A stretch of 64,000 bases of DNA from Anaerolineales bacterium. GTDB lineage: Bacteria; Chloroflexota; Anaerolineae; JAAEKA01. The notes beneath the pieces were generated by a model. That model was not told the origin of the DNA and did not search any database. It worked only from the letters and a program-made list of their open reading frames with translations. Shown one piece after another: positions 1 through 64,000 of this stretch. The DNA lies in assembly GCA_034432445.1 (NCBI GenBank), contig DAOUBX010000204.1, forward strand, positions 2,143 through 66,142, written 5' to 3'. The position numbers and the translations under genes were made by a program. Within the stretch, counting starts at the first letter, position 1. Each line of letters starts with the position of its first letter.

Positions 1-652
1 AAGTCCTGCCCTTGACGCCAGTAGTGCTCGACGATGTTGGCCAGCAGAATGTGTTCGCGGCTGCGCACGGGGTCCGCCTCGATACCGATCAAACCCAGCA
101 AGGCACTCACCGTGCCGCTGACGCGCTCGCGCAAGGCCTCTTGCTCATCCTCCCAACTGAGCTTGGGAGCGGCAAAGGAGCTGAGGATGCTGACCGGCAG
201 GCCGGCGTCCGAGCCCGGGGTGTAGATCAGGAAGTCGGCACTCTCTTTGAGCAGGCGAATCCGTTCTGGCCCTTGTCCCCAATCAGCCAGCCCCTTGGCC
301 CAGGTTTCGGCCTGCTTGGCGGCATAAGCCTCGGGCGTCATGTCTTTGCGCCGGGCATCGTCGATGTTGATCCAGGGCAGGAAGTCCTCCGGCTGCAGAT
401 TGGGGAAGGTCAGCAGCAGGTTGGTGATGTCGCCCTTGGGGTCGATGATGATCATCGGCACCTGGTCAATGGCTGCCTCCTCCATCAAGTCGATGCAGAG
501 ACCGGTCTTGCCGCTACCGGTCATCCCTACGCAAACAGCGTGCGTTGTCAGATCGCGCGCATCGTACATCACCGGCGTATCTTTCAGTTGGCCGGCTTGC
601 AAGTCATACTCTTTGCCAAGATAGAATACGCCCAGGCGCTCAGGGATAGACA
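1..652 (-). CDS. HerA/FtsK-like P-loop ATPase (DUF87-type), N-terminal part only; the gene runs off the window start
   Basis: Reverse-strand translation from the ATG at 652 gives [21 protein letters not shown]...[36 protein letters not shown]. Walker [10 protein letters not shown] followed by a hydrophobic strand ending in D is typical of HerA/VirB4-like ATPases. It is absent from the ORF track because there is no stop inside the window. Confidence 0.5.
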
Positions 653-688
653 TGGCCCACGCTCCGGAAAAGGTTAAAAGGTGAATAT

Positions 689-783
689 CTAGGTGCCGGG
701 TATTGGGACCCACGACCGGTTTGCAGCGGAAGTCGGCTCAGCGGACACCCTTCCCAACGCAGACTCAAGTGCCCGGCACCTAG
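689..783. repeat. MITE/REP-like intergenic element, copy A, with perfect 12-bp TIRs CTAGGTGCCGGG / CCCGGCACCTAG
   Basis: The termini are exact reverse complements. The internal sequence (CGACCGGTTTGC..GTCGGCTC.GCGGACACCC..CAGACTCA.GTGCCCGGCACCTA) recurs at about 14587, 17037, 19705, 25651, 33918, 50547 and 50784. Confidence 0.7.
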
Positions 784-916
784 AGCTGAAAGCTGAATGA
801 AAGTGGAAAGAGACTCGTACTGGTGGCGGCGCCTATTATAACACAACTGGACATCGGCGAAAAAGCAAAGGTGATACAAGAGGACTCCACACTGTGGCCA
901 TGGCACTCCGAAGCGA

Positions 917-1339
917 TTACTCGATGGGGGGGTGCCACTGACGGGCAATCCACAAGATGCGCGCCTCGACCACGTACTCATTGTTCATCCGCAACGCCAG
1001 GACGGTGGCGCGGCCGGTGGCGGTCAAACCCACGATGTGAGTGCCCCCGTTGGCCCAGGCCAAGTGTTCCCTCCAACTGTCAGCGCGGGGATTAAACAGC
1101 GGGACGAATTCGCTGGTCAGTGGGTCCAACCCGTGGGTCTTGCTCCCCTTGTACTCGTTGCAGCGATAACACGCAGCGCAGAGGTTCCCGATGTCGTCAC
1201 GGCCGCCCAGCACCTTGGGATAGATGTGATCGACCACCAGTGGCATGCCGATCACGCGGCGCGATGTCAGACAGTACTCGCAGCGATGTCCTGCTCGCTC
1301 GAAAACCTGCTGGCGCAGCACATCCGACAAAACCGCCAT
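917..1339 (-). CDS. HNH endonuclease (McrA-like)
   Basis: 140 aa. HNH motif: CEYC ... VDHIYPKVLGG ... NLCAACYRCNEYKG (Cys4 zinc-binding plus catalytic His). Confidence 0.8.
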   Translation of the reverse strand: MAVLSDVLRQQVFERAGHRCEYCLTSRRVIGMPLVVDHIYPKVLGGRDDIGNLCAACYRCNEYKGSKTHGLDPLTSEFVPLFNPRADSWREHLAWANGGTHIVGLTATGRATVLALRMNNEYVVEARILWIARQWHPPIE

Positions 1340-1342
1340 CGT

Positions 1343-1765
1343 TCACTCCAACGGAAGATCGTCTAGCCTTGGTGTTGCTACGCCGCGCCAGCGCATGACT
1401 GACCAGGCATAGGCTTTGCGCACCATCAAGCGGTCGGCAGCCAGACGCAGTTCCTTCAGTTCCTCTTGCTCGACTGGTGTAAGGTCACCAGCACTGTTCT
1501 TCTCCAGCAACTCAAGATGACGCGCTTGGTCGTCCGGGGGGATCTGTTGCGCAGCAATTCGGCTCAACTGCTCGACGGACATAACCTGCATCGCGAGAAG
1601 CTCATCGCTCATCTCGGCCGGCGCAGTTGCGACCGATGGGGGCAGATTGCCCTCGACGCTTTGGCGCACCACCTGCTCTAGCGGCCGCTTGGTTGCGATG
1701 GCAACCTGGCTCAGGTAGCTGAAGACTGGTTCAGGCAGTTGTAGAGTCACGCTCGTTGAAGTCAT
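1343..1765 (-). CDS. Hypothetical protein with a possible N-terminal ribbon-helix-helix, then a helical C-terminus; translationally adjacent to the HNH gene
   Basis: 140 aa ORF with no competing frame. N-terminus VTLQLPEPVFSYLSQVAIATKRPLEQVVRQSV has a beta-alpha-alpha RHH-like pattern. Its stop lies 3 nt from the HNH start. Confidence 0.45.
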   Translation of the reverse strand: MTSTSVTLQLPEPVFSYLSQVAIATKRPLEQVVRQSVEGNLPPSVATAPAEMSDELLAMQVMSVEQLSRIAAQQIPPDDQARHLELLEKNSAGDLTPVEQEELKELRLAADRLMVRKAYAWSVMRWRGVATPRLDDLPLE

Positions 1766-1998
1766 ACGTCACCTCTTTGCGGATGCTTGCAGCCTCAGTA
1801 TACCGCAGGCGCCTCAATCCAGCAACCTCAAACGTAGGTGCGGCTATCAGCCGGACGATGGTGTGGAGACGAGGCCGACCACATCCAAACCGGCCACGCC
1901 GGGATCGTGCGAAAAATCCTCGTTGACAGATGGTCTCGGTTGTGAGATTACACAACTTGCCCGGAAAGCTAGACAACCGCGTCGCCGAACGCGCGCAT

Positions 1999-2027
1999 TT
2001 GACAGACGCTTGGGTCAATGCTACACT
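1999..2027 (+). promoter_or_regulatory. Sigma-70-type promoter for the thi operon (TTGACA-17 nt-TACACT)
   Basis: TTGACA at 1999-2004, a 17-nt spacer, TACACT at 2022-2027. The riboswitch aptamer begins about 15 nt downstream. Confidence 0.55.
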
Positions 2028-2042
2028 GCTTGTGTAACTCAA

Positions 2043-2199
2043 TGACATGCAGGGGAGCCGGGGTGCGCCCGGCTGAGAGGGTGAGCCGCTCTGCTCACCG
2101 ACCCTTCGAACCTGACCTGGGTAATGCCGGCGTAGGGATGCACCGATCCAGCACGAGCAAGGCCGTCTGCCGTAACCAGGCAGGCGGCCTTTTCTGTTG
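2043..2199 (+). ncRNA. TPP (THI-box) riboswitch: aptamer plus intrinsic-terminator expression platform
   Basis: Conserved THI elements GGGGTGCGCCCGGCTGAGAGG...ACCCTTCGAACCTGACCTGGGTAATGCCGGCGTAGGGA. These are followed by hairpin GGCCGTCTGCC-GTAACCA-GGCAGGCGGCC plus TTTTCTGTT, immediately upstream of thiamine-salvage genes. Confidence 0.9.
2160..2199 (+). terminator. Rho-independent terminator forming the OFF state of the TPP riboswitch
   Basis: 11-bp GC-rich stem (GGCCGTCTGCC/GGCAGGCGGCC), a 7-nt loop and a U-tract. Confidence 0.7.
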
Positions 2200-2215
2200 G
2201 CAAAGAGGATGAGAC

Positions 2216-2869
2216 ATGCGCGCATTTGTAGTGGCCAGCAGTCCCCAATCTGCACCGCCCGCTGACCATTGTCCGCAGCCGGGCGATCTGGTTATTGCCG
2301 CCGATGGCGGAGCCAACTTGTGTCGCGCCTGGGGATGGCCGGTGGACTTGGTGGTGGGCGATATGGACTCGGTGGACGCCGAGGTCAAAGCCGAGCTGCA
2401 CAGCCAAGGTGTGCCATTTCATGTCTACCCGGCCGACAAGGACGAGACCGATCTGGAACTGAGTTTGCGCCTGGCCCTGGCGGCCCAGCCGGCCGAGATC
2501 CTCATTGCCGGCGCTCTGGGCGCGCGCATCGATCACACTCTCGGTAATCTGGCGTTGCTGGCCCTGCCGGAGCTCGCGGCTGCGCGCGCTAGCATCGTGG
2601 ATGGTAACCAAACCATCTGGCTGACGCGTGGCCGCCTCGAGGTCAACGGCAGGCCGGGCGACACGCTGTCGCTGCTGCCGTTCGGCGGCGATGCCTGTGG
2701 CGTCAACATCCGCGGTGTGCGCTGGCCGTTGCAAGGGGCCAACCTGCCGCTGGGGCCTTCGCTGGGCATCAGCAACCGGCTCACCCATGACTGCGCCGAG
2801 GTCGGTGTGCAAGAGGGGACTCTCCTGGTCATTCATATTCGCAAGAGCGGAAAGGAGAAGGAACCATGA
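2216..2869 (+). CDS. thiN: Thiamine pyrophosphokinase (thiamine diphosphokinase)
   Basis: 217 aa with GDxDS signature VVGDMDSV and a TPK catalytic/thiamine-binding domain pattern. Sits directly downstream of the TPP riboswitch. Confidence 0.8.
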
Positions 2870-3963
2870 CCAAGCGAATACACTTACTGCTGGCCCTGGC
2901 GCTGATTGGAGCAGCCTTGGCGGCATGTGGGCCGCAATATGCGGGAGCGCCGGCTGCGCAGCCGCTGCGTGGGGCGACGCCGCAGCCGGTGGTGTTGATG
3001 TCGCACGACAGCTTTGCCGTCAGTGAAGAAGTGATACGCCAGTTCGAGACTGCCAACAACGCCAAGGTGGAATTCCTGAAGGCTGGCGACGCCGGCGAAG
3101 CGCTCAACAAAGCTTGCCTGAGCAAGGACAACCCCCTGGCCGACGTCTTCTTCGGCGTGGACAACACCTTCCTCAGCCGCGCCATCCAGTGCGACATCTT
3201 TGCGCCGTATCAGTCGCCGGCCTTGGCGGACATCCCCGATGAACTGGAGATCGATCCCAGCCATCGCTTGCTGCCGGTGGACTTCGGCTACGTCAACCTG
3301 AACTACGACCGGCGTTGGTTCGAGGAGAAGGGCTTGGCTGTGCCGCAGGCACTCGAGGATTTGACCAAACCCGAGTACAAGGGCTTGCTGGTCGTGCAAA
3401 ATCCGGCCACATCCTCGCCTGGCCTGGCCTTTCTCTTGACCACCGTGGCCCACTTCGGCGAGGAAGGGCCCTACACCTACCTGGACTTCTGGCGCGATCT
3501 GCGCGCCAACGACGTTCTAGTCACCGACGGCTGGAGCGAGGCTTATTTCAGCCACTTCACCGTGGGCAGCGGCGGTGAGGGCGATCGGCCCTTGGTTGTG
3601 AGCTACGCCACCAGCCCGCCCGCCGATGTCTACTACAGCGAAGGCGCCAAGAGCGAGCCAGACAGCGGCAACATCTCGCCTGCCAACGGCGTGTTCCGCC
3701 AGGTGGAGTTCGTCGGAATTCTCAAGGGTACGTCGCAACGCAGCCTGGCCGAGAAGCTGGTTGATTTCATGCTCGGTCAGACTTTCCAGGAGGACATTCC
3801 CCTCCAGATGTTCGTCTATCCGGCCAACCAGCGGGCCGCGCTGCCCGATCTTTTCACCCAGTTCGCCCAGGTGCCGACCCAGCCGGTGCAGATAAACCCT
3901 GAGGAAATCGAGGCCAACCGCGAGCGCTGGATCGAGGCATGGCTGGAGACGGTCGTGCGCTAA
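2866..3963 (+). CDS. Thiamine/TPP ABC transporter substrate-binding lipoprotein (TbpA/ThiB-like)
   Basis: 365 aa. Lipoprotein signal [21 protein letters not shown]. Periplasmic-binding-protein fold. GGAGAAGGA RBS. Overlaps the TPK stop by 4 bp. Confidence 0.8.
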
Positions 3964-4114
3964 ATCCGCTGCCGCCGACCAACCCGCTCAGGCAGGTCTG
4001 CGGAATGCGCCCACCACAAGCAAGCATCCCAAGCCAAGCCGGCGACTGCTCGTCGCCGGCTTGGCTGCCAGTCGTCGTTTGACTAGAGCAACAACGATTG
4101 CCTCTCGATCTGTC

Positions 4115-5809
4115 ATGACCCCTGCGTCGCATCGCGTCAACCCACTCACCTATCTGCTCTACGCCCTGCCGCTGGCCTTTATGGCCATCTTCTACTTTTA
4201 CCCTTTGCTGAGCATCCTGGGCTTGGGGCTGGCGCCAGAAGGGAAGGTGGACCTGAGCGGTTTTGCGGCGTTGGTGGAGCGACCCTACCTCGGTCGCGTC
4301 CTGTGGTTCACCGCGTGGCAAGCGCTGCTTTCCACGGCGCTCACGCTTCTGCTGGGCTTGCCCGCGGCATACGTGTTTGCCCACTACGAGTTTCCCGGCA
4401 AGAACTTGCTGCGCGCGCTGACGACCATCCCTTTCGTCATGCCTACAGTGGTCGTGGCTGCGGCCTTTGCCACGCTGCTGGGGCCACGCGGCCTGCTCAA
4501 CCAGTGGCTCATGGCTGCGTTCGGCCTGGCCCGTCCCCCCATCGACCTCCTGTACACGATCTGGATTATCCTCCTGGCGCACGTGTTCTACAACACCACG
4601 GTGATCGTGCGCATCGTTGGCGACTTCTGGGCCAACCTAGATCCACACCTCGGCGAGGCGGCTGCCATCCTGGGTGCCCATCGTGGCCGCGTGCTGCGCG
4701 AGATAACCTTGCCGCTGTTGCTCCCCTCGATCATCGCCGCGGGTCTGCTGGTGTTCCTCTTCTGCTTCACCAGCTTTGGCGTGATCCTGATCCTAGGGGG
4801 GCCGCGCTACGCCACGCTGGAGGTAGAGATCTACTACCAGGCAGTGAACCTCTTCAACCTGCCGCTGGCGGCGGCGCTGTCGTTGGTGCAACTGGCGATA
4901 ACCTTCAGCGTCATGGTGGTCTACACACGTCTGCAGGCGCGCGCCTCGCTGCCGCTCAACTTGCGGCCGCGCGCCAGCATTGCACGACGACCGGCCAACT
5001 GGCGGGAATGGCTGGCCGTGGGCGCGGTCATCACCCTGCTCTCGGCCGTCCTGCTGACGCCGCTCTTCGCCCTGGCCTGGCGCTCCGTGACCCTGGGGGC
5101 AGGTCCGCCCTCGCTGCGCTACTACCAGGCACTTACCGTCAACCGCAGTCAGGACATCTTCTTCGTGCCGCCGGTACAGGCCATCCGCAACTCGCTGGCG
5201 TTTTCTGTGCTGGCCACGGCGCTGGCCCTGGTCCTGGGGCTGATCAGCAGCTACATGCTCATCGCGCCGGGCCGCGTGGCCGGCCGGCTGGCGCGCTGGT
5301 TGGACCCGATCCTGCTGCTGCCGCTGGGCACCTCAGCGGTCACCCTTGGCCTGGGCTATATCGTCGCCCTCGACGCGCCACCGCTGAACTTGCGCACCTC
5401 GCTGGCCCTCATCCCGCTGGCCTATACGCTGATTGCTATGCCCTTCGTGGTGCGCTCGCTGCTGCCGGCCCTGCGCAGCCTCGATCCCGGCTTGCGCGAG
5501 GCAGCTGCAGTGCTAGGCGCTGCACCGACGCGCGTCATCCGCGAGGTCGATCTGCCGATTGTTGGCCGCGCGGTGCTGGTGGCCGGCGTGTTTGCCTTCA
5601 CGATCAGCCTGGGCGAGTTCGGCGCCACGCTGCTGCTCTATCAGCCGCGCTTTCCGACCATGTCGGTGGTGATCTATCGCGCCTTGAGCCAGCCCGGACT
5701 GCTCAACTACGGCCAGGCTCTGGCCATGAGCACGCTGCTGATGCTGGTGTGCATTGGTGGCCTATTGGTCATTGAGCGCTTTCGCGTCGGCGGTGTGGGA
5801 GAGTTCTAA
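4115..5809 (+). CDS. ABC transporter permease, two fused BPD_transp_1 domains (ThiP-like thiamine permease)
   Basis: The ORF track gives 4061..5809. ATG at 4115 (MTPASHRVNPLTYLLYALPLAF...) is the likely start. About 12 TM segments with two EAA-like loops. Confidence 0.8.
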   Translation: MTPASHRVNPLTYLLYALPLAFMAIFYFYPLLSILGLGLAPEGKVDLSGFAALVERPYLGRVLWFTAWQALLSTALTLLLGLPAAYVFAHYEFPGKNLLRALTTIPFVMPTVVVAAAFATLLGPRGLLNQWLMAAFGLARPPIDLLYTIWIILLAHVFYNTTVIVRIVGDFWANLDPHLGEAAAILGAHRGRVLREITLPLLLPSIIAAGLLVFLFCFTSFGVILILGGPRYATLEVEIYYQAVNLFNLPLAAALSLVQLAITFSVMVVYTRLQARASLPLNLRPRASIARRPANWREWLAVGAVITLLSAVLLTPLFALAWRSVTLGAGPPSLRYYQALTVNRSQDIFFVPPVQAIRNSLAFSVLATALALVLGLISSYMLIAPGRVAGRLARWLDPILLLPLGTSAVTLGLGYIVALDAPPLNLRTSLALIPLAYTLIAMPFVVRSLLPALRSLDPGLREAAAVLGAAPTRVIREVDLPIVGRAVLVAGVFAFTISLGEFGATLLLYQPRFPTMSVVIYRALSQPGLLNYGQALAMSTLLMLVCIGGLLVIERFRVGGVGEF

Positions 5810-6915
5810 TGCCTTTGCTAGAAGTTCGCGGCGTAACCAAGTCCTTTGGCTCGACGCCGGTGTTGCACGCCATTTCATTCGCCGTAGAGGCGGGCGAGAT
5901 CTTGTGTCTGCTCGGTCCGTCGGGATGCGGCAAGACCACCCTGTTGCGCATTGTCGCCGGGCTAGAACATGCCGATGCTGGCGCGGTGTTGTGCGACGGG
6001 CGGGACTTGGCGGCCACGCCGGCGCACCGCCGGGGCTTCGGTCTGATGTTCCAGGACTACGCGCTTTTCCCGCACAAGAGCGTGGCCGAGAACATCGCCT
6101 TTGGACTGCGCATGGCCGGGCAGGATCGGCCAACCATTCAGCAACGCGTTGCCGCCATGCTCGACCTCGTCAATCTGACAGGATACGACGAGCGCCGCGT
6201 GCACGAGCTTTCCGGCGGCGAGCAACAACGGGTGGCCCTGGCGCGCAGCCTGGCGCCTAGCCCGCGGCTGCTGATGCTCGATGAGCCGCTGGGCTCGCTG
6301 GACCGCACTCTGCGCGAGGAACTGATGACCGAGCTGCGGCGCATCCTCAAACAGATCGGCATGACGGCGCTTTACGTCACCCACGACCAACAAGAGGCCT
6401 TTGCCATCGCCGATCGGGTGTTGATCCTCAACGCCGGCCGCATCGAGCAGCAAGGAACGCCCCTTGCGGTCTACCGGCGACCGGCCAGCCGCTTCGTCGC
6501 GCACTTCTTAGGCATGCACAATCTCTTGCCCGGGGTGCTGCTGACGGATGCCCCGCAACCGGCGGTTGCCACGCCCATTGGAACGCTGGCTTGCGCCGGC
6601 TGCAGCGAGCCGATCGCAGCCGGCGCTGCGGTCACCGTGCTGGTGCGGCCGGATGCTGCGGCGCTCTTGCCGGCCGCCAGCCAATCCTCTGGGCCCAACT
6701 GTGTACAAGGCGCGCTGGCAGACTTCTCCTTTCGCGGCAGCCAGGTCAAGCTAACGGTTGACTGCGGCTTGCACACTCGCCTGACCTTCGAGCTGCCAGG
6801 CGCCAGCGCCAGCGCACTGCCGGCGCTCGGCCAGCCTGTAGCGCTCTTCCTTGATCAAGAAGGGGTTACGCTGCTGCCGGCTGATGAGCCACAGGCCTCG
6901 ACCATTCAGCAATAG
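5809..6915 (+). CDS. ABC transporter ATP-binding protein (ThiQ/PotA-like, with C-terminal TOBE-like domain)
   Basis: Walker A LLGPSGCGKTT, ABC signature LSGGEQQRVALARSL, Walker B LLMLDEP. Start overlaps the permease stop. Confidence 0.85.
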   Translation: MPLLEVRGVTKSFGSTPVLHAISFAVEAGEILCLLGPSGCGKTTLLRIVAGLEHADAGAVLCDGRDLAATPAHRRGFGLMFQDYALFPHKSVAENIAFGLRMAGQDRPTIQQRVAAMLDLVNLTGYDERRVHELSGGEQQRVALARSLAPSPRLLMLDEPLGSLDRTLREELMTELRRILKQIGMTALYVTHDQQEAFAIADRVLILNAGRIEQQGTPLAVYRRPASRFVAHFLGMHNLLPGVLLTDAPQPAVATPIGTLACAGCSEPIAAGAAVTVLVRPDAAALLPAASQSSGPNCVQGALADFSFRGSQVKLTVDCGLHTRLTFELPGASASALPALGQPVALFLDQEGVTLLPADEPQASTIQQ

Positions 6916-7058
6916 AAGCCGGGCGCTTGGATCCGCGCTTGCAACGGCGTCTGTCAAGCCGATACAGGCTCCACGGCTGCCAGCGCCTGCTGTCTGAGCC
7001 GCAACGGCTAAAGCTGCTTGGGGAGTGCTGTTCTTGGCTCGGTAAGTTAGCAAATATA

Positions 7059-7107
7059 CGAACAGGTGTTCGTCTAGTTTGACAAATTGCGCCTGTTGCA
7101 CTATACT
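7059..7107 (+). promoter_or_regulatory. LexA (Cheo-type, GAAC-N4-GTTC) SOS box abutting a consensus sigma-70 promoter upstream of ssb
   Basis: CGAACAGGTGTTCG at 7059-7072 is a perfect palindrome matching the Gram-positive/Chloroflexi-type LexA operator. TTGACA (7079-7084), a 17-nt spacer, TATACT (7102-7107). Confidence 0.55.
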
Positions 7108-7337
7108 CCTTGCGCAGGAACCGGACAACTCCGATGATGACGGTTCCTCTTCGCAGCGGTCTGGATTGTTTACGCACGAACGCCAAGGATCAATTGCACA
7201 GAAGACAAGGCCGTTGCGGCGCCCCCTATCTCTGGGCGGATCTCCGCAACCTCTCATACCGCCCTCGCCGGCACCCTCCCCTTGCACGGTTCACTGCGTA
7301 GCTCCTGCCGCCATCTTACACCACAAGGAGCACTGCC

Positions 7338-7754
7338 ATGTACAGCAAAACCATCGTCGTCGGGCACTTAGGGCGTGACCCTGAGCTACGCTACACCGCA
7401 AGCGGACAGGCCGTCTCGTCCTTTTCCGTCGCCACCACCCGGCGCTGGACCAGCCAGGACGGCACACAGCAAGAGAAGACCACATGGTTCCGCGTCACGG
7501 CCTGGGGCAAGCTGGGCGAGCTCTGCCATCAATACCTGGCCAAGGGGCGGCTGGTACTGGTGGAAGGGGACATCGACGCCTCGGCCTGGCGGTCGTCGGA
7601 CGGTGAACCGCGAGCCAGCCTCGAGCTGACGGCGCGCAACGTGCGCTTTTTGGGCGGCCGTGACATGATGGGGCCGGTGCCCGCCATGACGGGCGCAGGG
7701 GGCCACATGGACGCCGAGCCGCCGATGATCGAAGAGGAAGAGATTCCCTTCTGA
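7338..7754 (+). CDS. ssb: Single-stranded DNA-binding protein
   Basis: 138 aa. OB-fold N-terminus, Gly/Pro-rich linker and acidic tail ending EEEIPF (SSB C-terminal protein-interaction motif). Confidence 0.9.
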   Translation: MYSKTIVVGHLGRDPELRYTASGQAVSSFSVATTRRWTSQDGTQQEKTTWFRVTAWGKLGELCHQYLAKGRLVLVEGDIDASAWRSSDGEPRASLELTARNVRFLGGRDMMGPVPAMTGAGGHMDAEPPMIEEEEIPF

Positions 7755-7844
7755 ACGGTGAAGCTCCGTCCCCATCGCAAGAGATGGCGCGCTCTCTGTT
7801 TCCATCAATTTTTGCATGCCATGCAGAAAACGGCAGGGTTCTGC

Positions 7845-7873
7845 TTGACGCCGCGCGCCAGTTGTGGTAAGAT
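7845..7873 (+). promoter_or_regulatory. Sigma-70-type promoter (TTGACG-17 nt-TAAGAT) for the LysM gene, giving a 5' leader of about 215 nt
   Basis: The hexamers have a 17-nt spacer. An imperfect palindrome TTTTGCATGCCATGCAGAAAA lies 15 nt upstream of the -35 hexamer. Confidence 0.45.
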
Positions 7874-8091
7874 CGAAGCGTGCTGCTGACATAAGCTTGC
7901 ACGCTCGGGCACCTTTCCCTGCTAGCAGGTGTTTCCCATCGAGTATTGCGCCGAGCCAAACCGACGCAACTGCGATACAGATGGCCCTTGCACTGACCTG
8001 CTTGTGACAACTACCGTGCGATGCAAAACAGCGATGTAGGATTGCGGTCGTATGCTGTCTCGCCGCCATGCCCAGGGGATAGGAGTGTGTT

Positions 8092-8910
8092 ATGAAGCCA
8101 ATCATCCACCGTTACACGATCGCCGTGGTTTTGTTGTTGCTCGTGGCCCTGCTGTCGACCGCATGCCAACGTGAGCGACCAGCGCCGCAAGCAACTGAGA
8201 GTTGGAGTGTCTCACCGGTCGCTCAGCCCACAGGCGCAGCTACTTCTGCTACGCCCGCTGCTCAGCCCAGCCCCAATACCACAACGGTAGCGATTGAGGG
8301 TAGCCAGCCTGGGTCCACTGCGCCGGCAATTATCACCCTGCCCACGAGTCCCTCCGCTGCAACCCCCTCCGGTGTTGTGGTTGTGCCTGCTGTCCCCACC
8401 AAAAGCTACACGGTTCAAGCCGGCGACACCCTGTTCGGCCTCGCCTTGGAGTTTGGCACTGACGTCGAGACGCTGCGGCGCCTGAACAACCTGCCCGATG
8501 ACAGCCTGCAGGTCGGGCAAGTGCTGCAGGTACCGGACACCGGGCAGCAGGCCGACGCGCAAGCCACGCCGGCAGCTACCGGCCAGCAGGTCGTCTATGT
8601 CGTCACGACCGGAGACACGCTCAGTGCCATTGCCGAGCGCTTCAATGTCAAATGGACCGATATTGCGGCGGCTAACAACATCGCTGCGCCCTACACAATT
8701 TACCGTGGGCAAAAGCTGATAATCCCCGGCGTCACGGCTACGGCTACGCCGGCTGTCCCCACGCGTACGCACAAGGTGCAAGCCGGCGAAACGCTTTACA
8801 GCATCGCCGTGCAGTACGGCGTGACGGTGCGATCGATCATGGAGGCCAACAACCTGACGAATCCTGATCTGATCAGGACGGGGCAGGAGCTGGTCATCCC
8901 AGGTCAGTGA
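8092..8910 (+). CDS. LysM-domain (3 repeats) secreted peptidoglycan-binding protein
   Basis: Signal/TM at the N-terminus. Three LysM repeats (YTVQAGDTLFGLALEFG..., YVVTTGDTLSAIAERFN..., HKVQAGETLYSIAVQYG...) separated by Thr/Pro/Ala-rich linkers. Confidence 0.85.
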   Translation: MKPIIHRYTIAVVLLLLVALLSTACQRERPAPQATESWSVSPVAQPTGAATSATPAAQPSPNTTTVAIEGSQPGSTAPAIITLPTSPSAATPSGVVVVPAVPTKSYTVQAGDTLFGLALEFGTDVETLRRLNNLPDDSLQVGQVLQVPDTGQQADAQATPAATGQQVVYVVTTGDTLSAIAERFNVKWTDIAAANNIAAPYTIYRGQKLIIPGVTATATPAVPTRTHKVQAGETLYSIAVQYGVTVRSIMEANNLTNPDLIRTGQELVIPGQ

Positions 8911-8945
8911 GAACAGCCTCCACGCGGAGATTAGGGACCTCGGAC

Positions 8946-8985
8946 CTCGTAGCGGCGACTTCAGTTGCTCTGTGAAGGCCAGATG
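8946..8985 (+). terminator. Possible hairpin terminator after the LysM gene (no U-tract)
   Basis: CGACTTCAGT ... ACTGAAGTCG 10-bp inverted repeat with a 20-nt loop. Weak because there is no T-run. Confidence 0.25.
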
Positions 8986-9091
8986 ACTGAAGTCGTTACC
9001 ACGAAAGGCATCATGCGTAGGGGATGGCGCGCCGCCTAGGGCGGTGAACTGCATTGCCGGGGCCCATTCCCGCCCAAACGTATAGGGCACT

Positions 9092-9136
9092 CCCAACAAA
9101 ACAAACAGCCTCGACCGTCCAATGGTCGAGGCTGTT
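9092..9136 (-). terminator. Rho-independent terminator of the TetR-family gene
   Basis: Minus strand reads AACAGCCTCGACC-ATTGGAC-GGTCGAGGCTGTT followed by TGTTTTGTTGGG. A 13-bp perfect stem plus U-rich tract, 20 nt past the TetR stop. Confidence 0.7.
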
Positions 9137-9157
9137 GCCTTTCATACGACAGGTTGC

Positions 9158-9787
9158 TTAGCGAGGGCGGACGCCAATACCTACCACCAACAGATCGACG
9201 ACTTCTTCCAGGCGCTCGCCCAGGTCGAAAGCGAAGTCCTCCTGGCACCAAAGTGCCAACTGTTGATAATACAAGCCCTCCAGCACCTGGGCTACCAAAT
9301 CGGGGTCGAGCGCGGCGTGGAACTCGCCTGTTCGCTGCCCACGGCTGATCAGAATGGCGACCAAGCCGCGGAAGCCAAAGCGGCCGCTGTGGGTGGGCGT
9401 GAGATGGCTGATGCGCATTGCCTTGTCCACGGCCAAACGCACCAAGTCCTTATCTTCGGCCAGGCTATCGGCCAGGGTGCGCATAAACGTCTTGAGCGCA
9501 GTGAGGGCGCTATCCGACTGTGAGATGCGCTTGCCGGTACCATTGGCCATCGCCGCACTCAAGCGCGCGATATGGCGTTCGCCGATGTAGAGCAGCACAT
9601 CTTCTTTGGTGGGGAAATAGTTGAAGAAGGTGCCCTTGGCTACACCGGCAGCTTGGGTGATCTCTTCAACGCGCGTCTCCTCAAATCCCTGGCGCCGAAA
9701 CAGCTCCATGGCGACAGAGTAAATGTTCTCCTTGCGCTCGCGCTTGTTGTTTTCGCGTTTGTTCCAGACTTTGCGTGCCGCTGACAT
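9158..9787 (-). CDS. TetR/AcrR-family transcriptional regulator
   Basis: Start taken at MSAARKVWNKRENNKRERKENIYSVAMELFRRQGFEETRVEEITQAAGVAKGTFFNYFPTKEDVL (HTH signature). The ORF track's longer N-extension (to 9889) is probably not translated. Confidence 0.8.
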   Translation of the reverse strand: MSAARKVWNKRENNKRERKENIYSVAMELFRRQGFEETRVEEITQAAGVAKGTFFNYFPTKEDVLLYIGERHIARLSAAMANGTGKRISQSDSALTALKTFMRTLADSLAEDKDLVRLAVDKAMRISHLTPTHSGRFGFRGLVAILISRGQRTGEFHAALDPDLVAQVLEGLYYQQLALWCQEDFAFDLGERLEEVVDLLVVGIGVRPR

Positions 9788-10247
9788 AGTCGTCCTGGCT
9801 CCCTTGTCGATCGGTGAACAACGATGCTGCGTGGATCGCGGGTGTCCACGTTCTTGACGATGTCGCTGACGCTGAGCGCTGCGCCGCATCCATCAAGTCT
9901 ACATCTATGTTGACGCATCCATGCAGCAAAAGTCGCGCGCTTTTTGGCTTACAGCAAAAATACATAGCCAAAAATTCACTACCACCTATGCAGGTGGTGG
10001 GCACGTACGACCCGTCTACGGTGGGCAGCAGCTTTGCAGGCGCTGCTGTCAACGCCGATTACCCACCACGAGCCAAAGCACCTACTCCTGAACGTTGTCT
10101 TTCAAGCCAGATGGTGGGCTCGGTATGCAGTTCTTGTCAGATGGAGAAGCCACCGGGGTGCAATGAGGGAAGGTCGAGAAGTGGCTTACGCCAAGTATAG
10201 CACAGCCAGCGCCGACAGGCAAGAGAAAGGGCAAACTTGCCGGCGCC

Positions 10248-10640
10248 TTAGCGGGCACGCGCCGCGCTGCGCGCCACCAGCAAGATGCCGGCACAGATGA
10301 CCAGGATACCCAGCCAGCGCAGCAGCGGCACCGTCTCGCCCAGAATCAGCCACGACGACAAAGCGATCAGAACGAAGTTCAGCGCCAAAAAAGGATAGGC
10401 TACGCTCAAGTCCAAGCGCGTCAACGCCGCAATCCAGGTCAGCGCGGCGAGCACGTAGCAAGCCAGCCCCAGGAGTACCAGCGGCTCGGTCACGATCATG
10501 CCGATGAAACCAGCCAGGCCACCGTCGCCTGCCGGCGCAACGGCGTGATTCACTCCCAGTTTGAGCAGCGTCTGGCCGACAACACCGGCCGTAATCGACA
10601 AACCGACGAGGGTGAATGCCTTCCAGTGTGATCGTTGCAT
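10248..10640 (-). CDS. EamA/DMT-superfamily small membrane transporter (4 TM, SMR/ArnE-like)
   Basis: 130 aa with four hydrophobic helices and an EamA-like pattern. Last gene of the MoxR operon. Confidence 0.6.
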   Translation of the reverse strand: MQRSHWKAFTLVGLSITAGVVGQTLLKLGVNHAVAPAGDGGLAGFIGMIVTEPLVLLGLACYVLAALTWIAALTRLDLSVAYPFLALNFVLIALSSWLILGETVPLLRWLGILVICAGILLVARSAARAR

Positions 10641-10643
10641 AGT

Positions 10644-11627
10644 TCAGTCTGCTGTGCTAGGTGCATCGACCATCGGTTGTGCGCCGGCCGACACGGCTCG
10701 ATAGGCCAACGTCCATGCGCTGGCATCGAATACCAGATAGATGCCTTGCAGAACCAGCGAGGGTATAGCCACGATGAGCAACAGCAGTGGCAGGCCGAAC
10801 AACAGGGCCCAACCCACCGAGTCGGTCAACCAGTAGACTGCGTAGCCCAAGCCGCCCCCGATGGCCAACCCCACGGCGCCGGCTGCCAGCAGCACGGGGA
10901 TGAGCGCCAGCGCAAACACGACGCCGATCGCCGCCATCAACAGCCAGAAGACTGCCACATCGCCGGCCTTCCGCCGCGCTAGCCGCACACCCATCGCCAG
11001 CGCCTCACCCACGCTGCGGTCGGCAAGGACAATTGCGCGACGCCAAAACTGCAGCAAGACACTGACGATGACGCCGGCGAGAATCAGCAGCAAGACCACG
11101 AAGATCTCTAGCCCAACCGTTGCTGCAACGCCCATGGCCCGCAGCGCTTCGCTGTCGAAGAGGAGCAGCAGCAAAGGCGCTGCGCCCAGGGCCAACAGCA
11201 GCAGCGCTGCCAGGCTGCCGACGATCCCCACCACCAGATCGAGCAAAAACATGCGCGCTGCGCGGCGATCCCAGCCCAGGCGCAAGCCGGCGCGCCACGT
11301 GGGCGCGACGCCGCTTTCGGCAGTGGCGTCTGTGGCGCGGTAGAGGCCGGTGCGGGCCACGTATTGCACGACGGTCAACACCACGACCAGCACGAGGCCC
11401 ACGCCACAGATCAGCAGCAGAACACTGGTGATGACCACGGGTGCGACCCTGGGTAGCCGGTCAAGGGCAGGGAACGCCATGCTGACGTCGTTGCTGTTGA
11501 AGGTGTAGGTGAAGGTATTGCCGCCGCCGCTGGCGCTACTGAGAGCCAGCAGAATACCTAGAATCCACAGAACTTTGTGGCGCCACGTGATCGCAGCGGC
11601 CTTCTTGATGATGCTAACGTAATCCAT
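10644..11627 (-). CDS. Polytopic membrane protein of unknown function (MoxR-operon member)
   Basis: 327 aa, about 8 TM helices, no recognisable catalytic motif. Overlaps the upstream gene by 14 nt. Confidence 0.5.
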   Translation of the reverse strand: MDYVSIIKKAAAITWRHKVLWILGILLALSSASGGGNTFTYTFNSNDVSMAFPALDRLPRVAPVVITSVLLLICGVGLVLVVVLTVVQYVARTGLYRATDATAESGVAPTWRAGLRLGWDRRAARMFLLDLVVGIVGSLAALLLLALGAAPLLLLLFDSEALRAMGVAATVGLEIFVVLLLILAGVIVSVLLQFWRRAIVLADRSVGEALAMGVRLARRKAGDVAVFWLLMAAIGVVFALALIPVLLAAGAVGLAIGGGLGYAVYWLTDSVGWALLFGLPLLLLIVAIPSLVLQGIYLVFDASAWTLAYRAVSAGAQPMVDAPSTAD

Positions 11628-13278
11628 CGGAACCTCCTGTCGCCGCGTTGCGCCTGCTACTCAGCGCCCGCTTGATGCGTTCCCAAATCGATTTGACCAG
11701 CCGGGCCTCGTCAGAGCTGATCTCGGCCACATCGTAACGGGCCACCACAAAGGCCTCGGTCAAGGCTTCCACGTCCAGCTCAGTTTCAGGCCACGTGCTT
11801 TCCAGGTCTCGCACGAATTCCAACGGCGTCTGCGCCGGCCGCCGCGCCACACCTTGATCTGCAGCCCGGCGGAGCGTGCTCAGGTAGAAGTAGCGCACCT
11901 GCTCGCGCGGGGGCAGCGCACCCAGCCGAATGAAGCGCCACGGCTGCGCCGGCGCTGCCTTACGGGCTGCCTGGCTACGCCGGCCCGGCAGACTCACTTG
12001 CGCAGCTTGAGCCAGCCGGCCCAGCCCCTGCCACCGCGATCGGAAATAGGCCAGGAGCCTAGTCAGGGCGCTCTGCAGCTTGCCTCTTGTCACAGCAAGC
12101 CCACTCTCGCCCAGCAGGAAGCGCAGAGACAACAACAGCGCAACGACTACCACCAGCCACAGGCTGGCCCCGCCCAGCCAGGGCGGCAGGGCCAGCCAGG
12201 GCAGAGAGGGCGCCATAGCGGCCGGTCCTATCTCCTGTGGCATCTCTGGCATGGGCGCATCCTGGCCTGCCAGGCGTAAGAGCAAAGCAAAGAGCGTGGT
12301 CACCAAGAAAATGACCCACAGCACAACCTGCACAACAGCCATCAGAACGGCGTTGAGAACGGCGCCGATTTGCCAGGTGGAGCCCAACGGGAGCAGAGCT
12401 GCCAGCAGGCCGATGCCGACGATGATCAAGAGACTGAAGCGGCTCCAACGGCCAGGCAAATGCTCAGGCATCTCCACGCCGTCTTGCAGCCACTGTGCGC
12501 GCAGCACGGCGAGCCGCGCCTGGCTGATCAACACCAGGCCGATCCAAAAATAGACCACGCTTGCGACAACAATCTGAGGAGGAATGCCCATGATGAGCAC
12601 GTTCAGGCTCCATCCCGGGCCGAACCGCACCCGCGTAACGGCTGCACAGAAGGCGAGGAAGATGCCGCCCAGGAGCCACTGGCTGGTGTATTGATCCACC
12701 AGCTCAGAGCGCGACACGTAGGCACGTTCTGGCATGCGACCAAGTCGCCACAAATTGCCGGCCCGTCGCTCAGCGTCATAGGCCAGCTCGCCAGGCGTCA
12801 GCGCCAGCCAATAGAAGATCGTTGCCACTACGCCGGCTCGGTGCCACGCCAGCGCGCAACACAAGCTGACAGCGACAAAAAATCCATCGAAAAACGTCCA
12901 CGGTTCTAGAATCCAGCCGCGCATGGCGCCTAGGGTGGGCCACTGGCCGGACCAGGCCCAAGTAAGTAACCGCAACAGAGCCAGCATCACCAGGAATTCG
13001 GCCAGCAGGAAAGCGGTCTTTCCGGTGAGGCGTTGTGTGGGCTGGGCCAGCCACTGCGCGCTGTAAGTTCCCACCAGGGCGGCAACGAAAATCGGCAACG
13101 GCGCCCAGCGCAGCGCCGGATTAGCGCTAATGACCAGCGCGACGAGCCAGGGCCCCATGGCCAGGCACGTCGCTTGCAGGGCAATCAGCCATGGGCGAGC
13201 AACCTGGCTTTGCCAAGCCGAGTCCTGCAGGCTATCCGCACGGCCGAGGGGCGATAACTCATCGGTTTGACTCGTCAT
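11614..13278 (-). CDS. Membrane protein with C-terminal DUF4129 domain (transglutaminase-operon type)
   Basis: Start set at MTSQTDELSPLG (ATG at 13278 overlapping the DUF58 stop as ATGA). The track's longer ORF would overlap DUF58 by 200 nt. Multi-TM N-terminus with a cytoplasmic C-terminal domain (...TPLEFVRDLESTWPETELDVEALTEAFVVARYD...) characteristic of DUF4129. Confidence 0.6.
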   Translation of the reverse strand: MTSQTDELSPLGRADSLQDSAWQSQVARPWLIALQATCLAMGPWLVALVISANPALRWAPLPIFVAALVGTYSAQWLAQPTQRLTGKTAFLLAEFLVMLALLRLLTWAWSGQWPTLGAMRGWILEPWTFFDGFFVAVSLCCALAWHRAGVVATIFYWLALTPGELAYDAERRAGNLWRLGRMPERAYVSRSELVDQYTSQWLLGGIFLAFCAAVTRVRFGPGWSLNVLIMGIPPQIVVASVVYFWIGLVLISQARLAVLRAQWLQDGVEMPEHLPGRWSRFSLLIIVGIGLLAALLPLGSTWQIGAVLNAVLMAVVQVVLWVIFLVTTLFALLLRLAGQDAPMPEMPQEIGPAAMAPSLPWLALPPWLGGASLWLVVVVALLLSLRFLLGESGLAVTRGKLQSALTRLLAYFRSRWQGLGRLAQAAQVSLPGRRSQAARKAAPAQPWRFIRLGALPPREQVRYFYLSTLRRAADQGVARRPAQTPLEFVRDLESTWPETELDVEALTEAFVVARYDVAEISSDEARLVKSIWERIKRALSSRRNAATGGSDGLR

Positions 13279-14531
13279 AGCGCAACACCGCGATAGGCAA
13301 ACACACGCGCGCCGCTTGATGCCTGTAAACGGTTCAGGTCTGCTTCCGACGCCACTTGATACGCATGGAAACCCAAGCGCCGCGCGCGCTCCTGCACGAA
13401 ATCGAAACGCCCATAAGGCTCGACAACCAACATCACCGCGTTCAAGCCGGCGCGCACCAAGCCATGCAACCCCTGGCAAGCCGTCTCATCGCCGCTAGGT
13501 GTGATGGTGATCACGGTGGTGCCCCAGGGCAAGGACGCAGCGATGCGGGGCAACCAACTGACAAAAGGCTCTTCTTCGTCCAGCAACTCGACGCGCGCCA
13601 GTTGCTCCAGGACCTTCATCAAATGCGCGCGACCCGGCCGCGGCGGGAGGGGGGGCGGTCGCCTGCTTGTGCTCTCGACCGGTGCTTGCTCCTGTTCCAG
13701 TGTCGAGATGACGCCGTGCACCGCCAGACCGACGGCCTGTCGCCGGCTTTCCAGGTACGCAGCCACCGAGGCCGCCACAACGATCGCCCACTCGCTGGCG
13801 TCGTAACGTCGCTGGCGCTCGTAGTCGCCGGCGCGCAGGTTGAGCAAGATCATGCTCTCTAAGGAGATGGCGGGCGAGAACTGCTTGACCAGCAGTGCAT
13901 CGCCGTGAGCGCTAGCTTTCCAGTTGATGCGACGTAACGAGTCGCCGGCCTGGTAGTCGCGCACGCCGCGCAAGCGCGCAGGGTCTTCGAACATGCGCTG
14001 CGGGCTGTGCAACACACCGAAAGGCAGCCGCGAGGGCAAGCCCAGCCCTGCCAAGGGAATGATGCGCGGATAGACGGTTAGGAACTGCTGCGCTTCCTCG
14101 CGGCCCTGAACATCGGCGAAGCCAAACAAATCGCCGCTGTTCAGGCGCAGAGGGCCGACAGCGTAGTAGCCGCGGCGCACGCAGCGCAGGCTATAGCTGA
14201 TGGTCACTGCCTCGCGCGGTCGCAAGGTGTAAACACGACGAATATGAGTGGCTGTGGCCAACTGCAGCGGCAGAGACTCGCTCACCCGCAGCCAAGGAAT
14301 GGGCAGCCGCGTTTGGTTGCGCAGCTCCAGAGTGACCGGAACGACTTCGCCGAGGAAGGCGTGGTCAACAAAGGACCGGCGAATGGTCAGGGCGCGTAGA
14401 CTACGGGGCGTTGCCCAACGCGCCAGCAGCCAGATGCCGCCCACCACGTAAAGCACGTAGAAGACGAAATTCAGCCGCAGCAACAGGGCGATGACAAGCA
14501 AGGCGCCCAGCAGGTAGGGCAGCTCGCGCAT
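13275..14531 (-). CDS. DUF58-domain (vWA-like) protein, MoxR partner
   Basis: 418 aa. N-terminal two TM helices then DUF58 core (...GDLFGFADVQG..., RDYQAGDSLRRINWKASAH...). Classic position between MoxR and a DUF4129/transglutaminase gene. Confidence 0.75.
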   Translation of the reverse strand: MRELPYLLGALLVIALLLRLNFVFYVLYVVGGIWLLARWATPRSLRALTIRRSFVDHAFLGEVVPVTLELRNQTRLPIPWLRVSESLPLQLATATHIRRVYTLRPREAVTISYSLRCVRRGYYAVGPLRLNSGDLFGFADVQGREEAQQFLTVYPRIIPLAGLGLPSRLPFGVLHSPQRMFEDPARLRGVRDYQAGDSLRRINWKASAHGDALLVKQFSPAISLESMILLNLRAGDYERQRRYDASEWAIVVAASVAAYLESRRQAVGLAVHGVISTLEQEQAPVESTSRRPPPLPPRPGRAHLMKVLEQLARVELLDEEEPFVSWLPRIAASLPWGTTVITITPSGDETACQGLHGLVRAGLNAVMLVVEPYGRFDFVQERARRLGFHAYQVASEADLNRLQASSGARVFAYRGVAL

Positions 14532-14586
14532 GATAGCTCACGCACAGCAACAAGATGGGCAAACAGACGATGCTGGGTAACTCTAT

Positions 14587-14698
14587 CCAGGTGCCGGCCA
14601 TAGGGAGCCATCCGGGAGGGACGTGCGACCGGTTTGCTGCCCGAGTCGGCTCTGCGGACACCCTAGCAAACCCAGACTCACGTGCCCGACACCATTGG
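14587..14698. repeat. MITE/REP-like element, copy B
   Basis: AGGTGCCGG...CGACCGGTTTGCTGCCCGAGTCGGCTCTGCGGACACCCTAGCAAACCCAGACTCACGTGCCCGACACCATTGG. It lies in the intergenic gap between the DUF58 and MoxR genes. Confidence 0.65.
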
Positions 14699-14782
14699 CT
14701 GAATGGTTACGCTGTTTGCCAAACGCTAACTGAACAATGCGCACAGAACGCTGACAACGGCTCAAGCCATGCCATCCGAGGG

Positions 14783-15733
14783 CTAGCCCAGGCGGCCAAT
14801 ATCGAGCGGCGTTTCGGCCAGGATCTCTTGCACCACCGAAGCAGCAGTGCGCCCGCGCAAGGCGCTTTCGGGGCGCACCAAGCAGCGATGCGCCAGCGCA
14901 AGCGGCGCCAAGAGCTTGACGTCGTCAGGCAGCACATAAGAGCGACCGCGCAGCGCAGCCAATGCCTGGCTAGCCTTGAACAGCGCCAGCGACCCGCGTG
15001 GGCTGGCGCCCAGCATCAGGTCGGGGTGCTGACGCGTCGCCTGCACCAGCCGCACGATGTAATCGCGCACGGTGTCGTCCACATGCACTTCCCAAACCTG
15101 CGCAGCCAACGGCACAACCTGGCCACCATCGACAACGGGGGACAAAGTTTCGATGGGGTGCTGGCGCCGCAGGTGCAACAACAACTCTTTCTCCTCCTCC
15201 AACGCCAGATAACCCAGGCTAAGTTTGAGCAGGAAGCGGTCAAGCTGCGCTTCCGGCAAAGGAAACGTGCCCTCGTACTCCACAGGGTTCTGCGTGGCCA
15301 AGACCATGAACGGCCTGGCCAGCGGCCGCGTTACCCCATCCACGGTGACCTGTCGCTCGCCCATGGCCTCTAACAACGCCGACTGCGTGCGCGGCGTGGC
15401 GCGGTTGATCTCGTCCGCCAGCAGAATATTGGCAAAAACCGGGCCGGGGATGAACTCGAACTGGCGCGTTTGCTGATTGAACACCGACACGCCGGTCACG
15501 TCGTTGGGCAACAGATCGGGCGTGCATTGCAGACGCTTGAACGACATCCCCAGGCTGACGGCCAGCGCACGCGCCAACATGGTCTTACCCACACCAGGCA
15601 CGTCCTCCAGCAGCACATGCCCATCGCACAAGAGCGCCACCAGCAACAGCTCGATGACGTTGCTCCTGCCAACGATCACGCGCTCGACGTTGTCGATCAC
15701 CAGGCGAGAGAAGGAGAGGATGGCGCTGGTCAT
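14783..15733 (-). CDS. MoxR-family AAA+ ATPase
   Basis: Start taken at MTSAILSFSRLVIDNVERVIVGR. Walker A LLEDVPGVGKTMLARALA, then FKRLQCTPDLLPNDVTG, then Walker B/sensor region typical of MoxR. Confidence 0.85.
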   Translation of the reverse strand: MTSAILSFSRLVIDNVERVIVGRSNVIELLLVALLCDGHVLLEDVPGVGKTMLARALAVSLGMSFKRLQCTPDLLPNDVTGVSVFNQQTRQFEFIPGPVFANILLADEINRATPRTQSALLEAMGERQVTVDGVTRPLARPFMVLATQNPVEYEGTFPLPEAQLDRFLLKLSLGYLALEEEKELLLHLRRQHPIETLSPVVDGGQVVPLAAQVWEVHVDDTVRDYIVRLVQATRQHPDLMLGASPRGSLALFKASQALAALRGRSYVLPDDVKLLAPLALAHRCLVRPESALRGRTAASVVQEILAETPLDIGRLG

Positions 15734-15918
15734 ATGATAGCTCACAGAATCTGCAAGAAAGCGCAAGACCCGCCGGCATTCGACTTCCTCTGCGGGCCGG
15801 CCATGGGGTTGCGCTACAGCCGTCAATGGATTGTACCCCAACGCCAGCGCAATAGCAAAGCCCGGCGGCCGGGGCCGCGGGTTGGTTGTCCGAGACACAG
15901 CGCGGCGGCCGATTGCGC

Positions 15919-15947
15919 TTGACGCCGCCTGTCTAGCACGTTATAAT
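15919..15947 (+). promoter_or_regulatory. Consensus sigma-70 promoter (TTGACG-17 nt-TATAAT) for the methyltransferase gene
   Basis: Exact -10 TATAAT and near-consensus -35 with a 17-nt spacer. Leader of about 165 nt. Confidence 0.6.
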
Positions 15948-16099
15948 CGTTGCTGCGCCCCAGCTCCTGCGGATGAGAAGCTCCGCAGTGACGGCTTCAG
16001 TCGTCCGGGCGCCGCAGAGCGACTGCAGTCGCCAGTACGCAGAGCTGGGCTGCTTTCAGGACAAGCATCCTCAAGCGGGAGTTTGCAGGCAAACTGACG

Positions 16100-16115
16100 T
16101 GTTTCACGTGAAACA
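16100..16115 (+). promoter_or_regulatory. Perfect 16-bp palindrome TGTTTCACGTGAAACA directly abutting the methyltransferase start codon
   Basis: Self-complementary around CACGTG and ends 1 nt before ATG 16116. Could be a DNA operator or an RNA hairpin occluding translation initiation. Confidence 0.4.
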
Positions 16116-17030
16116 ATGAATTCACTACACCCAAATAAAACCGAGCTGTCTAGCCCTGCAGTGATCGATTACGAGGGGTCTGACTATCAAGAGCGTTTTT
16201 GGGAGCAAGGCGGTCGCGCCTACGAGGATCTGGCGGAGCGCATTGCCCTGCGCAAGCTGCTGCCGGCCAAGGGACGCCGCCTGGTCGAGTTCGGCGCTGC
16301 CTTTGGCCGCCTGGCCGACCTATACGACGGATACGATCAAGTGGTGCTCCTGGACTACTCGCGCTCTCTACTGCGCCAAGCGCAGGCGCGCCTAGGCGTG
16401 GGAGGGCGCTTCGTTTATGTGGCGGCAAACCTCTATCGGCTGCCTTTGGCCGAGGGCGTGGTCGACACGGCGGTGATGGTGCGCGTCATGCACCACCTAG
16501 CGGACGTGCCAGCCGCGCTGGCGCAGATTCGCCGCGCCGTGGCGCCAGGCGGCGTGTTCGTCGCCGAGTACGCCAGCAAGCGCCACCTGAAAGCCATTGT
16601 ACGCTACGCCCTGCGCCGGCAGGCGTGGAGCCCCTTCACCCACACGCCCTACGAGTTTGTCCCCTTGAACTTCGACTTTCACCCTGCTTGGATGACTGAG
16701 CAACTGCGCCAGGCCGGCTTTCGCATCGACCGCGAGCGGGCTGTATCGCACTTCCGCCTGCCGTTGCTCAAGCGCCTGTTCTCTCCCCAGGCGCTGGCCG
16801 CGGCGGACGGAGCCGTTCAGGGGATCGGAGCGCTGTGGAAGCTGACTCCCAGCGTCTTCGTGCGTTGCACAGTCCTCGGTACCCGACCAGACAGCCTGCC
16901 GGCAGAGCTGTTTCAGTGCCCTGAGTGCGCCGGCCGGCTGACAACGGGCGTCGACAGCCTGGACTGCACGCGCTGCGGCCGGCGTTGGTCGACCCGCGAC
17001 GCACTGTACGACTTCAAGGAACCGCTGTAA
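16116..17030 (+). CDS. Class I SAM-dependent methyltransferase with C-terminal Zn-ribbon (CxxC...CxxC)
   Basis: Motif I LVEFGAAFGRLADL, motif post-I VVLLDYS. C-terminal CPECAGRL...CTRCGRRW zinc ribbon. Confidence 0.7.
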   Translation: MNSLHPNKTELSSPAVIDYEGSDYQERFWEQGGRAYEDLAERIALRKLLPAKGRRLVEFGAAFGRLADLYDGYDQVVLLDYSRSLLRQAQARLGVGGRFVYVAANLYRLPLAEGVVDTAVMVRVMHHLADVPAALAQIRRAVAPGGVFVAEYASKRHLKAIVRYALRRQAWSPFTHTPYEFVPLNFDFHPAWMTEQLRQAGFRIDRERAVSHFRLPLLKRLFSPQALAAADGAVQGIGALWKLTPSVFVRCTVLGTRPDSLPAELFQCPECAGRLTTGVDSLDCTRCGRRWSTRDALYDFKEPL

Positions 17031-17036
17031 CTGCTT

Positions 17037-17075
17037 GGGTGCCGGGCACTTGTGAGCGCATTGCGCCGCCGCAGG
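17037..17075. repeat. Partial MITE/REP-like element, 5' end only (copy H)
   Basis: GGGTGCCGGGCACTTGTGAGCGCATTGCGCCGCC resembles the TIR-proximal end of the family. Confidence 0.35.
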
Positions 17076-17331
17076 ATGGGCCAAAGCGACGAACTTTATG
17101 CCCGTCATGCTGAGGCTCGGCGCAGCAATCTCCTGCTGGCCATGTTGCGATTGCTTCGCTGCAGACGGCTTGCAATGACAGTTGACAGGAGAAGACCGCC
17201 GATACCGTAGCATCCCACAGCCCAGCGAAGTGGACGAAGCGATGAGGTTGCAAGATGAGTTGGCGTCGCAGCAGTCTCGCTCAGACAGTGTAGACGCCGC
17301 CTGCGTGCGCAGCGCATAACGGCGATGGATG

Positions 17332-19557
17332 CTAAGCGCGCGACCGACGCTCTTCCCAAAACGCCTGCAACGCAACGAAGGGCAGCGCCGGCGTTACATC
17401 CCCTTTGCGCCCGCTGTTCCAGGTGATGATCAGCTCGCGCTTGGCGCGCGTGATGCCGACATAGAGCAGGCGCAGGCGCTCACGCACGTAGTCCAACCGC
17501 GCCTGTTCGGTGGCCTCCCCCTCCACATACCGATCCCGCTTTCCGGCAACCGTGTCCAGCTGCGCCAGCGCTTCAGCCTCCAAGTTGAGGCTGTCACGCA
17601 CGTACCACTTTTCGCTGATGTAGTGGTCGAAGGCCTGCCCCGAGGGGAAGTCGTAGCTGTTGGCCGACATCAGATAAACACGATCCCACTCCAATCCCTT
17701 GGCTTTGTGCATGGTAGCAACGACCACCTTGCCCTTGTACTTCTCGGGGTTGAAGCCCAGATCATCGTCGCTGAAGCCTAAAAAGCGTCGTTGGTTGTTG
17801 GCGATCACCAGCAGCTCGGCGTTGAGCTGCGGCAGCCGCCAATCGGGGTGGGCATCGCTGGCTTGGCGCAGCAAGACCGCCAGCTTGTGCGCCATGGCCA
17901 GATCGGCCGGGGCCGTAAACAGGTCCTGCGCCAAGGTCAACACCGCCTGGTCGATGGGCAGCAAGATGGCCCCTTGCCAGCGCTGGACCAGGCTACGAAA
18001 CTGCTCCAACGAGGCGCGACTGTCGTCATCTAGCTCCTGCTCTGCCAGCCAGTCGTGGTAGGGCCGCGGCCAGAGGTACTCCTCGACCTGCCGGCAACGC
18101 TTCAGCAGGCTAGCCAACGCCTCGACACGCTCCCACGCCTCTGGATCCTCACGCTCGCCGCGGCGCCAAACGCGATAGGCGGTAGCCAACCGGCCGGCCG
18201 ACGCCGGTTCGGCCAGGCACTTCAACACGTTGACCAACGAGCCCGTGGCCAGGCGCGTTGCAGCTGCGCTGCGCAGCAGGCTGTCCACCACCTCTAGCTC
18301 GCGACGTCGCAGCTCATCGACAAGCTCGAAGCCGCGCGTGTTGCGCGGCACGAGCACAGCCACCGTCAGATCCTGATGCGCCGGCAGCCAGCGTGCCAGC
18401 GAATCGGCCACCGCCTTCAGCTCTGCGGCTGGGGTATACTTCGTCGCTACCAGGTGAATGGCTGCGGGATCGTCGGGCGGGTTAGGCTGGGGATCGTCGG
18501 GCTCGGTGGGCAGGATGTAAGGCGGGGTAAGCGCTCGCCGCGCCTCCGGCCGCGGGTGCTCGTGGATAGTCCACGCCATGAGGTGGTTGGCCAGGTCGAT
18601 GATGCTCTGCGTAGAACGGCCGGAATGGGGCAACTCGCGGCGCACGACACCTTTCTCCACCAGAAAGTCAAGCAGAAACTGCGGACTGGCCGCGGTGAAG
18701 GTCTCGTAGATAGCCTGGTTAGGGTCGCCGACGCGCACCCAGTTGCCCTCGGCGCCGACCAACAAGCGCAAGATCTGCTCCTGCAAGCGGCTGCTGTCCT
18801 GCGCCTCGTCTTCCAAGATGTAGGGCCAGCGTTGACGCAGCCGCGCCAGCAACTGATCATCGAGGGTCAAAGCTCGCAGCGCCAGACGGATCAAGTCGTC
18901 GAAGTCCACCGCGCCGCGGTAAGCCAGCGCACGTTGGTAGTCGGCGTACACGGCGCCGGCCATAGCCGCCAGGGGCAGCGGCGCATGCAGTGCGGCCAAA
19001 TGTTCGCCCAGGGCTTCCGGGGTCAACTGGTTGTCCTTGGCGTAGCGGACAGCGCTCAGCGCAATCTCCTTCACCAGCTCCGGCAACACATCGCGGCGCA
19101 CCCAATCTAGGCGCTTGGGCTCGAGCGCCTGGTCGAGGAAGTCGTCCAAGGCGCCAGGATGGCCCTTTAGCCAGGCGCCGGCCACATCGTTGCGAATCTC
19201 ATCGGCTAGGTGCTCGTCGACGATCTGAAAATCGTCGGCCAGGCCCACCAGCGCTGGACGCTCGCGCACGATGTCGTGCGCCAGGCCATGCAGCGTGCGC
19301 ACACGATAACCCAGGTAGGGCAGCAGCCCGCGGCGCTTCACCAAAGCGCCGATGCGCTCGGCAAAGTTGTCTACGGCCGAGTTGACCAGGGTAACCACCA
19401 ACACTTCTTGGTCGTTGGCCAGCTCGCCGCGCGCGATGATCTGCGCCGCCAGCAAGGAGAGCGTCAAGGTCTTGCCGCTGCCGGGCACAGCCGAGATGCC
19501 CATCTTGCCGTGGGTGTAGGTGAGGATGTCGGCCTGGCTGGGTCGTGGCTGGAACAT
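17332..19557 (-). CDS. UvrD/Rep/PcrA-family SF1 DNA helicase
   Basis: 741 aa. Motif I AVPGSGKTLTL, motif II ILEDEAQDSS, plus further helicase motifs. Gene symbol not assignable. Confidence 0.8.
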   Translation of the reverse strand: MFQPRPSQADILTYTHGKMGISAVPGSGKTLTLSLLAAQIIARGELANDQEVLVVTLVNSAVDNFAERIGALVKRRGLLPYLGYRVRTLHGLAHDIVRERPALVGLADDFQIVDEHLADEIRNDVAGAWLKGHPGALDDFLDQALEPKRLDWVRRDVLPELVKEIALSAVRYAKDNQLTPEALGEHLAALHAPLPLAAMAGAVYADYQRALAYRGAVDFDDLIRLALRALTLDDQLLARLRQRWPYILEDEAQDSSRLQEQILRLLVGAEGNWVRVGDPNQAIYETFTAASPQFLLDFLVEKGVVRRELPHSGRSTQSIIDLANHLMAWTIHEHPRPEARRALTPPYILPTEPDDPQPNPPDDPAAIHLVATKYTPAAELKAVADSLARWLPAHQDLTVAVLVPRNTRGFELVDELRRRELEVVDSLLRSAAATRLATGSLVNVLKCLAEPASAGRLATAYRVWRRGEREDPEAWERVEALASLLKRCRQVEEYLWPRPYHDWLAEQELDDDSRASLEQFRSLVQRWQGAILLPIDQAVLTLAQDLFTAPADLAMAHKLAVLLRQASDAHPDWRLPQLNAELLVIANNQRRFLGFSDDDLGFNPEKYKGKVVVATMHKAKGLEWDRVYLMSANSYDFPSGQAFDHYISEKWYVRDSLNLEAEALAQLDTVAGKRDRYVEGEATEQARLDYVRERLRLLYVGITRAKRELIITWNSGRKGDVTPALPFVALQAFWEERRSRA

Positions 19558-19704
19558 GATAGGATCGGCGAATTGTGTTAACTGCCTAGCGAAGCTTCGC
19601 CTCGCACCGACAAGTCACTCGGACGCAGATGAAGGCGTATGAGGGCTGACTGTTCCTTTAGCCTGCCGCAATGTCCGCATTCATCGGCGTCCTAACTCTT
19701 GCCT

Positions 19705-19756
19705 GTCTGCAAGGAATTTGGGCCGGCAAGGATTTCAGGTGTCCGGCACCTATAGC
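19705..19756. repeat. Partial MITE/REP-like element, 3' half (copy G)
   Basis: ...CAGGTGTCCGGCACCTATAGCTGG matches the 3' TIR region of the family. Confidence 0.4.
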
Positions 19757-19786
19757 TGGCCAAACAAACCTTAAAAATGACCCAAG

Positions 19787-21982
19787 TCATCGTTGAGGCG
19801 CTTCCGCGGTGGACGGCAGTCGCTGCAACAGGTTGTGCAAAGCTAGCAGGAGCGGGCCGCGCAGCTCGAAGCCCTGCTCGTTGAGCTCGCTGAGGCCCAG
19901 GTAGACGCCTTGTCGGCAGCGACGCAACAGGCCCACAATCAGCCGCCGCAAGCGCTCCTGGTTGGCCGCAAACTCCTCGTTGTCGGTCCAAAGCTGCCCC
20001 TCCGACCACTGTCGGCTGAGCACGTAGGGATGGGTCAACGGTTGCAGCAGACGCTCGAACCAACCGCGGCCGCCGACGTCCAGCCAAAACTGGTAGCTCA
20101 CCGGCCGGTTGCTCAGCAGGAAGGTGTGCGCTGGCGCCAAGAGCACGGCGTTCTCGCGCTCAGCAGCGGCTTGCTTCCAACTGCGCACGTACTGGGCCGC
20201 AATCACGCCGTCGCGCACCATCGCCACGTACTCGCGGCCGAGCTGCCAAGCCGCGTCCACAAAAGCAAACGCTTCCTCGGCTACCCAGCGGAACTTCTGC
20301 GCCGACTCGACCAACATTGCTGCGACCTCGGCGGCGTCGTAGTTGTTGTGGAAGCCGTAGCCGGGTTGCGACAAGATCTCACCGAAAAGCCGGGCCAGAA
20401 AGTGATCGAGTTTGTCCTGCGGCCTTTGCGCTGCGTCCGTCAGCCAAATGCGCAGCCCCTCGTAGCGGCCACCCAACACATAGGTGATGCGCTCGTGCAT
20501 GTCGGGGATGATCTGGTCGAAGGGCACCAGCGCGGGCGCCCCGTCTTTGAAGCGGTAGACGATCTCGGCCAGCAGCTGTGCGCGCACCAGGTCCATGTCG
20601 GCAATGGCCTGCATCAGCGTATAGGCGAAGTCGTACTTGGTCGGGTGCATGCCCCACTGCGGATGCGCCAAGGCGGCCAAGGTGAGCAAGCAGTCGCTGG
20701 CCGCTTGGTCGCGCAGGGCGCGCGAGGGACGGTGCGAGCGCGCGGGCACGTCCAGCCGCTCCAGCCGGTTCATCAACGAAAAACGCAGCGCGTCGGACAG
20801 AAAAGGCGCCAGCACCACGATCTCGCGCGGGGGCACGCCGGCCTGGTGCACCAGGGTAGCCACCTCTGTCGCCACCCAGTCCAGCATCTGAGGATAGTAG
20901 CGTTGATACTCGAAGGTTATGACCTCCCGCACAACGGGGTCAGGCGTCAAGCCGCGCGGCAGGGCGTTGTGCGTAATCACGACGCCGAGTTGGTCGCCGA
21001 GCGTCTGCAGTGCTGGCGAGGACACCAAGGTGCCGGCAAAGGCGATTTGCTCCGTACATAGCCCGCCGAGCAGCTGGCCGCTTTGCGGATCAGCGCCCAG
21101 AAACTGGCGATAGCCGGCGTCGTGGTCGTAGACCAACAGCGCCGAGGCGAAGTGCGGCAGCCACTCGCGCACCAGATCGTGCGCAAAGGGAGTGTCCTCC
21201 TCGACGTTGTCGTAGATCAGGTGGTGGTAGGTGGTGGTCAGGTGGCGGCGGCACTCGACCAGCGGCCACACAAAGCGCCGGAAGACCTCGACTTGCAAGG
21301 AAAAATCCAGCAGGTTGTGCGCCAGGCAGTGCTGCCGAAACAAGGTGGCGCAGCGTTGGGCGTCGGCGAAGACGTTGACCTGCGCCGGCTCGCCCATGGC
21401 CGCAGCCTGCAAGCGCTGACCGATCTCCGTGTGTGGAAAGCCGACCACAGCCGCCTTGTTGAGGTTGTCGATGATCTGGCTGTAGAGGCGGTTGCGGTCG
21501 ATGGTCAACGATTTGAACAGCCCTTCCTGCTCCAACAAGGGCCTGACCAGCCGCGCCATGGTGTACTGGGCCGTTTCCAGGGTCAGGAACACAGGCGGCC
21601 GATCAGGCTGGGCAAAGCCGGCCTGTTCGGCGACCAGCGGCCAGAACAGATCCACCATGCGCTGCGCCAGGCCGCCGGCGGTGAGCACAGAGACGGCCAG
21701 GCCGCCGCGCGGCTTATGGCTGCGCAACGCGTCGCTGTAGGGCGCGGCCAGCGTGCGTTGCGGCAATAGGACCAGGATGGCACTAGGGGGGACGCCCCTC
21801 TGGAGCAGATGCAACAGCCGTTGGACAGCCGCTGTGGTCTTGCCCGCGCCCGCAGGGCCGTGCAGAAAAAGCTTGGCGTCAAGAGCTGCTTGGGCAACGG
21901 CAAGCTGCTCAGCGCCTAAGGGGAGACGCGGAACGAACGGCGGCGACCCGCGCGTTGCGCGCAGGAAGGGTTGGGTGGTCAT
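19787..21982 (-). CDS. UvrD-like helicase/AAA ATPase family protein (second SF1 helicase-like gene)
   Basis: 731 aa. Walker A LHGPAGAGKTT, Walker B-like IYDNVEED. The 5' end overlaps the upstream O-antigen ligase/TPR gene stop as ATGA. Paired with the helicase at 17332-19557 in an AddAB-like pair layout; a nuclease domain is not evident. Confidence 0.65.
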   Translation of the reverse strand: MTTQPFLRATRGSPPFVPRLPLGAEQLAVAQAALDAKLFLHGPAGAGKTTAAVQRLLHLLQRGVPPSAILVLLPQRTLAAPYSDALRSHKPRGGLAVSVLTAGGLAQRMVDLFWPLVAEQAGFAQPDRPPVFLTLETAQYTMARLVRPLLEQEGLFKSLTIDRNRLYSQIIDNLNKAAVVGFPHTEIGQRLQAAAMGEPAQVNVFADAQRCATLFRQHCLAHNLLDFSLQVEVFRRFVWPLVECRRHLTTTYHHLIYDNVEEDTPFAHDLVREWLPHFASALLVYDHDAGYRQFLGADPQSGQLLGGLCTEQIAFAGTLVSSPALQTLGDQLGVVITHNALPRGLTPDPVVREVITFEYQRYYPQMLDWVATEVATLVHQAGVPPREIVVLAPFLSDALRFSLMNRLERLDVPARSHRPSRALRDQAASDCLLTLAALAHPQWGMHPTKYDFAYTLMQAIADMDLVRAQLLAEIVYRFKDGAPALVPFDQIIPDMHERITYVLGGRYEGLRIWLTDAAQRPQDKLDHFLARLFGEILSQPGYGFHNNYDAAEVAAMLVESAQKFRWVAEEAFAFVDAAWQLGREYVAMVRDGVIAAQYVRSWKQAAAERENAVLLAPAHTFLLSNRPVSYQFWLDVGGRGWFERLLQPLTHPYVLSRQWSEGQLWTDNEEFAANQERLRRLIVGLLRRCRQGVYLGLSELNEQGFELRGPLLLALHNLLQRLPSTAEAPQR

Positions 21983-23730
21983 GGCGCAGTTCCGGTTGCG
22001 AGCAGGGCCCGGGCGCGGCGAATGCCCTCAGCGCGCTGGGGCTCGCCAATGCTGTCGTACCAGTATTCCCGACCCATCAGCACCGCTCGCGCCAGCCAAT
22101 CCTCTTCCCACCACAGTCTGGAACTTGTGGTGCGCCACAAGTTCGCCGCCTCGGCCACCTGGCCGGCAATGGCGTAGCTCTCTCCCAGTAAGTAACGATT
22201 GACCTGGCGCTCAGGCGCCCCCCGATAAGCTGTCTCCAGACGTCGACGAGCAGCGTCATACAGACCTTGCGACATCTCGATCTGACCCAGGCGGCGGTTG
22301 GCGCTGGGTTGCTGGGGGTCGATGGCCAACGCCGCCTGATAGCGCGCGATCGCAGGCGCCAGATCAACCTGGGGTGAGCGACGCAGCGCATCCTGGATCG
22401 GCCACTCCGGCCAGGTGTAGACACCTAACTCGGCGCGCGTCTGCGCCACGGCGCCCAGGTTGGTCTGCAGAGCAGCTTGGCCGGGCCGCAAAAAGAGCAC
22501 CGCAGCCATCGACGCGGTTATCAGGAGGACCAATATGGCCACCAGGGTCGCGGGGGAAAAGCGAGACGCAACGCCGCGCGCCTGGGCTGAGCGCGGTCGC
22601 CCTGTGAGGCCCAGCGCGAAACCCAAGGGCAGGAAGGTTATGGACACCAAACTTGAGTAATAGGGCACCGAGTCGAACACACCATGCACCAGCAAGGCTG
22701 TCAGAGAGGCTGTTGCACCGGCGATCAGCCATAGGTTGCCGCGGCGGCGATAGGCGACAATCAAATTGGCAAGCGCTAACGCCAGGAGAACGAGAAAGGA
22801 CGCCATGCCGGGGATGCCCTGTTCGACGCCAATCTGCAGGGGGAGGTTGTGCATGTGGCTGATGAAGCCAACGTGGATGATCAGCTGATAGGAAGCATGC
22901 ACCATCATGGTAGCGCCTAGACCGCTACCTGTGAAGGGATAGTCGGCGATGAGGTCGCGAGCCCAGCGCCAGAGCTGCGGACGGCTGGCCGTCGATTGGT
23001 CGATCAACAGCGGGCGACTGAGGAGGAATGCCGTCCCCAGGACTGCCCCCAGGACGAAGACAACGAACAACGCATCACCGGCAACACGCCAACGCTGTGT
23101 CAGGCGATCTTGCCGACGCCAAGCCAAGAAGCCGGCCACCACGGCGCCAACGCCGACACCCAGCAGCGCGCCGCGCGACATTGTGAGCACAAGGGTGAAG
23201 GCGCTGAGCAGGACTGCCAGGAGCGCGGGCCAGGCCAAGAGTCGAAAGCGCCGGCGGTACAGACACCATCCCACGCTGCCGGCGGCCAGGGGCATGGTGA
23301 GGCCCAGCGCGCTGCCCGCGACGTTGCGGTGGATATCCTCCGGCACAGGCAGCTGAGGCCGGTGCGCCTGAAGCCACAGTCCGAGACGGTAGAACAGGTC
23401 AAAACCTGCCTTGCTTTCGCCCAGCGCCTGCCAATCGAAAGTGAGGATGAAATAGGCCGCCACACCGGCCGCGATCAGTGCGCAGCCCAAACCGAACAAA
23501 GCCAGCGCCGGCTCGCCGCCCAACTGTCCTAGCCAGGCAATGAGCAACGCAGCCACCACACCTGCGGCGATAAGGGCAAAGCGCTGCCAGGCTGCGTCGC
23601 GGTCGTAGGCGGCCCACACGCCCAGCAGCGCCGTGAGCAGATAAATCACCCCCAGCAGCGTGCCTAAGGCCAGGATGCTGGGGGTGCGAGCGGGCGTCGC
23701 AGCAGAGGGAGCGGGATCGTGACTCGCCAT
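21979..23730 (-). CDS. O-antigen ligase (Wzy_C)-family membrane protein with C-terminal TPR repeats
   Basis: 583 aa, about 10-12 TM segments with a Wzy_C-like periplasmic loop. The C-terminal roughly 200 aa carry TPR-like repeats. Confidence 0.65.
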   Translation of the reverse strand: MASHDPAPSAATPARTPSILALGTLLGVIYLLTALLGVWAAYDRDAAWQRFALIAAGVVAALLIAWLGQLGGEPALALFGLGCALIAAGVAAYFILTFDWQALGESKAGFDLFYRLGLWLQAHRPQLPVPEDIHRNVAGSALGLTMPLAAGSVGWCLYRRRFRLLAWPALLAVLLSAFTLVLTMSRGALLGVGVGAVVAGFLAWRRQDRLTQRWRVAGDALFVVFVLGAVLGTAFLLSRPLLIDQSTASRPQLWRWARDLIADYPFTGSGLGATMMVHASYQLIIHVGFISHMHNLPLQIGVEQGIPGMASFLVLLALALANLIVAYRRRGNLWLIAGATASLTALLVHGVFDSVPYYSSLVSITFLPLGFALGLTGRPRSAQARGVASRFSPATLVAILVLLITASMAAVLFLRPGQAALQTNLGAVAQTRAELGVYTWPEWPIQDALRRSPQVDLAPAIARYQAALAIDPQQPSANRRLGQIEMSQGLYDAARRRLETAYRGAPERQVNRYLLGESYAIAGQVAEAANLWRTTSSRLWWEEDWLARAVLMGREYWYDSIGEPQRAEGIRRARALLATGTAP

Positions 23731-23746
23731 GACGAAGAAGACGCCT

Positions 23747-25639
<1,893 letters not shown>

Positions 25640-25650
25640 CTCGTAACTGC

Positions 25651-25740
25651 TTAGGTGGCGGACACTCGTGAGCGATGCCTAGCCCACGTTGGCTGTGCAG
25701 ACACGTTCGCAAACCTCACTCCAAGTGTCCGCACCTATGG
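25651..25740. repeat. MITE/REP-like element, variant subfamily (copy E), TIR AGGTGGCGGACAC / GTGTCCGCACCTA
   Basis: Inverted termini and internal TGCAGACACGTTCGCAAAC core shared with copy D at about 50600. Confidence 0.55.
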
Positions 25741-25776
25741 CTGAGAACTTACTCCAAGTCGTTGTTTACAGAGGCC

Positions 25777-26982
25777 TCAGACACGTTTGCCGTTCAAATC
25801 GTCTGCGGCCAGCGCGTCGCGCCGGCTCAGTTCTTCCAACACGCGCATCAATACCCACGACACTAGGAACTGCAACCCGGTCAGACAGAACATGGCGCTG
25901 AGCAAGTACCAAAACCACATGCGGCTGGCGGGCCCGCCGTTGAGCGCCCCGATCAGGCTAAAAGCGGCCACTGCCAGCCCCAGCAGGCCTAACACGATCC
26001 CCATCCAGCCGAAGTGGCGGTCCAGCGGCGGGTCGAAGATGGGCTTGCCGAACAGCCCTTGCTTCACCGGACGGCGATGGAACAGCGCCACCAGGTAGTT
26101 GAAGGTGGCGCCTAAGTTGAAGAGGCTGATGCCGGTCACGGCGAGCACCACCATGGCGAAGACGCCGAAAGCGCCCAACGGCCCTAGGGACGTGATGCCC
26201 AGTAGCCGTGCCAGGAAGACGCCCAAGGCAATCGCGGCGGCGACCGCCGCCGCGGCCAGCCCTATCCCGCCCAAGATGCGCACCGGGTTGTAGTTCAGTG
26301 CGGTCCAGGTGATGGTTTGCAGGTAGCGTGTGCCATCGCGCACCACGCTCAACTTGGAGCGGCCCAACCGCTCATGGTAGGGGATCGGCACCTCCACCAT
26401 GCGCACCTCCTCATGCAGGGCGCGGGTGGTCATGATAGGCGTGAAGTTCAGCCCGTCAGGCAGCGGGTAGAGTTTCTCGAGGACCTCGCGCCGCATGACG
26501 CGCATGCCGCTGGCGCTGTCGGTGATGCGTTGGCGGCTGATCAAGCTGATCATTCCGGCGAACAGGGTGTTGCCAAGGCGACGAGTCAGGGGCATGTGAC
26601 TTTCGGCGCCGGCCATGCGCGAGCCGACTACGATGTGGATGCCATCGCGCAACAGCACCTGGCATAGCTGCGGAAAGTGCTCCGGCGGGTAGGTGCCATC
26701 GGCGTCGAGAAACGCCAGCAGCTCGCCGTGGGCTGCGCGAAAGCCGGTCTTCAGTGCGGCGCCATAGCCGCGGTTGACCGGGTGCTGCACGAGTGTCGCA
26801 CCCGGCGTGCTGCGCACGATCTCGGCGGTGCGGTCGCGCGAGCCATCGTCTACCACAATCAACTCCAGATCGTCCACGCCTGCTTCCGACAACTGCGGCT
26901 TGACCGCCAACACGCGGTGCATGATGTCAGCAATGCCATCTTCTTCATTCAGAGCCGGAATGACGACAGACAGTGTAGTCAT
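25777..26982 (-). CDS. Family 2 glycosyltransferase (DPM1/GtrB-like) with C-terminal TM helices
   Basis: Start at [17 protein letters not shown], preceded by GGAGG RBS. DxD = VDDGSRD, ...FLDADG. Four C-terminal TM helices. Confidence 0.85.
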
Positions 26983-27046
26983 CAACTTCCTCCTTGCCTC
27001 ACCCAACTGGCTGAGCTCGCAGGCTGAGCGCAGAGCACGTGCGAGT

Positions 27047-27868
27047 TCAGCGGATTGACTTGAGCACCCGCGCCGGCACGCCGCCCACCACGGTGTACGC
27101 CGGCACGTCTGCCGTCACAACGGCGCCCGCTGCCACGACCGCGCCTTGGCCGATGTGCACGCCATCGGTGATGATGGCCCCGGCGCCGATCCACACATCG
27201 TCGGCAATCACAATGCCTTCGGCCGTAATCCCTTGATCCACCATGGGCCGGCCGGGATCAGCGAAGTTGTGGTTGACGGCCAGGACCTGCACCAGCGGCG
27301 CCGTGTACACCCGATCGCCGATCGTGATGCCGCCCTGGCCGCGCAGCACGTTGTACTCGCCGATCAAGCTATCGCGCCCGATTTTGATGAAAGCATGGGG
27401 CAGGTCGCGAAAGTTGTAGACATGCAACACTGCGCCATGCATCACGAAGCTACCGTCGCCGATGGCGATTCCGCCAGGGGTCGCATGGAGATACACGCCC
27501 TGATCCAGGTAGACGCCCGCGCCCAAGCGAATTTGGCTGGCATAGCGCAAGCGCACGCCGTTCTCAATGGCCGCCACGCCCTCCATGTGCAAGATCAAGC
27601 GATACAGAACCGCTCGCAACGCAATCCCCACGACGGTGGGTATCCAGCCGGCCAGCACCAGAATCAGTTGCTCCCAGGCATAGCGCCATGGACTGGCTGC
27701 CTGCCGTTGCACATACAGGCTCAGGTTTGCCAGCGCGCCGCCGCTGGCGCGCATCTGCCCTGCCGGTTGCTGAGAGGTGATCGGATGTTTGGCCATGCAC
27801 TCCCAGTGTTTCCGCGTCAGTCGGCCGAAGAAATGGTGCGGCGCAGCCAATCCTAGCTTGCGCTCCAT
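27047..27868 (-). CDS. Hexapeptide-repeat (left-handed beta-helix) acetyltransferase, WcaF/NeuD-like, with N-terminal TM segment
   Basis: Repeated [LIV]GxxxxIxxxxxIG hexapeptide pattern (IGDGSFV..., [13 protein letters not shown]..., IGDRVY..., [25 protein letters not shown]). Confidence 0.75.
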
Positions 27869-27970
27869 GGCTGCGCCGTGATTTTAGACGGAAGGAAGAG
27901 GTTTGTCAAGACGCTGAGTGGCCCGGCCTTCATCCCGGACCTCTCCTGGAGGGAGAGGGGGGAAGGGAGG

Positions 27971-29968
27971 TCACTGGCTCACCAGCGCATACTCGAACTC
28001 GCCGACACGGTTGGAATTGGCAGAGACAGCGCCGCAGCTTTTGGCTGCGCGCACCAGATAGGTGGCGTTGGCGCCGGAGTCGCCCAGCACAGGATCGGTG
28101 AAGCTGGTGCCGGTTACTGCTTCACAGCCGGCCTCGAGCGTGCAACTGGCGTCCGGCGCCGGGGCGAAGTAGGGCGCGTCCAGCGCTTTCCACACCTGAT
28201 ACTGATCGGCGGCGCTGACTGCGCTCCAGGTCAGGACAATGGTGTTGCCAAGACCTGCGGCGATGCTCAGGTCGGCGACAGCGTCAGGCGCTTGGCAGGG
28301 AGCAGCCTCCACGGTCAGAAAAACGGCGCTGAACGCGCCCCAGTTGTTGGCCGCATCGCGGCCGCGCACGAAGAGGATGTGGCGGCCCGCGCTCAGACCG
28401 GTGGTGTCTACTGCGGCGGTCACGTTCTCTACGGTGCTGTTGAAGGTGCCGTCGGTTGCGGCCATGGGCAGCGGTGTCCCGCCTTGCCACGGCGGCGTGT
28501 CCACGTAGTACTCGGCTGCGGCGATGGACTGCGTTGGCTCGGCGCCGTTCATGTTGTTGTAGCGGGTGTCGTTGATCACCGCTGTCAGGTTCACCGGCGT
28601 GCCGGCGGTCACAGGGCTGGCAGACACGGCCACGTTGAGTGCGTCGGGGCCGGCCGGGGTCAGGTAAGGCGTGCGCGCCACCTTGGCCGCGTAGATCAAG
28701 GCCGGCATGTTGGCGGGCACGATGGTGTTCTCGAAGGTGCTGCACTGCTCGAAGAAGGCCGTGCCTAGTTCGAAAGTGTAGGCCGCCAGACCCAGCTCGC
28801 CGTAGGCGAAATCGTCGGTGGTGCCATCAGTAGGGTAGAGGTCGATGGCCTGTTGCGGCTCGTAGCCGTTGAAGTAAGCGAATTTGCGGCCCAGGGTCTG
28901 CAGGGCTGTGCCGTTGGGCGCAACGGTGCTGGTGAAGCCCCACGGCCACAGCACCAGTTGGCTGTAGCTGTGGATGTCCAGGTACACGCCCGTGGCGTCG
29001 GCGGGCGCAGCCGCGTTGAGGTCAGGCAAGCGCTGATCGGGGAACTGGGCCAGCATGTAATTCTGGATAGCCTGCGTCTCCGGCTCGGAGGCAGGGCTGG
29101 GGCCGCGGTAGGTCAAGTCGCACTGGAACGAGCTTGATCCGCCGCAGCAGCCCCACTGGAAGGAGAAGTTGCGGTTGAGGTCGGCTCCGCGGTTGTTGCT
29201 GTTTGGCCCACAGTAGTTCTCATTCGTGTTCTTGCGCCACGACTTACCGGCCTCGGCTTCTTTGCGGCCATCGGGGTTGGCGTGCAGCATCAGATGGATC
29301 TCGTGGTGATCCAACAACCAGGTGGCGTCGGGATCCCCGTTGTAGTTGTTCACCAGGTACTCGGCGAAGCGGGTGGTGAGCTCGGCCGGCGTGTACTCGC
29401 GTGCGTGAATCGAGGCCGTGATGAACAGCTTGGGCTTAGAGCCGGCAATAGCCGAGTTGGTGAGCTTGAGCACTAACATGTCATAGCCATCAGGCTGGCC
29501 GACACTTTTCTCCCACGAATCGCCGACGTCAGTCCAAGTGGCCAGGGTCGGATGAGCGGTCACAATGGCTTGCGCCGCAGCGTAGGTTTCCTCGACGGTG
29601 CGATAACAGGGGTAGCCGGGAATGCCGTTGACCTGGCTGGGCAACGCCTTGTTCGGTGTGTTCAGTTGGGCGGTCAACGCGTCGTCGATCTCCAGACGAT
29701 ACCCAAGCTGCTCCAGATAGGCATAGGTGTAGGCGTCCATGGCGATCACCACGTAGCCGCCCTCTTTGTTGCGCTCCCAGATGTCGTAGCGCGCCAGGTC
29801 TCTGAGTTGGGCGACATTCTCGTAGTACACGTGTACCACCAGGTTATCGGGGACGATGGGGTCGTCGAGCGCCTCTAAGCCGTAAGCGACGGGGACCGGC
29901 GCCAGCAGCAGGGCGATCAGCAGGCAGGCCAAAGCAAGGGTGAGCCAGGAGTAAAGTCTTGAGATCAT
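27971..29968 (-). CDS. Secreted M14-family zinc carboxypeptidase with C-terminal FN3-like domain
   Basis: Signal peptide. M14 motifs SIHAREYTPAE, ...LDIHSYSQLVLWPWG. C-terminal roughly 100 aa are homologous to the C-terminus of the adjacent S8 peptidase. Confidence 0.8.
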   Translation of the reverse strand: MISRLYSWLTLALACLLIALLLAPVPVAYGLEALDDPIVPDNLVVHVYYENVAQLRDLARYDIWERNKEGGYVVIAMDAYTYAYLEQLGYRLEIDDALTAQLNTPNKALPSQVNGIPGYPCYRTVEETYAAAQAIVTAHPTLATWTDVGDSWEKSVGQPDGYDMLVLKLTNSAIAGSKPKLFITASIHAREYTPAELTTRFAEYLVNNYNGDPDATWLLDHHEIHLMLHANPDGRKEAEAGKSWRKNTNENYCGPNSNNRGADLNRNFSFQWGCCGGSSSFQCDLTYRGPSPASEPETQAIQNYMLAQFPDQRLPDLNAAAPADATGVYLDIHSYSQLVLWPWGFTSTVAPNGTALQTLGRKFAYFNGYEPQQAIDLYPTDGTTDDFAYGELGLAAYTFELGTAFFEQCSTFENTIVPANMPALIYAAKVARTPYLTPAGPDALNVAVSASPVTAGTPVNLTAVINDTRYNNMNGAEPTQSIAAAEYYVDTPPWQGGTPLPMAATDGTFNSTVENVTAAVDTTGLSAGRHILFVRGRDAANNWGAFSAVFLTVEAAPCQAPDAVADLSIAAGLGNTIVLTWSAVSAADQYQVWKALDAPYFAPAPDASCTLEAGCEAVTGTSFTDPVLGDSGANATYLVRAAKSCGAVSANSNRVGEFEYALVSQ

Positions 29969-30051
29969 CGAGGGGGTCTCCTAGGGGTAAGCGGTGAAGA
30001 GTTGCTAACTTGCCGAAAAGTTGGCAACTCTCCGGTCGGCTATCGCACCTC

Positions 30052-31878
30052 TCAGGGTGCGCCGGGGGCCAAGTCAAACTCGAACTCGCCGCTGCGGTTG
30101 GACAGGGCGGTTGCGTTGCCGCAGGGATTGGCGGCGCGCACGACGTAGGTGCGATTGGCCGCCGCGCTGCCCAGCACCGCTTGACTGAAGGTCATAGCAG
30201 TGACGACGGCGCAGTTGCCGCTGCACGTGCCGCCGGGGGTGAAGGTGGGATCGTTGTCGGCCCACCACACCTCGTAGCTGGCCGCGCTGGGTACGGCGGC
30301 CCAGGCGAGCTGCACCGTGGTGGCCGAAACCTGGCTGATGGCCACGGCCGGCGCAGCCGCCGGCGCGCGGCAACCGATGCTATAGGCCTGCCAGGCGTCG
30401 ATGCGGCCCCAGCCATAGACGTTGTTGGGCACGACGCCGGGCGTCTCGCTGCCGCAGGCCTGGGTAGATGGGCGCGGCAGGGCCGAGTCGGCGATGATAT
30501 CCTCGATCTGGTCCACGTCACCGGCCAGCCACGGATAGGCGGAGATGAGCAAGGCCACCTGGCCGGCGACGTGCGGACCGGCCATGCTGGTGCCGCTCCA
30601 GCCGCTCTGATACCCTCCGCCGCGCACGCTAGAACGGATGTTGACGCCGGGCGCCGAGACGTCGGGCTTGCGCCGGCCGCTGCCATCCACGGTGACGGGG
30701 CCACGGCTGCTGAAGCTGGCAATGTTGTCGCTGCTGTCGGTAGCGCCCACGGTGAAGGACTCGTCGTAGATGGCGGCCGGATCGCGCACCGTGGCGCAGG
30801 ACGAGCCGCTGTTGCCGGCCGAGTGCACGGTAACGATGCCGGCCGCGCGCACGTTTTGCACCACGGTGAGCAGCACGTTGGGATCGGTGCAGCCTTCGCT
30901 GGGCGGGCAGCCCCACGAGTTGTTGATCACGTCGGGCGCCAGGTCGGGCCGGGGGTCGCTGCCGTTCACGCGCGTGGGTGCGATGAACCACTGGTAGCAC
31001 TCGCTGTAGGTGGCCGGCGTGCCCACGCCCGCGTTCATGTTGCGGCAGCCGATCCACTTGGCGCCGGGCGCCATGCCGATCTGGTTGCCAAGGCCGTCGT
31101 CGCCTACCATAGTGCCCATCGTGTGGGTGCCGTGGTTGTGGTCGTCGCAGGGCACAGGCGAGTCGGCGCCGCAGATGCTGCCGCCTGCGTGGATGGCGTC
31201 GTGCCAGTTGTAGTCGTGGTTGGCGCTGCTGCCGTCCCAGCCGCGGTATTTGCCTTTGAGCGCGGGATGGTCCCACTGGTAGCCGGTGTCTTGCCCGGCA
31301 ACGACTGCACCTTGGCCGGTGTAGCCGGCGGCCCAGACGGCGGGCGCTTGCACTTTGGCGATGTTCCACTCGACGGTTTCGGGGGAGAGACCCTCAGCCA
31401 ATTCGTTGCCTGGCAGGGAAAGGGCTTCTGCAGGAGGTTGCAGCGCTTGCACGTGGGGGTTGGCGTAGATGCGGGCGACGTCGCTGCGCCGAGCCATGGC
31501 CTCGACCACGCTGCGGTCGCCGCGCACCCAGATCATGTTGGCCACCCAGAAGGGGCGATAAGCGACGCCCAGCCGCTCCAGTGCCCGTCGCACCGGCCCC
31601 TGTGTGCGTTCGGCGATTGCGGTCAGGGTCTCATAGACGTACTGACCTTTTGCGCGCTTGGTGGTCAGCGCATCGGCGCGGCTCAAGTCGGCCTGAGCTG
31701 TCAAGAAGACAAGGAACTCGGTCTCACCCTGTGCTGATGTCTCGAGCACCCAGGGATCGACCTTGGCCTGCCACGGCGCAGAGGCCGACAAGGAGCCGGC
31801 TCTGGCCGGCTCTCCCCAACTCTGGATCAGCAAAGCTACGGCGAGCAAAAGCGATAGAGCAGCGAACCATCGACGCAT
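30052..31878 (-). CDS. Secreted S8-family subtilisin-like serine peptidase with C-terminal FN3-like domain
   Basis: Signal peptide. Catalytic triad contexts DTGYQWDHPAL, HGTHTMGT, GTSMAGPHVAG. Confidence 0.85.
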   Translation of the reverse strand: MRRWFAALSLLLAVALLIQSWGEPARAGSLSASAPWQAKVDPWVLETSAQGETEFLVFLTAQADLSRADALTTKRAKGQYVYETLTAIAERTQGPVRRALERLGVAYRPFWVANMIWVRGDRSVVEAMARRSDVARIYANPHVQALQPPAEALSLPGNELAEGLSPETVEWNIAKVQAPAVWAAGYTGQGAVVAGQDTGYQWDHPALKGKYRGWDGSSANHDYNWHDAIHAGGSICGADSPVPCDDHNHGTHTMGTMVGDDGLGNQIGMAPGAKWIGCRNMNAGVGTPATYSECYQWFIAPTRVNGSDPRPDLAPDVINNSWGCPPSEGCTDPNVLLTVVQNVRAAGIVTVHSAGNSGSSCATVRDPAAIYDESFTVGATDSSDNIASFSSRGPVTVDGSGRRKPDVSAPGVNIRSSVRGGGYQSGWSGTSMAGPHVAGQVALLISAYPWLAGDVDQIEDIIADSALPRPSTQACGSETPGVVPNNVYGWGRIDAWQAYSIGCRAPAAAPAVAISQVSATTVQLAWAAVPSAASYEVWWADNDPTFTPGGTCSGNCAVVTAMTFSQAVLGSAAANRTYVVRAANPCGNATALSNRSGEFEFDLAPGAP

Positions 31879-31907
31879 AATAGCCTCCGCAAGAAGCGCT
31901 GGGCGCG

Positions 31908-32834
31908 CTACAGGCGCTGCGCATAGGTGGCCTGCAGTGCAGTTACCAGTTCTACCAACACGTTGTTCACCGGCGTGGGCACACCCCAGCGATGACCCAG
32001 GCGAGCCACTGCGCCGTTGATGACGTCGACCTCGGTGGGCGCCTGGCGCAGCACGTCCTGCAACATCGAGGAACGATTAGCAGCCGTGGCCCGCGCCACC
32101 TGTTCCACCCGCGCCACGGGATCGGCAAAGGGGAGTGTGATGCCTTGGGCTGCGGCTACTGCCGCGGCCTCTTGCGCCGCGGCCGCCATCAGGGAGCGAG
32201 CAGCCGGCTGGTCCAGCAACACGCCGTTGGGCACGCGCAACAGCGCAGTCAGGGCATTGATGCCGGCGTTGACGACGAGCTTGCCCCACACCAGGCCGGC
32301 CACGTCAGCGGTGCAATACGTCTCGAAACCTGCCTGCCGGAAGATGTGGGCTACGGCGTCGAGGCGAGCGGCCTGTTCGGCGCTGCCGGCGAGGTGCGTA
32401 GGGCCGGCGCCGGCGAAGCGCACTCGGCCCGGGCCCAGCAGCGTGGCGCCCATGGCGGTAACGCCTTGCGCGGCGCGCGCGGGGCCCACCACCTGGGCGA
32501 TCACCTCCAGGTTGCCCAGGCCGTTCTGCAAGGTCAGCGCCAGGCCGTCCGGAGCCAGCACCTGAGCCGCCTTCTGCGCCGCGCGGGGTGTGTCATGGGA
32601 CTTGACGGCGATGAGGGCCAGATCAACAGCAACAGGCAAGTCCTCTGTCCGTTCCGCCACTTGCATGGCCGTTTGCGTCTCGCTGCCGTCCAGTTCGATC
32701 AAGGTGAGGCCGCTGCGACGAATTGCGGCCGCCTGCTCAGCCCAGCCGGTGATCAGCCACAGGTCCAGCAACGGCGCCAGCTTGGCTGCCAGCAGGGAAC
32801 CTAATGCGCCGCCGCCAACCACCGCCGCTCGCAT
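31908..32834 (-). CDS. panE: 2-dehydropantoate 2-reductase (ketopantoate reductase)
   Basis: 308 aa. N-terminal Rossmann VVGGGALGSLLAAKLA. ApbA/PanE C-terminal domain. Adjacent to panB. Confidence 0.75.
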   Translation of the reverse strand: MRAAVVGGGALGSLLAAKLAPLLDLWLITGWAEQAAAIRRSGLTLIELDGSETQTAMQVAERTEDLPVAVDLALIAVKSHDTPRAAQKAAQVLAPDGLALTLQNGLGNLEVIAQVVGPARAAQGVTAMGATLLGPGRVRFAGAGPTHLAGSAEQAARLDAVAHIFRQAGFETYCTADVAGLVWGKLVVNAGINALTALLRVPNGVLLDQPAARSLMAAAAQEAAAVAAAQGITLPFADPVARVEQVARATAANRSSMLQDVLRQAPTEVDVINGAVARLGHRWGVPTPVNNVLVELVTALQATYAQRL

Positions 32835-32836
32835 GG

Positions 32837-33712
32837 CTAGACCTCCGGCGAGCTGCCGGCGTCGCGCATTGCAAGAAAGGCCAGAAACTTGTCGATTTCC
32901 CCGTCATCCATGGCGTAGGTGTGCTCGTCGGCTGGGAAACGCCGAGCTACAACGTCATCTTTGTATTCCAGCAGCGCACGTTCGATCTCGGCCGCAGCGT
33001 TGGCATACTTCCTAACGAACTTGGGCACGAACCTGTCAAACAGGCCGACCAGATCATGAAAGACCAGCACCTGGCCATCGCACCCGGCGCCGGCGCCGAT
33101 GCCGATGGTGGGAATGCGCAGGCGCTGCGAGATCGCTTCGGCCACAGGCGCCGGCACAGCCTCCAGCACGATCGAGAAACAGCCCGCCTCCTGCAAAGCT
33201 AGGGCGTCATCCAAGAGCTTCTGCGCTGCGGCGGCGGTCTTGCCCTGCACGCGATACCCGCCCAGCGCTGAGATGGACTGCGGCGTTAGGCCAATATGTC
33301 CCTGCACCGGGATGCCAGCCGCTACGATGGCGCGAATGACGGCGGTCACCTCCCGGCCGCCCTCCAGCTTGACCGCGTCCATGCCACCTTCTTTGAGGAA
33401 TCGGACAGCGTTGCGCACAGCCTCTTGCGGCGAGAGCTCGTAGCTGCCAAACGGCATGTCGCCGATCAGAAAAGGAGACTTGGCACCGCGAGCAACGGCC
33501 TGACAGTGATGGATCATGGCGTCCATGGTGACAGGCACCGTGCTCTCGTAGCCAAGCACCACCATGCCCAGCGAGTCGCCAACCAACAGCACATCGATGC
33601 CGGCGCGTTCGACCAGAAGCGCGCCGGGGTAATCGTAGGCTGTGACCATCGTGATCGGCTCGCCCCGCTCTTTCTTGCTTTGCAACGCGTGGATTGTGAC
33701 TTTCTTAGCCAT
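32837..33712 (-). CDS. panB: 3-methyl-2-oxobutanoate hydroxymethyltransferase
   Basis: MAKKVTIHALQSKKERGEPITMVTAYDYPGALLVERAGIDVLLVGDSLGMVVLGYESTVPVTMD... is canonical PanB. The track ORF includes a short N-extension from an alternative start. Confidence 0.9.
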   Translation of the reverse strand: MAKKVTIHALQSKKERGEPITMVTAYDYPGALLVERAGIDVLLVGDSLGMVVLGYESTVPVTMDAMIHHCQAVARGAKSPFLIGDMPFGSYELSPQEAVRNAVRFLKEGGMDAVKLEGGREVTAVIRAIVAAGIPVQGHIGLTPQSISALGGYRVQGKTAAAAQKLLDDALALQEAGCFSIVLEAVPAPVAEAISQRLRIPTIGIGAGAGCDGQVLVFHDLVGLFDRFVPKFVRKYANAAAEIERALLEYKDDVVARRFPADEHTYAMDDGEIDKFLAFLAMRDAGSSPEV

Positions 33713-33917
33713 CGGTTGCATCCTTCTGCGCCCAGACAACAAGCGTGTTCAATTGCCAATTGCGGCAACCCACCGAACGGGTAGCCTCAGGTTCAGGGGC
33801 TGCATTGTATGTCAGGCCAGGAGCCATGTCAACCTGAGCATACTGAGCACGAATCCCGCAGTCCCTTTGGCCCGGAGAATTGCCAAAGCCATGCGCGGTG
33901 AACGTAGGATTCAGCCG

Positions 33918-34028
33918 CAGGTGCCGGGCACTTGAGCCTGCGTTTGCCAGGGTGTCCGCAGAGCCGACTCAAGCAGCAACCCGGTCGCAAGTTCCTCTGG
34001 GGCAGTCCCCATGCCCGGCCCCTGAATA
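33918..34028. repeat. MITE/REP-like element, copy C (inverted orientation)
   Basis: CAGGTGCCGGGCACTTGAGCCTGCGTTTGCCAGGGTGTCCGCAGAGCCGACTCAAGCAGCAACCCGGTCG... is the reverse complement of the copy A/B core. Confidence 0.65.
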
Positions 34029-34057
34029 GGACGCTAGGGCGGCGAAACGAGTCACAC

Positions 34058-35269
34058 TCAGGTGCGATAATGCGCGTTCAGAGAGACGTAGTCGTGGGTG
34101 AGATCGCTGGTCCAGACCGTGGCCTCGGCTGCGCCAGCGCCCAGGTCGAGGTGGATCAGCAAGTCGCGGCAGCTAAAGATGCGGGCAGCTTCGGTCTCGT
34201 CATAGGCCAGCGGCGCGCCGGCAGACACCACCTGGTACTCAGCGCCGCCGTCGCCAGCGAACCAGAGCGCCGCGCGGGCAGGCTCTAGCTCGATGCCGCT
34301 GCGGCCGGCCGCGGCGAGCACACGGCCCCAGTTGGGGTCGCCGCCGTAGACTGCAGTCTTGACCAGCAGCGAGGTAGCGATGGTTTGCGCCACTTGGCGC
34401 GCGTCCGCCTCGCTGGCCGCGCCGGTAACGCGCACCGCGACAAACTTGCTGGCGCCCTCGGCGTCGCGCACGATCTGCTGCGCCAGGTCAGTGCAGACGG
34501 CGGTCAGCGCAGCCTCGAACGCAGCAAGGTTAACCGGCCCGGCCAACCCGTTGGCCAGCACCAGGACGGTGTCGTTGGTGCTGGTGTCGCCGTCCACGCT
34601 GATGGCGTTGAAGCTGTGGTGCACGGCGCGGCGCAGCATGGCGTGCAGCGCGGCCGGCTCGACAGCGGCGTCGCTCACCACCACCGCCAGCATCGTCGCC
34701 ATGTTGGGATGGATCATGGCCGCGCCCTTGGCCATGCCCAACAGGCGCGCTCCGCCGACTTGCCGGGCAGCTAGTTTGGGCTTGGTGTCGGTGGTCATGA
34801 TGGCCTGCGCCGCCAGCATTTTTGCCTCGCTGCTCTGGCCGCCGTCCGACCGCGCCAGTGCGGCGGCGGCGCGAATGCCGGTCATCACCTTGTCCATTGG
34901 CAGCGGCAGGCCGATCACGCCGGTAGACATGACCAACGCCGAGCCGGCCGGCAAATCCAGCGCAGCCTCGACCGCCGCGGCCATGGCGGCGGTCGAGGCC
35001 AAGCCCTGCTGGCCCGTGCAGGCGTTGGCGTTGCCCGCGTTGATCACTACAGCGCGCATGGCCGCCGGATTGACCTGCAGGGCCTGTCGGTCGTAGAGCA
35101 CCGGCGCGGCCGGGAAGCGGTTTTGCGTGAAGACGCCGGCGGCCGCGCAGGGCGCCTCGCTAACGACCAACGCCAGGTCCAGCGCGCGGCCGCCATAGGC
35201 TGCGGTTGGCGGCTTGAGGCCGCAGGAGACGCCGGCAAAGCGAAATCCTGTAATTTGCATCTCTGTCAC
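34058..35269 (-). CDS. argJ: Bifunctional glutamate N-acetyltransferase / amino-acid acetyltransferase (ornithine acetyltransferase)
   Basis: 403 aa. ArgJ family including the autoproteolytic ATML site region (...MATMLAVVVSDAAV...). Confidence 0.85.
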   Translation of the reverse strand: MTEMQITGFRFAGVSCGLKPPTAAYGGRALDLALVVSEAPCAAAGVFTQNRFPAAPVLYDRQALQVNPAAMRAVVINAGNANACTGQQGLASTAAMAAAVEAALDLPAGSALVMSTGVIGLPLPMDKVMTGIRAAAALARSDGGQSSEAKMLAAQAIMTTDTKPKLAARQVGGARLLGMAKGAAMIHPNMATMLAVVVSDAAVEPAALHAMLRRAVHHSFNAISVDGDTSTNDTVLVLANGLAGPVNLAAFEAALTAVCTDLAQQIVRDAEGASKFVAVRVTGAASEADARQVAQTIATSLLVKTAVYGGDPNWGRVLAAAGRSGIELEPARAALWFAGDGGAEYQVVSAGAPLAYDETEAARIFSCRDLLIHLDLGAGAAEATVWTSDLTHDYVSLNAHYRT

Positions 35270-35320
35270 GGTTCACCTCTCGGGCCGACAACACGACGTC
35301 TGGTCGGCCCAGCCGAGAAT

Positions 35321-36088
35321 TCAACTTGGCGGTGCCGCAGCAGACGCCTGTCCGGCCAGCAGCTCGGCCAGATGCACCGCCCGGCACGCGCTGCCGCTGC
35401 GGTTGAGCGCGGCGTTCATCTGTAAGACACAGCCGGTTTCAACCGCCACCACAAGGTCAGCGCTGCTCTTGGCGATAGCCCTGGCTTTGCGCTCGGCAAT
35501 AGCGTTGGCAATCTGGGGCATTTGTGCGCTGAACAGACCGCCAAAGCCACAACAGGCATCGGCGTCGGCTAAGGGCGTTGGCTCGGCGCCCTGCACCGCG
35601 GCCAACAGCGCTCGCGGCTGGCGATCGATTTGCAGCATGCGCAGCGCTTGGCAGGCCGGTTGGTAAGCGACCTTGCCGTCGAACCGCGCAGCCAGGTCGG
35701 TAACGCCCAGCACGTCGACCAGATACTCGCTCAACTCATAGGTGCGCGCTGCCACAGCCTCGGCGCGGGCGCGCCAGCGCTCGTCGCCCGCCAGCAGCCG
35801 CGGGTATTCGTCACGCACCATCGCGACGCAGACCGGCGAGGGGGAAACAACGGCGGCAAAGGGCTCGAAGACTTCAATCCAGCGCTGCGCCAGCGTCACG
35901 GCGTCGCTGCGCCAGCCGACGTGCAAGGCCGGCGCACCGCAGCAGGTTTGCTCCGGCGGAAACTCCACGCGCAGACCCTGTCTTTCGAGCAGGCTCACCG
36001 TCGCCTCGCCCACCTCCGGGCGGAACAGGTCGACGAGACAGGTGACGAAGAGGGCAATAGGGGTGGACGGATCGGTAGAGTGGGACAT
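35321..36088 (-). CDS. (Fe-S)-binding protein with two CCG cysteine-rich domains (LutA/GlcF-like)
   Basis: 255 aa. Two CxxCGxxxxxxxxxC-type CCG motifs (TCCGAPALH..., ACCGFGGLF...). Confidence 0.65.
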   Translation of the reverse strand: MSHSTDPSTPIALFVTCLVDLFRPEVGEATVSLLERQGLRVEFPPEQTCCGAPALHVGWRSDAVTLAQRWIEVFEPFAAVVSPSPVCVAMVRDEYPRLLAGDERWRARAEAVAARTYELSEYLVDVLGVTDLAARFDGKVAYQPACQALRMLQIDRQPRALLAAVQGAEPTPLADADACCGFGGLFSAQMPQIANAIAERKARAIAKSSADLVVAVETGCVLQMNAALNRSGSACRAVHLAELLAGQASAAAPPS

Positions 36089-36134
36089 GGGTAGGTGGGA
36101 AGGTTGGTTGGTAGATTGGTCGCGCGCGACCGAT

Positions 36135-37322
36135 CTACCAATTTGCCAATGCTACAATCTCCCGCTGCAACGGCAAGGTTGTAATTTCGATACCAGTCTG
36201 GTGCACCAGCACGTCGATCTCCAGGCGCACGCCGAAGTCGCCGGGCAGGTAAATGCCCGGCTCGATGGTGAAGGCGGTGTTGGGCAACAGGCGGCGGGTG
36301 TCGTTGGTCTCCAGGTTGTCCAGGTGCGCGCCGTTGCCGTGGCCGGCCGAGCCCAGCGAATGGCCCGTGCGGTGGATGAAGTAGCGGCCATAGCCGGCGC
36401 GCTCGATCACCCCGCGGCACACGTCGTCGGCGTCGCAGCCGCGCACGGGGCGGCCGGCCGCCATTTCACCCTGGATATAGGCCACGCACGCGTTGCGCGC
36501 CTGTGCCACCACGTCGCAGATGTGCTGGTAGCGCTGCGGCACCTGGTCACTACACAGGGCTACCCAGGTGATGTCGCCCATGATGGCATCGGGCGGTGTT
36601 TCCCTGGCCCACAGGTCGATTAGTAGGAAGTCGCCGCGTTGGATGGCCGCGTGGCGCTGGGCGGTGGGGATGTAGTGGGGGTCGGCGGCATGCGCGTTGA
36701 CCGCCACGATCGGGTCATGGTCGGCCACCAGCCCGGCCTCGGCGATGCGACCGGCCATCCACTGCTGCACGCTGTATTCGCTGATTGCTTGGCCGTTGCG
36801 CAGGGCCACGGCGACATAGGCGAAGGTCTCGTCCTTGATGCGCAGCAGCGCGGCGGCCGCGCGGCGGTGGCCGTCGATTTGGGCTGGCGTCAGCCGCGCC
36901 TCCACGGCTTGCACCAGATCGGCCGAGCTGACGACCTCCACACCCAGGCCGCGTATCATCTCCAGCGTGCCGGCGTCGACGCGGCTGACGTAGGGGATGG
37001 CGCAGCGCGGCGAGTACTCCATGGCGATGCGCTGCGCGCCGCCCAGCATGGCGACGAGTTGCTGCTCCAGCTCCTGCCAGCGCACGTAGCTGCGCGGCTG
37101 CACCGGCCAGTCGCGGAAAGGCGCCAGCTCGATGGCGTGCACCAGCCACTGGGGCTCGCCCTGGGCCGGAATCCAGTAGGCCCAGCGCCGGCTGAACATG
37201 GCCTGGGGCGGCAGCGGGGCGATGCTGGCCGCGATGGGGTTCATGCCGCGGAAGTCGAACAGCAACCAGCCGTCGAGGCCGGCTTCGGCGAGCAATGTTT
37301 GGATAACCGATAGATCGTTCAT
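36135..37322 (-). CDS. M24-family metallopeptidase (Xaa-Pro aminopeptidase/creatinase-like)
   Basis: 395 aa. C-terminal pita-bread fold motifs HRTGHSLG, ...IEPGIY..., GVRLEID. Confidence 0.75.
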   Translation of the reverse strand: MNDLSVIQTLLAEAGLDGWLLFDFRGMNPIAASIAPLPPQAMFSRRWAYWIPAQGEPQWLVHAIELAPFRDWPVQPRSYVRWQELEQQLVAMLGGAQRIAMEYSPRCAIPYVSRVDAGTLEMIRGLGVEVVSSADLVQAVEARLTPAQIDGHRRAAAALLRIKDETFAYVAVALRNGQAISEYSVQQWMAGRIAEAGLVADHDPIVAVNAHAADPHYIPTAQRHAAIQRGDFLLIDLWARETPPDAIMGDITWVALCSDQVPQRYQHICDVVAQARNACVAYIQGEMAAGRPVRGCDADDVCRGVIERAGYGRYFIHRTGHSLGSAGHGNGAHLDNLETNDTRRLLPNTAFTIEPGIYLPGDFGVRLEIDVLVHQTGIEITTLPLQREIVALANW

Positions 37323-37638
37323 AGGCGCCTTTGCAACTGTAGAAAGCTGACGTAACTACTCAGCCCGGTGAATGGAACACCTGCACTTGCATCGCAGGTG
37401 CAAGTGTTCACCGTCTGACAGCACGACACCTTCGCCTGCGCCGACGAAGCCTTAAGGAGCGCAGCGACTGGTGGGCCGCAGGCGAGGTGCAGGTGAGCGG
37501 CCACAGCCGCTGGGAACACGCTCCGCCAGGCCCTAAGGGGCCTTCGTACTGTCAGCCAGGGATTTCCAATCCTGGGTTAGGGGCACGCCTGAGCAGTTAC
37601 AAGTTGACTTAGCTAAGCACGTTAGCTAGAATAAAGGT

Positions 37639-37866
37639 ATGCAAGTAACCATTCACGAAGCAAAAACCAATCTTTCTCGGCTGATCCAGGCGGCTTTGGC
37701 CGGCGAAGAAGTCGTCATTGCCAAGGGCAAACAACCCCTGGTCAAGCTAGTCGTTGTGCCTGAAGCGCGCCAGCAGCGCAGAGTCGGCGGCGCCGAAGGT
37801 GTGGTGCTGTTCATGGCTGATGACTTCAACGCGCCACCGGAGGATTTCGGAGAGTACATGCCGTGA
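37639..37866 (+). CDS. Type II antitoxin, Phd/YefM family
   Basis: 75 aa. MQVTIHEAKTNLSRLIQAALAGEEVVIAKGKQPLVKLV is the Phd/YefM signature. Overlaps the downstream PIN gene by 4 nt. Confidence 0.8.
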   Translation: MQVTIHEAKTNLSRLIQAALAGEEVVIAKGKQPLVKLVVVPEARQQRRVGGAEGVVLFMADDFNAPPEDFGEYMP

Positions 37867-38246
37867 AGCTGCTCTTGGACACGCAAGTCTTTCTCTGGGT
37901 GATCAACAACCGGAAGCTCAGCCAGCGCGCCAGAGCCGCATTTCTCGACACTAGCAACCAACTCTTTCTGAGCGCAGCCAGCTATTGGGAGATCTGTATC
38001 AAGCAAAATATCGGTAAGCTGGTTTTGGCTGAGGACTGGCAACAGAGCTTTGAGCGTGAGATGCGAGCCAATGACATTCGCTGGTTGCCCATTGAGAAGT
38101 CGCACTGCCAGGCCATTGTCGAGCTGCCCTGGCTTCATCGCGATCCCTTCGACCGCTTGTTGATCGGCCAGGCGCTGCAAGAAGGTATGACGATCTTGAC
38201 TGCTGACGAGCAGATTCAGCAATATGACGTTGCGACCATCTGGTAG
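37863..38246 (+). CDS. Type II toxin, PIN-domain VapC family
   Basis: 127 aa. LLLDTQVFLW ... acidic residues of the PIN fold (D6, E43-like, D-rich C-terminus DPFDRLLIGQA). Confidence 0.8.
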   Translation: MKLLLDTQVFLWVINNRKLSQRARAAFLDTSNQLFLSAASYWEICIKQNIGKLVLAEDWQQSFEREMRANDIRWLPIEKSHCQAIVELPWLHRDPFDRLLIGQALQEGMTILTADEQIQQYDVATIW

Positions 38247-38315
38247 CCTACTCGATTTGACCACACAGTCCTTCACCGAACGCGCAGTCCTGCAAGCTCC
38301 TTTCAGTTCCTACCA

Positions 38316-39761
38316 CTACGGCCATTCCCACGGCAGCGTGTTCTGGTAGATCCAGGCCATTGTATGCATGGCGCTGACCGCGGTCAACATCAGCCCAGCC
38401 TCGGCCAACTGGCCGCGATCCGGTAGAACGCGGGGGAGCAAACGGGCGAGCCACAACGTGCTGGGGATGGCCGCCAGGCTGAACAGATCCCAATCGCGCT
38501 GGCCGCCGTAGTCAGGGTTCCACACCCAGGTGAACAACCAGTAGAGCCCTGTGCAAAGCGCCAGAAACGCTAACGCGCGGCCTTCGCGGCCTGCTGCGAC
38601 ACGCTCTGTCTTAACGGAGCGGGACTCCGCCAGCAGCGCCACACCAACGATCAGCAAACCGCCCAGCGTCACCGGCGCCGTCAACATCTGCATGTTCAGC
38701 CAATCTAGCAGGTGCGCCCAGGAGAACATGGTGTAGCGTTCCCAACGTGTGGTGACCGCGGTCAACGGCACGAACCACCGCGCATCGCCGCCGCCTGGCC
38801 GGTCCGTCGTGACCAAGGTGGCCAGCCCATGCCCACTGAGCTCCATCAACAGGATTACACCGCCGGCCACCACCGCCATCGGCCAAGCCACCTGCCCCAC
38901 CGCCAACCACCACACCCTCCCCCCTTTTCCTTTCTCGTCTTGTGCCCACGCCCACGCCACGTACAACAGCGCCGGCGCCAATACGATCGTCGAAGGGTGC
39001 AGCCCGTGGGTGATGGCCAGAGCCAGCGCCGGCTGCCACAACGCCCGTCGTCCGGCAAGCGTCTCCAGGGCCAGCCAGAGGAAGATCAGGACACCCGCAG
39101 CGGCCAGGCTGTAGTTCTCGGCATAGCCGAAGAAGAGCTGCATCACGCCCAACGTGCCCATCAGTCCGACGATCAGCCCCTTCTCGGTACGGTTGCGGCC
39201 GATGCTGTCGGCCAGACGCAGCAAACCATAGACGTACACCGCGCCGGCCAGTGGGCTGAGGATGCGATACACGGGCCAGGCGTCGGCCCAGCCAAAGGCC
39301 GCGTTGCCCAATGCCCACAGCCGTGCGTGCAGCCACACATCGAGCGGCGCCTGCCACGTGGCTGTGATGCGCAGGGCAGGATCGGGATAGGCGATGCCGT
39401 TAACCAGAATGTAGGCGTCGCCCCAGCGGGTGTGGACGATGCGCAAGAGGTAGAAGGGAATGAGGGACAGCAGGGAAAGGAGAGCAAAGAAGCGAGGGCG
39501 AGCGTGCGGCGGAATGCGGAAGCGGTCGGCGCGTCGGCGCAGCCGACGCAACATGCGGGAGGCAAGCGGGCGAGCGCAGGTCAAGGCAGTCGCAATGGCC
39601 AGCAACCAGCGCCACAGCGGAGGGAGATAGGTGAACGACCAAAGGCCCCAAGCGTCAGCCTCAGACAACAGCGGCGCTACCAAATGCAGGCCAACGATGG
39701 CCAGACACATCACGCGCAGGGCGGTCAACATGCGCTCGCCATAGGACGGTGAAAAGGACAT
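38316..39761 (-). CDS. Large polytopic membrane protein of unknown function
   Basis: Start chosen at MSFSPSYGERM, just downstream of the nnr stop. The track ORF start at 39980 would overlap nnr. About 12 TM helices. Confidence 0.5.
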   Translation of the reverse strand: MSFSPSYGERMLTALRVMCLAIVGLHLVAPLLSEADAWGLWSFTYLPPLWRWLLAIATALTCARPLASRMLRRLRRRADRFRIPPHARPRFFALLSLLSLIPFYLLRIVHTRWGDAYILVNGIAYPDPALRITATWQAPLDVWLHARLWALGNAAFGWADAWPVYRILSPLAGAVYVYGLLRLADSIGRNRTEKGLIVGLMGTLGVMQLFFGYAENYSLAAAGVLIFLWLALETLAGRRALWQPALALAITHGLHPSTIVLAPALLYVAWAWAQDEKGKGGRVWWLAVGQVAWPMAVVAGGVILLMELSGHGLATLVTTDRPGGGDARWFVPLTAVTTRWERYTMFSWAHLLDWLNMQMLTAPVTLGGLLIVGVALLAESRSVKTERVAAGREGRALAFLALCTGLYWLFTWVWNPDYGGQRDWDLFSLAAIPSTLWLARLLPRVLPDRGQLAEAGLMLTAVSAMHTMAWIYQNTLPWEWP

Positions 39762-39789
39762 AGGCTGTCTAGCAGGCTCGGCCAGACCT

Positions 39790-41631
39790 TCAAGCCGCCC
39801 GGAGCTGGCGGATAGCCTGCGGCAGGCGGCTGAGCAAATCGCCGGCTGTGACGCCGGCCTCACCGAGGTCGCGGCGGGCCAGCTCGCCAGCCAAGCCGTG
39901 CAGATAGCCGCCGAGCACTGCGGCCTCGAACGGCGCAACGCCCTGCGCCAACACGCCGACGATAGCGCCGGCCAGCACATCGCCGCTGCCGGCCGTGGCC
40001 AGGGCCGGGTTGGCGAAGGGCAGCACCACCGCCTGCCCGTCGGGCGCGGCGATCACGGTGTAGGCGCCCTTGAGCAGCACGATCTGGCGCCATTCGGCCG
40101 CCTTGCGCCGAGCCAAGCCCAGCCGGTCGCGGCGCACCTCGGCCGTGGAGCAGCCGCACAGCCGCGCCATCTCGCCCGGGTGGGGCGTGAGGATGCTGCC
40201 GGCCGTTGCTTGTTCGTGCCAGCGCTCCACCTGCGCCAACGCGTTGAGCGCGTCGGCGTCGATCACCAGCGGCAGGCGCAGCTCGGCCAGGGTGGTCGGG
40301 GCCAGCGAGGCGCCGCGGTTGCTGCTCATGATGCCAAAGCCTTGTTCGCGGTGACCCTGTTCAGCAACGGGGGCGGCCGCAGGCTGCGCCGCAACGCCGC
40401 TCAGAAAACCGGCCCCTTTCTTGCGCTCGCTGCCGACTCCTAACAGCCGATGAACAAACTGCACGGCCTCCTTTTCTTGGGTCAGGCCGGGGCCCACCAA
40501 CAGCGCAGCATAGCCGGCTGCGTTTTCCAGCAAGACCTTGACGGCGTCCGGGCTGAGCACGCCCATCGTCTCGGGCAGGAGCAGCCACGTGGACTCCACC
40601 AGCCCGGCGGCTAGAATCGGGTGCAACGAGCCGGCCACGCCCAGCGTGACCAGTCCTGCGCCCACGCGGTAGGCCGCGGCCGCAGCCAGATGCGCCGCGC
40701 CGGTGTAGTTGGCCGAGCCGGCCACGATCATGGCCTTGCCAAAAGTGCCCTTGTGCGCGTCGAGCGGCCGCGGCGGCAGCAAGGTCTTCGCCCATGCCGG
40801 TGTGGCCAGTTGCACCACAACGTCTTCGGCCAGGGCGGGGTCGGTGCCGATGTCAGCCACCTCTAGCCGGCCGCAGGCTGCCGGCCCGTCGCCAACAAAA
40901 TGCCCCACCTTGGGGTTGGCAAAGGTCACGGTCAGGTCAGCGCGCAGCGCAGCCGGGTCTAGCCAACCCGTATCGCAGTTCAGCCCGCTGGGGCAGTCCA
41001 CGGCCACCACCTGCGGCAACGCTCGTTCGGTATACAGCGGCAGATGAAGAAAGTCGAAATCCGCCACAGGCTGCAACGCCAAGGCTGCGCTGTGCGAGTT
41101 AATCGGTTCGGCCTCCGCCGCGTCCAGTTCATCGAGCGCTGCTTCCTGCTGCGCGACACGGTCGGCCAGCCCGTGTCGCACGGCTGCTAGCAGCTCGGCC
41201 AGCGCCCCGCTGATGGGCCGGGAGACGCCGGTGCCCAGCAACGCGTCGATCACCACGTCGGCGTCCAGCAGCAGCTCTTGCAGCTGGGCCAGCTCGGGGT
41301 CTTGCTCGGCGTGAACGATGGGAATCCGCAGCCGGCGCAGCGCGTCGTAGTTGGCGTCGCCCTCGGCGTTGCGCTTCCAGCAGTAGACCGTCACTGACCG
41401 CTTGGGATCCCACTGATGCAGATAGCGCGCCGCAACGAGGCCATCGCCGCCGTTGTTGCCCGGCCCGGCCAACACCAGCACGCCGCCCTCGCTGTCCCAC
41501 GGGTGCATGTGGCGCAGCACGGCAGCGGCCACAGCCCGACCGGCCAGCTCCATCATGGCGTCGTAAGAATGTCCGGCCGCATCGGACGCCCGCTCGATGC
41601 GCACCATCTCGGCCACAGTTACGATTTTCAT
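39790..41631 (-). CDS. nnr: Bifunctional NAD(P)H-hydrate repair enzyme Nnr (YjeF-N epimerase + ADP-dependent dehydratase), with about 90-aa insertion
   Basis: N-terminal MKIVTVAEMVRIERASDAAGHSYDAMMELAGRAVAAAV...AGPGNNGGDGLVAARYL. C-terminal carbohydrate-kinase-like dehydratase domain (...GSGDVLAGAIVGVLAQG). Confidence 0.85.
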   Translation of the reverse strand: MKIVTVAEMVRIERASDAAGHSYDAMMELAGRAVAAAVLRHMHPWDSEGGVLVLAGPGNNGGDGLVAARYLHQWDPKRSVTVYCWKRNAEGDANYDALRRLRIPIVHAEQDPELAQLQELLLDADVVIDALLGTGVSRPISGALAELLAAVRHGLADRVAQQEAALDELDAAEAEPINSHSAALALQPVADFDFLHLPLYTERALPQVVAVDCPSGLNCDTGWLDPAALRADLTVTFANPKVGHFVGDGPAACGRLEVADIGTDPALAEDVVVQLATPAWAKTLLPPRPLDAHKGTFGKAMIVAGSANYTGAAHLAAAAAYRVGAGLVTLGVAGSLHPILAAGLVESTWLLLPETMGVLSPDAVKVLLENAAGYAALLVGPGLTQEKEAVQFVHRLLGVGSERKKGAGFLSGVAAQPAAAPVAEQGHREQGFGIMSSNRGASLAPTTLAELRLPLVIDADALNALAQVERWHEQATAGSILTPHPGEMARLCGCSTAEVRRDRLGLARRKAAEWRQIVLLKGAYTVIAAPDGQAVVLPFANPALATAGSGDVLAGAIVGVLAQGVAPFEAAVLGGYLHGLAGELARRDLGEAGVTAGDLLSRLPQAIRQLRAA

Positions 41632-42239
41632 TGCAATGTTGGGTGAGTGATCTTTGGATGCAGTTCCGCTAACCGTAATAGGCAGCGATCTAGGCTGGCG
41701 GCGCGTCGTCTGGCAGCTTCAATGTTCCAGCGTTGTGCTACGAAGGCTTGCATCTCGCTGACATAACCTGGCCCCACGACAGCCGAAATCCCTTGCTGGG
41801 GAACAAGTGCTTGTGCAGCCTTACGGCGGCTGCGCCGGGCGAGATTGACAAGGGTCTGCTTGGGATCGGCCAGGCGCTCCGGGTCATCAGGCACAACTGC
41901 GCCTGAGATGCCAAGAAGACTCCCGATTCCTAGGTGGTCGGCTAACAGCCAGCTTTCGATCTCGTTGACGACCACGCGTAGCAGGAGTTTTGAACTCCGA
42001 TTGGGCAACCAGGCCGGTAGCACCGCCGGTGGGCAATCGAGGCCGGTATCCATGAAGTCCACCAGCATCAGCATGGGATTGCCGTAGCTGGCTCGAACAT
42101 TGAACCCGGCCACTTTCTGACGGAGATACGACACGCCTTGCTTGCCGAACGTTGTACCCGCTTGATGGCCCGTGTGGTGGATCAAGCGCCGTGCAACAGC
42201 TTCGTCCAGCGGTCCTTCGACCAGAATATCGATAACCAT
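41628..42239 (-). CDS. DUF4276-like protein (predicted Toprim-like partner of the upstream ATPase)
   Basis: 203 aa. N-terminal MVIDILVEGPLDE (conserved Glu in a Toprim-like strand) and downstream acidic cluster MLMLVDFMDTGLD. Start shares 1 nt with the ATPase stop. Stop overlaps the nnr start. Confidence 0.55.
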   Translation of the reverse strand: MVIDILVEGPLDEAVARRLIHHTGHQAGTTFGKQGVSYLRQKVAGFNVRASYGNPMLMLVDFMDTGLDCPPAVLPAWLPNRSSKLLLRVVVNEIESWLLADHLGIGSLLGISGAVVPDDPERLADPKQTLVNLARRSRRKAAQALVPQQGISAVVGPGYVSEMQAFVAQRWNIEAARRRAASLDRCLLRLAELHPKITHPTLQ

Positions 42240-43372
42240 CAGCCGAACTCAAGGGCAAGCTGTTCGACGTTCTGGGGAGCCGCCTTGGGCATCAGCACAT
42301 CGGCCACCGTTAGCCCAGCTCGTAATGCCTGGCGGTCTGCCTCATCGACTGGTGCAAACACCGTGCCATCGGAGCTTGGTTCCAGACGCAGAACTTCCTC
42401 GCTGCCGATGCTCGGATCTGACAGCAAGTCTTCGGAATGGGTCGAGATGATCATCTGTCGGGGTGCCTTGAGTTGACGGTTCATGCGGTGGAGCACTGCC
42501 GGTAGGCGACGCACAATCTCCGGATGTAGCGAGATCTCTGGCTCCTCTAGCAACAGGGGACCTGATCCATCGAAAGCTGTCCAAAGCAGCCCCAGTAGTC
42601 TGAGTGTGCCATCTGAGAATTGGCTCTCGTTTTGTCTGGCTGCGTGGGGGCGCCAATGGGAGTAACCGCCTTCCAAGTGAGGCACGCCTGCGTCATCCAT
42701 GACCGCTCTCAACTCTGTGAGTTGCGGCACAGCAATCCGAAGCGCTTGAGAAATCTTGCGTAGACGAGCATCGCGCGTCTTGACAGGTGTTTGCCATAAT
42801 CGCAGCAGCAGGTCGCGGCCGTAAGGATCATTCGACACTGGCAGAGGCGAAAACCCGCGCGGATCACGTACGACCTGCGGCAGCAGGTGCTGGTAGGAAA
42901 TCGACTTGAAGAAGTCAGCCAGTTCCCGAAAGTCCTGGTTGGCGGAAATCTGCTGCAATGCTGTTTGGGTCAAACGAACTGGATCGCGCTGATCCTGCTG
43001 ATCAGGCCGATCAAGGATTTTGATGCTGTTCCTCCATACTGTTTCGCTCTTAACCGTGGCACGCCGCTGTTGGTCCTGGTTGAATACCAGTCGGTATTTC
43101 CAATCAGCGATTCCTGGATCCGCCACGTCGACTTCGATCAAGATGTCGCTGTGGCGCGTGGCCGACAGACAGCGAACTGTCGAAACGCCGCCGCGTCCAT
43201 CGATAGCCTTTTCCAAACCATCCAAGGCCACATCGCGCAAAAAGCGAAAAGCATCCAGCAAATTGGACTTCCCCGAGGCGTTGGGGCCGATGATAAATAC
43301 CCGAAGTTGTAAGGGAGCCTCGACGTTCTTGAAGTTCTTCCAGTTGCGCAATTTGATGCGGCTAAAATGCAT
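42239..43372 (-). CDS. AAA_21/ABC-type ATPase (OLD/AriA/GajA-like ATP-binding protein)
   Basis: Start at MHFSRIKLRNWKNFKN, preceded by GGAGGAGGG RBS. Walker A IIGPNASGKSNLLDA. C-terminal H-loop ISTHSEDLL. Long coiled/insert region between them as in SMC-like AAA_21 proteins. Confidence 0.75.
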   Translation of the reverse strand: MHFSRIKLRNWKNFKNVEAPLQLRVFIIGPNASGKSNLLDAFRFLRDVALDGLEKAIDGRGGVSTVRCLSATRHSDILIEVDVADPGIADWKYRLVFNQDQQRRATVKSETVWRNSIKILDRPDQQDQRDPVRLTQTALQQISANQDFRELADFFKSISYQHLLPQVVRDPRGFSPLPVSNDPYGRDLLLRLWQTPVKTRDARLRKISQALRIAVPQLTELRAVMDDAGVPHLEGGYSHWRPHAARQNESQFSDGTLRLLGLLWTAFDGSGPLLLEEPEISLHPEIVRRLPAVLHRMNRQLKAPRQMIISTHSEDLLSDPSIGSEEVLRLEPSSDGTVFAPVDEADRQALRAGLTVADVLMPKAAPQNVEQLALEFG

Positions 43373-43393
43373 AGCTCCCTCCTCCAAAGGTTG

Positions 43394-44050
43394 TCAGATA
43401 ACAGGCGGAGTCGCTTGCTTGTCTTGTGCAAGCCACCACGCCAAGAGACCCGTCAGCGCGGCGCAGGCCAGCAGGATGCCGGCGTAATAGAGCTGAATGG
43501 CCGACGACGTGGACTCGCCGATGGGGTTGAGGGGATGGCGCAGGACGCCGGTGCGCAGGTTGAGCAGCAGCACGGCCGCGCCGAGGGCGAAGTTGGCCAG
43601 GGCATGCAGCCGGTCATCGTCAATCAGACGACGCACAAGGATGATCAGCAAGCCCACACCGATGATCTGCAAGCTCATGCGCGTGCGCGGCTCGTCGAAG
43701 GCGATCCAGACACCCCAGGTTTCGTGGGTGGGGATGACGCTGAGCGCAAAATGAACCACAAAAACGATCATACCTGCGACTTGAACCGCGTTGGACCAGC
43801 GCATCAGCGCCGGCCGCGGTTGGATCAGGTAGACCAGCGCGGGCAAGGCGGCCAGCATCAGCGCGTACAGCCCGACCCGGGCCAGCGCGCCGTGCAGATA
43901 GATGACCTTAATCAGGTTACCCAGTTGGGCCTCGGCCGGCGACAGGATCAGCAGCACAGCCAGCAGCGCCAGCAGGACCATTGCCACGACCAGCGCTCGT
44001 TTGGGAGTCAACAGAGGCGATCTTTGGGGGTGAATGAACACGTCAGTCAT
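43394..44050 (-). CDS. Membrane protein of unknown function (5-6 TM)
   Basis: Start at MTDVFIHPQRSPLL, with hydrophobic helices throughout. 22 nt upstream of the ATPase gene. Confidence 0.45.
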   Translation of the reverse strand: MTDVFIHPQRSPLLTPKRALVVAMVLLALLAVLLILSPAEAQLGNLIKVIYLHGALARVGLYALMLAALPALVYLIQPRPALMRWSNAVQVAGMIVFVVHFALSVIPTHETWGVWIAFDEPRTRMSLQIIGVGLLIILVRRLIDDDRLHALANFALGAAVLLLNLRTGVLRHPLNPIGESTSSAIQLYYAGILLACAALTGLLAWWLAQDKQATPPVI

Positions 44051-44238
44051 GGCGAGAGTATACCACAGCCGCAACCATGCAGCCAAGCACCCGCCGCGTC
44101 CGCACAAAAAGCCGCCGTGGTTTGACCATAAGCGCGGCGTAGACTATACTCTGCTTTAGCCCATTACCCGTGCCTGGCGACTAACCACCAATCTACCAAT
44201 CTACCAGTTCCCCTTTTTTTTAAGTCTGCTTCCCGCCC

Positions 44239-45960
44239 ATGCTACGCACAGTTCCAGAGACGATCAACGAAGAAGTCGACCTCTACATTCGCACCTACTA
44301 CTCACTGTTGCGCAGCACGCAAGCCATCCGGGTGCGTTCGCTGGAGGAAACGCACGCCGGCATGCGCGCCAGCTTGCACCCCAACGCCGACGACCCAGAG
44401 CCCGACATCTCGGCGTTCACCTATGCTGCGGCGCGACTGCCGTCCTGCATGCCGCAGGTCAAGCTCGTGCTACTGGGGCAGTCGGACGAGGTGTTCCTGC
44501 GCCGCGGCCGCGTGGACATCAGCCGCTGGCAGCGGGTCTATGCTGCGGCGCGGCGGCGCAAGATGTTCTTCGACGGCCAGGATCGGCTGGCCTGTTACAT
44601 CTCCAGCGTCAGCGACATCGACGACCTGATCCCCATCTTGACAGCCTATCAGATCGAGTGGAACAAGCTGCACTATCGCTTCAGCACATCAGATGCTGCT
44701 GCACGGCTGCGGAGGTTGGCTGGGCCGGTCGAGCTGGCAGCGCAAGACCTGGAGGCGATCCGCGCCGCACTCGGCTTGGAAGTGGAGCCATTCCAGCGGT
44801 TGTGCCAGGCCTGGCGCAAAGACTTGAGCGATAGCTTCCGCCACCTGGCCGAGCACCCCAGCGATCTGAGCCTGAACCTGTTGGCGGGCTCGGTGGCCGA
44901 CTATCGCCAGGCGGTACAGGCCTGGTGGAGCAGCGTGGCCGAGCAGGCCAACCTGGGGCCGCTCTATGATCGCTCGATCTACTTCGTCTCCAGCAATCCC
45001 CACGCCATCCCAAACCTGCTCAGCGGCTTTGCGCGGCTGCACCGTGATGCCCTGCTCACTTTTCTGTATCAGCACAATCCGGAGGGTTTGTGGGATGAGT
45101 GGCAGCGGCTGGCAGATGAAGGCAACGCGGCGGCGCAAGAAAACCTGCTGTACTACGTCCAGCGCAACTTTCTGCAGGCCGACCCTGCGCGCCAGCAGGA
45201 GTGGCTGGCCCACGAGGCGGCCCTAGGAATCCACCGCATCGACAACCCCCACTACCTGGACGTGGGCGCGCAAGTCATCGAGCTGGGGCGGCTGGACCCA
45301 GCCCTTTTCGACCCGCGTCTGCGCATGCCGGGCTTGGAAAAGCTGCGCCGCAGCCAAGACTTGTTGGTCAACGTCGATTACCCGCTGGGCATGGCGGCTT
45401 ACCACCTCTTCTCGCAGATCTCCGCCGCCGTGCCCGACCTGCTGGGGGTGTACATCATGGGCAAGGCCGCCACGCTCAACGGCCGCGTGGGCGACGTGAT
45501 GATCCCCAACGTGATCTACGACGAGCATTCCAAGAACACCTTTTTGTTCAAGAACTGCTTCGAGGCGGCAGACGTGGCGCCGTATCTGCAATACAGCACG
45601 GTCTTTGACAACCAGAAAGGCGTCACTGTGCGCGGCACCTTCCTGCAGAACCGCCAGTTCATGGCCGTCTTCTACAAAGAGGGCTACACCGACATCGAGA
45701 TGGAGGCCGGGCCGTACCTGAGCGGTATCTACGAGGACATTTACCCGCAGCGCTACCCGATTAACGAGATCGTCAACCTGTTCATCAACGCGCCCTACGA
45801 CATCGGCGTGCTGCACTACGCCTCGGACACGCCCTACAGCCGGCGGCAGAGCCTGCTCAGCAAGAGCTTGAGCTACTTCGGCGTCGACGCCACCTACGCT
45901 GCCAGCATCGCGATCATGCGGCGGATTTTGCAGGTGGAACTGGCGCGATTGGGTGGATGA
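44239..45960 (+). CDS. AMP nucleosidase-like protein (N-terminal regulatory-like domain + C-terminal PNP_UDP_1 phosphorylase-fold domain)
   Basis: The C-terminal region LLVNVDYPLGMAAYHLFSQISAAVPDLLGVYIMGKAATLNGRVGDVMIPNVIYDEH and later DIEMEAGPYL / VLHYASD align motif-for-motif with E. coli Amn (LVNIGVGPSNAKT...PDVWLMIGHCGGL...GDYVLAHAYLRDDH; IDMESATIA; LCVSD). 573 aa versus 484 aa for Amn. Confidence 0.5.
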   Translation: MLRTVPETINEEVDLYIRTYYSLLRSTQAIRVRSLEETHAGMRASLHPNADDPEPDISAFTYAAARLPSCMPQVKLVLLGQSDEVFLRRGRVDISRWQRVYAAARRRKMFFDGQDRLACYISSVSDIDDLIPILTAYQIEWNKLHYRFSTSDAAARLRRLAGPVELAAQDLEAIRAALGLEVEPFQRLCQAWRKDLSDSFRHLAEHPSDLSLNLLAGSVADYRQAVQAWWSSVAEQANLGPLYDRSIYFVSSNPHAIPNLLSGFARLHRDALLTFLYQHNPEGLWDEWQRLADEGNAAAQENLLYYVQRNFLQADPARQQEWLAHEAALGIHRIDNPHYLDVGAQVIELGRLDPALFDPRLRMPGLEKLRRSQDLLVNVDYPLGMAAYHLFSQISAAVPDLLGVYIMGKAATLNGRVGDVMIPNVIYDEHSKNTFLFKNCFEAADVAPYLQYSTVFDNQKGVTVRGTFLQNRQFMAVFYKEGYTDIEMEAGPYLSGIYEDIYPQRYPINEIVNLFINAPYDIGVLHYASDTPYSRRQSLLSKSLSYFGVDATYAASIAIMRRILQVELARLGG

Positions 45961-48580
45961 AATGCTGCTCCTGCTTGTTAGCGTCTCTGTGCTCTTTATC
46001 GGTTCTGGCCTGCTCGCTCACTGGCTGCACCGCCGCGGCCGGCCGGACTGGCGCCAGGATGTGCTGGCGGCCGGGCTGTTGGCGCTGGCCTGCCTCGGCT
46101 ACTTCTGGCGCATTCTCCTCGGCGACGCCTGGATGCCGGCCGACGGCGGCGACCTGATCTCCTTCCTCTGGCCAACGTATCGCTTTGCGGCGGAGAGTCT
46201 GCGCAACGGCCAGCTACCTCTCTGGAACACGCACCTCTACGGCGGCGCGCCACACGTCGCCGACATCCAGGCCGGCTTCCTCTACCCGGTCAACCTGCTG
46301 CTGTTCTTCCTCCTGCCCGATTTCAGCACCAAGGCCATGCAGACGCTCAGCATCCTGCACTTCTGGTGGGCCGGGCTAGGCATGTACGTCTTCTTGCGCA
46401 GCCTGCGCTGGGGGGCGGAGCGGCAGGAGCAGGTGAGCCGGCCGGCCAGCCTGCTGGCTGGGATCGCCTTCGCCTTCTCTGACCCGTTCTGGGTGCACTT
46501 CGGCAACCTGAACTTCATCGCCGTGGCCAGCTGGCTGCCATGGGTGATGGCGTGCTACATGCGGGCGTTGGAAGAGGGAAAGGAAGGAAAAGAGGGAAAG
46601 GAGGGAAAGAAGGGGGAGGATAGACAAGTAGATAAGGGAGCGGGTAGACAAGTGGACAAGGAGGCAAGTAGACAAGGCGAGGGTGCAGAGAACGACGAAG
46701 AGCGTTCACCGATCACCGTTCACCGATCACCGATCACCGTTCACCGTTCCCTGGCCTGGGCTGCGCTGGCTGGGCTGTTGCTCGGTATCGGCACCCTCGC
46801 CGGACACATCCAGGCCACGTTGTTCATCGGCATGGCCGCTGCGATCTACGGCGCGTTCTGGGTGTTGGGTGGAGCGAGCGCGCCCTACTCCCGAGCAGGG
46901 GGAGGTCGAGAGAGAGTCGTGCGCTATCTCGCCAGGCTGGCCGTCCTGGCCGCTGTCGCTTTCTTGATCGCCGCGCCGGTGCTCTTGCCCGCGCTGCAGT
47001 TGACGCAGTACACCACGCGCGCCAACTGGAGCTATCAGGAGACCGTCGGCTATTCCCTGTCGCCGGCGCAGTGGATCGGCTTTGTCGTCCCCGGCTTCTT
47101 CGGCCGCGGGCCGCAGCTACACTGGGGCCTTTGGCCGCGCGTGGAAGTGGGCTATCTGGGCATTCTGCCGCTCGCGCTGGCCGCGCTGGCGCTCCTGGCG
47201 CGGCGAGAGCGCCACATGTGGGCGCTGACCGGGTTGAGCGGAGTGGCTTTTCTCCTCTCCTTGGGCATCTACAGCATCGTGCACGGCTGGTTGACACTGC
47301 TGCCCGGCTTTGATCTGTTGCGCGCGCCGGCGCGCTTTGCCCTGCTGGTGGACTTCGGCCTGGCTGCGCTGGCCGGCGTGGGCTTGCACGTGCTGCTCAG
47401 CTCGCTCAGCGACGGCGCCGCCTGGAAAGCTGTTACCCGACTGGCCGATGGCCTAGGCTGGCTGGCCAAGGCCGTTGTGGCTATTGTCGTACCGTTGACC
47501 TTTGCTGCGCTGCTCTTGGCCCAAGACAAGGACCCCACGGTCTACCTGCGGGTGGCCGTGGCCGCCATTGCCGTCATGCTGTTCGTAGGCTTTCTGCTGG
47601 CGAGCTGGGCGTTGGTTGCGGCGCGCCGCAACGGCTGGGCGCAGCCGGGCACGCTGGCTGTGCTGGCCATTAGCCTGGTCTTTCTGGACCTCGCCAGCAC
47701 CGGCGCCTACAACGACCTGGGCGGCCAAGACCCCGCGCGCACCTTCGACCAGCCGGCGATCGCAGCCTTCTTGGCGCAAGAGAACGAGCCCTTCCGCATC
47801 GATGCCCGCACCGACATCGATCAGCTCTGGCAGCCCAACACGGGGCTGCTTTACGGCTTTGATGACGTGTGGGGCGTGGTCAACCCCTCGATCCTCGCCG
47901 CCTACGAGCGCTATTGGGAGGGCATGGGCAGCCGCTCCAGCCGGCTCTACGACTTCCTCAACGCCAAGTACGTCATCGCGCGCAAGGATGTCGTGCTGGA
48001 CTGGGAGAAGTTCGAGCTGGCCTTCGACGGCGACCCTGACCTGAACGTCTATCGCAACCGCGCCGCCTTGCCGCGCGGCCAGATCATCCACGAGGTACTG
48101 GCGGTGGACACGCCCGAGGCGGCGTGGGACGCCGTGCACGCCACAGGCTTCGATCCTGGCCGCCAGGTTGTGGTGGAAGACACCGGCCAGGGCGCGCTAT
48201 GGATGCCGCCGACGGGCGCGCCCAGCCCTGGCGCCGACGAACACGTCACCTGGCTTAAGCGCACGCCCACGCAACTGGTGTTGGAGGTGACGGCGGCCGC
48301 GCCAGGCTATCTCGTGCTGAGCGAGGCCTGGTATCCCGGTTGGCAGGTCCAGATCGGCGCCGATGGCCGGTGGAGCGACCTACCTGACGCCGTCGTTCGC
48401 GCCAACACGGCCTTCCAAGCTGTGCCCTTGACCCGCGCCGGCGCGTATCAGGTGCGTCTGCGCTTTGCCCCTCTGCCCTGGCGCGTGGGTTTGTCTCTTA
48501 GCGTTGTCAGCGTGCTCGGCCTTGTCATTGTGGCCGGCGCGCTGCGGCGGCGGCGCCCTCTACACCGTCTGGACGTATGA
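45953..48580 (+). CDS. YfhO-family membrane protein (putative glycosyltransferase of cell-envelope glycopolymers) with in-frame low-complexity insertion
   Basis: 875 aa. The N-terminus and multi-TM architecture match YfhO. It overlaps the upstream gene by 8 nt. Residues about 205-265 (EEGKEGKEGKEGKKGEDRQVDKGAGRQVDKEASRQGEGAENDEERSPITVHRSPITVHRS) are encoded by tandem DNA repeats. Confidence 0.75.
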   Translation: MDEMLLLLVSVSVLFIGSGLLAHWLHRRGRPDWRQDVLAAGLLALACLGYFWRILLGDAWMPADGGDLISFLWPTYRFAAESLRNGQLPLWNTHLYGGAPHVADIQAGFLYPVNLLLFFLLPDFSTKAMQTLSILHFWWAGLGMYVFLRSLRWGAERQEQVSRPASLLAGIAFAFSDPFWVHFGNLNFIAVASWLPWVMACYMRALEEGKEGKEGKEGKKGEDRQVDKGAGRQVDKEASRQGEGAENDEERSPITVHRSPITVHRSLAWAALAGLLLGIGTLAGHIQATLFIGMAAAIYGAFWVLGGASAPYSRAGGGRERVVRYLARLAVLAAVAFLIAAPVLLPALQLTQYTTRANWSYQETVGYSLSPAQWIGFVVPGFFGRGPQLHWGLWPRVEVGYLGILPLALAALALLARRERHMWALTGLSGVAFLLSLGIYSIVHGWLTLLPGFDLLRAPARFALLVDFGLAALAGVGLHVLLSSLSDGAAWKAVTRLADGLGWLAKAVVAIVVPLTFAALLLAQDKDPTVYLRVAVAAIAVMLFVGFLLASWALVAARRNGWAQPGTLAVLAISLVFLDLASTGAYNDLGGQDPARTFDQPAIAAFLAQENEPFRIDARTDIDQLWQPNTGLLYGFDDVWGVVNPSILAAYERYWEGMGSRSSRLYDFLNAKYVIARKDVVLDWEKFELAFDGDPDLNVYRNRAALPRGQIIHEVLAVDTPEAAWDAVHATGFDPGRQVVVEDTGQGALWMPPTGAPSPGADEHVTWLKRTPTQLVLEVTAAAPGYLVLSEAWYPGWQVQIGADGRWSDLPDAVVRANTAFQAVPLTRAGAYQVRLRFAPLPWRVGLSLSVVSVLGLVIVAGALRRRRPLHRLDV
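46570..46750. repeat. Composite tandem-repeat block inside yfhO: (GGGAAAG)n, (TAGACAAG)x4, (GTTCACC/GATCACC)x7
   Basis: GAAGAGGGAAAGGAAGGAAAAGAGGGAAAGGAGGGAAAGAAGGGGGAGG, then GATAGACAAGTAGATAAGGGAGCGGGTAGACAAGTGGACAAGGAGGCAAGTAGACAAGG, then GTTCACCGATCACCGTTCACCGATCACCGATCACCGTTCACCGTTCC. The purine richness is very atypical for this genome. Confidence 0.7.
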
Positions 48581-48900
48581 CATGGCGCGCGGCGTGGCCG
48601 AGCTCAACGCCTGCCTTTGAGCTGACCAGCCAGCGAGGCCGCCACGTTACCCGATATCCTGCTATGCTGGCGGGTGGCGCAGGCCATCGCGCAGATCTCG
48701 CCCCGGAAATACTCGTGCTTGACGTCGCTCTGCCGGCCGAAGGCCAGGTACTCGGCTGGTGTCGAATAGGTTTTGGCACTGCGCTCTTGGGCTGTTCCTT
48801 ACTGCTTGTCCAGGACCGACGGTGCTGATCTGCCGCAGCCGCTTGCCCAACGCGTCGAAACTGACCTCAGCCTGGGCCAACACCGTCAGTTCTACCGCCG

Positions 48901-50511
48901 CTACATCCTGAACACCCCGTACCGCGTCTCGTTCACCGGCGCATTCAGGCAGGCCGACAGCGCCAGCCCCAGCACCTGCCGCGTCTCGGGTGGGTCGAGA
49001 ATACCGTCGTCCCACAGGCGCGCCGTGGAATAGTAGGGGCTGCCCTCCCGTTCGTATTTCTCCAGCGTGGGGCGCTTGAACGCCTCCTGTTCCTCGGGGG
49101 TCATTAGTGGCTGACCGCGGCGGGCCAGTTGCTCCTGCTTGACCGTGAGCAGCACGTTGGCGGCCTGCTCGCCTCCCATGACGCTGATGCGGCTGTTGGG
49201 CCACATCCACAGGAACCTGGGCCCGTAGGCGCGGCCGCACATGCCGTAGTTGCCTGCCCCGAAAGAACCGCCGATGATCACCGTCAGCTTGGGCACCTGG
49301 GCATTGGCCACGGCGTGCACCATTTTGGCGCCGTCCTTGGCGATGCCGCCTTGCTCGTACTGCTTGCCCACCATGAAGCCGGTGATGTTCTGCAAGAAGA
49401 GCAACGGGATGCGCCGGGCCGTGCACAGTTCCACGAAGTGCGCGCCCTTCAGGGCCGACTCGCTGAACAGGATGCCGTTGTTGGCCACGATCCCCACCGG
49501 ATAGCCCCAGATGCGTGCGAAACCGCACACCAGCGTCGTGCCGTAGAGCGCCTTGAACTCGCGGAGGCGGCTGCCGTCCACCAGCCGCGCGATCACCTCG
49601 CGCACGTCGTAGACCTCGCGAAAGGTGCGCGGGATGACGCCGTACAGCTCGGCCGGGTCGTACAACGGGTCCTCCGGCGGCGCGATGTCCAGATCCACCT
49701 GCTTGCGCGTGTTCAGCGTGGCCACAATGCTGCGCACGATCTCCAGCGCGTGCTCATCGTCCAGCGCCAGGTGGTCGGCCACGCCGGAGATGCGGGTGTG
49801 TACGTCCGCGCCGCCCAGCTCCTCGGCCGTCACCTCCTCACCCGTTGCGGCCTTCACCAGCGGCGGCCCGCCCAGGAAGATGGTGCCCGTGCCCTTGACG
49901 ATCACCGTCTCATCGCTCATGGCCGGCACGTAGGCACCGCCCGCCGTGCAGGAGCCCATCACCGCTGCAATCTGCGGAATGCCGGCCGCGCTCATGGTGG
50001 CCTGGTTGTAGAAGATGCGACCGAAGTCGTCCACGTCAGGGAAGACCTCGTCCTGCATAGGCAAGAACGCGCCGCCCGAGTCCACCAGGTAGATGCAGGG
50101 CAGGCGGTTCTCCAGCGCCACCTGCTGGGCGCGCAGGTGCTTCTTGACGGTCATGGGATAGTACGTGCCCCCCTTGACCGTGGCGTCGTTGGCCACGATC
50201 AGGCACTCATGACCGGCGACGGAGCCGATGCCGGTGACGATGCCGGCGCAGGGCGCGTCACCGTCATACAGCTCCCACGCGGCCAGGGGCGACAGCTCCA
50301 GGAAGGGGGAGCCGGGGTCCAGCAGCCGGTCGATGCGCTCGCGGACGAAAAGCTTGCCCTGCTCGGCGTGGCGTTGCTGGGCCAACTCGCCGCCACCCTT
50401 GCGCACCAGCGCCAGCCGGCTGCGCAGCTCCTCGGCTAGTCGACGATTGTGGGCTACATTGGCTTGAAATTGGGGGTCCTGCGGGTCGAGGTGTGAGTCG
50501 AGGACTTCCAT
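48901..50511 (-). CDS. Methylcrotonoyl-CoA carboxylase beta subunit / acyl-CoA carboxylase carboxyltransferase
   Basis: Start at MEVLDSHL, preceded by GGGAG RBS. ...[85 protein letters not shown]... is near-identical in pattern to MCC beta subunits. Confidence 0.85.
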
Positions 50512-50546
50512 AGTCCGGCTCCCTTCAGGGTGCAAAATGGCAACTG

Positions 50547-50645
50547 CTCAGGCGCCTAGCATTGGAAACCATGGGCAATTGGCGCCTGAGTTGGTTTTGC
50601 AGACACGTTTGCAAACGAGAATCCAAGCGCCCAGCACCTGTGGCG
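50547..50645. repeat. MITE/REP-like element, variant subfamily (copy D), TIR CTCAGGCGCC / GGCGCCTGAG
   Basis: Core TTGCAGACACGTTTGCAAAC shared with copy E. 3' end CCCAGCACCTGTGG. Confidence 0.5.
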
Positions 50646-50783
50646 CTTGTGCAGAGAACAAGCGCCGCCATTATAACACAGCACTCCCGACGTTGTCCAC
50701 GAAAAAAGGGCTGCGGCCCGCAGGTTCCGTGGCGGAACCTAACGGGGCCGCAGCCCTTGTAGGCTTGTTTTGGGTAACTCTTC

Positions 50784-50892
50784 AGGTGCCGGGCATTGGA
50801 GACCGACCCGGAGGGGCTAGCGCCCGGTTGGCTGCTTAAGTCGGCTCTGCAAACACCATAGCAAAGGCAGACGCACGTGCCCGGCACCTATG
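50784..50892. repeat. MITE/REP-like element, full-length copy F
   Basis: CAGGTGCCGGGCATTGGAGACCGACCCGG...GTCGGCTCTGCAAACACCATAGCAAAGGCAGACGCACGTGCCCGGCACCTATGG. Both TIRs are present. It lies about 140 bp from copy D in the same mccB-dnaK intergenic region. Confidence 0.65.
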
Positions 50893-50935
50893 GTTGAACA
50901 GTTAGTCCGTTGTTACGCTGAGGCGGCTTGCCGTG

Positions 50936-52855
50936 CTACACGGCCCTGAACTCACCCTCGACCACATCGTCCGTGTCGGGCGTGCCGCTGCCGCGCGCGT
51001 GGCCATTGCCGGCGTGATAGCCGTTGCCGTAGCCTGCGCCACCCGTAGAAGCGCTGCCGTAGGCCTGCGTGCTGACGCGGTAGCTGGCCTGCTGCACGCG
51101 CTCCATGGCGCTGCGAATGGCGGTCACATCCTCACCCTTGAGCGTCTGGCGCAGGTCGTTGATCAACTGCTCGAGCGCCTGGCGATCGGCCTGGCTGATC
51201 TTGCCGTCTAGATCACGCAGCGTGCGCTCCACGGTGTGGGCCAGTGCATCGCCTTCGTTGCGAGCCTCGATCAACTTCTTGCGCCGCTCGTCGGCCGCCT
51301 TGTTGATCTCGGCCTCGCGCACCATGCGCTCCACCTCGGCCTTGCTCAAGTTGGTCGAAGCGGTGATGGTCACGCTCTGCTGCTTGCCGGTGGCCTTATC
51401 CTGGGCGCTGACATGCAGAATGCCGTTGGCGTCGATGTCGAAGGTCACCTCGATCTGCGGCAGGCCGCGCGGGGCCGGCGGAATACCCTCCAGGTTGAAC
51501 TGGCCCAGGCTCACGTTGTCGGCGGCCATCGGTCGCTCGCCTTGCAGCACATGGATCGTCACCGCCGTTTGGTTGTCTTCGGCCGTGCTGAAGATCTGGC
51601 TCTTGCGCACGGGCACCGTCGTATTGCGCTCGATCAACGGCGTCATCACGCCACCCAGGGTCTCCACACCCAGGGTCAACGGCGTCACGTCTAGCAGCAG
51701 CACATCTCTCACTTCACCGCCGAGCACGCCGGCCTGCAGCGCCGCGCCGACCGCCACCACCTCATCCGGGTTAACGCCCTTGTGCGGCTCCTTGCCGCCG
51801 CTGAGCTGACGCACCAGCTCCTGCACCATCGGCATGCGTGTGGCGCCGCCGACCAACACCACCTCGTCGATCTGGCTGGCCGAGAGCCGGGCGTCGCGCA
51901 GCGCGGCCTCGAACGGCCCGCGCAGCCGCTGAGTCAGATGCGCGCTGATCTGCTCGAACTTGCTGCGGGTCAGCCGCATCTGCAAATGCTTAGGCCCGCT
52001 GGCGTCGGCCGTGATAAAGGGCAGGTTGATCTCAGTCTCCAAGATGCTGGACAGCTCAATCTTGGCCTTCTCGGCTGCCTCCTTGAGCCGCTGCAGAGCC
52101 TGCCGGTCGTTGCGCAGATCGATGCCTTCCTGCCGCTTGAACTCCTCAGCGATCCAATCCATGATCACCTGGTCGTAGTCGTCGCCGCCCAGGTGGGTGT
52201 CGCCGGCCGTGGCCTTGACCTCGATCACGCCGTCGCCCACCTCCAGCACCGAGACGTCGAAGGTGCCGCCACCCAGGTCGAAGACCAGGATCGTCTCGTT
52301 GTTCTTCTTGTCCAGTCCGTAGGCTAGCGCTGCCGCCGTAGGCTCGTTGATGATGCGCAGCACCTCGAGGCCGGCGATCTTGCCGGCGTCCTTGGTGGCC
52401 TGGCGCTGGCTGTCGTTGAAATACGCAGGTACTGTGATCACAGCCTGTGTGACCGGTTCACCGAGATAGGCCTCGGCGTCGGCCTTCAGCTTACCCAGGA
52501 TCATGGCGCTGATCTCCTGGGGCGTGTAGGTCTTGTTCTTCACCGGGATGCGCACACGCGCGTCGCCAGAGGGCCCTTCGACCACGCTGAACGGCACACG
52601 CTGGCGCTCCTCGCTCACCTCGTGAAAGTGGCGGCCCATGAAGCGCTTGATGCTGAAAATGGTGTTTTCCGGGTTGACAACCGCCTGCCGTCGCGCCGTC
52701 TGGCCGACCAAGCGCTCGCCGTTCTTGGTGAACGCCACCACGGACGGGGTCGTGCGCCCGCCCTCGGCGTTCGGGATCACCACGGGGTCGCCGCCCTCCA
52801 TGACAGCTACCACCGAGTTCGTTGTTCCTAAGTCAATACCAACAATCTTGCTCAT
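50936..52855 (-). CDS. dnaK: Molecular chaperone DnaK (Hsp70)
   Basis: [18 protein letters not shown]..., 639 aa, full Hsp70 motifs. Confidence 0.95.
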
Positions 52856-52965
52856 TGCTTACCTCTCCTTTTTGCACTAATAGCCCAAATTTCTTCCCCA
52901 CTTTAGCAGGAGAGTGTTAGAGCAGCGTCGGCGGTGTGTTGGAGTTGTGTTAGAGATGAGAGCAC

Positions 52966-54237
52966 TTAGGCAGGGTGGTGCGCTGCTGTACCGGCTTCGT
53001 GCTCCGCCGCCAGCAGGGCTACAGCCACTGCAGTGCCCCACAAGGCCCAAACCAGGAAGGCTGGCCGCGTGTTCCAAGTCACGGCGTCGAGCAGGCCGTG
53101 GATCAGCGCCGCGCACAGCCCGGCTACTGCGCCGCGCTGCAGCCAGATTAGCTCCGATGCAGCCGAGTGGGACAGGGAGCGCAGGGAGCGATCGGCCAGC
53201 GCCACGGTGATCAAGCTCATGCTGACGAAAGCGATCAACCCTGGTAAACCCAAGTCAACCGCCACTTGCAGCCAGAGGTTGTGCGCGTGGGGAATGGTCG
53301 TGTCGGGCCCAAACAGAAAGTAAGGGTAGAGCAAGGGGATGACGCTTTGGAATGTGCCCATCCCGATGCCGGTGAAAGCAAAGTCCTGAATGGCATAGAG
53401 TGCGCGCGACCACACTTCCAACCGGCCATCCAACCCGCTCAGCGCATCAGCGGAGGTAGTCGATGTCAGCATCGTGTCGAGCCGACCTTGCCACACGAGC
53501 ACGGCCAGCGCCAAGACGACCAGTGGCGCCAGCAGCCATAGCCAACGCCACCGCAGCACAAGCAGGACGAATAAGGCGCCGGCGGCAGCAATCCAGGCCC
53601 CGCGCGACTGGGTTAGCGCTAGCACGGCCAGCACTCCTACCGCCGCCCCTGCGCCCAGGAGGCGCAGTAACCAACGGCGGCGTGGCCATGGCGCCGCGGC
53701 CCAGGCAAGCGTGAGCGGCCACAAGGCCACCAGGATGCCCGCCAGCACGTTCTCGTTCACGGCCATGCGCAGAGACATGGCACGGCTTTCACTGGCGCCG
53801 CGCAGTACTGCCGGGACAGCAAAGGGTAGGGTGCTCCCCCGCAACCAGAGCACAGCCAGGCCGGCCAAAGTGACGCCGGCCACAGCCAACCCGGCCCACG
53901 CCCAGCGGGCTCGGCTGGCTGACCGCGTCCACGTCACCAACGTCCAAAAAGCCACCACTTGCGCAGCAAACAAGGCGAGAGCTGTGCGCGTCAACTGGGG
54001 TGCAGCGGTGGCCCACAGCGTGATGGGCGCCATCGCCAGCCAGATCAGCCAGGGCCACGCCAAGGGCGTGCGCCGCAGCCAGATGCCGCTGGCCCAGCCA
54101 GCCCAGATCCACAAGACCAACAGCACGGCCAGCCCCACCGGCCAGTACCGGCCGTCTGACCACACGAACGGTAGCAACGCCAGGCCCGCCCACAGGGGGC
54201 GCAGACGTTCCAGCGTACAACCGATGGCGCGCAGCAT
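52966..54237 (-). CDS. O-antigen ligase (Wzy_C)-family membrane protein
   Basis: 423 aa, about 12 TM segments with a large periplasmic loop of Wzy_C type (...LTQSRGAWIAAAGALFVLL...). Confidence 0.65.
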   Translation of the reverse strand: MLRAIGCTLERLRPLWAGLALLPFVWSDGRYWPVGLAVLLVLWIWAGWASGIWLRRTPLAWPWLIWLAMAPITLWATAAPQLTRTALALFAAQVVAFWTLVTWTRSASRARWAWAGLAVAGVTLAGLAVLWLRGSTLPFAVPAVLRGASESRAMSLRMAVNENVLAGILVALWPLTLAWAAAPWPRRRWLLRLLGAGAAVGVLAVLALTQSRGAWIAAAGALFVLLVLRWRWLWLLAPLVVLALAVLVWQGRLDTMLTSTTSADALSGLDGRLEVWSRALYAIQDFAFTGIGMGTFQSVIPLLYPYFLFGPDTTIPHAHNLWLQVAVDLGLPGLIAFVSMSLITVALADRSLRSLSHSAASELIWLQRGAVAGLCAALIHGLLDAVTWNTRPAFLVWALWGTAVAVALLAAEHEAGTAAHHPA

Positions 54238-54414
54238 GACCCAGGATACCTTCAGTATGTAGGGATAGAGAGGATGGAGAAAGAGGTACTACGGCAGCAC
54301 ATGGTCGATAGCCCGGCGCAGAGGGGGCAAAACAACAAGCGCGCCTGCGCGGGAGTCGAGTCACGTCAAGGCGCGCCTGTTGTGTCAGGGTCGACAGATG
54401 CAGTCGTGGCTCGC

Positions 54415-56088
54415 TCAGGTGGCCTGGCTGGTGGCCTTAGGCGACCGTGCGCGTCGCAGTCTGCCGGCGCCAGACCCCTTATCGCTGGGGCCATCCTGCT
54501 CGTCGCCTTCGTTGTAGCGGCTGGCGTAGTAGTAGTAATAGTAGTAGTACTGGCCGCTCTTGCGTTCCGTCAGTTTGTTCAGCACAATGCCCAAAGGACG
54601 AGTGCCAACGCTGTCCAGTCGTTCAATGGCGCGGATTAGCATGTCGAAGCGGGTCTCGCCAGCGCTGGCAACGAGAATGAGGCCATCGACCTGGCTGGAA
54701 AGTATGGCTGCGTCGGCCACGGCCAGCACAGGGGGGCTGTCGATCAGAAGGATATCGTAACGCTCCCGCAGGATGTGGAGCATCTCCCGCATGCGTTCGG
54801 ATCCTAGCAACTCAGCCGGGTTGGGTGGAATGGGACCGGTGGTGAGCACGTACAGGTTGTTGTGGCCAGCGTCCTGAATGAAATCGTCCAGGTGGTCGCC
54901 GTGCTGCAGCAGGGCATTGGTCAATCCGATGCTATTGGGCAGTTGGAAGAGCTTGTGAAGGTTTGGCCGCCGCAGGTCGGCATCCAACAGCAGGACGCGA
55001 TTGCCGGCTTGGGCCAGGACCATGGCCAGGTTGGCGATCGTGGTGCTTTTGCCCTCGCCGGGGCCGGGACTGGTGACCATCAGTGTGCGCAACGGTTTGT
55101 CTAGCGACGAGAACTGCAAGTTCGTCCGCAACACGCGGTAGGCTTCCGCAGCGGGTGAGCGCGGGGCAGTCACCGCCACCAGGCGCTTCTGCGGCGAGTC
55201 GCCATCCAACGCAACAACGGCCGCCAGGGTCGGCAAGTTAGTGACGTCGCGCACGTCGTCAGGGCTCTTAATCGTGTCGTCGAGGTATTCGATAAGGAAT
55301 GCCGCTCCGATCGCCAGCATGGCTCCCACGATGGCTGCCAGCAGGGCGTTGAACAACGGACGGGGGCGAATGGGGTTGATCGGCGTCAGGGCCGGCGTGG
55401 CCAAAACGATGTTGTCAAGGGTCTGGGCTTCGGATAAGCGCAGCTCGGCCAGGCTGTTGAGCAATGAGCTGTAAGCGGCTTCGTAGCGCTTGAGCGCGCT
55501 TTGCAGCCTGTTCAGCTCGGCCTGTTCCTCGGGCGTCTGGGCGTTGGCCAGGCTGCTTATCGCTTCTTGCGTCGCCGTCATATCACTCTCGACAGACTGC
55601 AGCTCTGCCTGCAGTTCTCGGCGGGTCACCTCGTAGCGCTCGCGTTGGCGCTCTTGATTGAGGCTCTTGAACACCTCCGGCATGACGTTGGCTAAACGCG
55701 CTGCTACTTCGGGGCTGTTGGATTGGACCTGTAGATCGACCAGCTGCGTGTCGCGAATCGGGTTGACGGTGATCTCAATCTGGTATTGCTTTTGCAACGT
55801 GCGGAAGTCACCGCCGAATCCCAGCTGATCGGCGGCTTTCTCCAGGGTTGGCCAGTCCTGCAATAACTCGGCATAAGTGCGCGCCACGCGTTCGCTGGTC
55901 AGGATGTCGGCGTACTCGGTACCGCGCACCGGAGAGCGCGCCTGGTTGATGAGCACGGTGGCGGTGGCCTGGTAGATCGGCGTCTGTTGGCGGCTGATGA
56001 CGTAGGCGGTTACACCGGCGATCACCGTGCACGCAAAGATGAGGCGCAGCCATTTGCGCAGCAGGGTCACATATTGTCGCAATTCCAT
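54415..56088 (-). CDS. Polysaccharide co-polymerase/tyrosine autokinase (Wzc/CapAB-like) with C-terminal poly-Tyr cluster
   Basis: N-terminal Wzz-like domain with two TM segments. Walker A MVTSPGPGEGKSTTIANLA. Walker A' LLLDADLRRP. Walker B ILLIDSPP. C-terminal YYYYYYYYASRY autophosphorylation cluster. Confidence 0.85.
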   Translation of the reverse strand: MELRQYVTLLRKWLRLIFACTVIAGVTAYVISRQQTPIYQATATVLINQARSPVRGTEYADILTSERVARTYAELLQDWPTLEKAADQLGFGGDFRTLQKQYQIEITVNPIRDTQLVDLQVQSNSPEVAARLANVMPEVFKSLNQERQRERYEVTRRELQAELQSVESDMTATQEAISSLANAQTPEEQAELNRLQSALKRYEAAYSSLLNSLAELRLSEAQTLDNIVLATPALTPINPIRPRPLFNALLAAIVGAMLAIGAAFLIEYLDDTIKSPDDVRDVTNLPTLAAVVALDGDSPQKRLVAVTAPRSPAAEAYRVLRTNLQFSSLDKPLRTLMVTSPGPGEGKSTTIANLAMVLAQAGNRVLLLDADLRRPNLHKLFQLPNSIGLTNALLQHGDHLDDFIQDAGHNNLYVLTTGPIPPNPAELLGSERMREMLHILRERYDILLIDSPPVLAVADAAILSSQVDGLILVASAGETRFDMLIRAIERLDSVGTRPLGIVLNKLTERKSGQYYYYYYYYASRYNEGDEQDGPSDKGSGAGRLRRARSPKATSQAT

Positions 56089-56181
56089 GACGGGTCCTTT
56101 GACTGTCCGAATATCTGAAGAAGAGCTGAGAGTAGTCGCCTGAGGTAAGCCCAGGCGTCGCTACGCGGTAGCCTATTATCT

Positions 56182-57129
56182 CTACAATTGCCCTTGTTGC
56201 CAAGCTAGCTGTGCCGCCAATCCATCGGCAAGGGCGACCGCAGGCTGCCAACCGAGCAGGAGACGAGCCTTGCTGGTGTCACCGGCCGTGTGACGTGCAT
56301 CGCCGAGTTGTCGGGCCTCCCGGCGCACGTGCGCCGGCCGATCAGCCAGATGAGCCAGCAGATCAAGCACCTGGTTGACCGACGCCTGACTGCCGCCGCC
56401 GATGTTGAAGACTTGGCCGACCACCGGCTGTTGAACTGCCAGTAAGTTAGCTGCGACGACATCGGCCACAAAGGTGAAATCGCGCGTCTGCTCGCCGTCG
56501 CCGTAGACAGTAATGGTCTTGCCGGCCAACAGCGCACGAATGAAGCGGTGAAAAGCCATGTCTGGTCGCTGTCGCGGTCCGTACACCGTGAAATAACGCA
56601 GGCTCACCGTCGGCACGCCGGCCGTGCGCCAGTACAGCCAGCAAAGATGCTCGCCAGCCAACTTGGTCACGCCATAGGGAGAAATCGGCTGCGGCAGCAC
56701 ATCCTCGGGCGTAGGAAGGGTTTCGGCATCGCCGTAGATGGATGAAGATGACGCATAGACAAAGCGCCGCACCGTCACGGTGCGGCAAGCTTCCAGCAAG
56801 CGCTGAGTGGCCAACACATTGTTTTGCGTGTAAACCTGGAACGTTGCGCCCCAGCTAGTGCGCACACCCGGCTGCGCTGCGCTGTGAAAAATGATCTCGC
56901 AGCCCTGCTCGCGCAGCAACTTGGGTATGTCCAGCGTCAGCAGATCACCGACAACCAACGTGAAGCTGGGCTGATGGAGCAGGCCAGCCAGGTTGTGCTC
57001 TTTGACGGCGCGAGAATAGTAGTCGGTGAACGCATCGACGCCAACCACGCGATGGCCTTCCTGCAGCAAGCGTTCCGCCAGATGAGAGCCGATGAAGCCG
57101 GCGACGCCGGTGACGAGACAAACAGCCAT
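56182..57129 (-). CDS. NAD-dependent epimerase/dehydratase (UDP-sugar 4-epimerase / UDP-glucuronate decarboxylase-like SDR)
   Basis: Start at MAVCLVTGVAGFIGSHL (GxxGxxG). YxxxK = YGVTKLAGE. Confidence 0.8.
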   Translation of the reverse strand: MAVCLVTGVAGFIGSHLAERLLQEGHRVVGVDAFTDYYSRAVKEHNLAGLLHQPSFTLVVGDLLTLDIPKLLREQGCEIIFHSAAQPGVRTSWGATFQVYTQNNVLATQRLLEACRTVTVRRFVYASSSSIYGDAETLPTPEDVLPQPISPYGVTKLAGEHLCWLYWRTAGVPTVSLRYFTVYGPRQRPDMAFHRFIRALLAGKTITVYGDGEQTRDFTFVADVVAANLLAVQQPVVGQVFNIGGGSQASVNQVLDLLAHLADRPAHVRREARQLGDARHTAGDTSKARLLLGWQPAVALADGLAAQLAWQQGQL

Positions 57130-57179
57130 AACAGCATTATAGCACACAGGCCGCGGTCTCGGCGAGCGCGATCCCCTGT

Positions 57180-59444
57180 TTAGGGCGCAGTTGAAAGGGG
57201 GTAAAGGTTGCGTAACGCCGGATCGCCGAGCAGGTTAAAGGTGCGGATCATATCCGGATTGCCGCCGGCCTGGGCCAGATCACGCTTTGTGGCCTGGATC
57301 ACCTCGCCCAAGGTGGTGAACTGCCCCCCCAGAAGATGCTCATAGAAGCTGATGGCCACTGGGGTCTGTTCATAAGTTACCCCTTCGCTGGATGGCATGA
57401 ACGCGGCGACTGCGCCGCCTTCCGCCCACAGAAAAGCCTCGGCCAGCGATTGCGTTGTCGGATGCTGAAAGAAGCCGGTCAAGCAGGTGAGAGCCGTGAC
57501 AATCGGCAGCCGATCGCTGTTGCGCAGGCCGGCAGCGTCTTCGCTGCTCAGCAATTGACCGGCCCACCAACGCGGGCTGCCGTGGCCCACGTAGTTCACT
57601 AACCCCACACCGCGGGCCAGAGCGTTGAACAACTGACTGCGGGCAGCCTCGGGGTTGGCCATGGCCGGGTCTGCCAAGTCCATGCTCTCCACCCGATAGC
57701 CAGCCGGCGTCAAAACCTCGTCGGCAATGCGTTGGGAAGCTGTGGCAAACTCGGCCTCCTTGTCGGCTATCAACAGGGCATCGTGCAGCCAAGGAGCATC
57801 ACGCGTCACCTTCTCGTAAGCGATGATCTTGGTCGTAATCGCAGCGATTTCCTGCGCTGTGCGCGCCGGCAGCCGGCCCACCGCCAACTCCGGTGAGAGG
57901 TCATCGTCGAGATCGGCGTAGCAGTGGTCGCTGGCCGTCTCACCGACGAAGTGGGTTTCCACCAGACACGTAGGCGTTAGGTCAGCGTCGCGCACGGCCG
58001 GACCGCTGTAGCCGCGCGGGTCGTAAGTGGCGTCGCCGACCAACAACACAAAACGCGGGGGCGTTGACCACTGTTCGCTGGCAAAACGCAGGAAGTTGCG
58101 TATGGCCTCTGGTCCGCGCTGGCCGCCTGCGAACTGTTCATAGATGGCTTCCACGTCGGCTGTGACAGGTGTTAGGCCGTTTGCTTGGCGCCAGTCGCGC
58201 AGAGATTGCGTCGCCGCCAACAGCTGTGATGGCCCGATGACCACGTAGTCGCCGCCGACCATCTGACGCAGGTCGTCTGGCTGCGGCGCCACGACGCGCG
58301 CCGGTCGCCGCAGGCCCTCCATGCTCGCCACCGCATAGCGGCGCAGCGTATCGCCTGTGGCTGTCGCATCGGCAAACGCCAGCCCCGTGGCATCAGCCTT
58401 GAGTAGTTGCTGATCGCGCAAGAGCTGCACCGGATGTAGCGCGTCGCTGACATCCCACAAGAGCACCGTGCTTCCTGCCTTGAAACCACCGAGCACGAAG
58501 CTGCCAGGCGCAGCGCTGAACTCAAGTGCGTTGTCTTGGGCGGTCAGCCCTTGTGGATAGATAAGCTGCAACCAATCGGGGTAGTTTTGCTCGATGCGCG
58601 CGCCGGTATCCCCTGGCGCACGCAGCACGAGTGCGTTTTCGCCGGGCTTGAGCAGCCCTGCCGGCGCCTCAGCCTGGATCGACCAAAATCCCTGCCCTTC
58701 GTGGAAACCCTCGCCCAGCGTCTGGCCGTTCAACGCCAACACGACATGATGATCGGGGTCGGCCTCCAGCGAGGCCGTGTTGGCCCACAGGCGGATATGC
58801 AATTCGGCCGGCCCGTTGGCCGGGTTGGTTACCACCAAGGGCAGCGTGAGCTCGCGGCCGCCCAAGAGGACATCGCCCAGCCACTTGTCGCTGGCAGGGG
58901 CCGCCAGCAGCGCAGCGCCGTCGTCTGTGGGCACATCGACGGGCAGTCGCGAGCTGTAGGTTTGGTGCCACTCCACCGTTTGTACAGCAGCAGCGACGGT
59001 CTGCGCCTCGCCCGAGGCCGGGCCGACAGCCCGCGCCGTGGGGCGCAAGCCTCCTTCCGGCGCTACATCGAGCCAGTAGACCTGCTCGGCGCTGTAAGGA
59101 TTGTCGCTGGCCTCGGCGTAGAACACCAGGTGCAAGTCTTGACCCTCGCCCAGCGGCAGGAGCGGCACCGGCCGCTCTCCCCGGCGCAGTTGCCAAAGGT
59201 CCGGGGGTGTTTGGCGCACATCGACGCCTGCCTGCCGCAGGTTTTCGGCGGTGATTGCCGTCAGCCCAGACTCACGGGTGATGATTTTCAACGGCAAGGC
59301 GGCAGCCATTGCCGGCTGCGCCGCATCCCGTGGGGTGGTGCCGGTCGGCGAGAGCCCAGCCAGGGCCGCCGCGCCCACAGCCACAACCAGCAAGACTAGC
59401 GCTGCTAGGGCTAGCCAGCGCAAAGGTGGGGGGGAGAGAGACAT
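57180..59444 (-). CDS. Secreted C25-family (gingipain-like) cysteine peptidase-domain protein
   Basis: Signal peptide. C-terminal domain GLVNYVGHGSPRWW ... IVTALTCLTGFF (His/Cys catalytic dyad context of C25). Confidence 0.7.
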   Translation of the reverse strand: MSLSPPPLRWLALAALVLLVVAVGAAALAGLSPTGTTPRDAAQPAMAAALPLKIITRESGLTAITAENLRQAGVDVRQTPPDLWQLRRGERPVPLLPLGEGQDLHLVFYAEASDNPYSAEQVYWLDVAPEGGLRPTARAVGPASGEAQTVAAAVQTVEWHQTYSSRLPVDVPTDDGAALLAAPASDKWLGDVLLGGRELTLPLVVTNPANGPAELHIRLWANTASLEADPDHHVVLALNGQTLGEGFHEGQGFWSIQAEAPAGLLKPGENALVLRAPGDTGARIEQNYPDWLQLIYPQGLTAQDNALEFSAAPGSFVLGGFKAGSTVLLWDVSDALHPVQLLRDQQLLKADATGLAFADATATGDTLRRYAVASMEGLRRPARVVAPQPDDLRQMVGGDYVVIGPSQLLAATQSLRDWRQANGLTPVTADVEAIYEQFAGGQRGPEAIRNFLRFASEQWSTPPRFVLLVGDATYDPRGYSGPAVRDADLTPTCLVETHFVGETASDHCYADLDDDLSPELAVGRLPARTAQEIAAITTKIIAYEKVTRDAPWLHDALLIADKEAEFATASQRIADEVLTPAGYRVESMDLADPAMANPEAARSQLFNALARGVGLVNYVGHGSPRWWAGQLLSSEDAAGLRNSDRLPIVTALTCLTGFFQHPTTQSLAEAFLWAEGGAVAAFMPSSEGVTYEQTPVAISFYEHLLGGQFTTLGEVIQATKRDLAQAGGNPDMIRTFNLLGDPALRNLYPLSTAP

Positions 59445-59454
59445 ACGGTCGGCT

Positions 59455-60582
59455 CTAGCTCCGGCTGTTGCGCGTGCGCAGCCACAAGACGACGATGACT
59501 GCCAGGAGCAGTGCGGCAGCGCCCAGAGCCAGGACGGCGATCACCGCCAACAGAGCGCCTGTGTTGCTGTACGGCTCGGCAGCGGCAGGGCGGGGGGTGG
59601 GCCGCGGCGCGCGCGTGGGCAGCGTGCCGGCTGCGGCCACCGGCTGCGGCGTGGCAGTTGGCGCTAGAGCCTGAGCGCTCGGTGCAGGGGTGGTCTCCAG
59701 GCGTTCAAACACCGCGGTAGGCAAGGGCGACTCGCCCGGCACCGTCACAGCGCCAAGATCGCCTTGCTGCGGCGATGCAGTCGGGACGTCTGTCGGCGGC
59801 GGCGCGCTGATTGGGGCCAGGCTTTCCGCAAGGGGGACGGGCGTCGCCGTGGGCGCGGCCGGCGGCGGGACTGTTGGCACAGGCGTGGCGGTAGGGGCAA
59901 CGGTCGGCTGGCTGGGCGGCGGCGGCACCGGCGTCGCCGTCGCCGCAACCGGGCCCGACGGGTTGGACGTCGGCGTGGGCGCAGGCGGTGTGTTAGTGGG
60001 CGGCGCAGCGGTAGGTGGCGGTGTGTTGGTGGGCAACACGGCCGTGGGCGACGGGGTGTTTGTGGGCGGCACGCCGGCCGCTTGGGTAGGCGTGGCGGTT
60101 GCCGTCGGCGTACTGGTCGGCTGGACTTGACCGGGTGTTACTGCCGGCGGGTCCGACCGGTACACGGTCTGCGATCCGCGCAGGTCGAAGGACACGAGGG
60201 TGTAGTAATACGTGGTGCCAACTTGCACGCTGGTGTCGGTGTAGGAATAGTAGCCGCCGGAGAACTCGTCTTGCGGCGGAAAATCGCCGGATAGAAGGAT
60301 GCCGCGCGTGGGGTCGTTGGCAATCTCGCTGCGATAGAGTTGGAACCCGCCGTGATCGACCTCGGTTCCAGTCTCCCACTCCAGGAAAACACTGGTCGCC
60401 TGCGCTTGGGCGCGGAAATAGCGTAGCGTAACCGCATTGGGCGAGTCGGCCAGCGCTGACGGCAGGCCGCTGAGCCACATCAGCAAGCAGATGACAATCA
60501 CCGCCAAACCGTTGCGCCGGGCACTAGGTTGCCCAAGCCAGCTAGAAAAAACCACTCTGATCATAAGAGCCGGATCATTCAC
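59455..60582 (-). CDS. Secreted FN3-like domain protein with long Pro/Thr-rich linker and C-terminal TM anchor + basic tail
   Basis: N-terminal TM/signal. LEWETGTEVDHGGFQLYRS...YYYTLVSF FN3-like module. About 150 aa of PT-rich repeats. C-terminal LLAVIAVLALGAAALLLAVIVVLWLRTRNSRS. Confidence 0.6.
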   Translation of the reverse strand: MNDPALMIRVVFSSWLGQPSARRNGLAVIVICLLMWLSGLPSALADSPNAVTLRYFRAQAQATSVFLEWETGTEVDHGGFQLYRSEIANDPTRGILLSGDFPPQDEFSGGYYSYTDTSVQVGTTYYYTLVSFDLRGSQTVYRSDPPAVTPGQVQPTSTPTATATPTQAAGVPPTNTPSPTAVLPTNTPPPTAAPPTNTPPAPTPTSNPSGPVAATATPVPPPPSQPTVAPTATPVPTVPPPAAPTATPVPLAESLAPISAPPPTDVPTASPQQGDLGAVTVPGESPLPTAVFERLETTPAPSAQALAPTATPQPVAAAGTLPTRAPRPTPRPAAAEPYSNTGALLAVIAVLALGAAALLLAVIVVLWLRTRNSRS

Positions 60583-63054
60583 CTATTGATTGCGGGCAGC
60601 ACGAGTCATCAACGGCAAGTACGCCGTCCACTGCCCAAATTGCAGCTTGAGCGCAGGATCGCCAAAGACGGTCATGGTGTGGATCAACGCCGTGTTGTAA
60701 GGCGAGCTGCCGCCCATTAGAGCGTATTGGTAGGCCTTGGCCTGCATGGTGGCCTTGCCCAGCCGGCGCTGACCGCTCACGAAGATGGCGTCGAGCAGTC
60801 CTCGGTTCAGGACGGTTTCGACATAGGTCGTGCCCAGTCCCGCCGGCGACCAGGCAGCCACGGACCCGCCACCGGGGTGACGCAGCATCTCCTCGGCCAC
60901 CGCTTGCAGCGATGCCGTGCCGTGCAGGAAATAGCCATCCAGGCAGTTGAGGGTGACGACAACGGGCAGCCGGTCGGCGTTGGTGAGACGTCCCGTCTGA
61001 TCGGCGCGCCAAATGAACTCGTGAGCCCAGGAGTTGACCGTGCCATGGCCCATGTAGGTCACCATACCCACCCCCTCGTTGATCGTGTCAACCATCAAGT
61101 CGGTGATCTGGGCCGGCTGTGTTTCCGGGTAGGTGACGCCCAGATAGGCGCGCACCGGCCGCATGAAAGCGGGCAGGGCCGAAGTGATCATGGCGTCGGC
61201 CACCTGCGGGTAGTTGCCGGTGCTGTCGGCGTTGTCGGCTACGAACAGGGCGCGATTCTGCCACGCAACCGGCCGGCCCGCTTGCCCTTCGTAAGCGATG
61301 ATCTTGTCCACCATGGCGGCGGCTTCTGAGAGCGTGCGCGCGGGCAGCCGGCCGATCGCCAGCTCGGGCAGAGGGTCTTCGTCGAAGTTGACGTAGGCGT
61401 TGTCGCTGCCTACCTCCCCTTGCCATGGATCCTCCCACACTAGGTACGGAGGGATCCAGTTGGGATCGGGCGCGCCGTACAGGTCGATCCCTTCGCCTTT
61501 GAAGTTCCAGTTGCCGTCCCCCATGAGCAGGATGTACTGCGGCGCCGGCGGTTGCCAGTTCTGCACGGCGTAGGCGATGAACTGGCGGATGGCCTCCGGG
61601 TGGAAGATGCCGGCGTTGAACTGCTCGTACAGCTCTGCCACATCGATCACGGCGGTGCGGAAGCCGTCGTGGCTGGCGCGATAGTCGGCCAGGCGCTGCG
61701 CTTGCGGCAAGAAGTCATGGTGGCTGATGATGATCCAGTCCGCGCCGTTGGCAGTCGAACGCACGGTGGAGGCCAGCGGCGCGACGACTTGCCGGGGACG
61801 CCGCGTCTGTGCAGCCGTTAGCGCAAGATAGCGACTGGCAGCGTCCGGGTCTAGCTGCGCTTGCACGCGATAAGCGCCAACGTTGCCAAGGTCAGGGCTG
61901 GCAGAGGCGCCGGTTAGGAAGATCGGGCGCAGGGGGTCGCTGATATCGTACAGGAGAACGCTGCTGGCGCCGAAGCCGTCCAAGGTGAAAGTTTGCGGGC
62001 CTGTCTGATCGGCCGTGAAAGTCAATTGATCGTCCACCGCCCGGTAAAGCCGGCGGTAGCGCAACAGATAATAGTTGGCGTACAGCTCATCGTAGGTGTT
62101 GACTTTGGTGTTCTCCGGCGCCTGTTCCGCTGTTTGTGGGTCCCAGAGCTGCGCGAGCGCGGCTTCGTGCGCTTGCTCCCATGGGTCCACGCGCTGCTTG
62201 GCGGCAGTGCCCTGATCGTTGATGACGCGGACAACTGCTTTGTTCAAGCCATCGACCAGTGCAGCGCCAGGCAGAGCGCCCTCCGCCTGTGTGACAGTGT
62301 GGCCGAGGAAGACATTGTCGATGACCGGCGCAGCCGTTGTGTCGTTCCAAAACACCTGGAAATGGTGCGCGCCGTACTTGCGGCGTGTGGCGATCTCAAT
62401 CTGCAAGGTGGCGGTGTAAACCTCGGCAGCCGGCGCAGGTAGCATGGTCGGCAGATCCCAATCTTTTTGCGCCGGGTTGGTTGTCACATACATGCGGGTC
62501 CACCACCAGGTGTCGCGCGTCGGCCAGTCCAACACCTGGTGAGTGAACCAATGATGGTTTTCCTCAGCACGGTGGACATTCCAAAAGCTGGCAGGCGCGG
62601 GCGGCGCGCCTTGCGGCGCTGCGCTGGCGGTAGTCATGCGCAGGCCAGGGGGGCCTCCGGCTGCTAGCCAATAGACGTTGGCGTTGGTGTATTTCTCGGC
62701 CATTTGATCGCCCCGAAAGCGCTGGCCGTAGAACTCGGCGAAGTCGCCGCCGTCCAGTCGGCCGTCGGCCTCTCCCTCCACGCGCAAAGCAACGGGTTGG
62801 CCCTGGCTGGTCAAGCTCAGACTGCGAGGGTCTAGCGCAGACAAGTCCCACCCGGCGGCGACAAAGTCGCCAAGGGTCAAGCGATAAAGGCCGTCCTCGT
62901 CGACCACGAGCTTGAGACAGTACGGCGCCGGCGTCACCGGACAGCCAACTGCCTGCGCTGCGCCTGGCGACGCCGCTTCCACGGTGCCCGGCGTCAGCGG
63001 AGCCAAGAGAAAAACCAGACCGAGCAACAGACGCAGCACGCGATGCCTTCTCAT
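60583..63054 (-). CDS. Secreted C25-family (gingipain-like) cysteine peptidase-domain protein, paralog
   Basis: Signal peptide MRRHRVLRLLLGLVFLLAPLTPGTVEA. GMVTYMGHGTVNSW ... VVVTLNCLDGYF catalytic dyad context. Confidence 0.7.
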   Translation of the reverse strand: MRRHRVLRLLLGLVFLLAPLTPGTVEAASPGAAQAVGCPVTPAPYCLKLVVDEDGLYRLTLGDFVAAGWDLSALDPRSLSLTSQGQPVALRVEGEADGRLDGGDFAEFYGQRFRGDQMAEKYTNANVYWLAAGGPPGLRMTTASAAPQGAPPAPASFWNVHRAEENHHWFTHQVLDWPTRDTWWWTRMYVTTNPAQKDWDLPTMLPAPAAEVYTATLQIEIATRRKYGAHHFQVFWNDTTAAPVIDNVFLGHTVTQAEGALPGAALVDGLNKAVVRVINDQGTAAKQRVDPWEQAHEAALAQLWDPQTAEQAPENTKVNTYDELYANYYLLRYRRLYRAVDDQLTFTADQTGPQTFTLDGFGASSVLLYDISDPLRPIFLTGASASPDLGNVGAYRVQAQLDPDAASRYLALTAAQTRRPRQVVAPLASTVRSTANGADWIIISHHDFLPQAQRLADYRASHDGFRTAVIDVAELYEQFNAGIFHPEAIRQFIAYAVQNWQPPAPQYILLMGDGNWNFKGEGIDLYGAPDPNWIPPYLVWEDPWQGEVGSDNAYVNFDEDPLPELAIGRLPARTLSEAAAMVDKIIAYEGQAGRPVAWQNRALFVADNADSTGNYPQVADAMITSALPAFMRPVRAYLGVTYPETQPAQITDLMVDTINEGVGMVTYMGHGTVNSWAHEFIWRADQTGRLTNADRLPVVVTLNCLDGYFLHGTASLQAVAEEMLRHPGGGSVAAWSPAGLGTTYVETVLNRGLLDAIFVSGQRRLGKATMQAKAYQYALMGGSSPYNTALIHTMTVFGDPALKLQFGQWTAYLPLMTRAARNQ

Positions 63055-63344
63055 ACGACTACCTCAATCAGCCCCGCAGCCAGCAAGTCCTCGGCGAACG
63101 CCAGCACATCAGCGGCTGCCAGCTCCGGCGTCACCTCGTACTCCTCAACCAGGCTATCGGCCAACTCTTGCAAGGTGCGGCTACCATCGGCCAACGCCCA
63201 CAGCCGGCTACCCGACTCGTTGAGCATGCGCACGCGCGCCTGGCTGGGGGTGACCAACACCGCTTCCTCGCCAACTGTGCCCGCGACGACATCGGGGCAG
63301 TGTTTGATGCGACTACCTAAGGACAGAGGGGTGAATGCACTCAT
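63051..63344 (-). CDS. PqqD-family protein (RiPP recognition element-type peptide chaperone)
   Basis: 97 aa. GEEAVLVTPSQARVRMLNESGSRLWALADGSRTLQELADSLVEEYEVTPELAAADVLAFAEDLLAAGLI is a textbook PqqD/RRE pattern. Stop overlaps the downstream C25 start by 4 nt. Confidence 0.8.
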   Translation of the reverse strand: MSAFTPLSLGSRIKHCPDVVAGTVGEEAVLVTPSQARVRMLNESGSRLWALADGSRTLQELADSLVEEYEVTPELAAADVLAFAEDLLAAGLIEVVV

Positions 63345-63993
63345 CGATCACACTCCAGAAACTTGCGTCCGGACGAAAGTGCAGCTGACCGGTAGCCACG
63401 GCTCGACTGATCTGCTGCAAACGCGCCAATGCTGTGGCAACGCGACCAGGGTCCAAGGGCACAATCGGCAGATCGCTGAGCAAGCCGGCCACGATTTGAG
63501 CCGGGCTGACTGCCTGGATGCGCACCTCGGTGTCCTGGGCCAAGCGCAAAATAGCTGCCAGTGGGCCGGACTGGGTTTGGCCGTTGCGCCAGGCCAACGG
63601 CGTCTCGTGGTTCCAAAAGGGCGTGCCACAGGCGCGCCAGCCGATGGTCGCAGGCAGCAAAAGGATCAGGTCGTCGCCCAGGGCCACAGTGTCCGGCTGT
63701 CCCACGGACACCCGCACCGAGGTGGACTTGCCGATGCCGGAGCGGCCGCTGAGCAACACAGCTTGGCCGCGACGCACGAAACCGGCTGCGTGCACCAGCA
63801 GACCGCCCTGCTTGTAGGCCAGCAGCGCCAACACCGCGCGCAGGAAATAGTCGATGTCCGCCACGTCGGGCGCCGCCAGTTCCAGGCTAGCGCTGCAGCC
63901 GTCGGCAGCAATGATGCCCAGGTAGCCGGGCGCAGCTACTCGACAGCGACGGTCTGCGTCGAAGGATGCTTCCGGGCTGGGCCGGCCGGGCAT
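63313..63993 (-). CDS. HprK-related kinase (HPr kinase C-terminal domain-like P-loop protein), possibly 5'-truncated by window end
   Basis: Walker A LLSGRSGIGKST in an HprK-C-like context (GLLVHAAGFVRRGQAVLLSGRSGIGKSTS). Overlaps the PqqD gene by 32 nt. The first Met is 7 nt from the window end. Confidence 0.65.
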   Translation of the reverse strand: MPGRPSPEASFDADRRCRVAAPGYLGIIAADGCSASLELAAPDVADIDYFLRAVLALLAYKQGGLLVHAAGFVRRGQAVLLSGRSGIGKSTSVRVSVGQPDTVALGDDLILLLPATIGWRACGTPFWNHETPLAWRNGQTQSGPLAAILRLAQDTEVRIQAVSPAQIVAGLLSDLPIVPLDPGRVATALARLQQISRAVATGQLHFRPDASFWSVIDECIHPSVLR

Positions 63994-64000
63994 CCGGCGG

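Follow-up and report, generated by a model that had tools for sequence, protein, structure and literature searches.

A probable MITE-like family of short inverted-repeat elements in the intergenic DNA of a Caldilineales-like Chloroflexota genome

What kind of repeat recurs between the genes of a 64-kb stretch of DNA from a Chloroflexota bacterium, and by what route did it come to be there? The stretch analyzed here (64,000 nt, hereafter the window) encodes proteins whose best named relatives lie in Caldilineales, Caldilineaceae, and Anaerolineae MAGs, and the host is, judged by these sequences, a Caldilineales-like Chloroflexota MAG. An earlier note on this DNA had proposed a family of non-autonomous, MITE/REP-like repeats in its intergenic gaps. 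One repeat family is present in the window, with eight full-length copies (A to G, and J) and two fragments (H and I). The full-length copies measure 108–134 bp between homologous boundaries and share 67–84% pairwise identity. All 10 copies lie in intergenic DNA, as had been claimed, and they occupy ~1.05 kb, or ~17%, of the ~6.3 kb of intergenic sequence (10% of the window).

The reality of the family is borne out by blastn, by a profile HMM, and by a covariance model. In an all-against-all blastn of the 25 intergenic gaps of the window, the best pair was B and D (E = 2e-17, 89% over 70 nt), and no other repeat family of note was found among the gaps. A repeat scan of the window grouped 705–790, 14618–14703, and 50813–50898 as direct copies, with 33910–34011 as their inverted counterpart (78–85% complementarity over 78–102 nt); it also tied in 25688–25730, 50590–50632 and, unexpectedly, 6909–6973. 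The profile HMM was trained on the six clear copies A–F, and it recovered the four members outside the training set, G at E = 2.5e-9, I at 0.0045, J at 0.027, and H at 0.12. Run over every position of the window, the covariance model gave eight strong matches, including the untrained copy G at E = 2e-10; the score of J is circular, as J was in the training set of this model, and H and I score weakly (E = 0.7 and E = 5, respectively). Eight copies are statistically solid, and the fragments H and I were accepted as members because of their intergenic location and their match to the element ends. A further covariance-model match at 33130–33203 (minus strand, E = 0.006) falls in the panB coding sequence and was treated as a chance GC-rich hairpin. 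Each of the eight places listed in the earlier note does hold a copy or fragment (A, B, H, I, E, D, F, and C) with the coordinates correctly given, but two copies, G (6898–7006) and J (9981–10099), had been missed. Repeats of a different sort occur within genes: purine-rich 9-nt tandem repeats (GGAAAGGAG-like) lie at 46570–46626 in a YfhO-like membrane protein gene (45953–48580), and a similar purine-rich stretch is found at 39449–39487 inside the ORF 38316–39980.

Copies A–D make up the first of two subfamilies (subfamily I). Copy A (680–797, plus strand; HMM E = 8.6e-31, covariance model 120 bits, fold z = -3.9) lacks a 15-nt internal segment and lies between the stop of an HNH gene (917) and the start of a HerA-like gene (653), downstream of a -10-like TGTGTTATAAT (845–835, minus strand). 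Copy B (14578–14716, plus strand; HMM E = 3.5e-30) spans 134 bp from GTAAC to GTTAC within the spacer that separates a MoxR stop (14783) from a DUF58 start (14531). Copy C (50773–50905, plus strand; HMM E = 2.5e-30, fold z = -3.8) is 132 bp long and follows the dnaK stop (50936) and precedes the intrinsic terminator of dnaK (50756–50702), which puts it in the dnaK 3′ UTR. Copy D (33903–34034, minus strand; HMM E = 5.3e-30) lies in the gap from the argJ stop (34058) to the panB promoter (33832–33804). The genes beside copy A (1–1765, minus strand) encode a small HNH endonuclease with PtuB-like matches (917–1339), a 140-aa ORF (1343–1765), and a HerA/FtsK-like ATPase (1–653, truncated at the window edge); together these may make up a defense-type module, which is not associated with the other copies. 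A candidate two-gene anti-phage system, HEC-01, lies among housekeeping genes at 41628–43387 (minus strand), with HEC-01A (42239–43387, an AAA_21 ATPase) found by PADLOC at E = 1e-143 and HEC-01B (41628–42239) at E = 5e-54.

Subfamily II comprises E, F, and G. Copy E (25642–25752, plus strand; HMM E = 1.2e-23, fold z = -2.8 and -4.0) is 110 bp long, has the arms GGTGGCGGACAC / GTGTCCGCACC, and lies between the stop of a GT2 gene (25777) and the start of a radical-SAM gene. Copy F (50539–50650, plus strand; HMM E = 6.7e-25), in which the end pairing is degraded, occupies the predicted 5′ UTR of the methylcrotonyl-CoA carboxylase beta gene (mccB), between a promoter-like site at 50699–50670 and the ATG at 50511, a start codon set from 536-aa homologs. 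The diverged copy G (6898–7006, minus strand) overlaps with its end the TAG stop (6913–6915) of an ABC-transporter ATPase gene (5809–6915). That gene ends a locus in which a TPP riboswitch (2041–2156, plus strand; Rfam RF00059, 65.8 bits) and then a 13-bp terminator-like hairpin (2159–2191) precede a thiamin pyrophosphokinase gene and a thiamin-type ABC importer (2216–6915). Copy J (9981–10099, plus strand) stands apart as the most divergent; its arms, GGTGGTGGG / CCCACCAC, carry compensatory changes relative to the remaining copies, and it lies between an EamA gene stop (10248) and a TetR gene start. Fragment H (17026–17067, plus strand) retains just the left end, which matches that of E at 88% over 32 nt, and its GTAAC contains the TAA stop (17028–17030) of a methyltransferase gene (16116–17030). 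Fragment I (19726–19764, plus strand), between two UvrD-like helicase genes, is a collapsed copy in which, on the minus strand, two end pieces abut (CAGCTATAGGTGCCGG|ACACCTGAAATCC) and the interior is lost.

When the ends are aligned, the full unit starts GTAACTNNTYAGGTGCCGGGCA and ends TGCCCGGCACCTAYGGYTGAAYRGTTAC, with limits at GTAACT and RGTTAC (ends GTAACT...AGGTGCCGGGCA). The inverted ends are 22–28 nt long; within them, the perfect 12-nt inverted ends reported for copy A, CTAGGTGCCGGG, are found at 689–700 on the plus strand and 772–783 on the minus strand. Pairing of the ends extends over 18 of 19 nt in A and over 9 + 12 nt with a 6-nt bulge in C, and is degraded in F, G, and J. The right arm is longer by 5–6 bases (CCATA or equivalent, on the complementary strand) between the outer TTCAG and inner GGTGCC blocks, an asymmetry that is kept in both subfamilies and forms a bulge when the unit is folded. 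Between the arms lies a non-palindromic conserved core, AGTCGGCTCTGCGGACACC..GCAAAC in A–D and GTTGGYTNTGCAGACACGTTYGCAAAC in E and F. The core first described, GTCGGCTC(T/A)GC(G/A)(G/A)ACACC, is correct for A–D and does not extend to the remaining copies. Likewise, the two subfamilies that had been drawn from the arms do exist, but the GGCGGACAC / GTGTCCGC arms are confined to E, and the core is the better divider. Pairwise identity is 78–84% among A–D, 74–80% among E, F, and G, and 67–78% otherwise. No coding capacity was noted in the elements, some of which are overlapped by inconsistent chance ORFs only. Two apparent target duplications at copy A were set aside: the CTAG at both of its ends (an IS5-type duplication) belongs to the inverted repeat, as the other copies reveal, and a 9/10 direct repeat flanking it (AAAGGTGAAT / AAAGCTGAAT) probably represents the element's own diverged ends.

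Folded singly, copies A, C, E, and F are more stable than shuffled sequences on at least one strand (z from -2.8 to -4.0), and B and D fold no better than shuffled sequences. In the model-fitted alignment, 85% of stem cells pair, vs. 29–40% when the partner columns are slid, and seven stem pairs have changed on both sides; this count is moderate evidence only, because the alignment was itself fitted to the structure. Compensatory events can also be seen by eye, with a G-C to A-T replacement in E, and C-G to T-A and C-G to G-C replacements in J.

Contigs of the same species from other sequencing runs are 98.8–99.2% identical to the window over up to 22 kb, and two from SRR7903765 are 100% identical; other read sets with this species are SRR32105342, SRR32105346, SRR32105347, SRR32105351, and SRR32105373. 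All copies are found at the same places in these contigs, at 98.8–100% identity (A, B, E, H, and I being exactly placed), with no presence/absence polymorphism among them. About 1 kb of same-species sequence beyond the window edges contains no copy. The nearest other organism (contigs L112, L113, and L116) has 87% amino-acid identity in PcrA and 90% in DnaK, and ~80% identity in DNA. At E<0.4, no family copy was found in the ~39 kb of these three contigs, in L027 (84% MoxR identity), or in contigs L022–L026, nor in the 891 kb of related loci in total, which comprise ~45 kb of the nearest relatives and ~0.85 Mb of more distant Chloroflexota-type loci; three loci with 94–95% MccB identity also have none. 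The family-free Caldilineales-type contigs carry other intergenic repeats (L022 5014–5213 and 1319–1415; L025 1329–1440; L024 2615–2719 and 13544–13775), which include tandem 7–8-nt units (CACCCAGT, ATCACCG, GTCACCY), GTAACNC-based palindromes, and an 80–88-nt tandem hairpin repeat. A separate gene group is also shared with other contigs: at 57180–63993 (minus strand), a PqqD-like gene (63051–63344) adjoins a gene whose annotation in the identical contig L115 is ScmC-like; two Peptidase_C25 paralogs (60583–63054 and 57180–59444) come next, and the same C25 pair recurs in L116. These genes could constitute a peptide-maturation cluster.

Searches of wider collections likewise returned no member. 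An exact-pattern scan with the subfamily I core across 185,579 species genomes (a collection without this species) gave 21 matches where ~35 were estimated by chance, and none of the seven inspected, which included all those from Burkholderiales/Betaproteobacteria and the only twice-matched genome, is the element. The Burkholderiales and Rhizobacter matches (L008 1–177 and L013 127–277, two contigs of a Burkholderiales MAG; L021 5838–5950, a Rhizobacter MAG) have in common an identical stretch of 113 nt or more, and were rejected as chance matches to the core pattern within apparently unrelated DNA, either a mobile repeat or an integration-site sequence. A pattern that fits five of seven window copies had no matches in a metagenome collection without this species, pattern scans of viral collections had none either, and blastn of copy C against plasmid and phage collections returned chance-level matches only (E ≥ 2). 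At Rfam gathering thresholds, the TPP riboswitch was the sole match in the window, and permissive Rfam scans of two element-bearing gaps placed nothing on the elements. The distribution suggests, as far as these sequence collections go, that the family is restricted to one lineage, and it appears to be without earlier description.

Three orthologous sites, those of B, I, and C, are empty in relatives and have their flanking landmarks conserved. At site B, the MoxR stop and the DUF58 start are 6 nt apart in L027 (CTG TGA GCTGCC ATG) vs. 251 nt in the window, and short MoxR-DUF58 spacers are seen in more distant relatives as well. The ancestral TGAGCTATCATG (TGA-spacer-ATG) is intact beside DUF58 in the window; 245 nt including copy B now stand between it and the MoxR coding sequence, now terminated by a new TAG. 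Since these 245 nt exceed the element, one clean insertion does not account for the gap. At site I, the spacer of the helicase pair is 84 nt in L112 vs. 229 nt in the window, with the first 34 nt in common, up to the fragment. At site C, the dnaK intrinsic terminator (window 50702–50756, minus strand; L116 10293–10345) is a long GC-rich hairpin followed by TTTTTT, and because its sequence is conserved in the relative with 90% DnaK identity, the empty site can be compared: the distance from the dnaK stop to the terminator is 37 nt in L116 vs. 178 nt in the window, the latter made up of a 38-nt spacer, the 132-bp element, and 8 nt. The exact insertion breakpoints are unreadable at the empty sites, as the relatives are only ~80% identical in DNA. 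The insertions are old, given that same-species contigs do not differ in which copies they hold.

The flanks of the copies hint at how insertion took place. In copy E, the sequences TCCAACTC and TCCAAGTC on either side are 7/8 identical, and the 8-mers at homologous boundaries agree at 5/8 positions in B, 4/8 in C, 2/8 in D, and 1/8 in G. Summed, the agreement comes to 19/40; mismatched pairings of left and right flanks average 12.25, and none of 44 derangements reaches 19. This signal comes from five copies and one of five lengths tested, with none at 6, 10, or 12 nt, and D and G do not carry it. On these flanks, an 8-bp target duplication that has since decayed is suggested.

Copy F has a promoter-like TGGACA-18-TATAAT (with an upstream TG, 11/12 match) on one side and the mccB start on the other, and copy A lies downstream of a TGTGTTATAAT that by eye closely resembles the promoter of F. 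On the minus strand, the promoters before A (835–845) and F (50673–50683) both consist of TGTGTTATAAT and then a GGCG-rich stretch, which may be an extended -10 consensus of the organism or a piece of an older common segment. The panB promoter next to D is conserved, B, E, and I lie between co-directional genes, and G and H each run into the stop codon of the gene before them. The copies are predicted to be in 5′ UTRs (F and probably A), 3′ UTRs (C, D, and G), and operon spacers (B, E, and I). Nine gaps have co-directional genes on both sides, and in eight of them the copy is oriented alike with respect to transcription (two-sided binomial p ~0.04); D is the only exception, and G, which alone lies between plus-strand genes, is inverted to match. 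On the strand transcribed in those eight copies, the consensus folds at -20.9 kcal/mol vs. -13.4 kcal/mol on the opposite strand.

Considered together, the family is probably an old, lineage-restricted, non-autonomous MITE-like element that is passively co-transcribed in UTRs. A MITE is a short (<~300 bp) non-coding unit in multiple interspersed copies, a description that fits the family, as do its terminal inverted repeats and the insertion evidence from the three empty orthologous sites. The reading of the repeats as non-autonomous elements had already been offered, and is strengthened by the inverted ends, the intergenic placement without noted coding capacity, the relatives free of the family, and the empty sites. 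In the proposed course of events, the unit would fold as a whole into a long hairpin with the conserved 5–6-nt bulge and a non-palindromic core, and would have spread in the lineage of one Caldilineales-like species by transposition into intergenic DNA. Transposition would be catalyzed in trans by an enzyme encoded outside the 64-kb window, and insertion may have been accompanied by an 8-bp target duplication. The burst would be old, since the copies differ by 16–33%, truncated and collapsed forms occur, and every copy is fixed in the strains sampled, and the copies would now drift like neutral intergenic DNA. Passive co-transcription would follow from the positions in 5′ and 3′ UTRs and operon spacers, and an orientation-dependent tolerance within transcripts probably explains why eight of nine copies face the same way. 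Several observations count against this reading. Besides the limits of the flank signal, the oversized gap at site B, and the unreadable breakpoints described above, and the arm changes and bulge taken up below, a transposase or parent IS is not found in the 64-kb window (in agreement with the note, none of the ~47 window proteins is a transposase by Pfam), and current mobility is unproven given the uniform copy content of the strains.

Known bacterial MITEs include Correia/NEMIS in Neisseria, ERIC/IRU in enterobacteria, RUP in Streptococcus pneumoniae, and MITEAba12 in Acinetobacter. Like these, the units of the window are ~100–150 bp, non-coding, and bounded by terminal inverted repeats that fold into a long hairpin; they are interspersed in intergenic DNA, often within transcription units, are restricted to a species or genus, and include subfamilies and internally deleted variants. 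A target duplication is suggested as well. Unlike known MITEs, the family had no sequence relative in the plasmid, phage, viral, genome, and metagenome searches, its ends differ by the conserved 5–6-nt insertion, its arms show compensatory changes, and its host is a Chloroflexota (Caldilineales-like) MAG. The comparison also draws on two papers (PMC3184786; PMC6382973).

Were two identical double-stranded ends simply recognized by a protein, neither compensatory changes in the arms (E and J) nor a conserved bulge would be expected. These features fit a mechanism or function in which a folded single strand is required. A strand-specific, hairpin-dependent element, spread or retained through a folded single strand of DNA or RNA by an HUH-type or other recombinase and/or as a co-opted mRNA-stability module of UTRs, would explain the compensatory changes, the asymmetric bulge, and the orientation bias of 8/9, and may be regarded as a possible if rather unlikely account of the family as a whole.

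Another alternative invokes REP or REPIN sequences, in which the hairpin is recognized as single-stranded DNA and spread, with no target duplication, by a domesticated HUH tyrosine transposase (RAYT or TIRYT) encoded elsewhere. According to PMC3733652, a REP is a 20–40-nt palindrome tagged at one end by GTAG (or CGTC), and both GTAG-type REPs and RAYT-like genes set between long inverted repeats are reported from several phyla including Chloroflexi. REP/REPIN sequences (PMC3116915; PMC3733652) are, like the family, hairpin-forming and lineage-specific intergenic repeats that are often co-transcribed, and their pairing is maintained by compensatory change. The ~110–135-nt hairpin unit matches a REPIN in total length, pairing of the arms in E and J is preserved by compensatory changes, the 5–6-nt bulge is conserved across subfamilies, the orientation is biased (8/9, p ~0.04), and the evidence for a target duplication is no more than suggestive. 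However, the arms of the family carry a variable NYAG (CTAG, CCAG, TCAG, TTAG, or GCAG) rather than a conserved GTAG/CGTC tag, with GTAG in J only; they are not free-standing palindromes of 20–40 nt, single REP units are not seen, and the long conserved non-palindromic core is unlike the interior of REPIN doublets. Pfam scans found no Y1/HUH transposase or RAYT in the window, and the 8-mer signal in the flanks argues for a staggered-cut (DDE-type) insertion. A REP/REPIN origin is judged unlikely. Of the earlier label of MITE/REP-like, the first half suits the units better than the second, as they measure 110–135 bp with inverted ends of 22–28 nt and are not tagged palindromes of 20–40 nt.

The third alternative is that the copies are functional, structured RNA modules of UTRs (stabilizers, processing or protein-binding sites, or antisense small RNAs) that are kept by selection and not by mobility. 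Their placement in predicted 5′ UTRs, 3′ UTRs, and operon spacers, the common orientation of 8/9 relative to transcription, the stabler consensus fold on the strand transcribed in those eight, and some covariation speak for such a role. However, copy by copy both strands fold about equally well, none of the relatives compared has the family and three orthologous sites are empty, and F, G, H, and I are truncated, collapsed, or degraded. The genes downstream have no function in common (HerA-like ATPase, DUF58, helicase, radical SAM, carboxylase, and TetR), which together with the lack of conservation in relatives led to rejection of a riboswitch or cis-regulator. An intrinsic terminator was also rejected, as no U-tract follows the hairpin and copy C lies upstream of the real dnaK terminator, and the elements have no Rfam match. 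Between the window and the 98.8%-identical strain, substitutions amount to 1.04% in coding sequence (208/19,939), 2.2% in the elements (10/461), and 2.6% in other intergenic DNA (48/1,830). Element divergence between strains is as fast as that of other intergenic DNA, with no sign, in these small numbers, that the elements are more constrained than their surroundings. Selected RNA modules are judged an unlikely explanation.

Integrons hold cassette arrays in which each cassette ends in an attC, usually beside intI, with core sites RYYYAAC and GTTRRRY; chromosomal integrons contain species-specific attC families such as the Vibrio cholerae repeats. Those repeats are, like the family, imperfect inverted repeats of ~120 bp with bulged bases and a high copy number in one species, and the GTAAC...GTTAC ends of the family resemble the attC R″ and R′ boxes. 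Although a size of ~110–135 bp, imperfect inverted ends with a bulge, TAAC / GTTA-like termini, and one predominant orientation would suit a chromosomal cassette array or an attC cluster without integrase, this reading is effectively refuted by gene content and synteny and has next to no probability, as the units are dispersed over 50 kb without cassette-like spacing between conserved housekeeping operons (dnaK, moxR-DUF58, panB, argJ, and helicases) that are syntenic with unit-free relatives, no integrase or other tyrosine recombinase is found in the window, the ends NNGTAAC / GTTACNN fit the core-site consensus only in part, and the interior is conserved between copies.

As a MITE-like family, then, the repeats are an ordinary kind of miniature selfish DNA element, and they leave the current understanding of mobile DNA unchanged. 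Interspersed repeats of this kind appear to be little documented in Chloroflexota, as none of the literature among the matches listed pairs MITEs with this phylum. A cataloged family would be useful for several reasons: the element breaks assemblies of uncultured Caldilineales MAGs, it can mislead gene calling (two copies provide stop codons or overlap them, and chance ORFs cross several copies), and it can serve as a strain- or species-specific marker. If the density of the window held genome-wide, an extrapolation, a genome of a few Mb would contain several hundred copies. The family would then make up a sizeable share of the intergenic DNA of this organism, with possible effects on the ends of its mRNAs.

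Follow-up and report, generated by a model that had tools for sequence, protein, structure and literature searches.

Two-gene architectures that combine an ABC ATPase with a Toprim protein are already known from HEC-01, MADS3-4, and PARIS-family trees. HEC-01 (Hma-embedded candidate 01; Payne et al.) has been found embedded in Hma (helicase-methylase-ATPase) systems (10.1101/2024.01.29.577857). It consists of adjacent, co-oriented genes for an ABC ATPase and a small TOPRIM-like protein and comprises many HMM subfamilies. HEC-01B has a metal site in common with BpOLD (10.1101/2024.01.29.577857). A representative tested in E. coli by the discoverers did not protect against any phage tried (10.1101/2024.01.29.577857), whereas E. 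coli B carrying one HEC-01 from a cold seep was protected from one or more of the phages T7, T5, and T4, and HEC-01 is among the 12 most abundant defense-system types in cold-seep genomes (PMC12881386).

The general design of HEC-01-type pairs is that of AriA/AriB in PARIS, of AbiL, and of MAD3/MAD4 in MADS. In MADS of P. aeruginosa, an AAA_21-type ABC ATPase is likewise followed by a DUF4276-family Toprim-like protein; MADS3-4 has been listed among ABC ATPase + TOPRIM systems (PMC11464382), and DUF4276 has been assigned to the Toprim superfamily (PMC12065111). PARIS is also split into ATPase and Toprim proteins, with an ATPase of the AAA_15/21 class and tightly coupled genes. The same catalytic logic is found in the OLD family (P2 Old, YbjD, BpOLD, and GajA of Gabija), of which classes 1 and 2 unite both domains in one polypeptide. 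Septu and retron PtuA-PtuB are two-gene ATPase and nuclease systems as well, with an HNH effector instead of a Toprim effector.

The window, i.e. the whole 64-kb stretch of DNA that was analysed, carries a pair of this architecture as two separate ORFs. Judged by its sequence, the pair is an HEC-01-type module of the subfamily PDLC04180/PDLC04194 and belongs to an already catalogued candidate kind rather than to a new kind of system. The features are, in the direction of transcription:

43375..43385, minus strand: Shine-Dalgarno-like GGAGGAGGGAG, 3 nt upstream of the ATPase ATG, read from the sequence
42239..43372, minus strand: ATPase ORF, 377 aa, ATG at 43372, HEC-01A-type ABC ATPase (AAA_21/AAA_15 class)
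42239..42241, minus strand: overlap of the ATPase TGA stop and the partner ATG (TGATG, one A common to both)
41628..42239, minus strand: partner ORF, 203 aa, HEC-01B-type small protein, putatively Toprim-like, divergent DUF4276-family branch
41628..41631, minus strand: overlap of the partner TGA and the nnr ATG (ATGA, 4 nt), read from the sequence

Both ORFs and their 1-nt stop/start overlap lie where the sequence-only reading had placed them. The ATPase start was set at ATG 43372, where homologues begin, while a mechanical ORF listing runs on to TTG 43387. The N-terminus of the partner is MVIDILVEGPLDE. At the junction the sequence reads ...GGC TGATGG..., and this overlap indicates that the two genes are translationally coupled. 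The ATGA overlap with nnr had not been mentioned in the earlier reading.

The ATPase is matched over almost its entire length by the PADLOC model PDLC04180 for HEC-01A (E 9.3e-144; residues 1-374 of 377, model 1-380 of 382). Its earlier assignment to the AAA_21-type ABC ATPases, based on a GxNxSGKSN Walker A motif and an STHS H-loop, is borne out by Pfam (AAA_21, E 2.6e-32). The Walker A motif GPNASGKSN (residues 29-37), a signature-like FSDGT (252-256), the Walker B motif LLLEEPE (273-279), and the H-loop STHS (310-313) are all intact and are kept across 75 homologues. The AlphaFold model (pLDDT 86.5) has its best Foldseek matches in PtuA, Rad50, SMC, and GajA (E 1e-11 to 1e-13), the PtuA chains being the closest (E about 1e-13, TM 0.54-0.56). 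By sequence, the nearest solved relatives are GajA and OLD, and likeness to the heads of Rad50, SMC, and RecF was found with NCBIfam and Foldseek. Models of other defense ATPases fit less well: AriA is matched with E 1.9e-30 via a generic AAA_21-like model, far more weakly than HEC-01A, and the NCBIfam PtuA model gives 29.5 bits versus a 500-bit cutoff. Pfam describes AAA_21 as 'putative AbiEii toxin, Type IV TA system'.

The partner had been read as a DUF4276 protein, which applies to its family more than to the protein itself. No Pfam family, DUF4276 (PF14103) included, was matched by the 203-aa protein at E <= 0.01 or at E <= 10, and there were no NCBIfam matches, whereas 36 of its 49 homologues (49-88% identical) match PF14103 (best E 5.1e-10). 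Because of these homologues, the partner is counted as a predicted divergent branch of the homologous family DUF4276. The PADLOC model PDLC04194 for HEC-01B matches it with E 4.6e-54 (residues 3-197, model 6-201 of 204), and HEC-01B models are matched by all 49 homologues. PARIS differs at this point, since AriB is a DUF4435 protein and the partner matches neither AriB in PADLOC nor DUF4435 in Pfam.

The proposal that the partner is a Toprim-like nuclease with a DxD-like acidic cluster is supported, with some caveats. In a family profile of 86 sequences, E8, D61, C69, and W97 do not vary, and two further residues, D64 and E95, are almost constant (>=90%); E93 is nearly invariant in a narrower alignment of 49 sequences. 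The predicted structure (pLDDT 94.8) alternates strand and helix in four units and ends in a helical tail, with E8 of the LVEG motif at the end of predicted strand 1 (residues 2-7) and D61/D64 just past strand 3. In a profile-profile comparison with hhalign, a broad partner profile aligned with a PF20469-annotated, YbjD-type OLD Toprim profile over 137 columns (probability 80.6%, E 1.3e-5). This alignment pairs E8 with the invariant Glu of LVEGETE, D61/D64 with DGD, and E93/E95 with DxE, in this order. Support varies with profile breadth, and only the broadened profile reached 80.6%: the motifs were also aligned with a narrow partner profile against the Toprim profile and with the partner profile against YbjD alone, at probabilities of 17.5% and 31%, respectively. 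An hhalign alignment to the single sequence of P2 Old was rejected as spurious.

The acidic cluster is D61-F-M-D64 (VDFMD), a DxD-like motif with the spacing DxxD instead of the canonical DxD and with a one-residue insertion relative to the DGD of the OLD-type Toprim, and the helical C-terminal half is without detectable similarity to the OLD family. A Foldseek search of the partner model against the PDB returned no Toprim, only generic Rossmann-like and CheY-like matches of which none was significant, and partner profiles had no sequence match in the PDB at E <= 10; solved OLD and GajA structures accordingly gave no significant match by either route. In BFVD, the best fold match of the model was a viral RloB-like protein. 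Taken by its motifs and relatives, the partner would be a small Toprim-like nuclease of the DUF4276 lineage, putatively metal-dependent. The domain identities of both proteins were observed directly, as was the integrity of their catalytic motifs. The split OLD/PARIS-like design suggested earlier is supported by the end-to-end matches to HEC-01A and HEC-01B and by the alignment to an OLD-type Toprim. Neither of the two outcomes named earlier as refuting that reading was obtained: the profile-profile comparison relates the partner to Toprim, and the pair does not accompany nnr universally (see below). We therefore favor, with moderate confidence, a two-gene HEC-01-type module in which an ABC ATPase (SMC/Rad50-head-like, AAA_21) is joined by a small metal-dependent Toprim-like nuclease and which is, as such, a split relative of the OLD-family nucleases.

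The resemblance to MADS raises the question of whether the pair acts as a restriction-like effector of the Hma/MADS type that has been orphaned or has its partner at a distance. Such an effector would cut unmethylated DNA and have its methyltransferase encoded elsewhere in the genome. HEC-01 was first found inside Hma systems, and the ATPase + DUF4276 pair MAD3/MAD4 is required for MADS defense. Large N6_N4 DNA methylases, some of them fused to Mrr_cat, adjoin the pair in 6 of 80 loci, and ResIII and HsdR occur among the neighbors. However, most loci are without a methylase neighbor, and the Pfam matches listed for the other ORFs of >= 120 aa in the window (first 25 of 56 families) included no DNA methyltransferase. 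The ATPase matches PADLOC mad3 with E 1.3e-19 and NCBIfam MAD3 (NF047739) with E 6.3e-17, but the latter match, at 61.8 bits, is far under the 420-bit equivalog cutoff, and the MAD3 matches cover the ATPase only in part, the best listed stretch being the N-terminal P-loop region. No mad4 model is matched by the partner. Near the pair neither mad1, mad2, mad5-8 nor a methylase was found, while mad6-8 and the methylase are mandatory in MADS. A methylation-dependent effector is thus a quite unlikely explanation.

The ATPase and its partner are an obligately paired, co-evolving unit. A full-length ATPase gene lies directly upstream of the partner gene in 72 of 80 genome loci, and in all 72 the arrangement is the same, with an estimated spacing of -7 to +21 nt. 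The remaining eight comprise three that end too near the partner gene to judge and five with a partial ATPase match only (three at a contig edge, two interior). Identities of the two proteins correlate with r = 0.92. Both genes are under strong purifying selection (dN/dS 0.04-0.09 for the ATPase, 0.07-0.16 for the partner), which is tighter than that on nnr. Their base composition is set apart by a low GC content: GC3 is about 61%, while that of the flanks is 80-88%. An excess of AT over the flanks recurs in 57 of 60 loci. The family is large, this subfamily alone forming about 2,500 clusters when sequences are grouped at 50% identity, and spread over many phyla. In 74 other loci, the genes immediately next to the pair serve mostly metabolism or housekeeping, and a conserved third gene was ruled out, as even the most frequent neighbor family is present in at most 9 of 80 loci. 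The family was found in 0 of 50,697 phage records and in 1 of 72,556 plasmid records. PARIS differs in this respect too, as it rides phage satellites. A mobile-element carrier was rejected on account of this near-absence, the lack of a tRNA gene in the window, and the lack of a target-site duplication at the junctions.

Several of these properties would also suit a selfish, TA-like addiction module, in which the ATPase restrains a toxic nuclease and which would persist because imbalance kills the cell, not through phage defense. In most loci the pair is a solitary two-gene insert amid housekeeping genes, its genes are translationally coupled, and its AT-richness relative to the host recurs; the Pfam description of AAA_21 quoted above points the same way. 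Furthermore, cells survive deletion of the MADS methylase only when mad2 or mad3 is deleted as well, so that such modules can be self-toxic. Yet the pair is nearly absent from plasmids and phages, which are favorable ground for addiction modules, the very low dN/dS over long divergence fits a host-beneficial function, and clean empty sites interleaved with occupied ones (see below) indicate that loss has been tolerated repeatedly. Pure addiction is unlikely on this evidence, and addiction and abortive-infection defense are not mutually exclusive.

The genomic setting differs from the Hma context in which HEC-01 was discovered. The pair lies within a housekeeping operon, and neither an Hma system nor another defense locus or island was found around it. 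Its flanks encode a membrane protein, a DUF6909 protein, the NAD(P)HX epimerase/dehydratase Nnr (Pfam YjeF_N + Carb_kinase), and an M24 peptidase, as assigned with Pfam. The upstream membrane-protein gene (mem237) stops 21 nt short of the ATPase ATG. Between the genes of the mem237-pair-nnr unit, no promoter-like or credible terminator-like sites were found; the minus strand has a single promoter-like site, which lies upstream of mem237 at 44086-44057. The pair is probably transcribed together with the mem237-nnr operon.

This arrangement could suggest a housekeeping accessory for DNA repair or metabolism that acts with nnr in NAD(P)HX repair. The pair is closely packed between its neighbors, with the ATGA overlap on one side and the 21-nt gap on the other, it is under tighter purifying selection than nnr, and its ATPase resembles Rad50, SMC, and RecF heads. 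The order ATPase-partner-nnr is kept in nine related loci besides the window and persists where the upstream gene differs, e.g. in L005 and L009. Linkage to nnr is not universal, however, but limited to one Caldilineales clade, and nnr is missing as a neighbor in all of the other 74 genome loci. In seven related contigs, mem237 abuts nnr directly and the pair is absent from the site. Therefore, the pair is an accessory, dispensable insert at a fixed chromosomal site and not a housekeeping element. Occupied and empty mem237-nnr sites are interleaved in trees of the flanking genes, which speaks for repeated, tolerated loss, and the pair has a GC3 lower than the operon's by about 20 points. A role as nnr accessory is very unlikely in view of these observations.

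Other features of the window did not add to the module. One of them had been taken as part of a defense context:

37639..38246, plus strand: Phd/VapC toxin-antitoxin pair (PIN E 5e-16; PhdYeFM_antitox E 1.2e-6), ORFs overlapping by 4 nt

This pair, 3.4 kb away, is real, although the PhdYeFM_antitox match is just below the gathering score (28.7 versus 29.8 bits); the antitoxin gene also matches NCBIfam VapB below cutoff (E 1.7e-6). As a defense neighbor it turned out to be incidental: a functional link was ruled out, as the toxin-antitoxin pair does not accompany the module at other loci. In two relatives, a Phd-like gene persists alone. A 'mad3' match at 5809-6915, considered as a second ATPase paralogue, proved to be local and to fall on an ATPase of the ABC-transporter type, and GajB matches at 17332-19557 lie on a lone UvrD-type helicase. 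No other defense partner was found within the 64 kb.

For the favored HEC-01-type module, a function in phage defense is suggested by analogy, and the earlier description as a plausible defense module is supported by the HEC-01 match. Production of the two proteins would be coupled in amount, and they would form a complex in which the ATPase, as sensor and regulator, may hold the nuclease inactive; the sequester-and-release logic of PARIS is plausible for this pair, too. A phage-derived cue or a changed nucleotide state could then release or activate the nuclease, which would cut nucleic acid, either DNA, the target of OLD and Gabija, or tRNA, the target of PARIS. Cutting would halt phage replication, possibly at the expense of the cell. 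Against this explanation can be held the non-island setting with its metabolic and housekeeping neighbors, the DxxD motif, the profile-dependent hhalign result, the non-protecting HEC-01 representative, and the near-absence from phages and plasmids.

HEC-01 is abundant and widespread, and results on protection conflict between representatives. The Caldilineales locus offers a clean natural experiment in which one site is occupied or empty among close relatives, under strong purifying selection and with lasting compositional foreignness. Together, these three properties argue that the pair is functional, dispensable, and self-contained outside defense islands. A further idea, to which we assign a very low probability, is that the module has been domesticated into the mem237-nnr operon in this clade; its expression or activity might then depend on the metabolic state or on damage to NAD(P)H, because it is coupled to nnr and under tighter selection than nnr. 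If this were true, an OLD-like ATPase/Toprim module would be linked to nicotinamide-nucleotide repair instead of, or besides, phage defense. The PDLC04180/PDLC04194 subfamily may help to solve how DUF4276-type Toprim effectors work.

The best-supported reading of the two-gene pair is an OLD-like system split over an ABC ATPase gene and a gene for a small partner protein. The sequence-only reading had proposed a split OLD/PARIS-like module of this kind near a Phd/VapC pair, and both of its open reading frames were found where it had placed them. The features of this region are as follows.

43372 to 42239, minus strand: ABC ATPase, 377 aa, ATG start
42239 to 41628, minus strand: small partner protein, 203 aa
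37639-38246: Phd/VapC pair
44239-45960, plus strand: full-length DUF6909 protein (Pfam E 1e-219)
45953-48580, plus strand: 875-aa multi-pass membrane protein with repeats at 46574-46749

The ATG of the ATPase gene is preceded by GGAGGAGGGAG and lies only 21 nt from the end of mem237, the membrane-protein gene upstream. At the junction of the pair the sequence reads TGATG, so that one base is common to the ATPase stop codon and the partner start codon, and the TGA of the partner gene overlaps by 4 nt (ATGA) with the ATG of nnr, which encodes NAD(P)HX epimerase/dehydratase, an overlap that the sequence-only reading had not mentioned. The sole promoter-like site on the minus strand (44086-44057) is located just 5' of mem237, and no credible separating site was found between mem237, the ATPase gene, the partner gene, and nnr. 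These four genes are presumably co-transcribed. The DUF6909 gene is divergent from the mem237 operon and syntenic in Caldilineales relatives. The 875-aa protein contains a low-complexity insertion (KEGKEGKEG..., RQVDK twice, SPITVHR twice) that derives from short tandem DNA repeats.

The ATPase is compact, of the ABC type, and lacks a long coiled coil. Its motifs GPNASGKSN (Walker A, residues 29-37), FSDGT (252-256), LLLEEPE (273-279), and STHS (310-313) are all conserved in 75 homologues, and the Walker A and STHS motifs pointed out by the earlier reading are real. The protein matches the Pfam families AAA_21 (E 2.6e-32) and AAA_15, and the PADLOC model HEC-01A (PDLC04180) covers it end to end with an E-value of 9.3e-144. 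Scores of the models for AriA, AbiLi, mad3, GajA, Old, and PtuA are far below that of HEC-01A. Assignment as a MAD3 equivalog was rejected, as the NCBIfam score was 61.8 bits against a cutoff of 420. The predicted structure (pLDDT 86.5) is nearest to PtuA from Septu and retron systems, followed by Rad50/SMC heads and GajA (E 1e-11 to 1e-13), and the solved chains closest by sequence are GajA and an OLD nuclease.

The partner protein begins with MVIDILVEGPLDE, contains a D61-x-x-D64 motif, and is matched end to end by the PADLOC model HEC-01B (PDLC04194, E 4.6e-54). Pfam gave no match to the 203-aa sequence, even at E <= 10. PF14103 (DUF4276) is matched by 36 of 49 homologues (49-88% identity), which indicates that the partner is a divergent branch of the DUF4276 family. 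The DUF4276 label of the sequence-only reading therefore holds in substance, but it is not demonstrable from the partner sequence itself.

In the AlphaFold model of the partner (pLDDT 94.8), strand and helix alternate in four units, after which the C-terminal half is helical. In a profile of 86 family sequences, E8, D61, C69, and W97 show no variation, and D64 and E95 almost none; E8 lies where strand 1 ends, and D61 and D64 directly follow strand 3. Searches of the PDB with partner sequence profiles returned nothing, and the top match among viral models was an RloB-like protein (E 2.9e-3, probability 1.0). For a profile-profile comparison, a PF20469-annotated alignment was derived from the class-1 OLD protein YbjD of E. 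coli, the C-terminal domain of which matches the Toprim structures of BpOLD and XccOLD. The narrow partner-family profile reached a probability of only 17.5-31%, with the motifs nonetheless in register. After broadening with 85 representatives from a search of 1.84 billion proteins, hhalign gave a probability of 80.6% (E 1.3e-5) over 137 columns, in accordance with the Toprim-like nature proposed earlier. This alignment pairs E8 with the glutamate of LVEGETE, D61/D64 with DGD, with one residue inserted, and E93/E95 with DxE. Toprim homology of the small protein is likely from these profiles. The alignment agrees with reports that HEC-01B has the BpOLD metal site in common (10.1101/2024.01.29.577857) and that the Toprim superfamily includes DUF4276 and RloB (PMC12065111).

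The two genes are obligately paired. When one genome per species was scanned, 80 loci were recovered, distributed over Chloroflexota, KSB1, Acidobacteriota, Pseudomonadota, Nitrospirota, Desulfobacterota, Actinomycetota, and other phyla. A full-length ATPase gene lies directly 5' of the partner gene in 72 of these, at a spacing of -7 to +21 nt. Three further sequences end too near the partner gene to judge, and five loci have partial ATPase matches, located at a contig edge in three cases and interior in the other two. The identities of ATPase and partner to the window proteins are correlated (r = 0.92). The family comprises approximately 2,500 clusters (50% identity, E <= 1e-3); it was found in none of 50,697 phage records and in one of 72,556 plasmid records. 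One pair of 64% identity (L004:6861-8591) belongs to a metagenomic island with many TIR, ThsB-TIR, and caspase-like genes. Here the ATPase gene is broken into ORFs of 249 and 98 aa, suggesting that this copy is probably decaying. Interior partial ATPase matches also occur in L044 and L071.

No third gene is conserved across the 80 loci, the commonest neighbour family being present in nine. Immediate neighbours are mainly metabolic and housekeeping genes, and restriction-type neighbours are a minority (large N6_N4 methylases in six loci, ResIII, Mrr_cat, HsdR). Only in a Caldilineales clade is nnr located 3' of the pair, in the order DUF6909, mem237, ATPase, partner, nnr, mem554, and M24 peptidase, which is syntenic with the window. 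A metagenome scan using nnr yielded three further occupied sites and seven contigs without the pair, where mem237 and nnr are directly adjacent, 0-89 nt apart. Neighbour-joining trees built from mem237 and from nnr show empty and occupied sites interleaved; the pair is thus accessory, having been repeatedly lost or gained at one site. Universal linkage to nnr, which would mark the pair as housekeeping genes, is contradicted by its restriction to one clade and by the seven empty sites, and the pair is not a housekeeping partner of nnr.

At the very position that the pair occupies elsewhere, one empty-site contig (L099:5912-6001) has 89 nt between mem237 and nnr that form an imperfect palindrome (GATGAATGATGAACG...CGTTCATCATTCATC). 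Candidate explanations for it are a terminator, a small repeat element, and an excision scar. The loci L027-L042 (Acidobacteriota and others) reveal a second fixed insertion site, again specific to a lineage: several genomes of Blastocatellia and Pyrinomonadaceae carry the pair between the gene for a zinc alcohol dehydrogenase, itself downstream of the OMP decarboxylase gene, and one for an AP_endonuc_2/xylose-isomerase-like protein.

Against syntenic relatives, dN/dS is 0.04-0.09 for the ATPase, 0.07-0.16 for the partner, 0.12-0.24 for mem237, and 0.23-0.36 for nnr; both pair genes are clearly functional. The corresponding dS values are 1.3-1.9 for ATPase and partner and 0.5-0.8 for nnr and mem237. 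The two- to threefold higher dS of the pair was observed with relatives L003, L005, L006, L007, L013, L092, and L104. Either the estimate is biased by composition or alleles have been exchanged horizontally at a fixed site. In the window and each syntenic relative alike, the pair has a GC3 of about 61% and the flanks one of 80-88%, a difference of about 20 points; in 57 of 60 loci, the pair is richer in AT than the sequence around it (median 7 points). This contrast reflects either an intrinsic compositional bias of the family or horizontal allele replacement at the same site.

The window otherwise consists of ordinary chromosomal sequence, and among the matches listed neither a DNA methylase nor another defence system was seen. 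The Phd/VapC pair is present as described by the sequence-only reading (PIN E 5e-16, Phd slightly below the Pfam gathering score). In two relatives, homologues of the Phd-like antitoxin gene likewise lie between mem554 and M24 (L006:8971-9183, 80% identity; L003:12667-12882, 64% identity); no VapC homologue was detected beside them, which suggests that the toxin component varies or has been lost. Two other candidates were rejected, a local PADLOC match to mad3/mad8 on an ABC-transporter-type ATPase (5809-6915, plus strand) and matches to many GajB models on a 741-aa UvrD-type helicase (17332-19557, minus strand). As no defence partner adjoins either gene, a defence annotation would likely be a false positive in both cases.

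In the split OLD-like system, the ABC ATPase would sense or regulate and the Toprim metal-dependent nuclease would execute, a design likened to PARIS, AbiL, and MADS3-4 (PMC11464382). The data show the identities of the domains, their intact motifs, the obligate pairing, the selection on both genes, and the accessory status of the pair, whereas formation of a complex, a trigger, a DNA or tRNA substrate, and a phenotype are inferred. MADS defence requires mad3 and mad4, and cells survive loss of the MADS methylase only when mad2 or mad3 is lost too. The architecture of an ATPase with a small Toprim-like protein has already been catalogued as HEC-01, a representative of which protected against none of the phages tried by its discoverers (10.1101/2024.01.29.577857). 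With a cold-seep HEC-01, E. coli B was protected from one or more of the phages T7, T5, and T4, to an extent not quantified in the text (PMC12881386). Among some PADLOC HEC-01 models (PDLC04143/PDLC04144), the A and B names are apparently swapped: the ATPase matches PDLC04144 'HEC-01B' (3.1e-19), and 15 of 49 small-protein homologues match PDLC04143 'HEC-01A', which bears on automated calls. The window locus is a further case of this known candidate kind; the only unusual features are that the pair is inserted into a housekeeping operon and that the site is polymorphic, occupied in some genomes and empty in others.

Follow-up and report, generated by a model that had tools for sequence, protein, structure and literature searches.

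The YfhO-family gene of the window (the whole 64,000-nucleotide stretch of DNA that was analysed) harbours an in-frame mosaic of short tandem repeats, which probably belongs to a family of such mosaics, dispersed and specific to the lineage, that have lodged in permissive loops and evolve by in-frame slippage. Because its repeat units are found dispersed among both genes and spacers in this Chloroflexota lineage, the segment is best read as tolerated repeat DNA and not as a designed protein segment. Dispersed heptamer repeats as such are already known from cyanobacteria, Beggiatoaceae and Xanthomonas; the Chloroflexota case, for which our literature search found no published description, extends the phenomenon to another phylum.

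The host ORF is assigned to the YfhO family of membrane glycosyltransferases and has more than 1000 homologues, the best of which (60-68% identity) come from Caldilineales/Anaerolineae MAGs. Tandem Repeats Finder (TRF) resolves three tandem arrays side by side within it (Table 1), which bears out the original prediction of a repeat composite of about 180 bp lying in frame within a YfhO-family gene, down to the exact translation; the (GGGAAAG)n unit named at the time is indeed repetitive, yet is better described as the 9-mer GAGGGAAAG. Where a tandem array is taken as at least three head-to-tail copies of a 5-11-nt unit, TRF gives 6.7 copies for the 7-mer, 4.6 for the 9-mer and 2.8 for the 8-mer-based 24-mer, and the sole perfect periodicity of array 3 is 21 nt (2.0 copies, 100% by TRF). 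The heptamer pattern matches six times in the window against 0.02 matches expected from shuffles, and the purine-rich pattern seven times against 0.36. Just one of the six frames is open across the mosaic, the coding one, and the reverse strand of array 3 contains TGA in every frame. Local GC content at the mosaic is 0.54-0.58 compared with 0.63-0.72 in the flanks, and both the GC skew and the AT skew rise to +0.70.

Table 1. Repeat features of the window and their host genes
Feature	Position	Strand	Description
YfhO-family polytopic membrane protein gene (host)	45953-48580	+	875 aa, intact ORF; Pfam PF09586 YfhO, E 7e-10
In-frame repeat mosaic	46568-46747	+	residues 206-265, EEGKEGK...SPITVHRS; 180 bases, 60 residues
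Array 1, 9-mer GAGGGAAAG x4.6, encodes EGK repeats	46574-46614	+	TRF, 84% matches
Array 2, 24-nt units x2.8, each with octamer TAGACAAG, encodes RQVDK	46610 to about 46676-46681	+	TRF, repeat search
Non-repetitive spacer within mosaic	46676-46703	+	22/28 complementary to conserved CDS 46774-46801
Array 3, heptamer GTTCACC/GATCACC (GWTCACC) x6.7, encodes SPITVHR x2	46703-46749	+	TRF, 90% matches
Related element in B12-type radical SAM gene	24781-24965	-	host ORF 23747-25639 (-); sequence, translation
Module B + 2.7 GTTCACC units (ACCGCGCGCCTATCCTCAGAACCGAGGAGCCAGAGTCACCGTTCACCGTTCACC)	24799-24853	-	48/54 identical to L001 YfhO loop
Intergenic octamer array (ACCAATCT) x2.5	44187-44206	+	upstream of DUF6909 gene; TRF, sequence

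The AlphaFold model of the YfhO protein (pTM 0.81) renders the mosaic as coil with a pLDDT of about 40-52, flanked by confident helices at residues 195-207 and 260-281, and so places it in a predicted disordered loop between helices, in keeping with the membrane-protein loop originally proposed. No hairpin was found in the YfhO copy, which folds at -39.6 kcal/mol compared with -46.3 kcal/mol for its shuffles (z +1.9), a repeat search detected no terminal inverted repeats in it, and Rfam returned only sub-threshold eukaryotic matches for positions 46300-47000. One candidate for a target-site duplication, a flanking direct repeat at 46533-46546 and 46759-46772 (14 nt, 79%), was rejected as conserved coding sequence; its copies code for WLPWV and AALAG, conserved peptides that insert-free orthologues have too. 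A separate observation concerns the spacer of the mosaic, whose inverted match to the coding sequence downstream is reached by none of 300 dinucleotide shuffles (maximum 19 of 28). The match is significant against the shuffles but missing in the relatives examined, and was discarded as a conserved structure; it is lineage-specific and lies outside what the mosaic-family model explains.

Alignment of YfhO orthologues identifies the segment as an insertion, as had been suspected, since outgroup orthologues have about 10 residues at the site; across 32 sequences the insert varies from ~0 to 60 residues and has no conserved column. At the DNA level, collinear inserts with differing copy numbers are seen at the loci L125/L132, L002, L003 and L001, and the TAGACAAG octamer array lies at the matching place in YfhO orthologues; the L126 site comprises the G/A-rich block and heptamers without the TAGACAAG array. 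The closest relative (L125/L132, 82% amino acid identity) has fewer copies of all three units than the window, including about 1.5 copies of the array 1 unit, such that copy number varies between close relatives in each of the three YfhO arrays. Because related genomes possess a homologous segment there, collinear with that of the window, the insert is old within the Caldilineales/Anaerolineae clade, inherited and remodelled, and not recent. The original prediction had been that orthologues with the same segment and conserved amino acids would betray an ancestral low-complexity linker; the homologous collinear segment is there, but its amino acids are not conserved, with RQVDKE and HRSPITxHR as recurring peptide motifs. 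Of seven orthologous loci read as DNA, six keep the frame, and in the L126 orthologue a frameshift within the heptamers splits the gene. An adjoining segment, which we term module B, has two reading frames in different orthologues, as PILRTDEPG in L001 and as RLSSEPASQ in L174, and is also 35/41 identical between the radical SAM element and the L174 YfhO loop, and L175 has heptamers in reverse orientation at the same YfhO loop, in TGA-free variants (GGCGAAC). The two frames, the recurrence in the radical SAM gene and the reversed heptamers together show that the insert is conserved as DNA units and not as protein.

The related element in the radical SAM gene only partly lives up to the claim that the building blocks of the YfhO mosaic recur there: it contains 2.7 GTTCACC units (array 24799-24817) together with a G/A-rich block, oriented relative to the gene as in YfhO, but BLAST finds no more than 16-19 nt in common, and the two segments are therefore not alignable over their full length. 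It pairs at its ends only, by 15-nt terminal inverted arms (24779-24793 and 24948-24962, 87% complementary; fold z -1.3); the 3' arm codes for LSPFA, which is conserved in the clade, and may not belong to the element. Comparison with a same-species strain (98.75% nucleotide identity) reveals two SNPs and no indels in the element. It fills a loop that is hypervariable in the orthologue alignment (0-110 aa), the enzyme itself being ~80% identical, and heptamer-derived peptides in both orientations occupy this loop in orthologues. The intergenic octamer array of the window is identical in the same-species contig L130, and its unit builds long arrays in a related organism (L135 5163-5294). In total, the window holds two heptamer arrays, both within ORFs, and one octamer array; a high copy number in this genome is thus extrapolated from relatives. 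The only same-species contig for yfhO stops 120 nt into the gene.

The dispersal of both the units and the composite is evident from related genomes. The composite recurs, with its module order kept, at three unrelated loci, namely an ACP linker (L135), a second radical SAM gene (L136) and a nuoM-nuoN spacer (L138), and a metagenome scan with the composite pattern yielded nine matches, three of them real and six due to chance (no repeat arrays); copies share modules only, and their ends are inconsistent. Insertion in frame into unrelated proteins encompasses YfhO, both radical SAM enzymes, NRPS A-domains (two A-domain loops of one ORF with composite heptamer arrays) and ACP linkers (the tandem-ACP linkers of L135 are built of 8-mer arrays). 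The recurrence of units in other genes and in spacers agrees with the early notion of repeats that colonise ORFs without breaking them. Some 0.3 Mb of Caldilineales-type DNA contain TAGACAAG arrays at no fewer than 12 loci; about 1.3 Mb from other phyla and viruses contain none. In related genomes these arrays are often inverted pairs in spacers. Inverted heptamer or octamer arrays form hairpins in the intergenic spacers of L024, L029, L030, L044, L125 and L135, and many inverted-pair arrays in relatives form hairpins between stop codon and ribosome-binding site; (GTTTCCCTC)3 in an L131 spacer is the reverse complement of a unit near-identical to that of array 1. Several arrays per contig occur in the Caldilineales MAGs SKYG74 and DTUCFX11 and in the Anaerolineae JBAQCH01. 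Arrays in relatives are often intergenic, a proportion biased by the retrieval of these loci through the repeat; the 138 kb of loci chosen irrespective of repeats contain two heptamer arrays with at least three copies, both in YfhO.

Two candidate elements of wider reach were discarded. GWTCACC arrays are found in many phyla and in 32 viral contigs, and three composition-matched permuted heptamers are found in 9, 15 and 7 viral contigs; the excess is only about 2-4.5-fold and heptamer arrays are common generally, which disqualifies GWTCACC as a unique pan-bacterial element. Module B as a widespread element was abandoned after an exact-pattern metagenome scan gave no matches. Nothing relevant to GTTCACC repeats, or to heptamer repeats in Chloroflexi, emerged from our search of the literature.

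The mosaic probably arose as follows. Units of 7-9 nt (GWTCACC, TAGACAAG, GAGGGAAAG and others) would normally build inverted-array hairpins in the intergenic spacers of the Caldilineales-type lineage, and they also occupy permissive protein loops and linkers. A composite made up of a G/A-rich block, (TAGACAAG)n, a GGGGAA.. block and (GWTCACC)n would have entered the YfhO loop in an ancestor of the clade, and would later have been remodelled by the gain and loss of units through replication slippage, by the swapping or uptake of adjacent modules and, in a single lineage, by a reversal of orientation. We infer that slippage is the engine of this remodelling, and judge it to be in frame because the recent periodicities (9, 24 and 21 nt) are all in frame. 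Selection would act as a filter only, on a stop-codon-free orientation and a frame-keeping total length, and its product would be a disordered hydrophilic loop for which nothing points to a separate role and which we assume to be neutral.

Four other explanations deserve consideration. The one that fares best, which we nevertheless regard as unlikely, is that a discrete non-autonomous transposable element of the MITE or RPE type, moved by a transposase acting in trans, was inserted whole into the YfhO and radical SAM ORFs. Such an element would account for a composite whose module order is conserved at at least four unrelated loci, for a module B common to unrelated genes of different genomes, for the inverted arms of the radical SAM copy, for the varying orientation among orthologues at one site and for the heptamer arrays in viral contigs. 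It sits poorly with a YfhO copy that has neither inverted termini nor a target duplication and folds worse than its shuffles, with the short sequence shared by the two window copies, with inconsistent copy ends, with a radical SAM 'TIR' whose 3' arm may be host coding sequence and with the inheritance of the YfhO insert.

More doubtful still, an active sequence-specific system of filamentous Chloroflexota might make the arrays and modules and copy them between spacers and ORFs. The candidate would be either a transposase that recognises hairpins or a protein that binds nucleic acid and reads the 7-9-nt units; cyanobacteria, Beggiatoaceae, Gemmatimonadota and their phages might have counterparts of the system, and the arrays might then act at the RNA or DNA level as terminator, processing or translation-pausing hairpins. 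If so, the in-ORF copies would modulate the expression of envelope and secondary-metabolite enzymes and would not be inert.

A contingency tract also comes into question, as the original prediction had offered by way of an alternative: 7-nt slippage would shift the frame and switch a surface-glycosylation enzyme on or off in the population. Phase variation typically affects cell-envelope glycopolymers, on which proteins of the YfhO family act. Seven is not divisible by three, the L126 orthologue is frameshifted within the heptamers, and the assembly of one JGI sample broke across the repeat, the two contig ends differing by a SNP there. We nonetheless hold this to be very unlikely, given that T and A alternate between the 6.7 imperfect copies, that the sole perfect register of 21 nt and the other best periodicities of 9 and 24 nt are in frame, that nearly all orthologous loci keep their frame, that housekeeping enzymes and spacers contain these arrays as well, and that the radical SAM copy is free of indels between two strains; the L126 frameshift, moreover, could be a MAG assembly error. 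Hardly credible, finally, is an ancestral functional YfhO linker, with DNA that is repetitive as a side effect of encoding a flexible, charged loop: the ORF is intact and homologous segments with recurring motifs occupy the same site in many orthologues, but the variable length without a conserved column, the opposite orientation in one orthologue, the low-confidence coil of the model and the identical units and whole composite in unrelated proteins and non-coding spacers all oppose it, and the reading of one DNA module in two frames together with the intergenic copies already largely refutes it.

Under the preferred reading, that of tolerated repeat DNA, enzyme loops and linkers of one Chloroflexota lineage (YfhO, B12-type radical SAM, NRPS adenylation domains and tandem-ACP) are filled by dispersed 7-9-nt repeat DNA that is kept as DNA and read in whichever frame is open. 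The practical effects are that short-read assemblies are broken and gene calls split, apparent protein divergence is inflated and spurious low-complexity domains are created. Orthologous filled, empty and reversed sites furthermore provide material for working out the mechanism of spread.

Several known systems invite comparison. Rickettsia palindromic elements (RPEs) are reportedly 100-200 bp of repeat DNA lying in frame in many unrelated protein genes, are said to be translated as surface loops with the protein function retained and to be conserved as DNA rather than as peptide; their units are reportedly palindromic, of single-copy type and similar in overall sequence from copy to copy. The originally suggested likeness to them, assessed here by description, holds for in-frame ORF inserts at loops; it fails in that the segment is a tandem-array mosaic, non-palindromic (as the fold also indicates), with only modules common to other copies. 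With the simple-sequence contingency loci of host-adapted bacteria the mosaic shares a tandem unit whose length three does not divide, in the 5' third of a cell-envelope gene; the present case differs by its imperfect alternating units, its in-frame higher-order periodicity and its related arrays in housekeeping genes.

Closer parallels are found amongst the heptamer simple-sequence repeats, which are over-represented in bacteria and for which slippage is the proposed cause (PMC4679880, PMC4692102). The GGGAATC and GGGGAYT repeats of Xanthomonas and Nostoc are G-rich, dispersed, variable in copy number and sometimes inverted (PMC4692102); the GAGGGAAAG array of the window and a GGGGAGT array at L085 are of similar flavour, the difference being a 9-mer unit within a CDS. 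TAACTGA direct repeats occur in marine Beggiatoaceae, cyanobacteria and some Bacteroidetes, are mostly intergenic and often lie just upstream of starts; one orientation is translatable, and the few arrays inside ORFs adopt it, giving LSVISYQ (PMC4679880). As here, one heptamer is arrayed across distant phyla with other heptamer arrays mixed in, and the left arm of the L065 NRPS inserts, (TCAGTGA)n, is one base from the reverse complement of TAACTGA; our case differs in its unit, in the many inverted-pair hairpins between stop codon and ribosome-binding site, and in the recurrence of in-ORF copies at the same loops across orthologues. The STRR (short tandemly repeated repetitive) heptanucleotides of heterocystous cyanobacteria (Calothrix/Nostoc) are also tandem 7-nt units, several per genome, in dispersed and intermixed arrays, and as a class are mostly intergenic. 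The Chloroflexota mosaics belong to a different phylum (in a Caldilineales-type lineage) and use different units (GWTCACC, TAGACAAG and GAGGGAAAG), join 8- and 9-mers to heptamers in a fixed module order, and lie in frame in the loops of conserved enzymes.

Tandem Repeats Finder resolves window positions 46568-46747, which encode residues 206-265 of the YfhO-family protein, into three tandem arrays lying side by side (see table), and these are translated in frame as EEGKEGKEGKEGKKGEDRQVDKGAGRQVDKEASRQGEGAENDEERSPITVHRSPITVHRS; the repeat feature recognised by the original prediction is thus real. The arrays are far above chance: pattern searches of the window returned 6 matches for the heptamer pattern against 0.02 expected, and 7 for the purine-rich pattern against 0.36. 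The segment is purine-skewed, with a GC content of 0.54-0.58 vs 0.63-0.72 in the flanks. Its higher-order periodicities of 9, 24 and 21 nt are all in frame, the last (21 nt x2) being the sole perfect periodicity of the heptamer array. Of the six frames, only the translated one is open, and every opposite-strand frame contains TGA because the units read GGTGAAC or GGTGATC on that strand. A 28-nt stretch within the insert (46676-46703) is complementary at 22 of 28 positions to conserved downstream coding sequence (46774-46801, LLLGIGTLAG), the pair bracketing the heptamer array. None of 300 dinucleotide shuffles reached this value (maximum 19); the match is absent from five relatives and may record a lineage-specific template-switch event.

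Repeat arrays and their host genes or spacers (L-numbers denote loci fetched from other genomes and metagenomes, each with its own coordinates)
Feature	Locus	Coordinates	Strand	Context	Basis
Host ORF, 875 aa, Pfam family YfhO	window	45953-48580	+		ORF and Pfam match
9-mer array GAGGGAAAG x4.6	window	46574-46614	+	YfhO insert	Tandem Repeats Finder
24-nt unit x2.8, TAGACAAG in each copy	window	46610-46676	+	YfhO insert	Tandem Repeats Finder
Heptamer array GTTCACC/GATCACC x6.7	window	46703-46749	+	YfhO insert	Tandem Repeats Finder
Octamer array (ACCAATCT) x2.5	window	44187-44206		spacer directly upstream of DUF6909 gene	Tandem Repeats Finder and sequence
Inverted heptamers (GGTNANC)4-loop-(GNTNACC)3-4	L024	5436-5508, 7756-7823		between co-directional genes, almost whole spacer	
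TAGACAAG x3 and GTACCTGT x4	L126	1379-1472		CCG-domain/peptidase M24 spacer	
TAGACAAG x4	L174	2010-2041		CCG-domain/peptidase M24 spacer	
GTTTCCCTC x3	L131	1091-1121		CCG-domain/peptidase M24 spacer	
Full composite	L135			ACP linker	
Full composite	L136			different B12-type radical SAM gene	
Full composite	L138			nuoM-nuoN spacer	

We aligned 31 homologues from Caldilineales and Anaerolineae metagenome-assembled genomes (MAGs) and metagenome contigs (identity across the alignment 61-82% for the 24 closest, 52-56% for seven outgroups). The insert is flanked by the conserved segments SWLPWVxACY and LAWAALxGxLLGIxTLAGH, at a site without conserved columns that spans about 10 residues in outgroups and from almost none to about 60 in close relatives. 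The proposed location in a membrane protein loop is borne out by an AlphaFold model built on this alignment (pTM 0.81), in which residues 208-259 form a low-confidence coil (block pLDDT 40-52; below 50 for 224-259) between helices 195-207 and 260-281. A second variable site lies about 150 nt upstream in some orthologues (L002 3440-3600, also L001 and L003; alignment columns 160-220), with up to three copies of 36-39-nt units GGGATGCTTCGGCGGCCCTCAGCATGACA encoding RDASAALSMT; the window's YfhO gene lacks it.

Seven orthologous YfhO loci were read as DNA. The closest orthologue (L125/L132, 82% amino acid identity) carries GGAGGAGAGGGGAAAGG-GTAGACAAGTAGRCAAGGAAACAAG-AAGGGGGGAGGCAGAGAGCGAAGAGCC...-TTCACCGTTTACCGTTTACCGCTTACTGATCACC followed by conserved CTGGCCTGGGC; L001, L002 and L003 have the same module order with differing copy numbers and the heptamer variants GTTTACC, GATTACC and GCTTACC, and in L126 (Caldilineales MAG GCA_041391245.1) this site holds heptamers and a G/A-rich block but no TAGACAAG array. 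The inserts share DNA-level homology across the orthologues, and since they are collinear the YfhO insert is old in this clade, so that a recent insertion is the wrong reading; all three arrays have expanded in the window's lineage. An ancestral linker was to be recognised by relatives sharing the segment with conserved amino acids: homologous inserts do occur in relatives, but no peptide is conserved. In L001, the 54 nt between octamers and heptamers (module B) match window 24799-24853 (-), in the radical SAM element, at 48 of 54 positions, and 41 nt of this stretch recur in L174 (35/41 identity). Module B reads PILRTxEPxSPFT in L001 and the window's radical SAM gene and, in another frame, RLSSEPASQ in L174. 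The same YfhO loop in L175 contains reverse-orientation heptamers (GGCGAAC GGCGAAC GACGAAT GGTGAAT), translated as MANGERRMVNG, whose variants avoid TGA. The two-frame reading and the flipped orientation speak strongly against a functional protein linker; it is DNA, not protein, that is conserved.

Repeats of this kind also reside in other genes. The window's radical SAM enzyme (ORF 23747-25639, -) is ~80% identical across the clade, and in its orthologues the stretch between VADTKL and LSPFAxSTLERV is 0-110 residues long and consists of peptides derived from heptamers of both orientations (left VNGER/MNDER; right SPFTVH/SPITDH/LTINH). The likeness to the YfhO segment originally seen at 24781-24965 stands in part, for the 2.7 GTTCACC units and a G/A-rich block; this element also has a G-rich left end, which pairs with its C-rich right end over 15 nt. 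Compared with a same-species strain (98.75% nucleotide identity over 20 kb), the radical SAM copy differs by 2 SNPs and 0 indels. An NRPS of a Caldilineales MAG, read as a 2666-aa stop-to-stop open frame, carries (AGTGATC)n(GWTCACC)n(GCTCCCC)n (GWTCACC being GTTCACC/GATCACC) in each of two adenylation-domain loops, and 8-mer arrays make up every inter-ACP linker of a tandem-ACP synthase in L135. This polyketide/PUFA-synthase-like ORF (1-1269) comprises a 345-nt unit x3.6 with four ACP-like segments in translation, each linker deriving from a different 8-mer array (CCCAATCA, GACACGGT, CCAGTCAC, GACAAGGT, GTAGACAA). MAG SKYG74 carries, at L071 1850-2100, a tandem duplication of a ~85-nt module that has an internal hairpin (GGAGTTCGCACGTGGGCGTGCGAACTCC) and ends in a GTTCACC tail; a diverged copy lies at L048 2450-2620.

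In relatives, inverted arrays of these units take up spacers between a stop codon and the next ribosome-binding site, as in L024, where one upstream ORF appears to stop at a TGA within a GGTGAAC unit of the 7756-7823 array, and L029, L030 and L044. Pairs of (GTAGACAA)n...(TTGTCTAC)n occur in L024, L125 and L135, and TAGACAAG arrays at at least 12 loci in ~0.3 Mb of Caldilineales-type sequence, with none in ~1.3 Mb of other phyla and viral contigs. The CCG-domain/peptidase M24 spacer, orthologous in three genomes, bears different short-repeat arrays, that of L131 being a 9-mer array near-identical to the one in the YfhO insert, with a unit that is the reverse complement of GAGGGAAAC. The window's octamer array ahead of the DUF6909 gene recurs unchanged in L130, a contig of the same species, and arrays of this unit exceed 100 nt at L135 5163-5294. 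In Gemmatimonadota genomes, inverted arrays of the form (GGTGAAC)n...(GTTCACC)n abound in spacers, e.g. L029 7092-7225 and L030 1023-1192 (Gemmatimonadales). L138 6972-7511 consists of a 36-nt unit x15 (94% identity) without spacers.

That copies move or get copied as units is best supported by the dispersal of the composite, in which a G/A-rich block, octamers, GGGGAA.. and GWTCACC heptamers follow one another. A metagenome scan for GTAGACAAG...TCACCGNTYACCG returned nine stretches; three, all from one JGI metagenome, contain the full composite with its module order kept, and six are chance matches without arrays. Because the full composite occurs at three separate loci, we do not accept pure in-situ slippage. 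A genome scan for GWTCACC gave at least 120 stretches vs ~17 expected by our own estimate; among the matches listed, our tally of record titles gives approximately 30 Gemmatimonadota, 13 Chloroflexota and 15 Bacteroidota, besides many others. In viral contigs GWTCACC gave 32 stretches vs 9, 15 and 7 for three composition-matched permuted heptamers. Since the latter also match, heptamer arrays are common as a class, with GWTCACC only moderately favoured, and presence across phyla alone therefore need not mean horizontal spread. Such commonness is already noted in PMC4679880 and PMC4692102, both citing a 2007 survey.

A contingency (phase-variable) tract, the alternative offered in the original prediction, could draw on L126, where the YfhO orthologue is called as two overlapping genes (9222-10040 and 10001-11767) because of a frameshift in the heptamer segment (~9920-9960), which reflects either a genuine pseudogene or phase variant or else a fault in the assembly, and on one assembly that is broken across the repeat, its two contig ends there differing by a SNP. 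However, the units alternate, are imperfect and repeat perfectly only at 21 nt, the frame is kept at six of the seven loci read as DNA and the same arrays are present in housekeeping genes, all of which renders phase variation very improbable. A classical MITE is argued against by the YfhO copy, in which a repeat search found no defined ends, inverted termini or target duplication.

Alongside the established anatomy, loop position, copy-number differences, orientation flip and dispersal of units and composite, we propose a mechanism in which replication slippage would alter copy number, selection would purge stop-containing orientations and out-of-frame lengths, and the translated loop would be neutral. 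New loci could be seeded by transposition of a small element or by ectopic recombination or gene conversion among arrays, either of which would fit. The YfhO mosaic is chiefly of value as a well-documented way into the biology of 7-9-nt repeat mosaics, which is still unexplained, and as a caution when genomes are assembled and annotated.

Our literature search found no description of such repeats for Chloroflexota. Rickettsia palindromic elements are defined by a palindromic structure and by copies that resemble one another over their full length. The YfhO segment resembles them in the in-frame colonisation of loops but, when tested, displayed neither property. The notion of a selfish repeat within an ORF is partly right, in that the units recur in other genes and in spacers. 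Among known systems, the nearest counterparts are cyanobacterial STRR heptamers, TAACTGA repeats found in Beggiatoaceae, cyanobacteria and Bacteroidetes (PMC4679880) and G-rich heptamers known from Xanthomonas and Nostoc (PMC4692102).

Follow-up and report, generated by a model that had tools for sequence, protein, structure and literature searches.

A candidate LPP-like ribosomal-peptide maturation operon with secreted C25 cysteine peptidases in Chloroflexota

The closest described parallel to the present locus is the system for linear polyphosphorylated peptides (LPP) of Bacillota, composed of LppA/K/B/S/D/N (Popov et al., Nat Commun 2026, PMC13381572). The leader of the precursor LppA reads YxxPxVLxHQxIxFET and is removed before the core AQS, its YxxPxV part is bound by the RRE LppB, and Ser3 is polyphosphorylated by the HprK-like kinase LppK (PMC13381572). 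The leader peptidase LppS is a SipW-like signal peptidase I, and LppB-assisted presentation to LppS was shown. In addition, LPP clusters carry an MsbA-like exporter and an NTP-transferase and lie inside capsule loci; LPP was stated to be restricted to Bacillota, with its function reported as unknown (PMC13381572). In paeninodin-type clusters, a [Y/W]xxP leader is recognised by the RRE and a Ser of the precursor is phosphorylated by an HprK-like kinase (PMC13381572).

By analogy with LPP, the window (the whole 64-kb stretch of DNA analysed here) probably holds an LPP-like ribosomal-peptide maturation operon found across the Chloroflexota, complete but for the 5' end of its first gene. This would bring the LPP logic of kinase, RRE and leader into a second, deeply divergent phylum and join it to a different protease class, C25, familiar from gingipains and the T9SS sortase. 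The earlier note was aware of no described RiPP or surface-maturation system that pairs C25 with an RRE. In the literature found, no paper reported a C25 protease acting together with an RRE, so that part stood. The parallel to LPP is close, however, and the logic of kinase, RRE and precursor has by now been described for the LPP family (2026, PMC13381572).

Gene content of the operon

Five packed minus-strand genes had been noted before; the ORF reading of the window gave the same block of five ORFs, from 57180 to 63993 and beyond, and the junctions were re-read from the sequence. These genes and their downstream neighbours are:

63313..64000, minus strand: P-loop kinase of the ScmC family (PEPCK/HprK fold), its 5' part cut off at the window boundary, 273 aa at full length
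63051..63344, minus strand: discrete PqqD-family RRE, a chaperone binding peptide leaders, of lasso-B1/LppB type (PF05402, E=4.9e-18)
60583..63054, minus strand: C25 cysteine peptidase of clade A, 823 aa (PF01364, E=3.7e-88)
59455..60582, minus strand: FN3-like Pro/Thr-rich double-anchored protein, 375 aa (own HMM, alignments)
57180..59444, minus strand: C25 cysteine peptidase of clade B, 754 aa (PF01364, E=3.7e-84)
56182..57147, minus strand: NAD-dependent sugar epimerase/dehydratase, a clade-specific downstream neighbour, also in L073
54415..56088, minus strand: Wzz-type chain-length determinant fused to BY-kinase (tyrosine autokinase, C-terminal Tyr run)
52966..54237, minus strand: Wzy_C (O-antigen ligase/polymerase-like) membrane protein, last same-strand gene before dnaK

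The coding ends of kinase and PqqD overlapped by 32 nt. The ATGA overlap said to couple this pair to C25 was located at the junction of PqqD and the clade A peptidase (4 nt). A 0-nt gap followed between clade A and the Pro/Thr-rich gene (18 nt if the start is the ATG at 60564), and a 10-nt gap between the latter and clade B.

The ATG at 63993 was an internal Met, and the kinase reading frame ran on beyond position 64000. Contig L001 matched the window without a single mismatch along 4033 nt and reached 987 nt further; it gave the full kinase gene of 273 aa, with its start at the would-be window position 64134 (about 134 nt beyond 64000). The operon begins with the kinase; an intergenic stretch of about 300 nt lay 5' of this gene, then a HlyD-type efflux adaptor gene, which is unrelated to the operon. 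Neither the system parts expected past the window end nor a canonical lasso or HPr-rel-A cluster, to which the kinase and PqqD might have belonged, was found there. In most contigs of the window's clade the upstream transporter was of ABC-2/ABC/HlyD type, different in kind from the MsbA-like one, and L157 lacked this transporter.

For the kinase, the precomputed Pfam family was ScmC (PF27840) and the best NCBIfam match was ScmC with 32.4 bits (45.5 in L029) versus a cut-off of 125. All invariant family residues (among them Walker A, H115, DD and TPFWN) were kept in the window's clade. The kinase may correspond to LppK in its HprK/PEPCK-fold P-loop, but it belongs to Pfam ScmC and not to the classical Hpr_kinase_C.

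The PqqD protein matched lasso_PqqD_Bac best in NCBIfam (3.7e-10, 39.8 bits, below the cut-off of 80), and its family profile matched TbiB1 (9.6e-16), PbaB1 9X90 (2.2e-11) and LppB 9X8Z (4.7e-11). PqqD proteins of the window's clade had 12 invariant columns in common with those of precursor-containing loci. Judged by sequence, the operon RRE is discrete and of lasso/LPP type, as in LPP.

Three known systems with such pairs were considered and rejected. The paeninodin-type lasso clusters share the RRE for a [Y/W]xxP leader and the HprK-like kinase, but no B2 (transglutaminase-like peptidase) or C (lasso cyclase) gene was present in the operon, in annotated relatives or in any locus examined, and the lasso_PqqD_Bac score was low as given above. 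SynChlorMet (ScmC/ScmD) and HPr-rel-A likewise combine a PqqD-family member with an HprK-related P-loop protein. Here the ScmC score and a ScmD score of 32.2 bits (cut-off 100) were far too low for a SynChlorMet cassette, radical SAM genes were absent from every neighbourhood table and so was a SPASM maturase, and no nucleotidyltransferase lay nearby. The TIGRFAMs HPr-rel-A neighbourhood suggested by the earlier note was ruled out by the HMM searches, which fell well short of the cut-offs (TIGR04352, 16.7 bits vs 200; TIGR04353, 18.8 vs 35).

Both C25 peptidases gave T9SS sortase PorU/PorU2 as top NCBIfam matches (5.3e-76 and 4.9e-61), and PorU was the best PDB sequence match. Identity with PorU was rejected, since the scores against NF033707 (256 and 207 bits) missed the equivalog cut-off of 420 and the loci examined showed no T9SS context. 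When clade A was aligned to PorU 6ZA2 and RgpB 1CVR, the catalytic His (GHG) and Cys (LNCLDG) were in place; both residues were kept by every clade-A member that aligned there and by 13/13 of clade B. By their catalytic domain and His/Cys dyad, read from the sequence, the operon peptidases belong to family C25. Clade A is secreted, with a predicted signal peptide (MRRHRVLRLLLGLVFLLAPLTPGTVEA, cleaved before AS), and clade B was predicted to be secreted or anchored. Catalytic domain, dyad and secretion are shared with PorU and RgpB/Kgp (MEROPS C25), whereas here two ancient paralogous clades, separated in the NJ tree, flank the FN3-like gene and are linked to RRE, kinase and precursor. The clade A column aligned with RgpB Asp163 (S1) held D/E/N, which in this low-confidence alignment would fit cleavage after Arg/Lys.

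The Pro/Thr-rich protein was composed of an N-terminal signal/anchor, a beta-rich ectodomain, a PT-rich linker and a C-terminal TM helix with basic tail. It had no Pfam match in the window search, and its FN3-like family gave weak matches only, to fn3 and Pur_ac_phosph_N. A conserved ectodomain pattern was seen in alignments (W..T..E....GF.LYR ... Y.Y.D ... G..YYY.L), and an own HMM matched 82 ORFs of the genome set and 75 of the metagenome set of loci described below.

Related loci and the precursor family

The kinase-side search gave 64 genome loci, essentially all from Chloroflexota, and the C25-B-side search, in an independent metagenome collection, gave 80 loci. The ScmC-family kinase, the lasso-type PqqD RRE, C25 of clades A and B and FN3-like proteins recurred in both. 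On the kinase side, 26 non-redundant loci were flanked by 8 kb or more on both sides; of these, 23 had FN3-like proteins, 18 PqqD, 17 the precursor, 13 C25 and 10 an ECF sigma. On the C25-B side, 20 loci offered 8 kb or more of upstream sequence; the FN3-like gene adjoined C25-B in 19 of them, C25-A was present in 17, PqqD in 15, and kinase and precursor in 11 each.

The component set was kept and the gene order was shuffled: kinase-C25-PqqD in L004, and precursor-C25A-PqqD-FN3-C25B in L014, L029, L048, L138 and others. C25-B almost always came directly after the FN3-like Pro/Thr-rich gene, the gene pair of the window. In the full form (L029, 9498-19979), nine genes of the system occupied the whole span. 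Since the association was conserved from both search directions, the adjacency of the kinase/PqqD pair and C25 is not coincidental and the pair is functionally tied to C25. A chance fusion of a kinase/RRE pair onto an envelope operon, raised earlier, is contradicted by recurrence in the 64 genome and 80 metagenome loci; the adjacency in relatives was confirmed by the same order in at least 7 contigs of the window's clade and by the component set in dozens of distant loci.

Most related loci carried a precursor family of about 42 aa with the pattern Y-x2-P-x-[IV]-x8-[R/K], followed after the predicted cleavage site by A-G-[S/T]-P. The spacing Y-x2-P-x-[IV]-x8 was fixed in 54 distinct peptides. 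Position -1 was taken by R in 38 of them and by K in 5; in the core, +1 was A in 53, +2 was G in 48, +3 was S in 36 and T in 11 (S/T 47/54) and +4 was P in 36, with a median core length of 18 aa. The precursor gene was often immediately 5' of C25-A, with PqqD between C25-A and the FN3-like gene. A large protein database held 619 homologues, all unannotated; the family offers a clear candidate phospho-acceptor and a clear predicted cleavage site, both testable in vitro.

The precursors of the relatives resemble LppA in the YxxPx[V/I] leader, in Ser at core position 3 (AQS in LppA, AGS/T here) and in near-equal spacing, and neither system has a macrolactam cyclase. They differ in the residue before the core, which is Thr in LPP and R/K here, and in the phylum. 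The predicted phospho-site lies near the core N-terminus, in contrast to the C-terminal Ser of the paeninodin type. S24/S26 signal peptidase families were absent from the Pfam tables of related loci, and no dedicated universal exporter was found, with ABC genes near only about 10 loci. The conserved precursor family beside these genes in most relatives supports a RiPP-type reading; the window itself has no precursor gene.

The window's clade

At least 7 distinct contigs formed the clade of the window. The order kinase-RRE-C25A-FN3/PT-C25B with overlapping coding ends was kept down to 54-60% kinase identity, and the cluster is reduced to these genes and fused to the epimerase, Wzz/BY-kinase and Wzy_C genes. 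Compared with LPP, the window operon lacks a precursor in cis, a SipW-like LppS, an MsbA-like exporter and an NTP-transferase, and it has instead two secreted C25 and an FN3-like double-anchored protein; a precursor with YxxPxV-type leader and Ser/Thr at core position 3 was present in most other Chloroflexota loci. The unfiltered profile search, the motif regex and intergenic inspection gave no precursor, neither for the 64 kb of the window nor for any relative in its clade. The precursor of this clade would lie unlinked to the operon, or another substrate would have taken its place.

The lack of precursor, small FN3-like gene and sigma pair in all clade contigs would also be expected if kinase and RRE were functionless remnants, fused to a C25/exopolysaccharide envelope operon after precursor loss. 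This is very improbable, because both genes are intact with all invariant family residues and their order and overlapping ends are retained over the identity range given above.

Wherever a clade contig was long enough, the Wzz/BY-kinase gene came after C25-B, and contigs that were longer still also showed Wzy_C. Protein O-oligosaccharyltransferases are among the enzymes of the Wzy_C family. Together with the PorU matches, the near-constant FN3-like/C25-B adjacency and the missing precursor of the window, these genes would suit surface-protein sorting or maturation coupled to exopolysaccharide machinery, in which the PorU-like C25, as transpeptidases of sortase type or as processing proteases, would cleave the C-terminal TM anchor of the FN3-like protein, whose helix and basic tail resemble a sorting signal, and attach or release the protein, with kinase and RRE as regulatory accessories. 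Such a role is unlikely: the PorU scores are low, the alignment of FN3-like proteins shows no conserved motif ahead of their C-terminal TM helix, exopolysaccharide genes are not linked to the system outside the window's clade, and neither the precursor upstream of C25-A nor PqqD between C25-A and the FN3-like gene would be explained. Sorting and peptide maturation are compatible, as C25-A could act on the peptide and C25-B on the FN3-like protein.

Proposed maturation and signalling partners

For the LPP-like maturation operon, gene content, conservation, folds, catalytic residues and the precursor motif were established by the analysis; for phosphorylation, cleavage site, protease role and signalling, a putative route can be drawn by analogy with LPP and from sequence patterns. 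In the cytoplasm, the lasso-type PqqD RRE would bind the YxxPx[IV] leader of the ~42-aa precursor, and the ScmC-family kinase would phosphorylate the Ser/Thr that is conserved as third residue of the core (A-G-S/T-P). After export, the secreted C25 peptidases would remove the leader between [R/K] and A in place of LppS, and Arg/Lys at that site would fit the P1 specificity of gingipains. Since the C25 peptidases have signal peptides and RRE and kinase are cytoplasmic, direct RRE-assisted presentation, as between LppB and LppS, is impossible. This counts against the LPP-like reading, as do the missing precursor of the window's clade and the lack of a universal exporter. The FN3-like double-anchored proteins may be outside partners or receptors.

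The last step is suggested by an ECF sigma/anti-sigma pair frequent in related loci and not seen in LPP: the gene after the sigma encoded an anti-sigma factor (NF052375, 2.4e-9) with the same FN3-like ectodomain, which hints at what the peptides might be for. It can be proposed tentatively that in Chloroflexota the gingipain-like C25 remove, outside the cytoplasm, the leader of a linear RiPP phosphorylated at Ser3, and that the released Pro/Asp-rich phosphopeptide of ~18 aa is sensed by the FN3-like ectodomain of a kinase-coupled membrane protein and of the anti-sigma, giving a self-contained signalling circuit that is wired to exopolysaccharide production in the window's clade. If so, this would be the first functional context for LPP-type peptides. 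The capsule or exopolysaccharide neighbourhood, found in Bacillota LPP loci and independently in the window's clade, makes a capsule/biofilm connection more credible.

Trans-envelope signalling might also be the primary function, with FN3-like ectodomains sensing an external cue, possibly the matured peptide as an autoinducer and not an antibiotic-type product, the kinase (translationally coupled to the small FN3-like protein in most loci) and the ECF pair transducing it, and the window's clade as a derived form that lost sigma pair, small sensor and linked peptide gene. This seems distinctly unlikely: sigma pair and small FN3-like gene are both missing from the window, and RRE and YxxP leader point to LPP-like enzymatic maturation, which is compatible with signalling and not evidence for it. 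In its favour, the small FN3-like gene lay directly upstream of the kinase, often overlapping it, in 15 of the 26 well-flanked loci, and the ECF sigma was within reach in 10/26. Kinase, small FN3-like gene and ECF sigma also occurred together in L006, L007, L045, L071 and others, where PqqD, precursor and C25 were all absent up to 10 kb from the kinase. This, too, speaks against the LPP-like reading, and the FN3-like membrane protein, not the RRE, is therefore the most constant partner of the kinase.

Operon of the window and its upstream boundary

The five minus-strand open reading frames (ORFs) claimed in the earlier note were all identified in the window:

63313-63993 and beyond, minus strand: P-loop kinase-like protein, running past the window end
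63051-63344, minus strand: PqqD-family protein (PF05402, E=4.9e-18)
60583-63054, minus strand: Peptidase_C25 protein of 823 aa (3.7e-88)
59455-60582, minus strand: Pro/Thr-rich protein of 375 aa with an N-terminal signal/anchor, a C-terminal TM helix and a basic tail, without Pfam match
57180-59444, minus strand: second Peptidase_C25 protein, 754 aa (3.7e-84)

In the direction of transcription, the first two genes overlapped by 32 nt and the second and third shared an ATGA; gaps of 0 nt (or 18 nt) and 10 nt separated the rest. The kinase gene was truncated by the window end, and its full length (273 aa) was read from L001, a public 5-kb contig which shares 4033 nt with the window (0 mismatches) and reaches 987 nt beyond it. 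The only gene 5' of the kinase gene on L001 was a HlyD-type membrane-fusion gene, present with its 3' end and some 300 nt of non-coding DNA away, so the kinase is the first gene of the operon. The relevant genes that had been placed beyond the window end were not there: the 987-nt extension ruled out a canonical lasso or HPr-rel-A cluster upstream. In relatives, the upstream neighbours were ABC-2/ABC/MFP genes or an unrelated acetyltransferase. Short ORFs in the intergenic DNA upstream of the kinase, e.g. a 29-aa Cys-rich ORF, were dropped because they were absent as conserved ORFs in relatives.

A promoter/terminator scan of the region upstream of the kinase returned nothing that met the scan criteria. 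An element, CGGTTACAAT, was spotted by eye upstream of the kinase in three relatives, conserved within divergent surrounding DNA (L001, ~650-665, which is ~190 nt 5' of the kinase start and past the window end; contigs L002, ~9895-9905, and L075, ~965-975). It resembles a -10 box (TACAAT), went uncalled in the consensus promoter scan, and is only a lead.

Downstream of the operon, the same strand carried genes for an NAD-dependent epimerase, a Wzz/BY-kinase and a Wzy_C protein, followed by dnaK. At its 3' end, shortly before the BY-kinase, the epimerase gene bore a sigma-70-like site (TTGGCA-17-GATAAT, 56175-56203, minus strand), and the exopolysaccharide genes may thus have their own promoter in addition. 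The BY-kinase itself (54415-56088, minus strand) had eight consecutive Tyr at its end (YYYYYYYYASRY).

Conservation of the gene set and its proteins

A total of 74 kinase homologues were found in a large protein database, and 64 kinase loci when a single genome of each species was scanned. All 64 belonged to Chloroflexota (Anaerolineae, Chloroflexia, Caldilineales, Herpetosiphonaceae and Ktedonobacterales) except one bin labelled Planctomycetaceae. The neighbourhoods were scanned with our own profile HMMs for six gene types against all six-frame ORFs of the kinase loci, and three forms of the cluster were distinguished:

Full form (e.g. in loci L014, L029, L048, L052 and L060): small FN3-like double-TM protein, kinase, ECF sigma, anti-sigma with the same ectodomain, 40-60-aa peptide, large C25, PqqD, FN3-like PT-rich protein, second C25
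Compact form: FN3-like protein, kinase, PqqD and peptide gene, with the C25 / FN3-like / C25 triad a few kb off
Window form: kinase, PqqD, C25, FN3-like PT-rich protein, C25

An FN3-like gene accompanied the kinase in 23 of the 26 non-redundant loci whose flanks each measured 8 kb or more; PqqD was present in 18 of these, the peptide gene in 17, C25 in 13 and ECF sigma in 10. The reciprocal test used an independent metagenome collection, in which 20 loci had at least 8 kb upstream of the second C25 gene; an adjacent FN3-like gene was observed in 19/20, the first C25 in 17/20, PqqD in 15/20, and the kinase and the peptide gene in 11/20 each. The C25 tree was resolved into two ancient orthologous clades, A (with the 823-aa protein of the window) and B (with the 754-aa protein). 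From this recurring gene set and the two clades, the linkage of the kinase/RRE pair to C25 peptidases is real and old, and coincidental fusion of the pair onto an envelope operon, the other option raised for these genes, was ruled out by the linkage seen from both sides. The observation in the earlier note stood, and its interpretation was borne out in part: the kinase/RRE-C25 tie held, and the further parts expected beyond the window end were absent. HPr-rel-A, the SynChlorMet cassette, a lasso cluster and a PorU equivalog each failed the curated score cut-offs or lacked the defining partner genes.

The kinase possessed an invariant Walker A together with conserved His, Asp-Asp and TPFWN motifs. 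Its precomputed Pfam family was PF27840 (ScmC), and NCBIfam gave only weak matches to ScmC, HprK_rel_B and HprK_rel_A, far under the cut-offs. The PqqD protein was a lasso-type discrete RRE, as a profile built from 16 family members matched TbiB1 (9.6e-16), PbaB1 (2.2e-11) and LppB (4.7e-11) in the PDB. In cluster L107, two PqqD genes were present (235-510 and 6806-7198), one adjoining the kinase and the other the C25 unit.

Both C25 proteins of the window carried N-terminal signal sequences, and alignment to PorU and RgpB showed that they retain the catalytic His and Cys. At the position of the RgpB S1 Asp, clade A had D/E/N in a weak alignment, giving only a hint of gingipain-type Arg specificity. 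In locus L004, the N-terminal ~450 aa of the clade-A C25 (2738-6430) formed a region of W..V..DGFG-type repeats; separate proteins resembling this region came after the kinase in locus L006 (10845-12171), where the gene looks split or frameshifted.

In most Chloroflexota loci, translational coupling linked the kinase gene to a gene for a small protein (~155 aa) of TM / FN3-like / TM type (L006:9516-10004, L007:9516-9989, L008:9461-9967 and many others). The PT-rich protein and the anti-sigma factor had the same ectodomain as this kinase-coupled membrane protein, which suggests that they share an extracellular ligand or partner and makes a signalling role of the system plausible. The FN3-like N-terminal 160 aa gave zero matches when used as a query for homologues, and a single-sequence model of the ectodomain fold was unusable (pLDDT 40.8). 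Some loci held the kinase, the FN3-like protein and ECF sigma but had no RRE, peptide or C25, so a role of the kinase with the small FN3-like protein may be independent of the peptide. A pure signalling device is a further, less likely reading.

Precursor peptide family and likeness to LPP

The small ORFs in related loci formed a clear family, with the fixed spacing Y-x2-P-x-[I/V]-x8 in 54 distinct sequences. Position -1 was R (38/54) or K (5/54), followed by A at +1 (53/54), G at +2 (48/54), S (36/54) or T (11/54) at +3 and P at +4 (36/54), and then a Pro/Asp-rich tail (median 18 residues beyond R/K). A profile search of the large database revealed 619 proteins of this type, all unnamed and none with a Pfam family; searches with Pfam and NCBIfam recognised neither the family nor its members. 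Precursor genes of this family were located, for instance, at L025:8305-8433 and L029:12325-12465. Locus L022 carried two tandem precursor genes (1275-1394 and 1430-1555) with divergent cores.

The closest parallel is the linear polyphosphorylated peptides (LPP), whose clusters often lie inside capsule loci of Bacillota. Their precursor has a leader YxxPxVLxHQxIxFET and a core beginning AQS; LppK, an HprK-like kinase, adds phosphates to Ser3, LppB is a discrete RRE which binds the leader, and LppS, a SipW-like signal peptidase, removes the leader aided by the RRE, with an MsbA-like pump and an NTP-transferase as remaining components (PMC13381572). The 2026 authors regarded LPP and paeninodins as restricted to Bacillota, with role unknown (PMC13381572). 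Common to LPP and the Chloroflexota system are the type of RRE, a YxxPx[V/I] leader, a Ser/Thr as third residue after a conserved junction and, apparently, the fold of the kinase. Unlike LPP, the Chloroflexota system is without signal peptidase, MsbA-like pump and NTP-transferase, and contains the C25 pair and FN3-like proteins, often together with an ECF sigma/anti-sigma pair. The system is LPP-like, and its phylum, its class of protease and its accessory proteins are new. No paper linking an RRE to a C25 peptidase was found in the literature, in agreement with the earlier note, and nothing relevant on ECF, Chloroflexi and C25 together.

The genes present, their folds, the catalytic residues and the motifs were observed, whereas every step of the mechanism is inferred. 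Most likely, the RRE would bind the YxxP leader and the kinase would phosphorylate Ser/Thr3 of the core; the peptide would then be exported, and the secreted C25 peptidases would cut off the leader behind the conserved Arg/Lys. Such a cut would fit a gingipain-like P1 preference and the weakly aligned D/E/N of clade A. Several facts are difficult for this peptide model: the RRE is cytoplasmic whereas the protease is extracytoplasmic, no exporter was universal among the loci, kinase-only loci exist, and the window has no precursor.

Clade of the window and other genes

The gene order of the window was kept in all kinase homologues at 54-83% identity, which came from at least seven distinct contigs (the window, L002/L003, L010, L073/74, L075, L156 and L157/158). 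Wherever these contigs reached, Wzz/BY-kinase came after the second C25, then Wzy_C on longer contigs, with the epimerase variably present. BY-kinase and Wzy_C were adjacent in this clade only, so exopolysaccharide linkage was rejected as a general feature. PorU-like sorting by the C25 pair is possible, with the FN3-like PT-rich protein as its substrate and, in this clade, perhaps a coupling to exopolysaccharide; such a role is compatible with the peptide model and not exclusive of it.

In the 64-kb window and the clade contigs, a motif regex, an unfiltered profile HMM and a generic [YW]xxP regex detected no precursor, and neither the small FN3-like gene nor the sigma pair was found. The kinase and PqqD of the clade kept every family-invariant residue, which makes a functionless remnant unlikely, and decay is the least likely of the explanations. 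That the precursor is unlinked, or that the substrate has changed, are live options for this clade.

Upstream of the clade operons there was usually an ABC-2/ABC/HlyD-type transporter, with L157 as exception. In locus L031 (3669-7888), one ABC ATPase gene and two genes for ABC-2 permeases came directly after kinase and PqqD, precursor and C25 being undetected. Given the similar set upstream in most clade contigs, the system may optionally include an ABC-2 exporter.

Elsewhere in the window, a two-gene candidate anti-phage system, HEC-01, was observed (41628-43387, minus strand):

42239-43387, minus strand: AAA_21/AAA_15 ATPase (PADLOC HEC-01A, 9.8e-144)
41628-42239, minus strand: adjacent 203-aa protein without Pfam family (PADLOC HEC-01B, 4.6e-54)

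At 44239-48580 (plus strand), a DUF6909 protein (E=1.2e-219) overlapped the beginning of a YfhO-like membrane protein of 875 aa, which contained a low-complexity insert (KEGKEGKEG / repeated SPITVHR).
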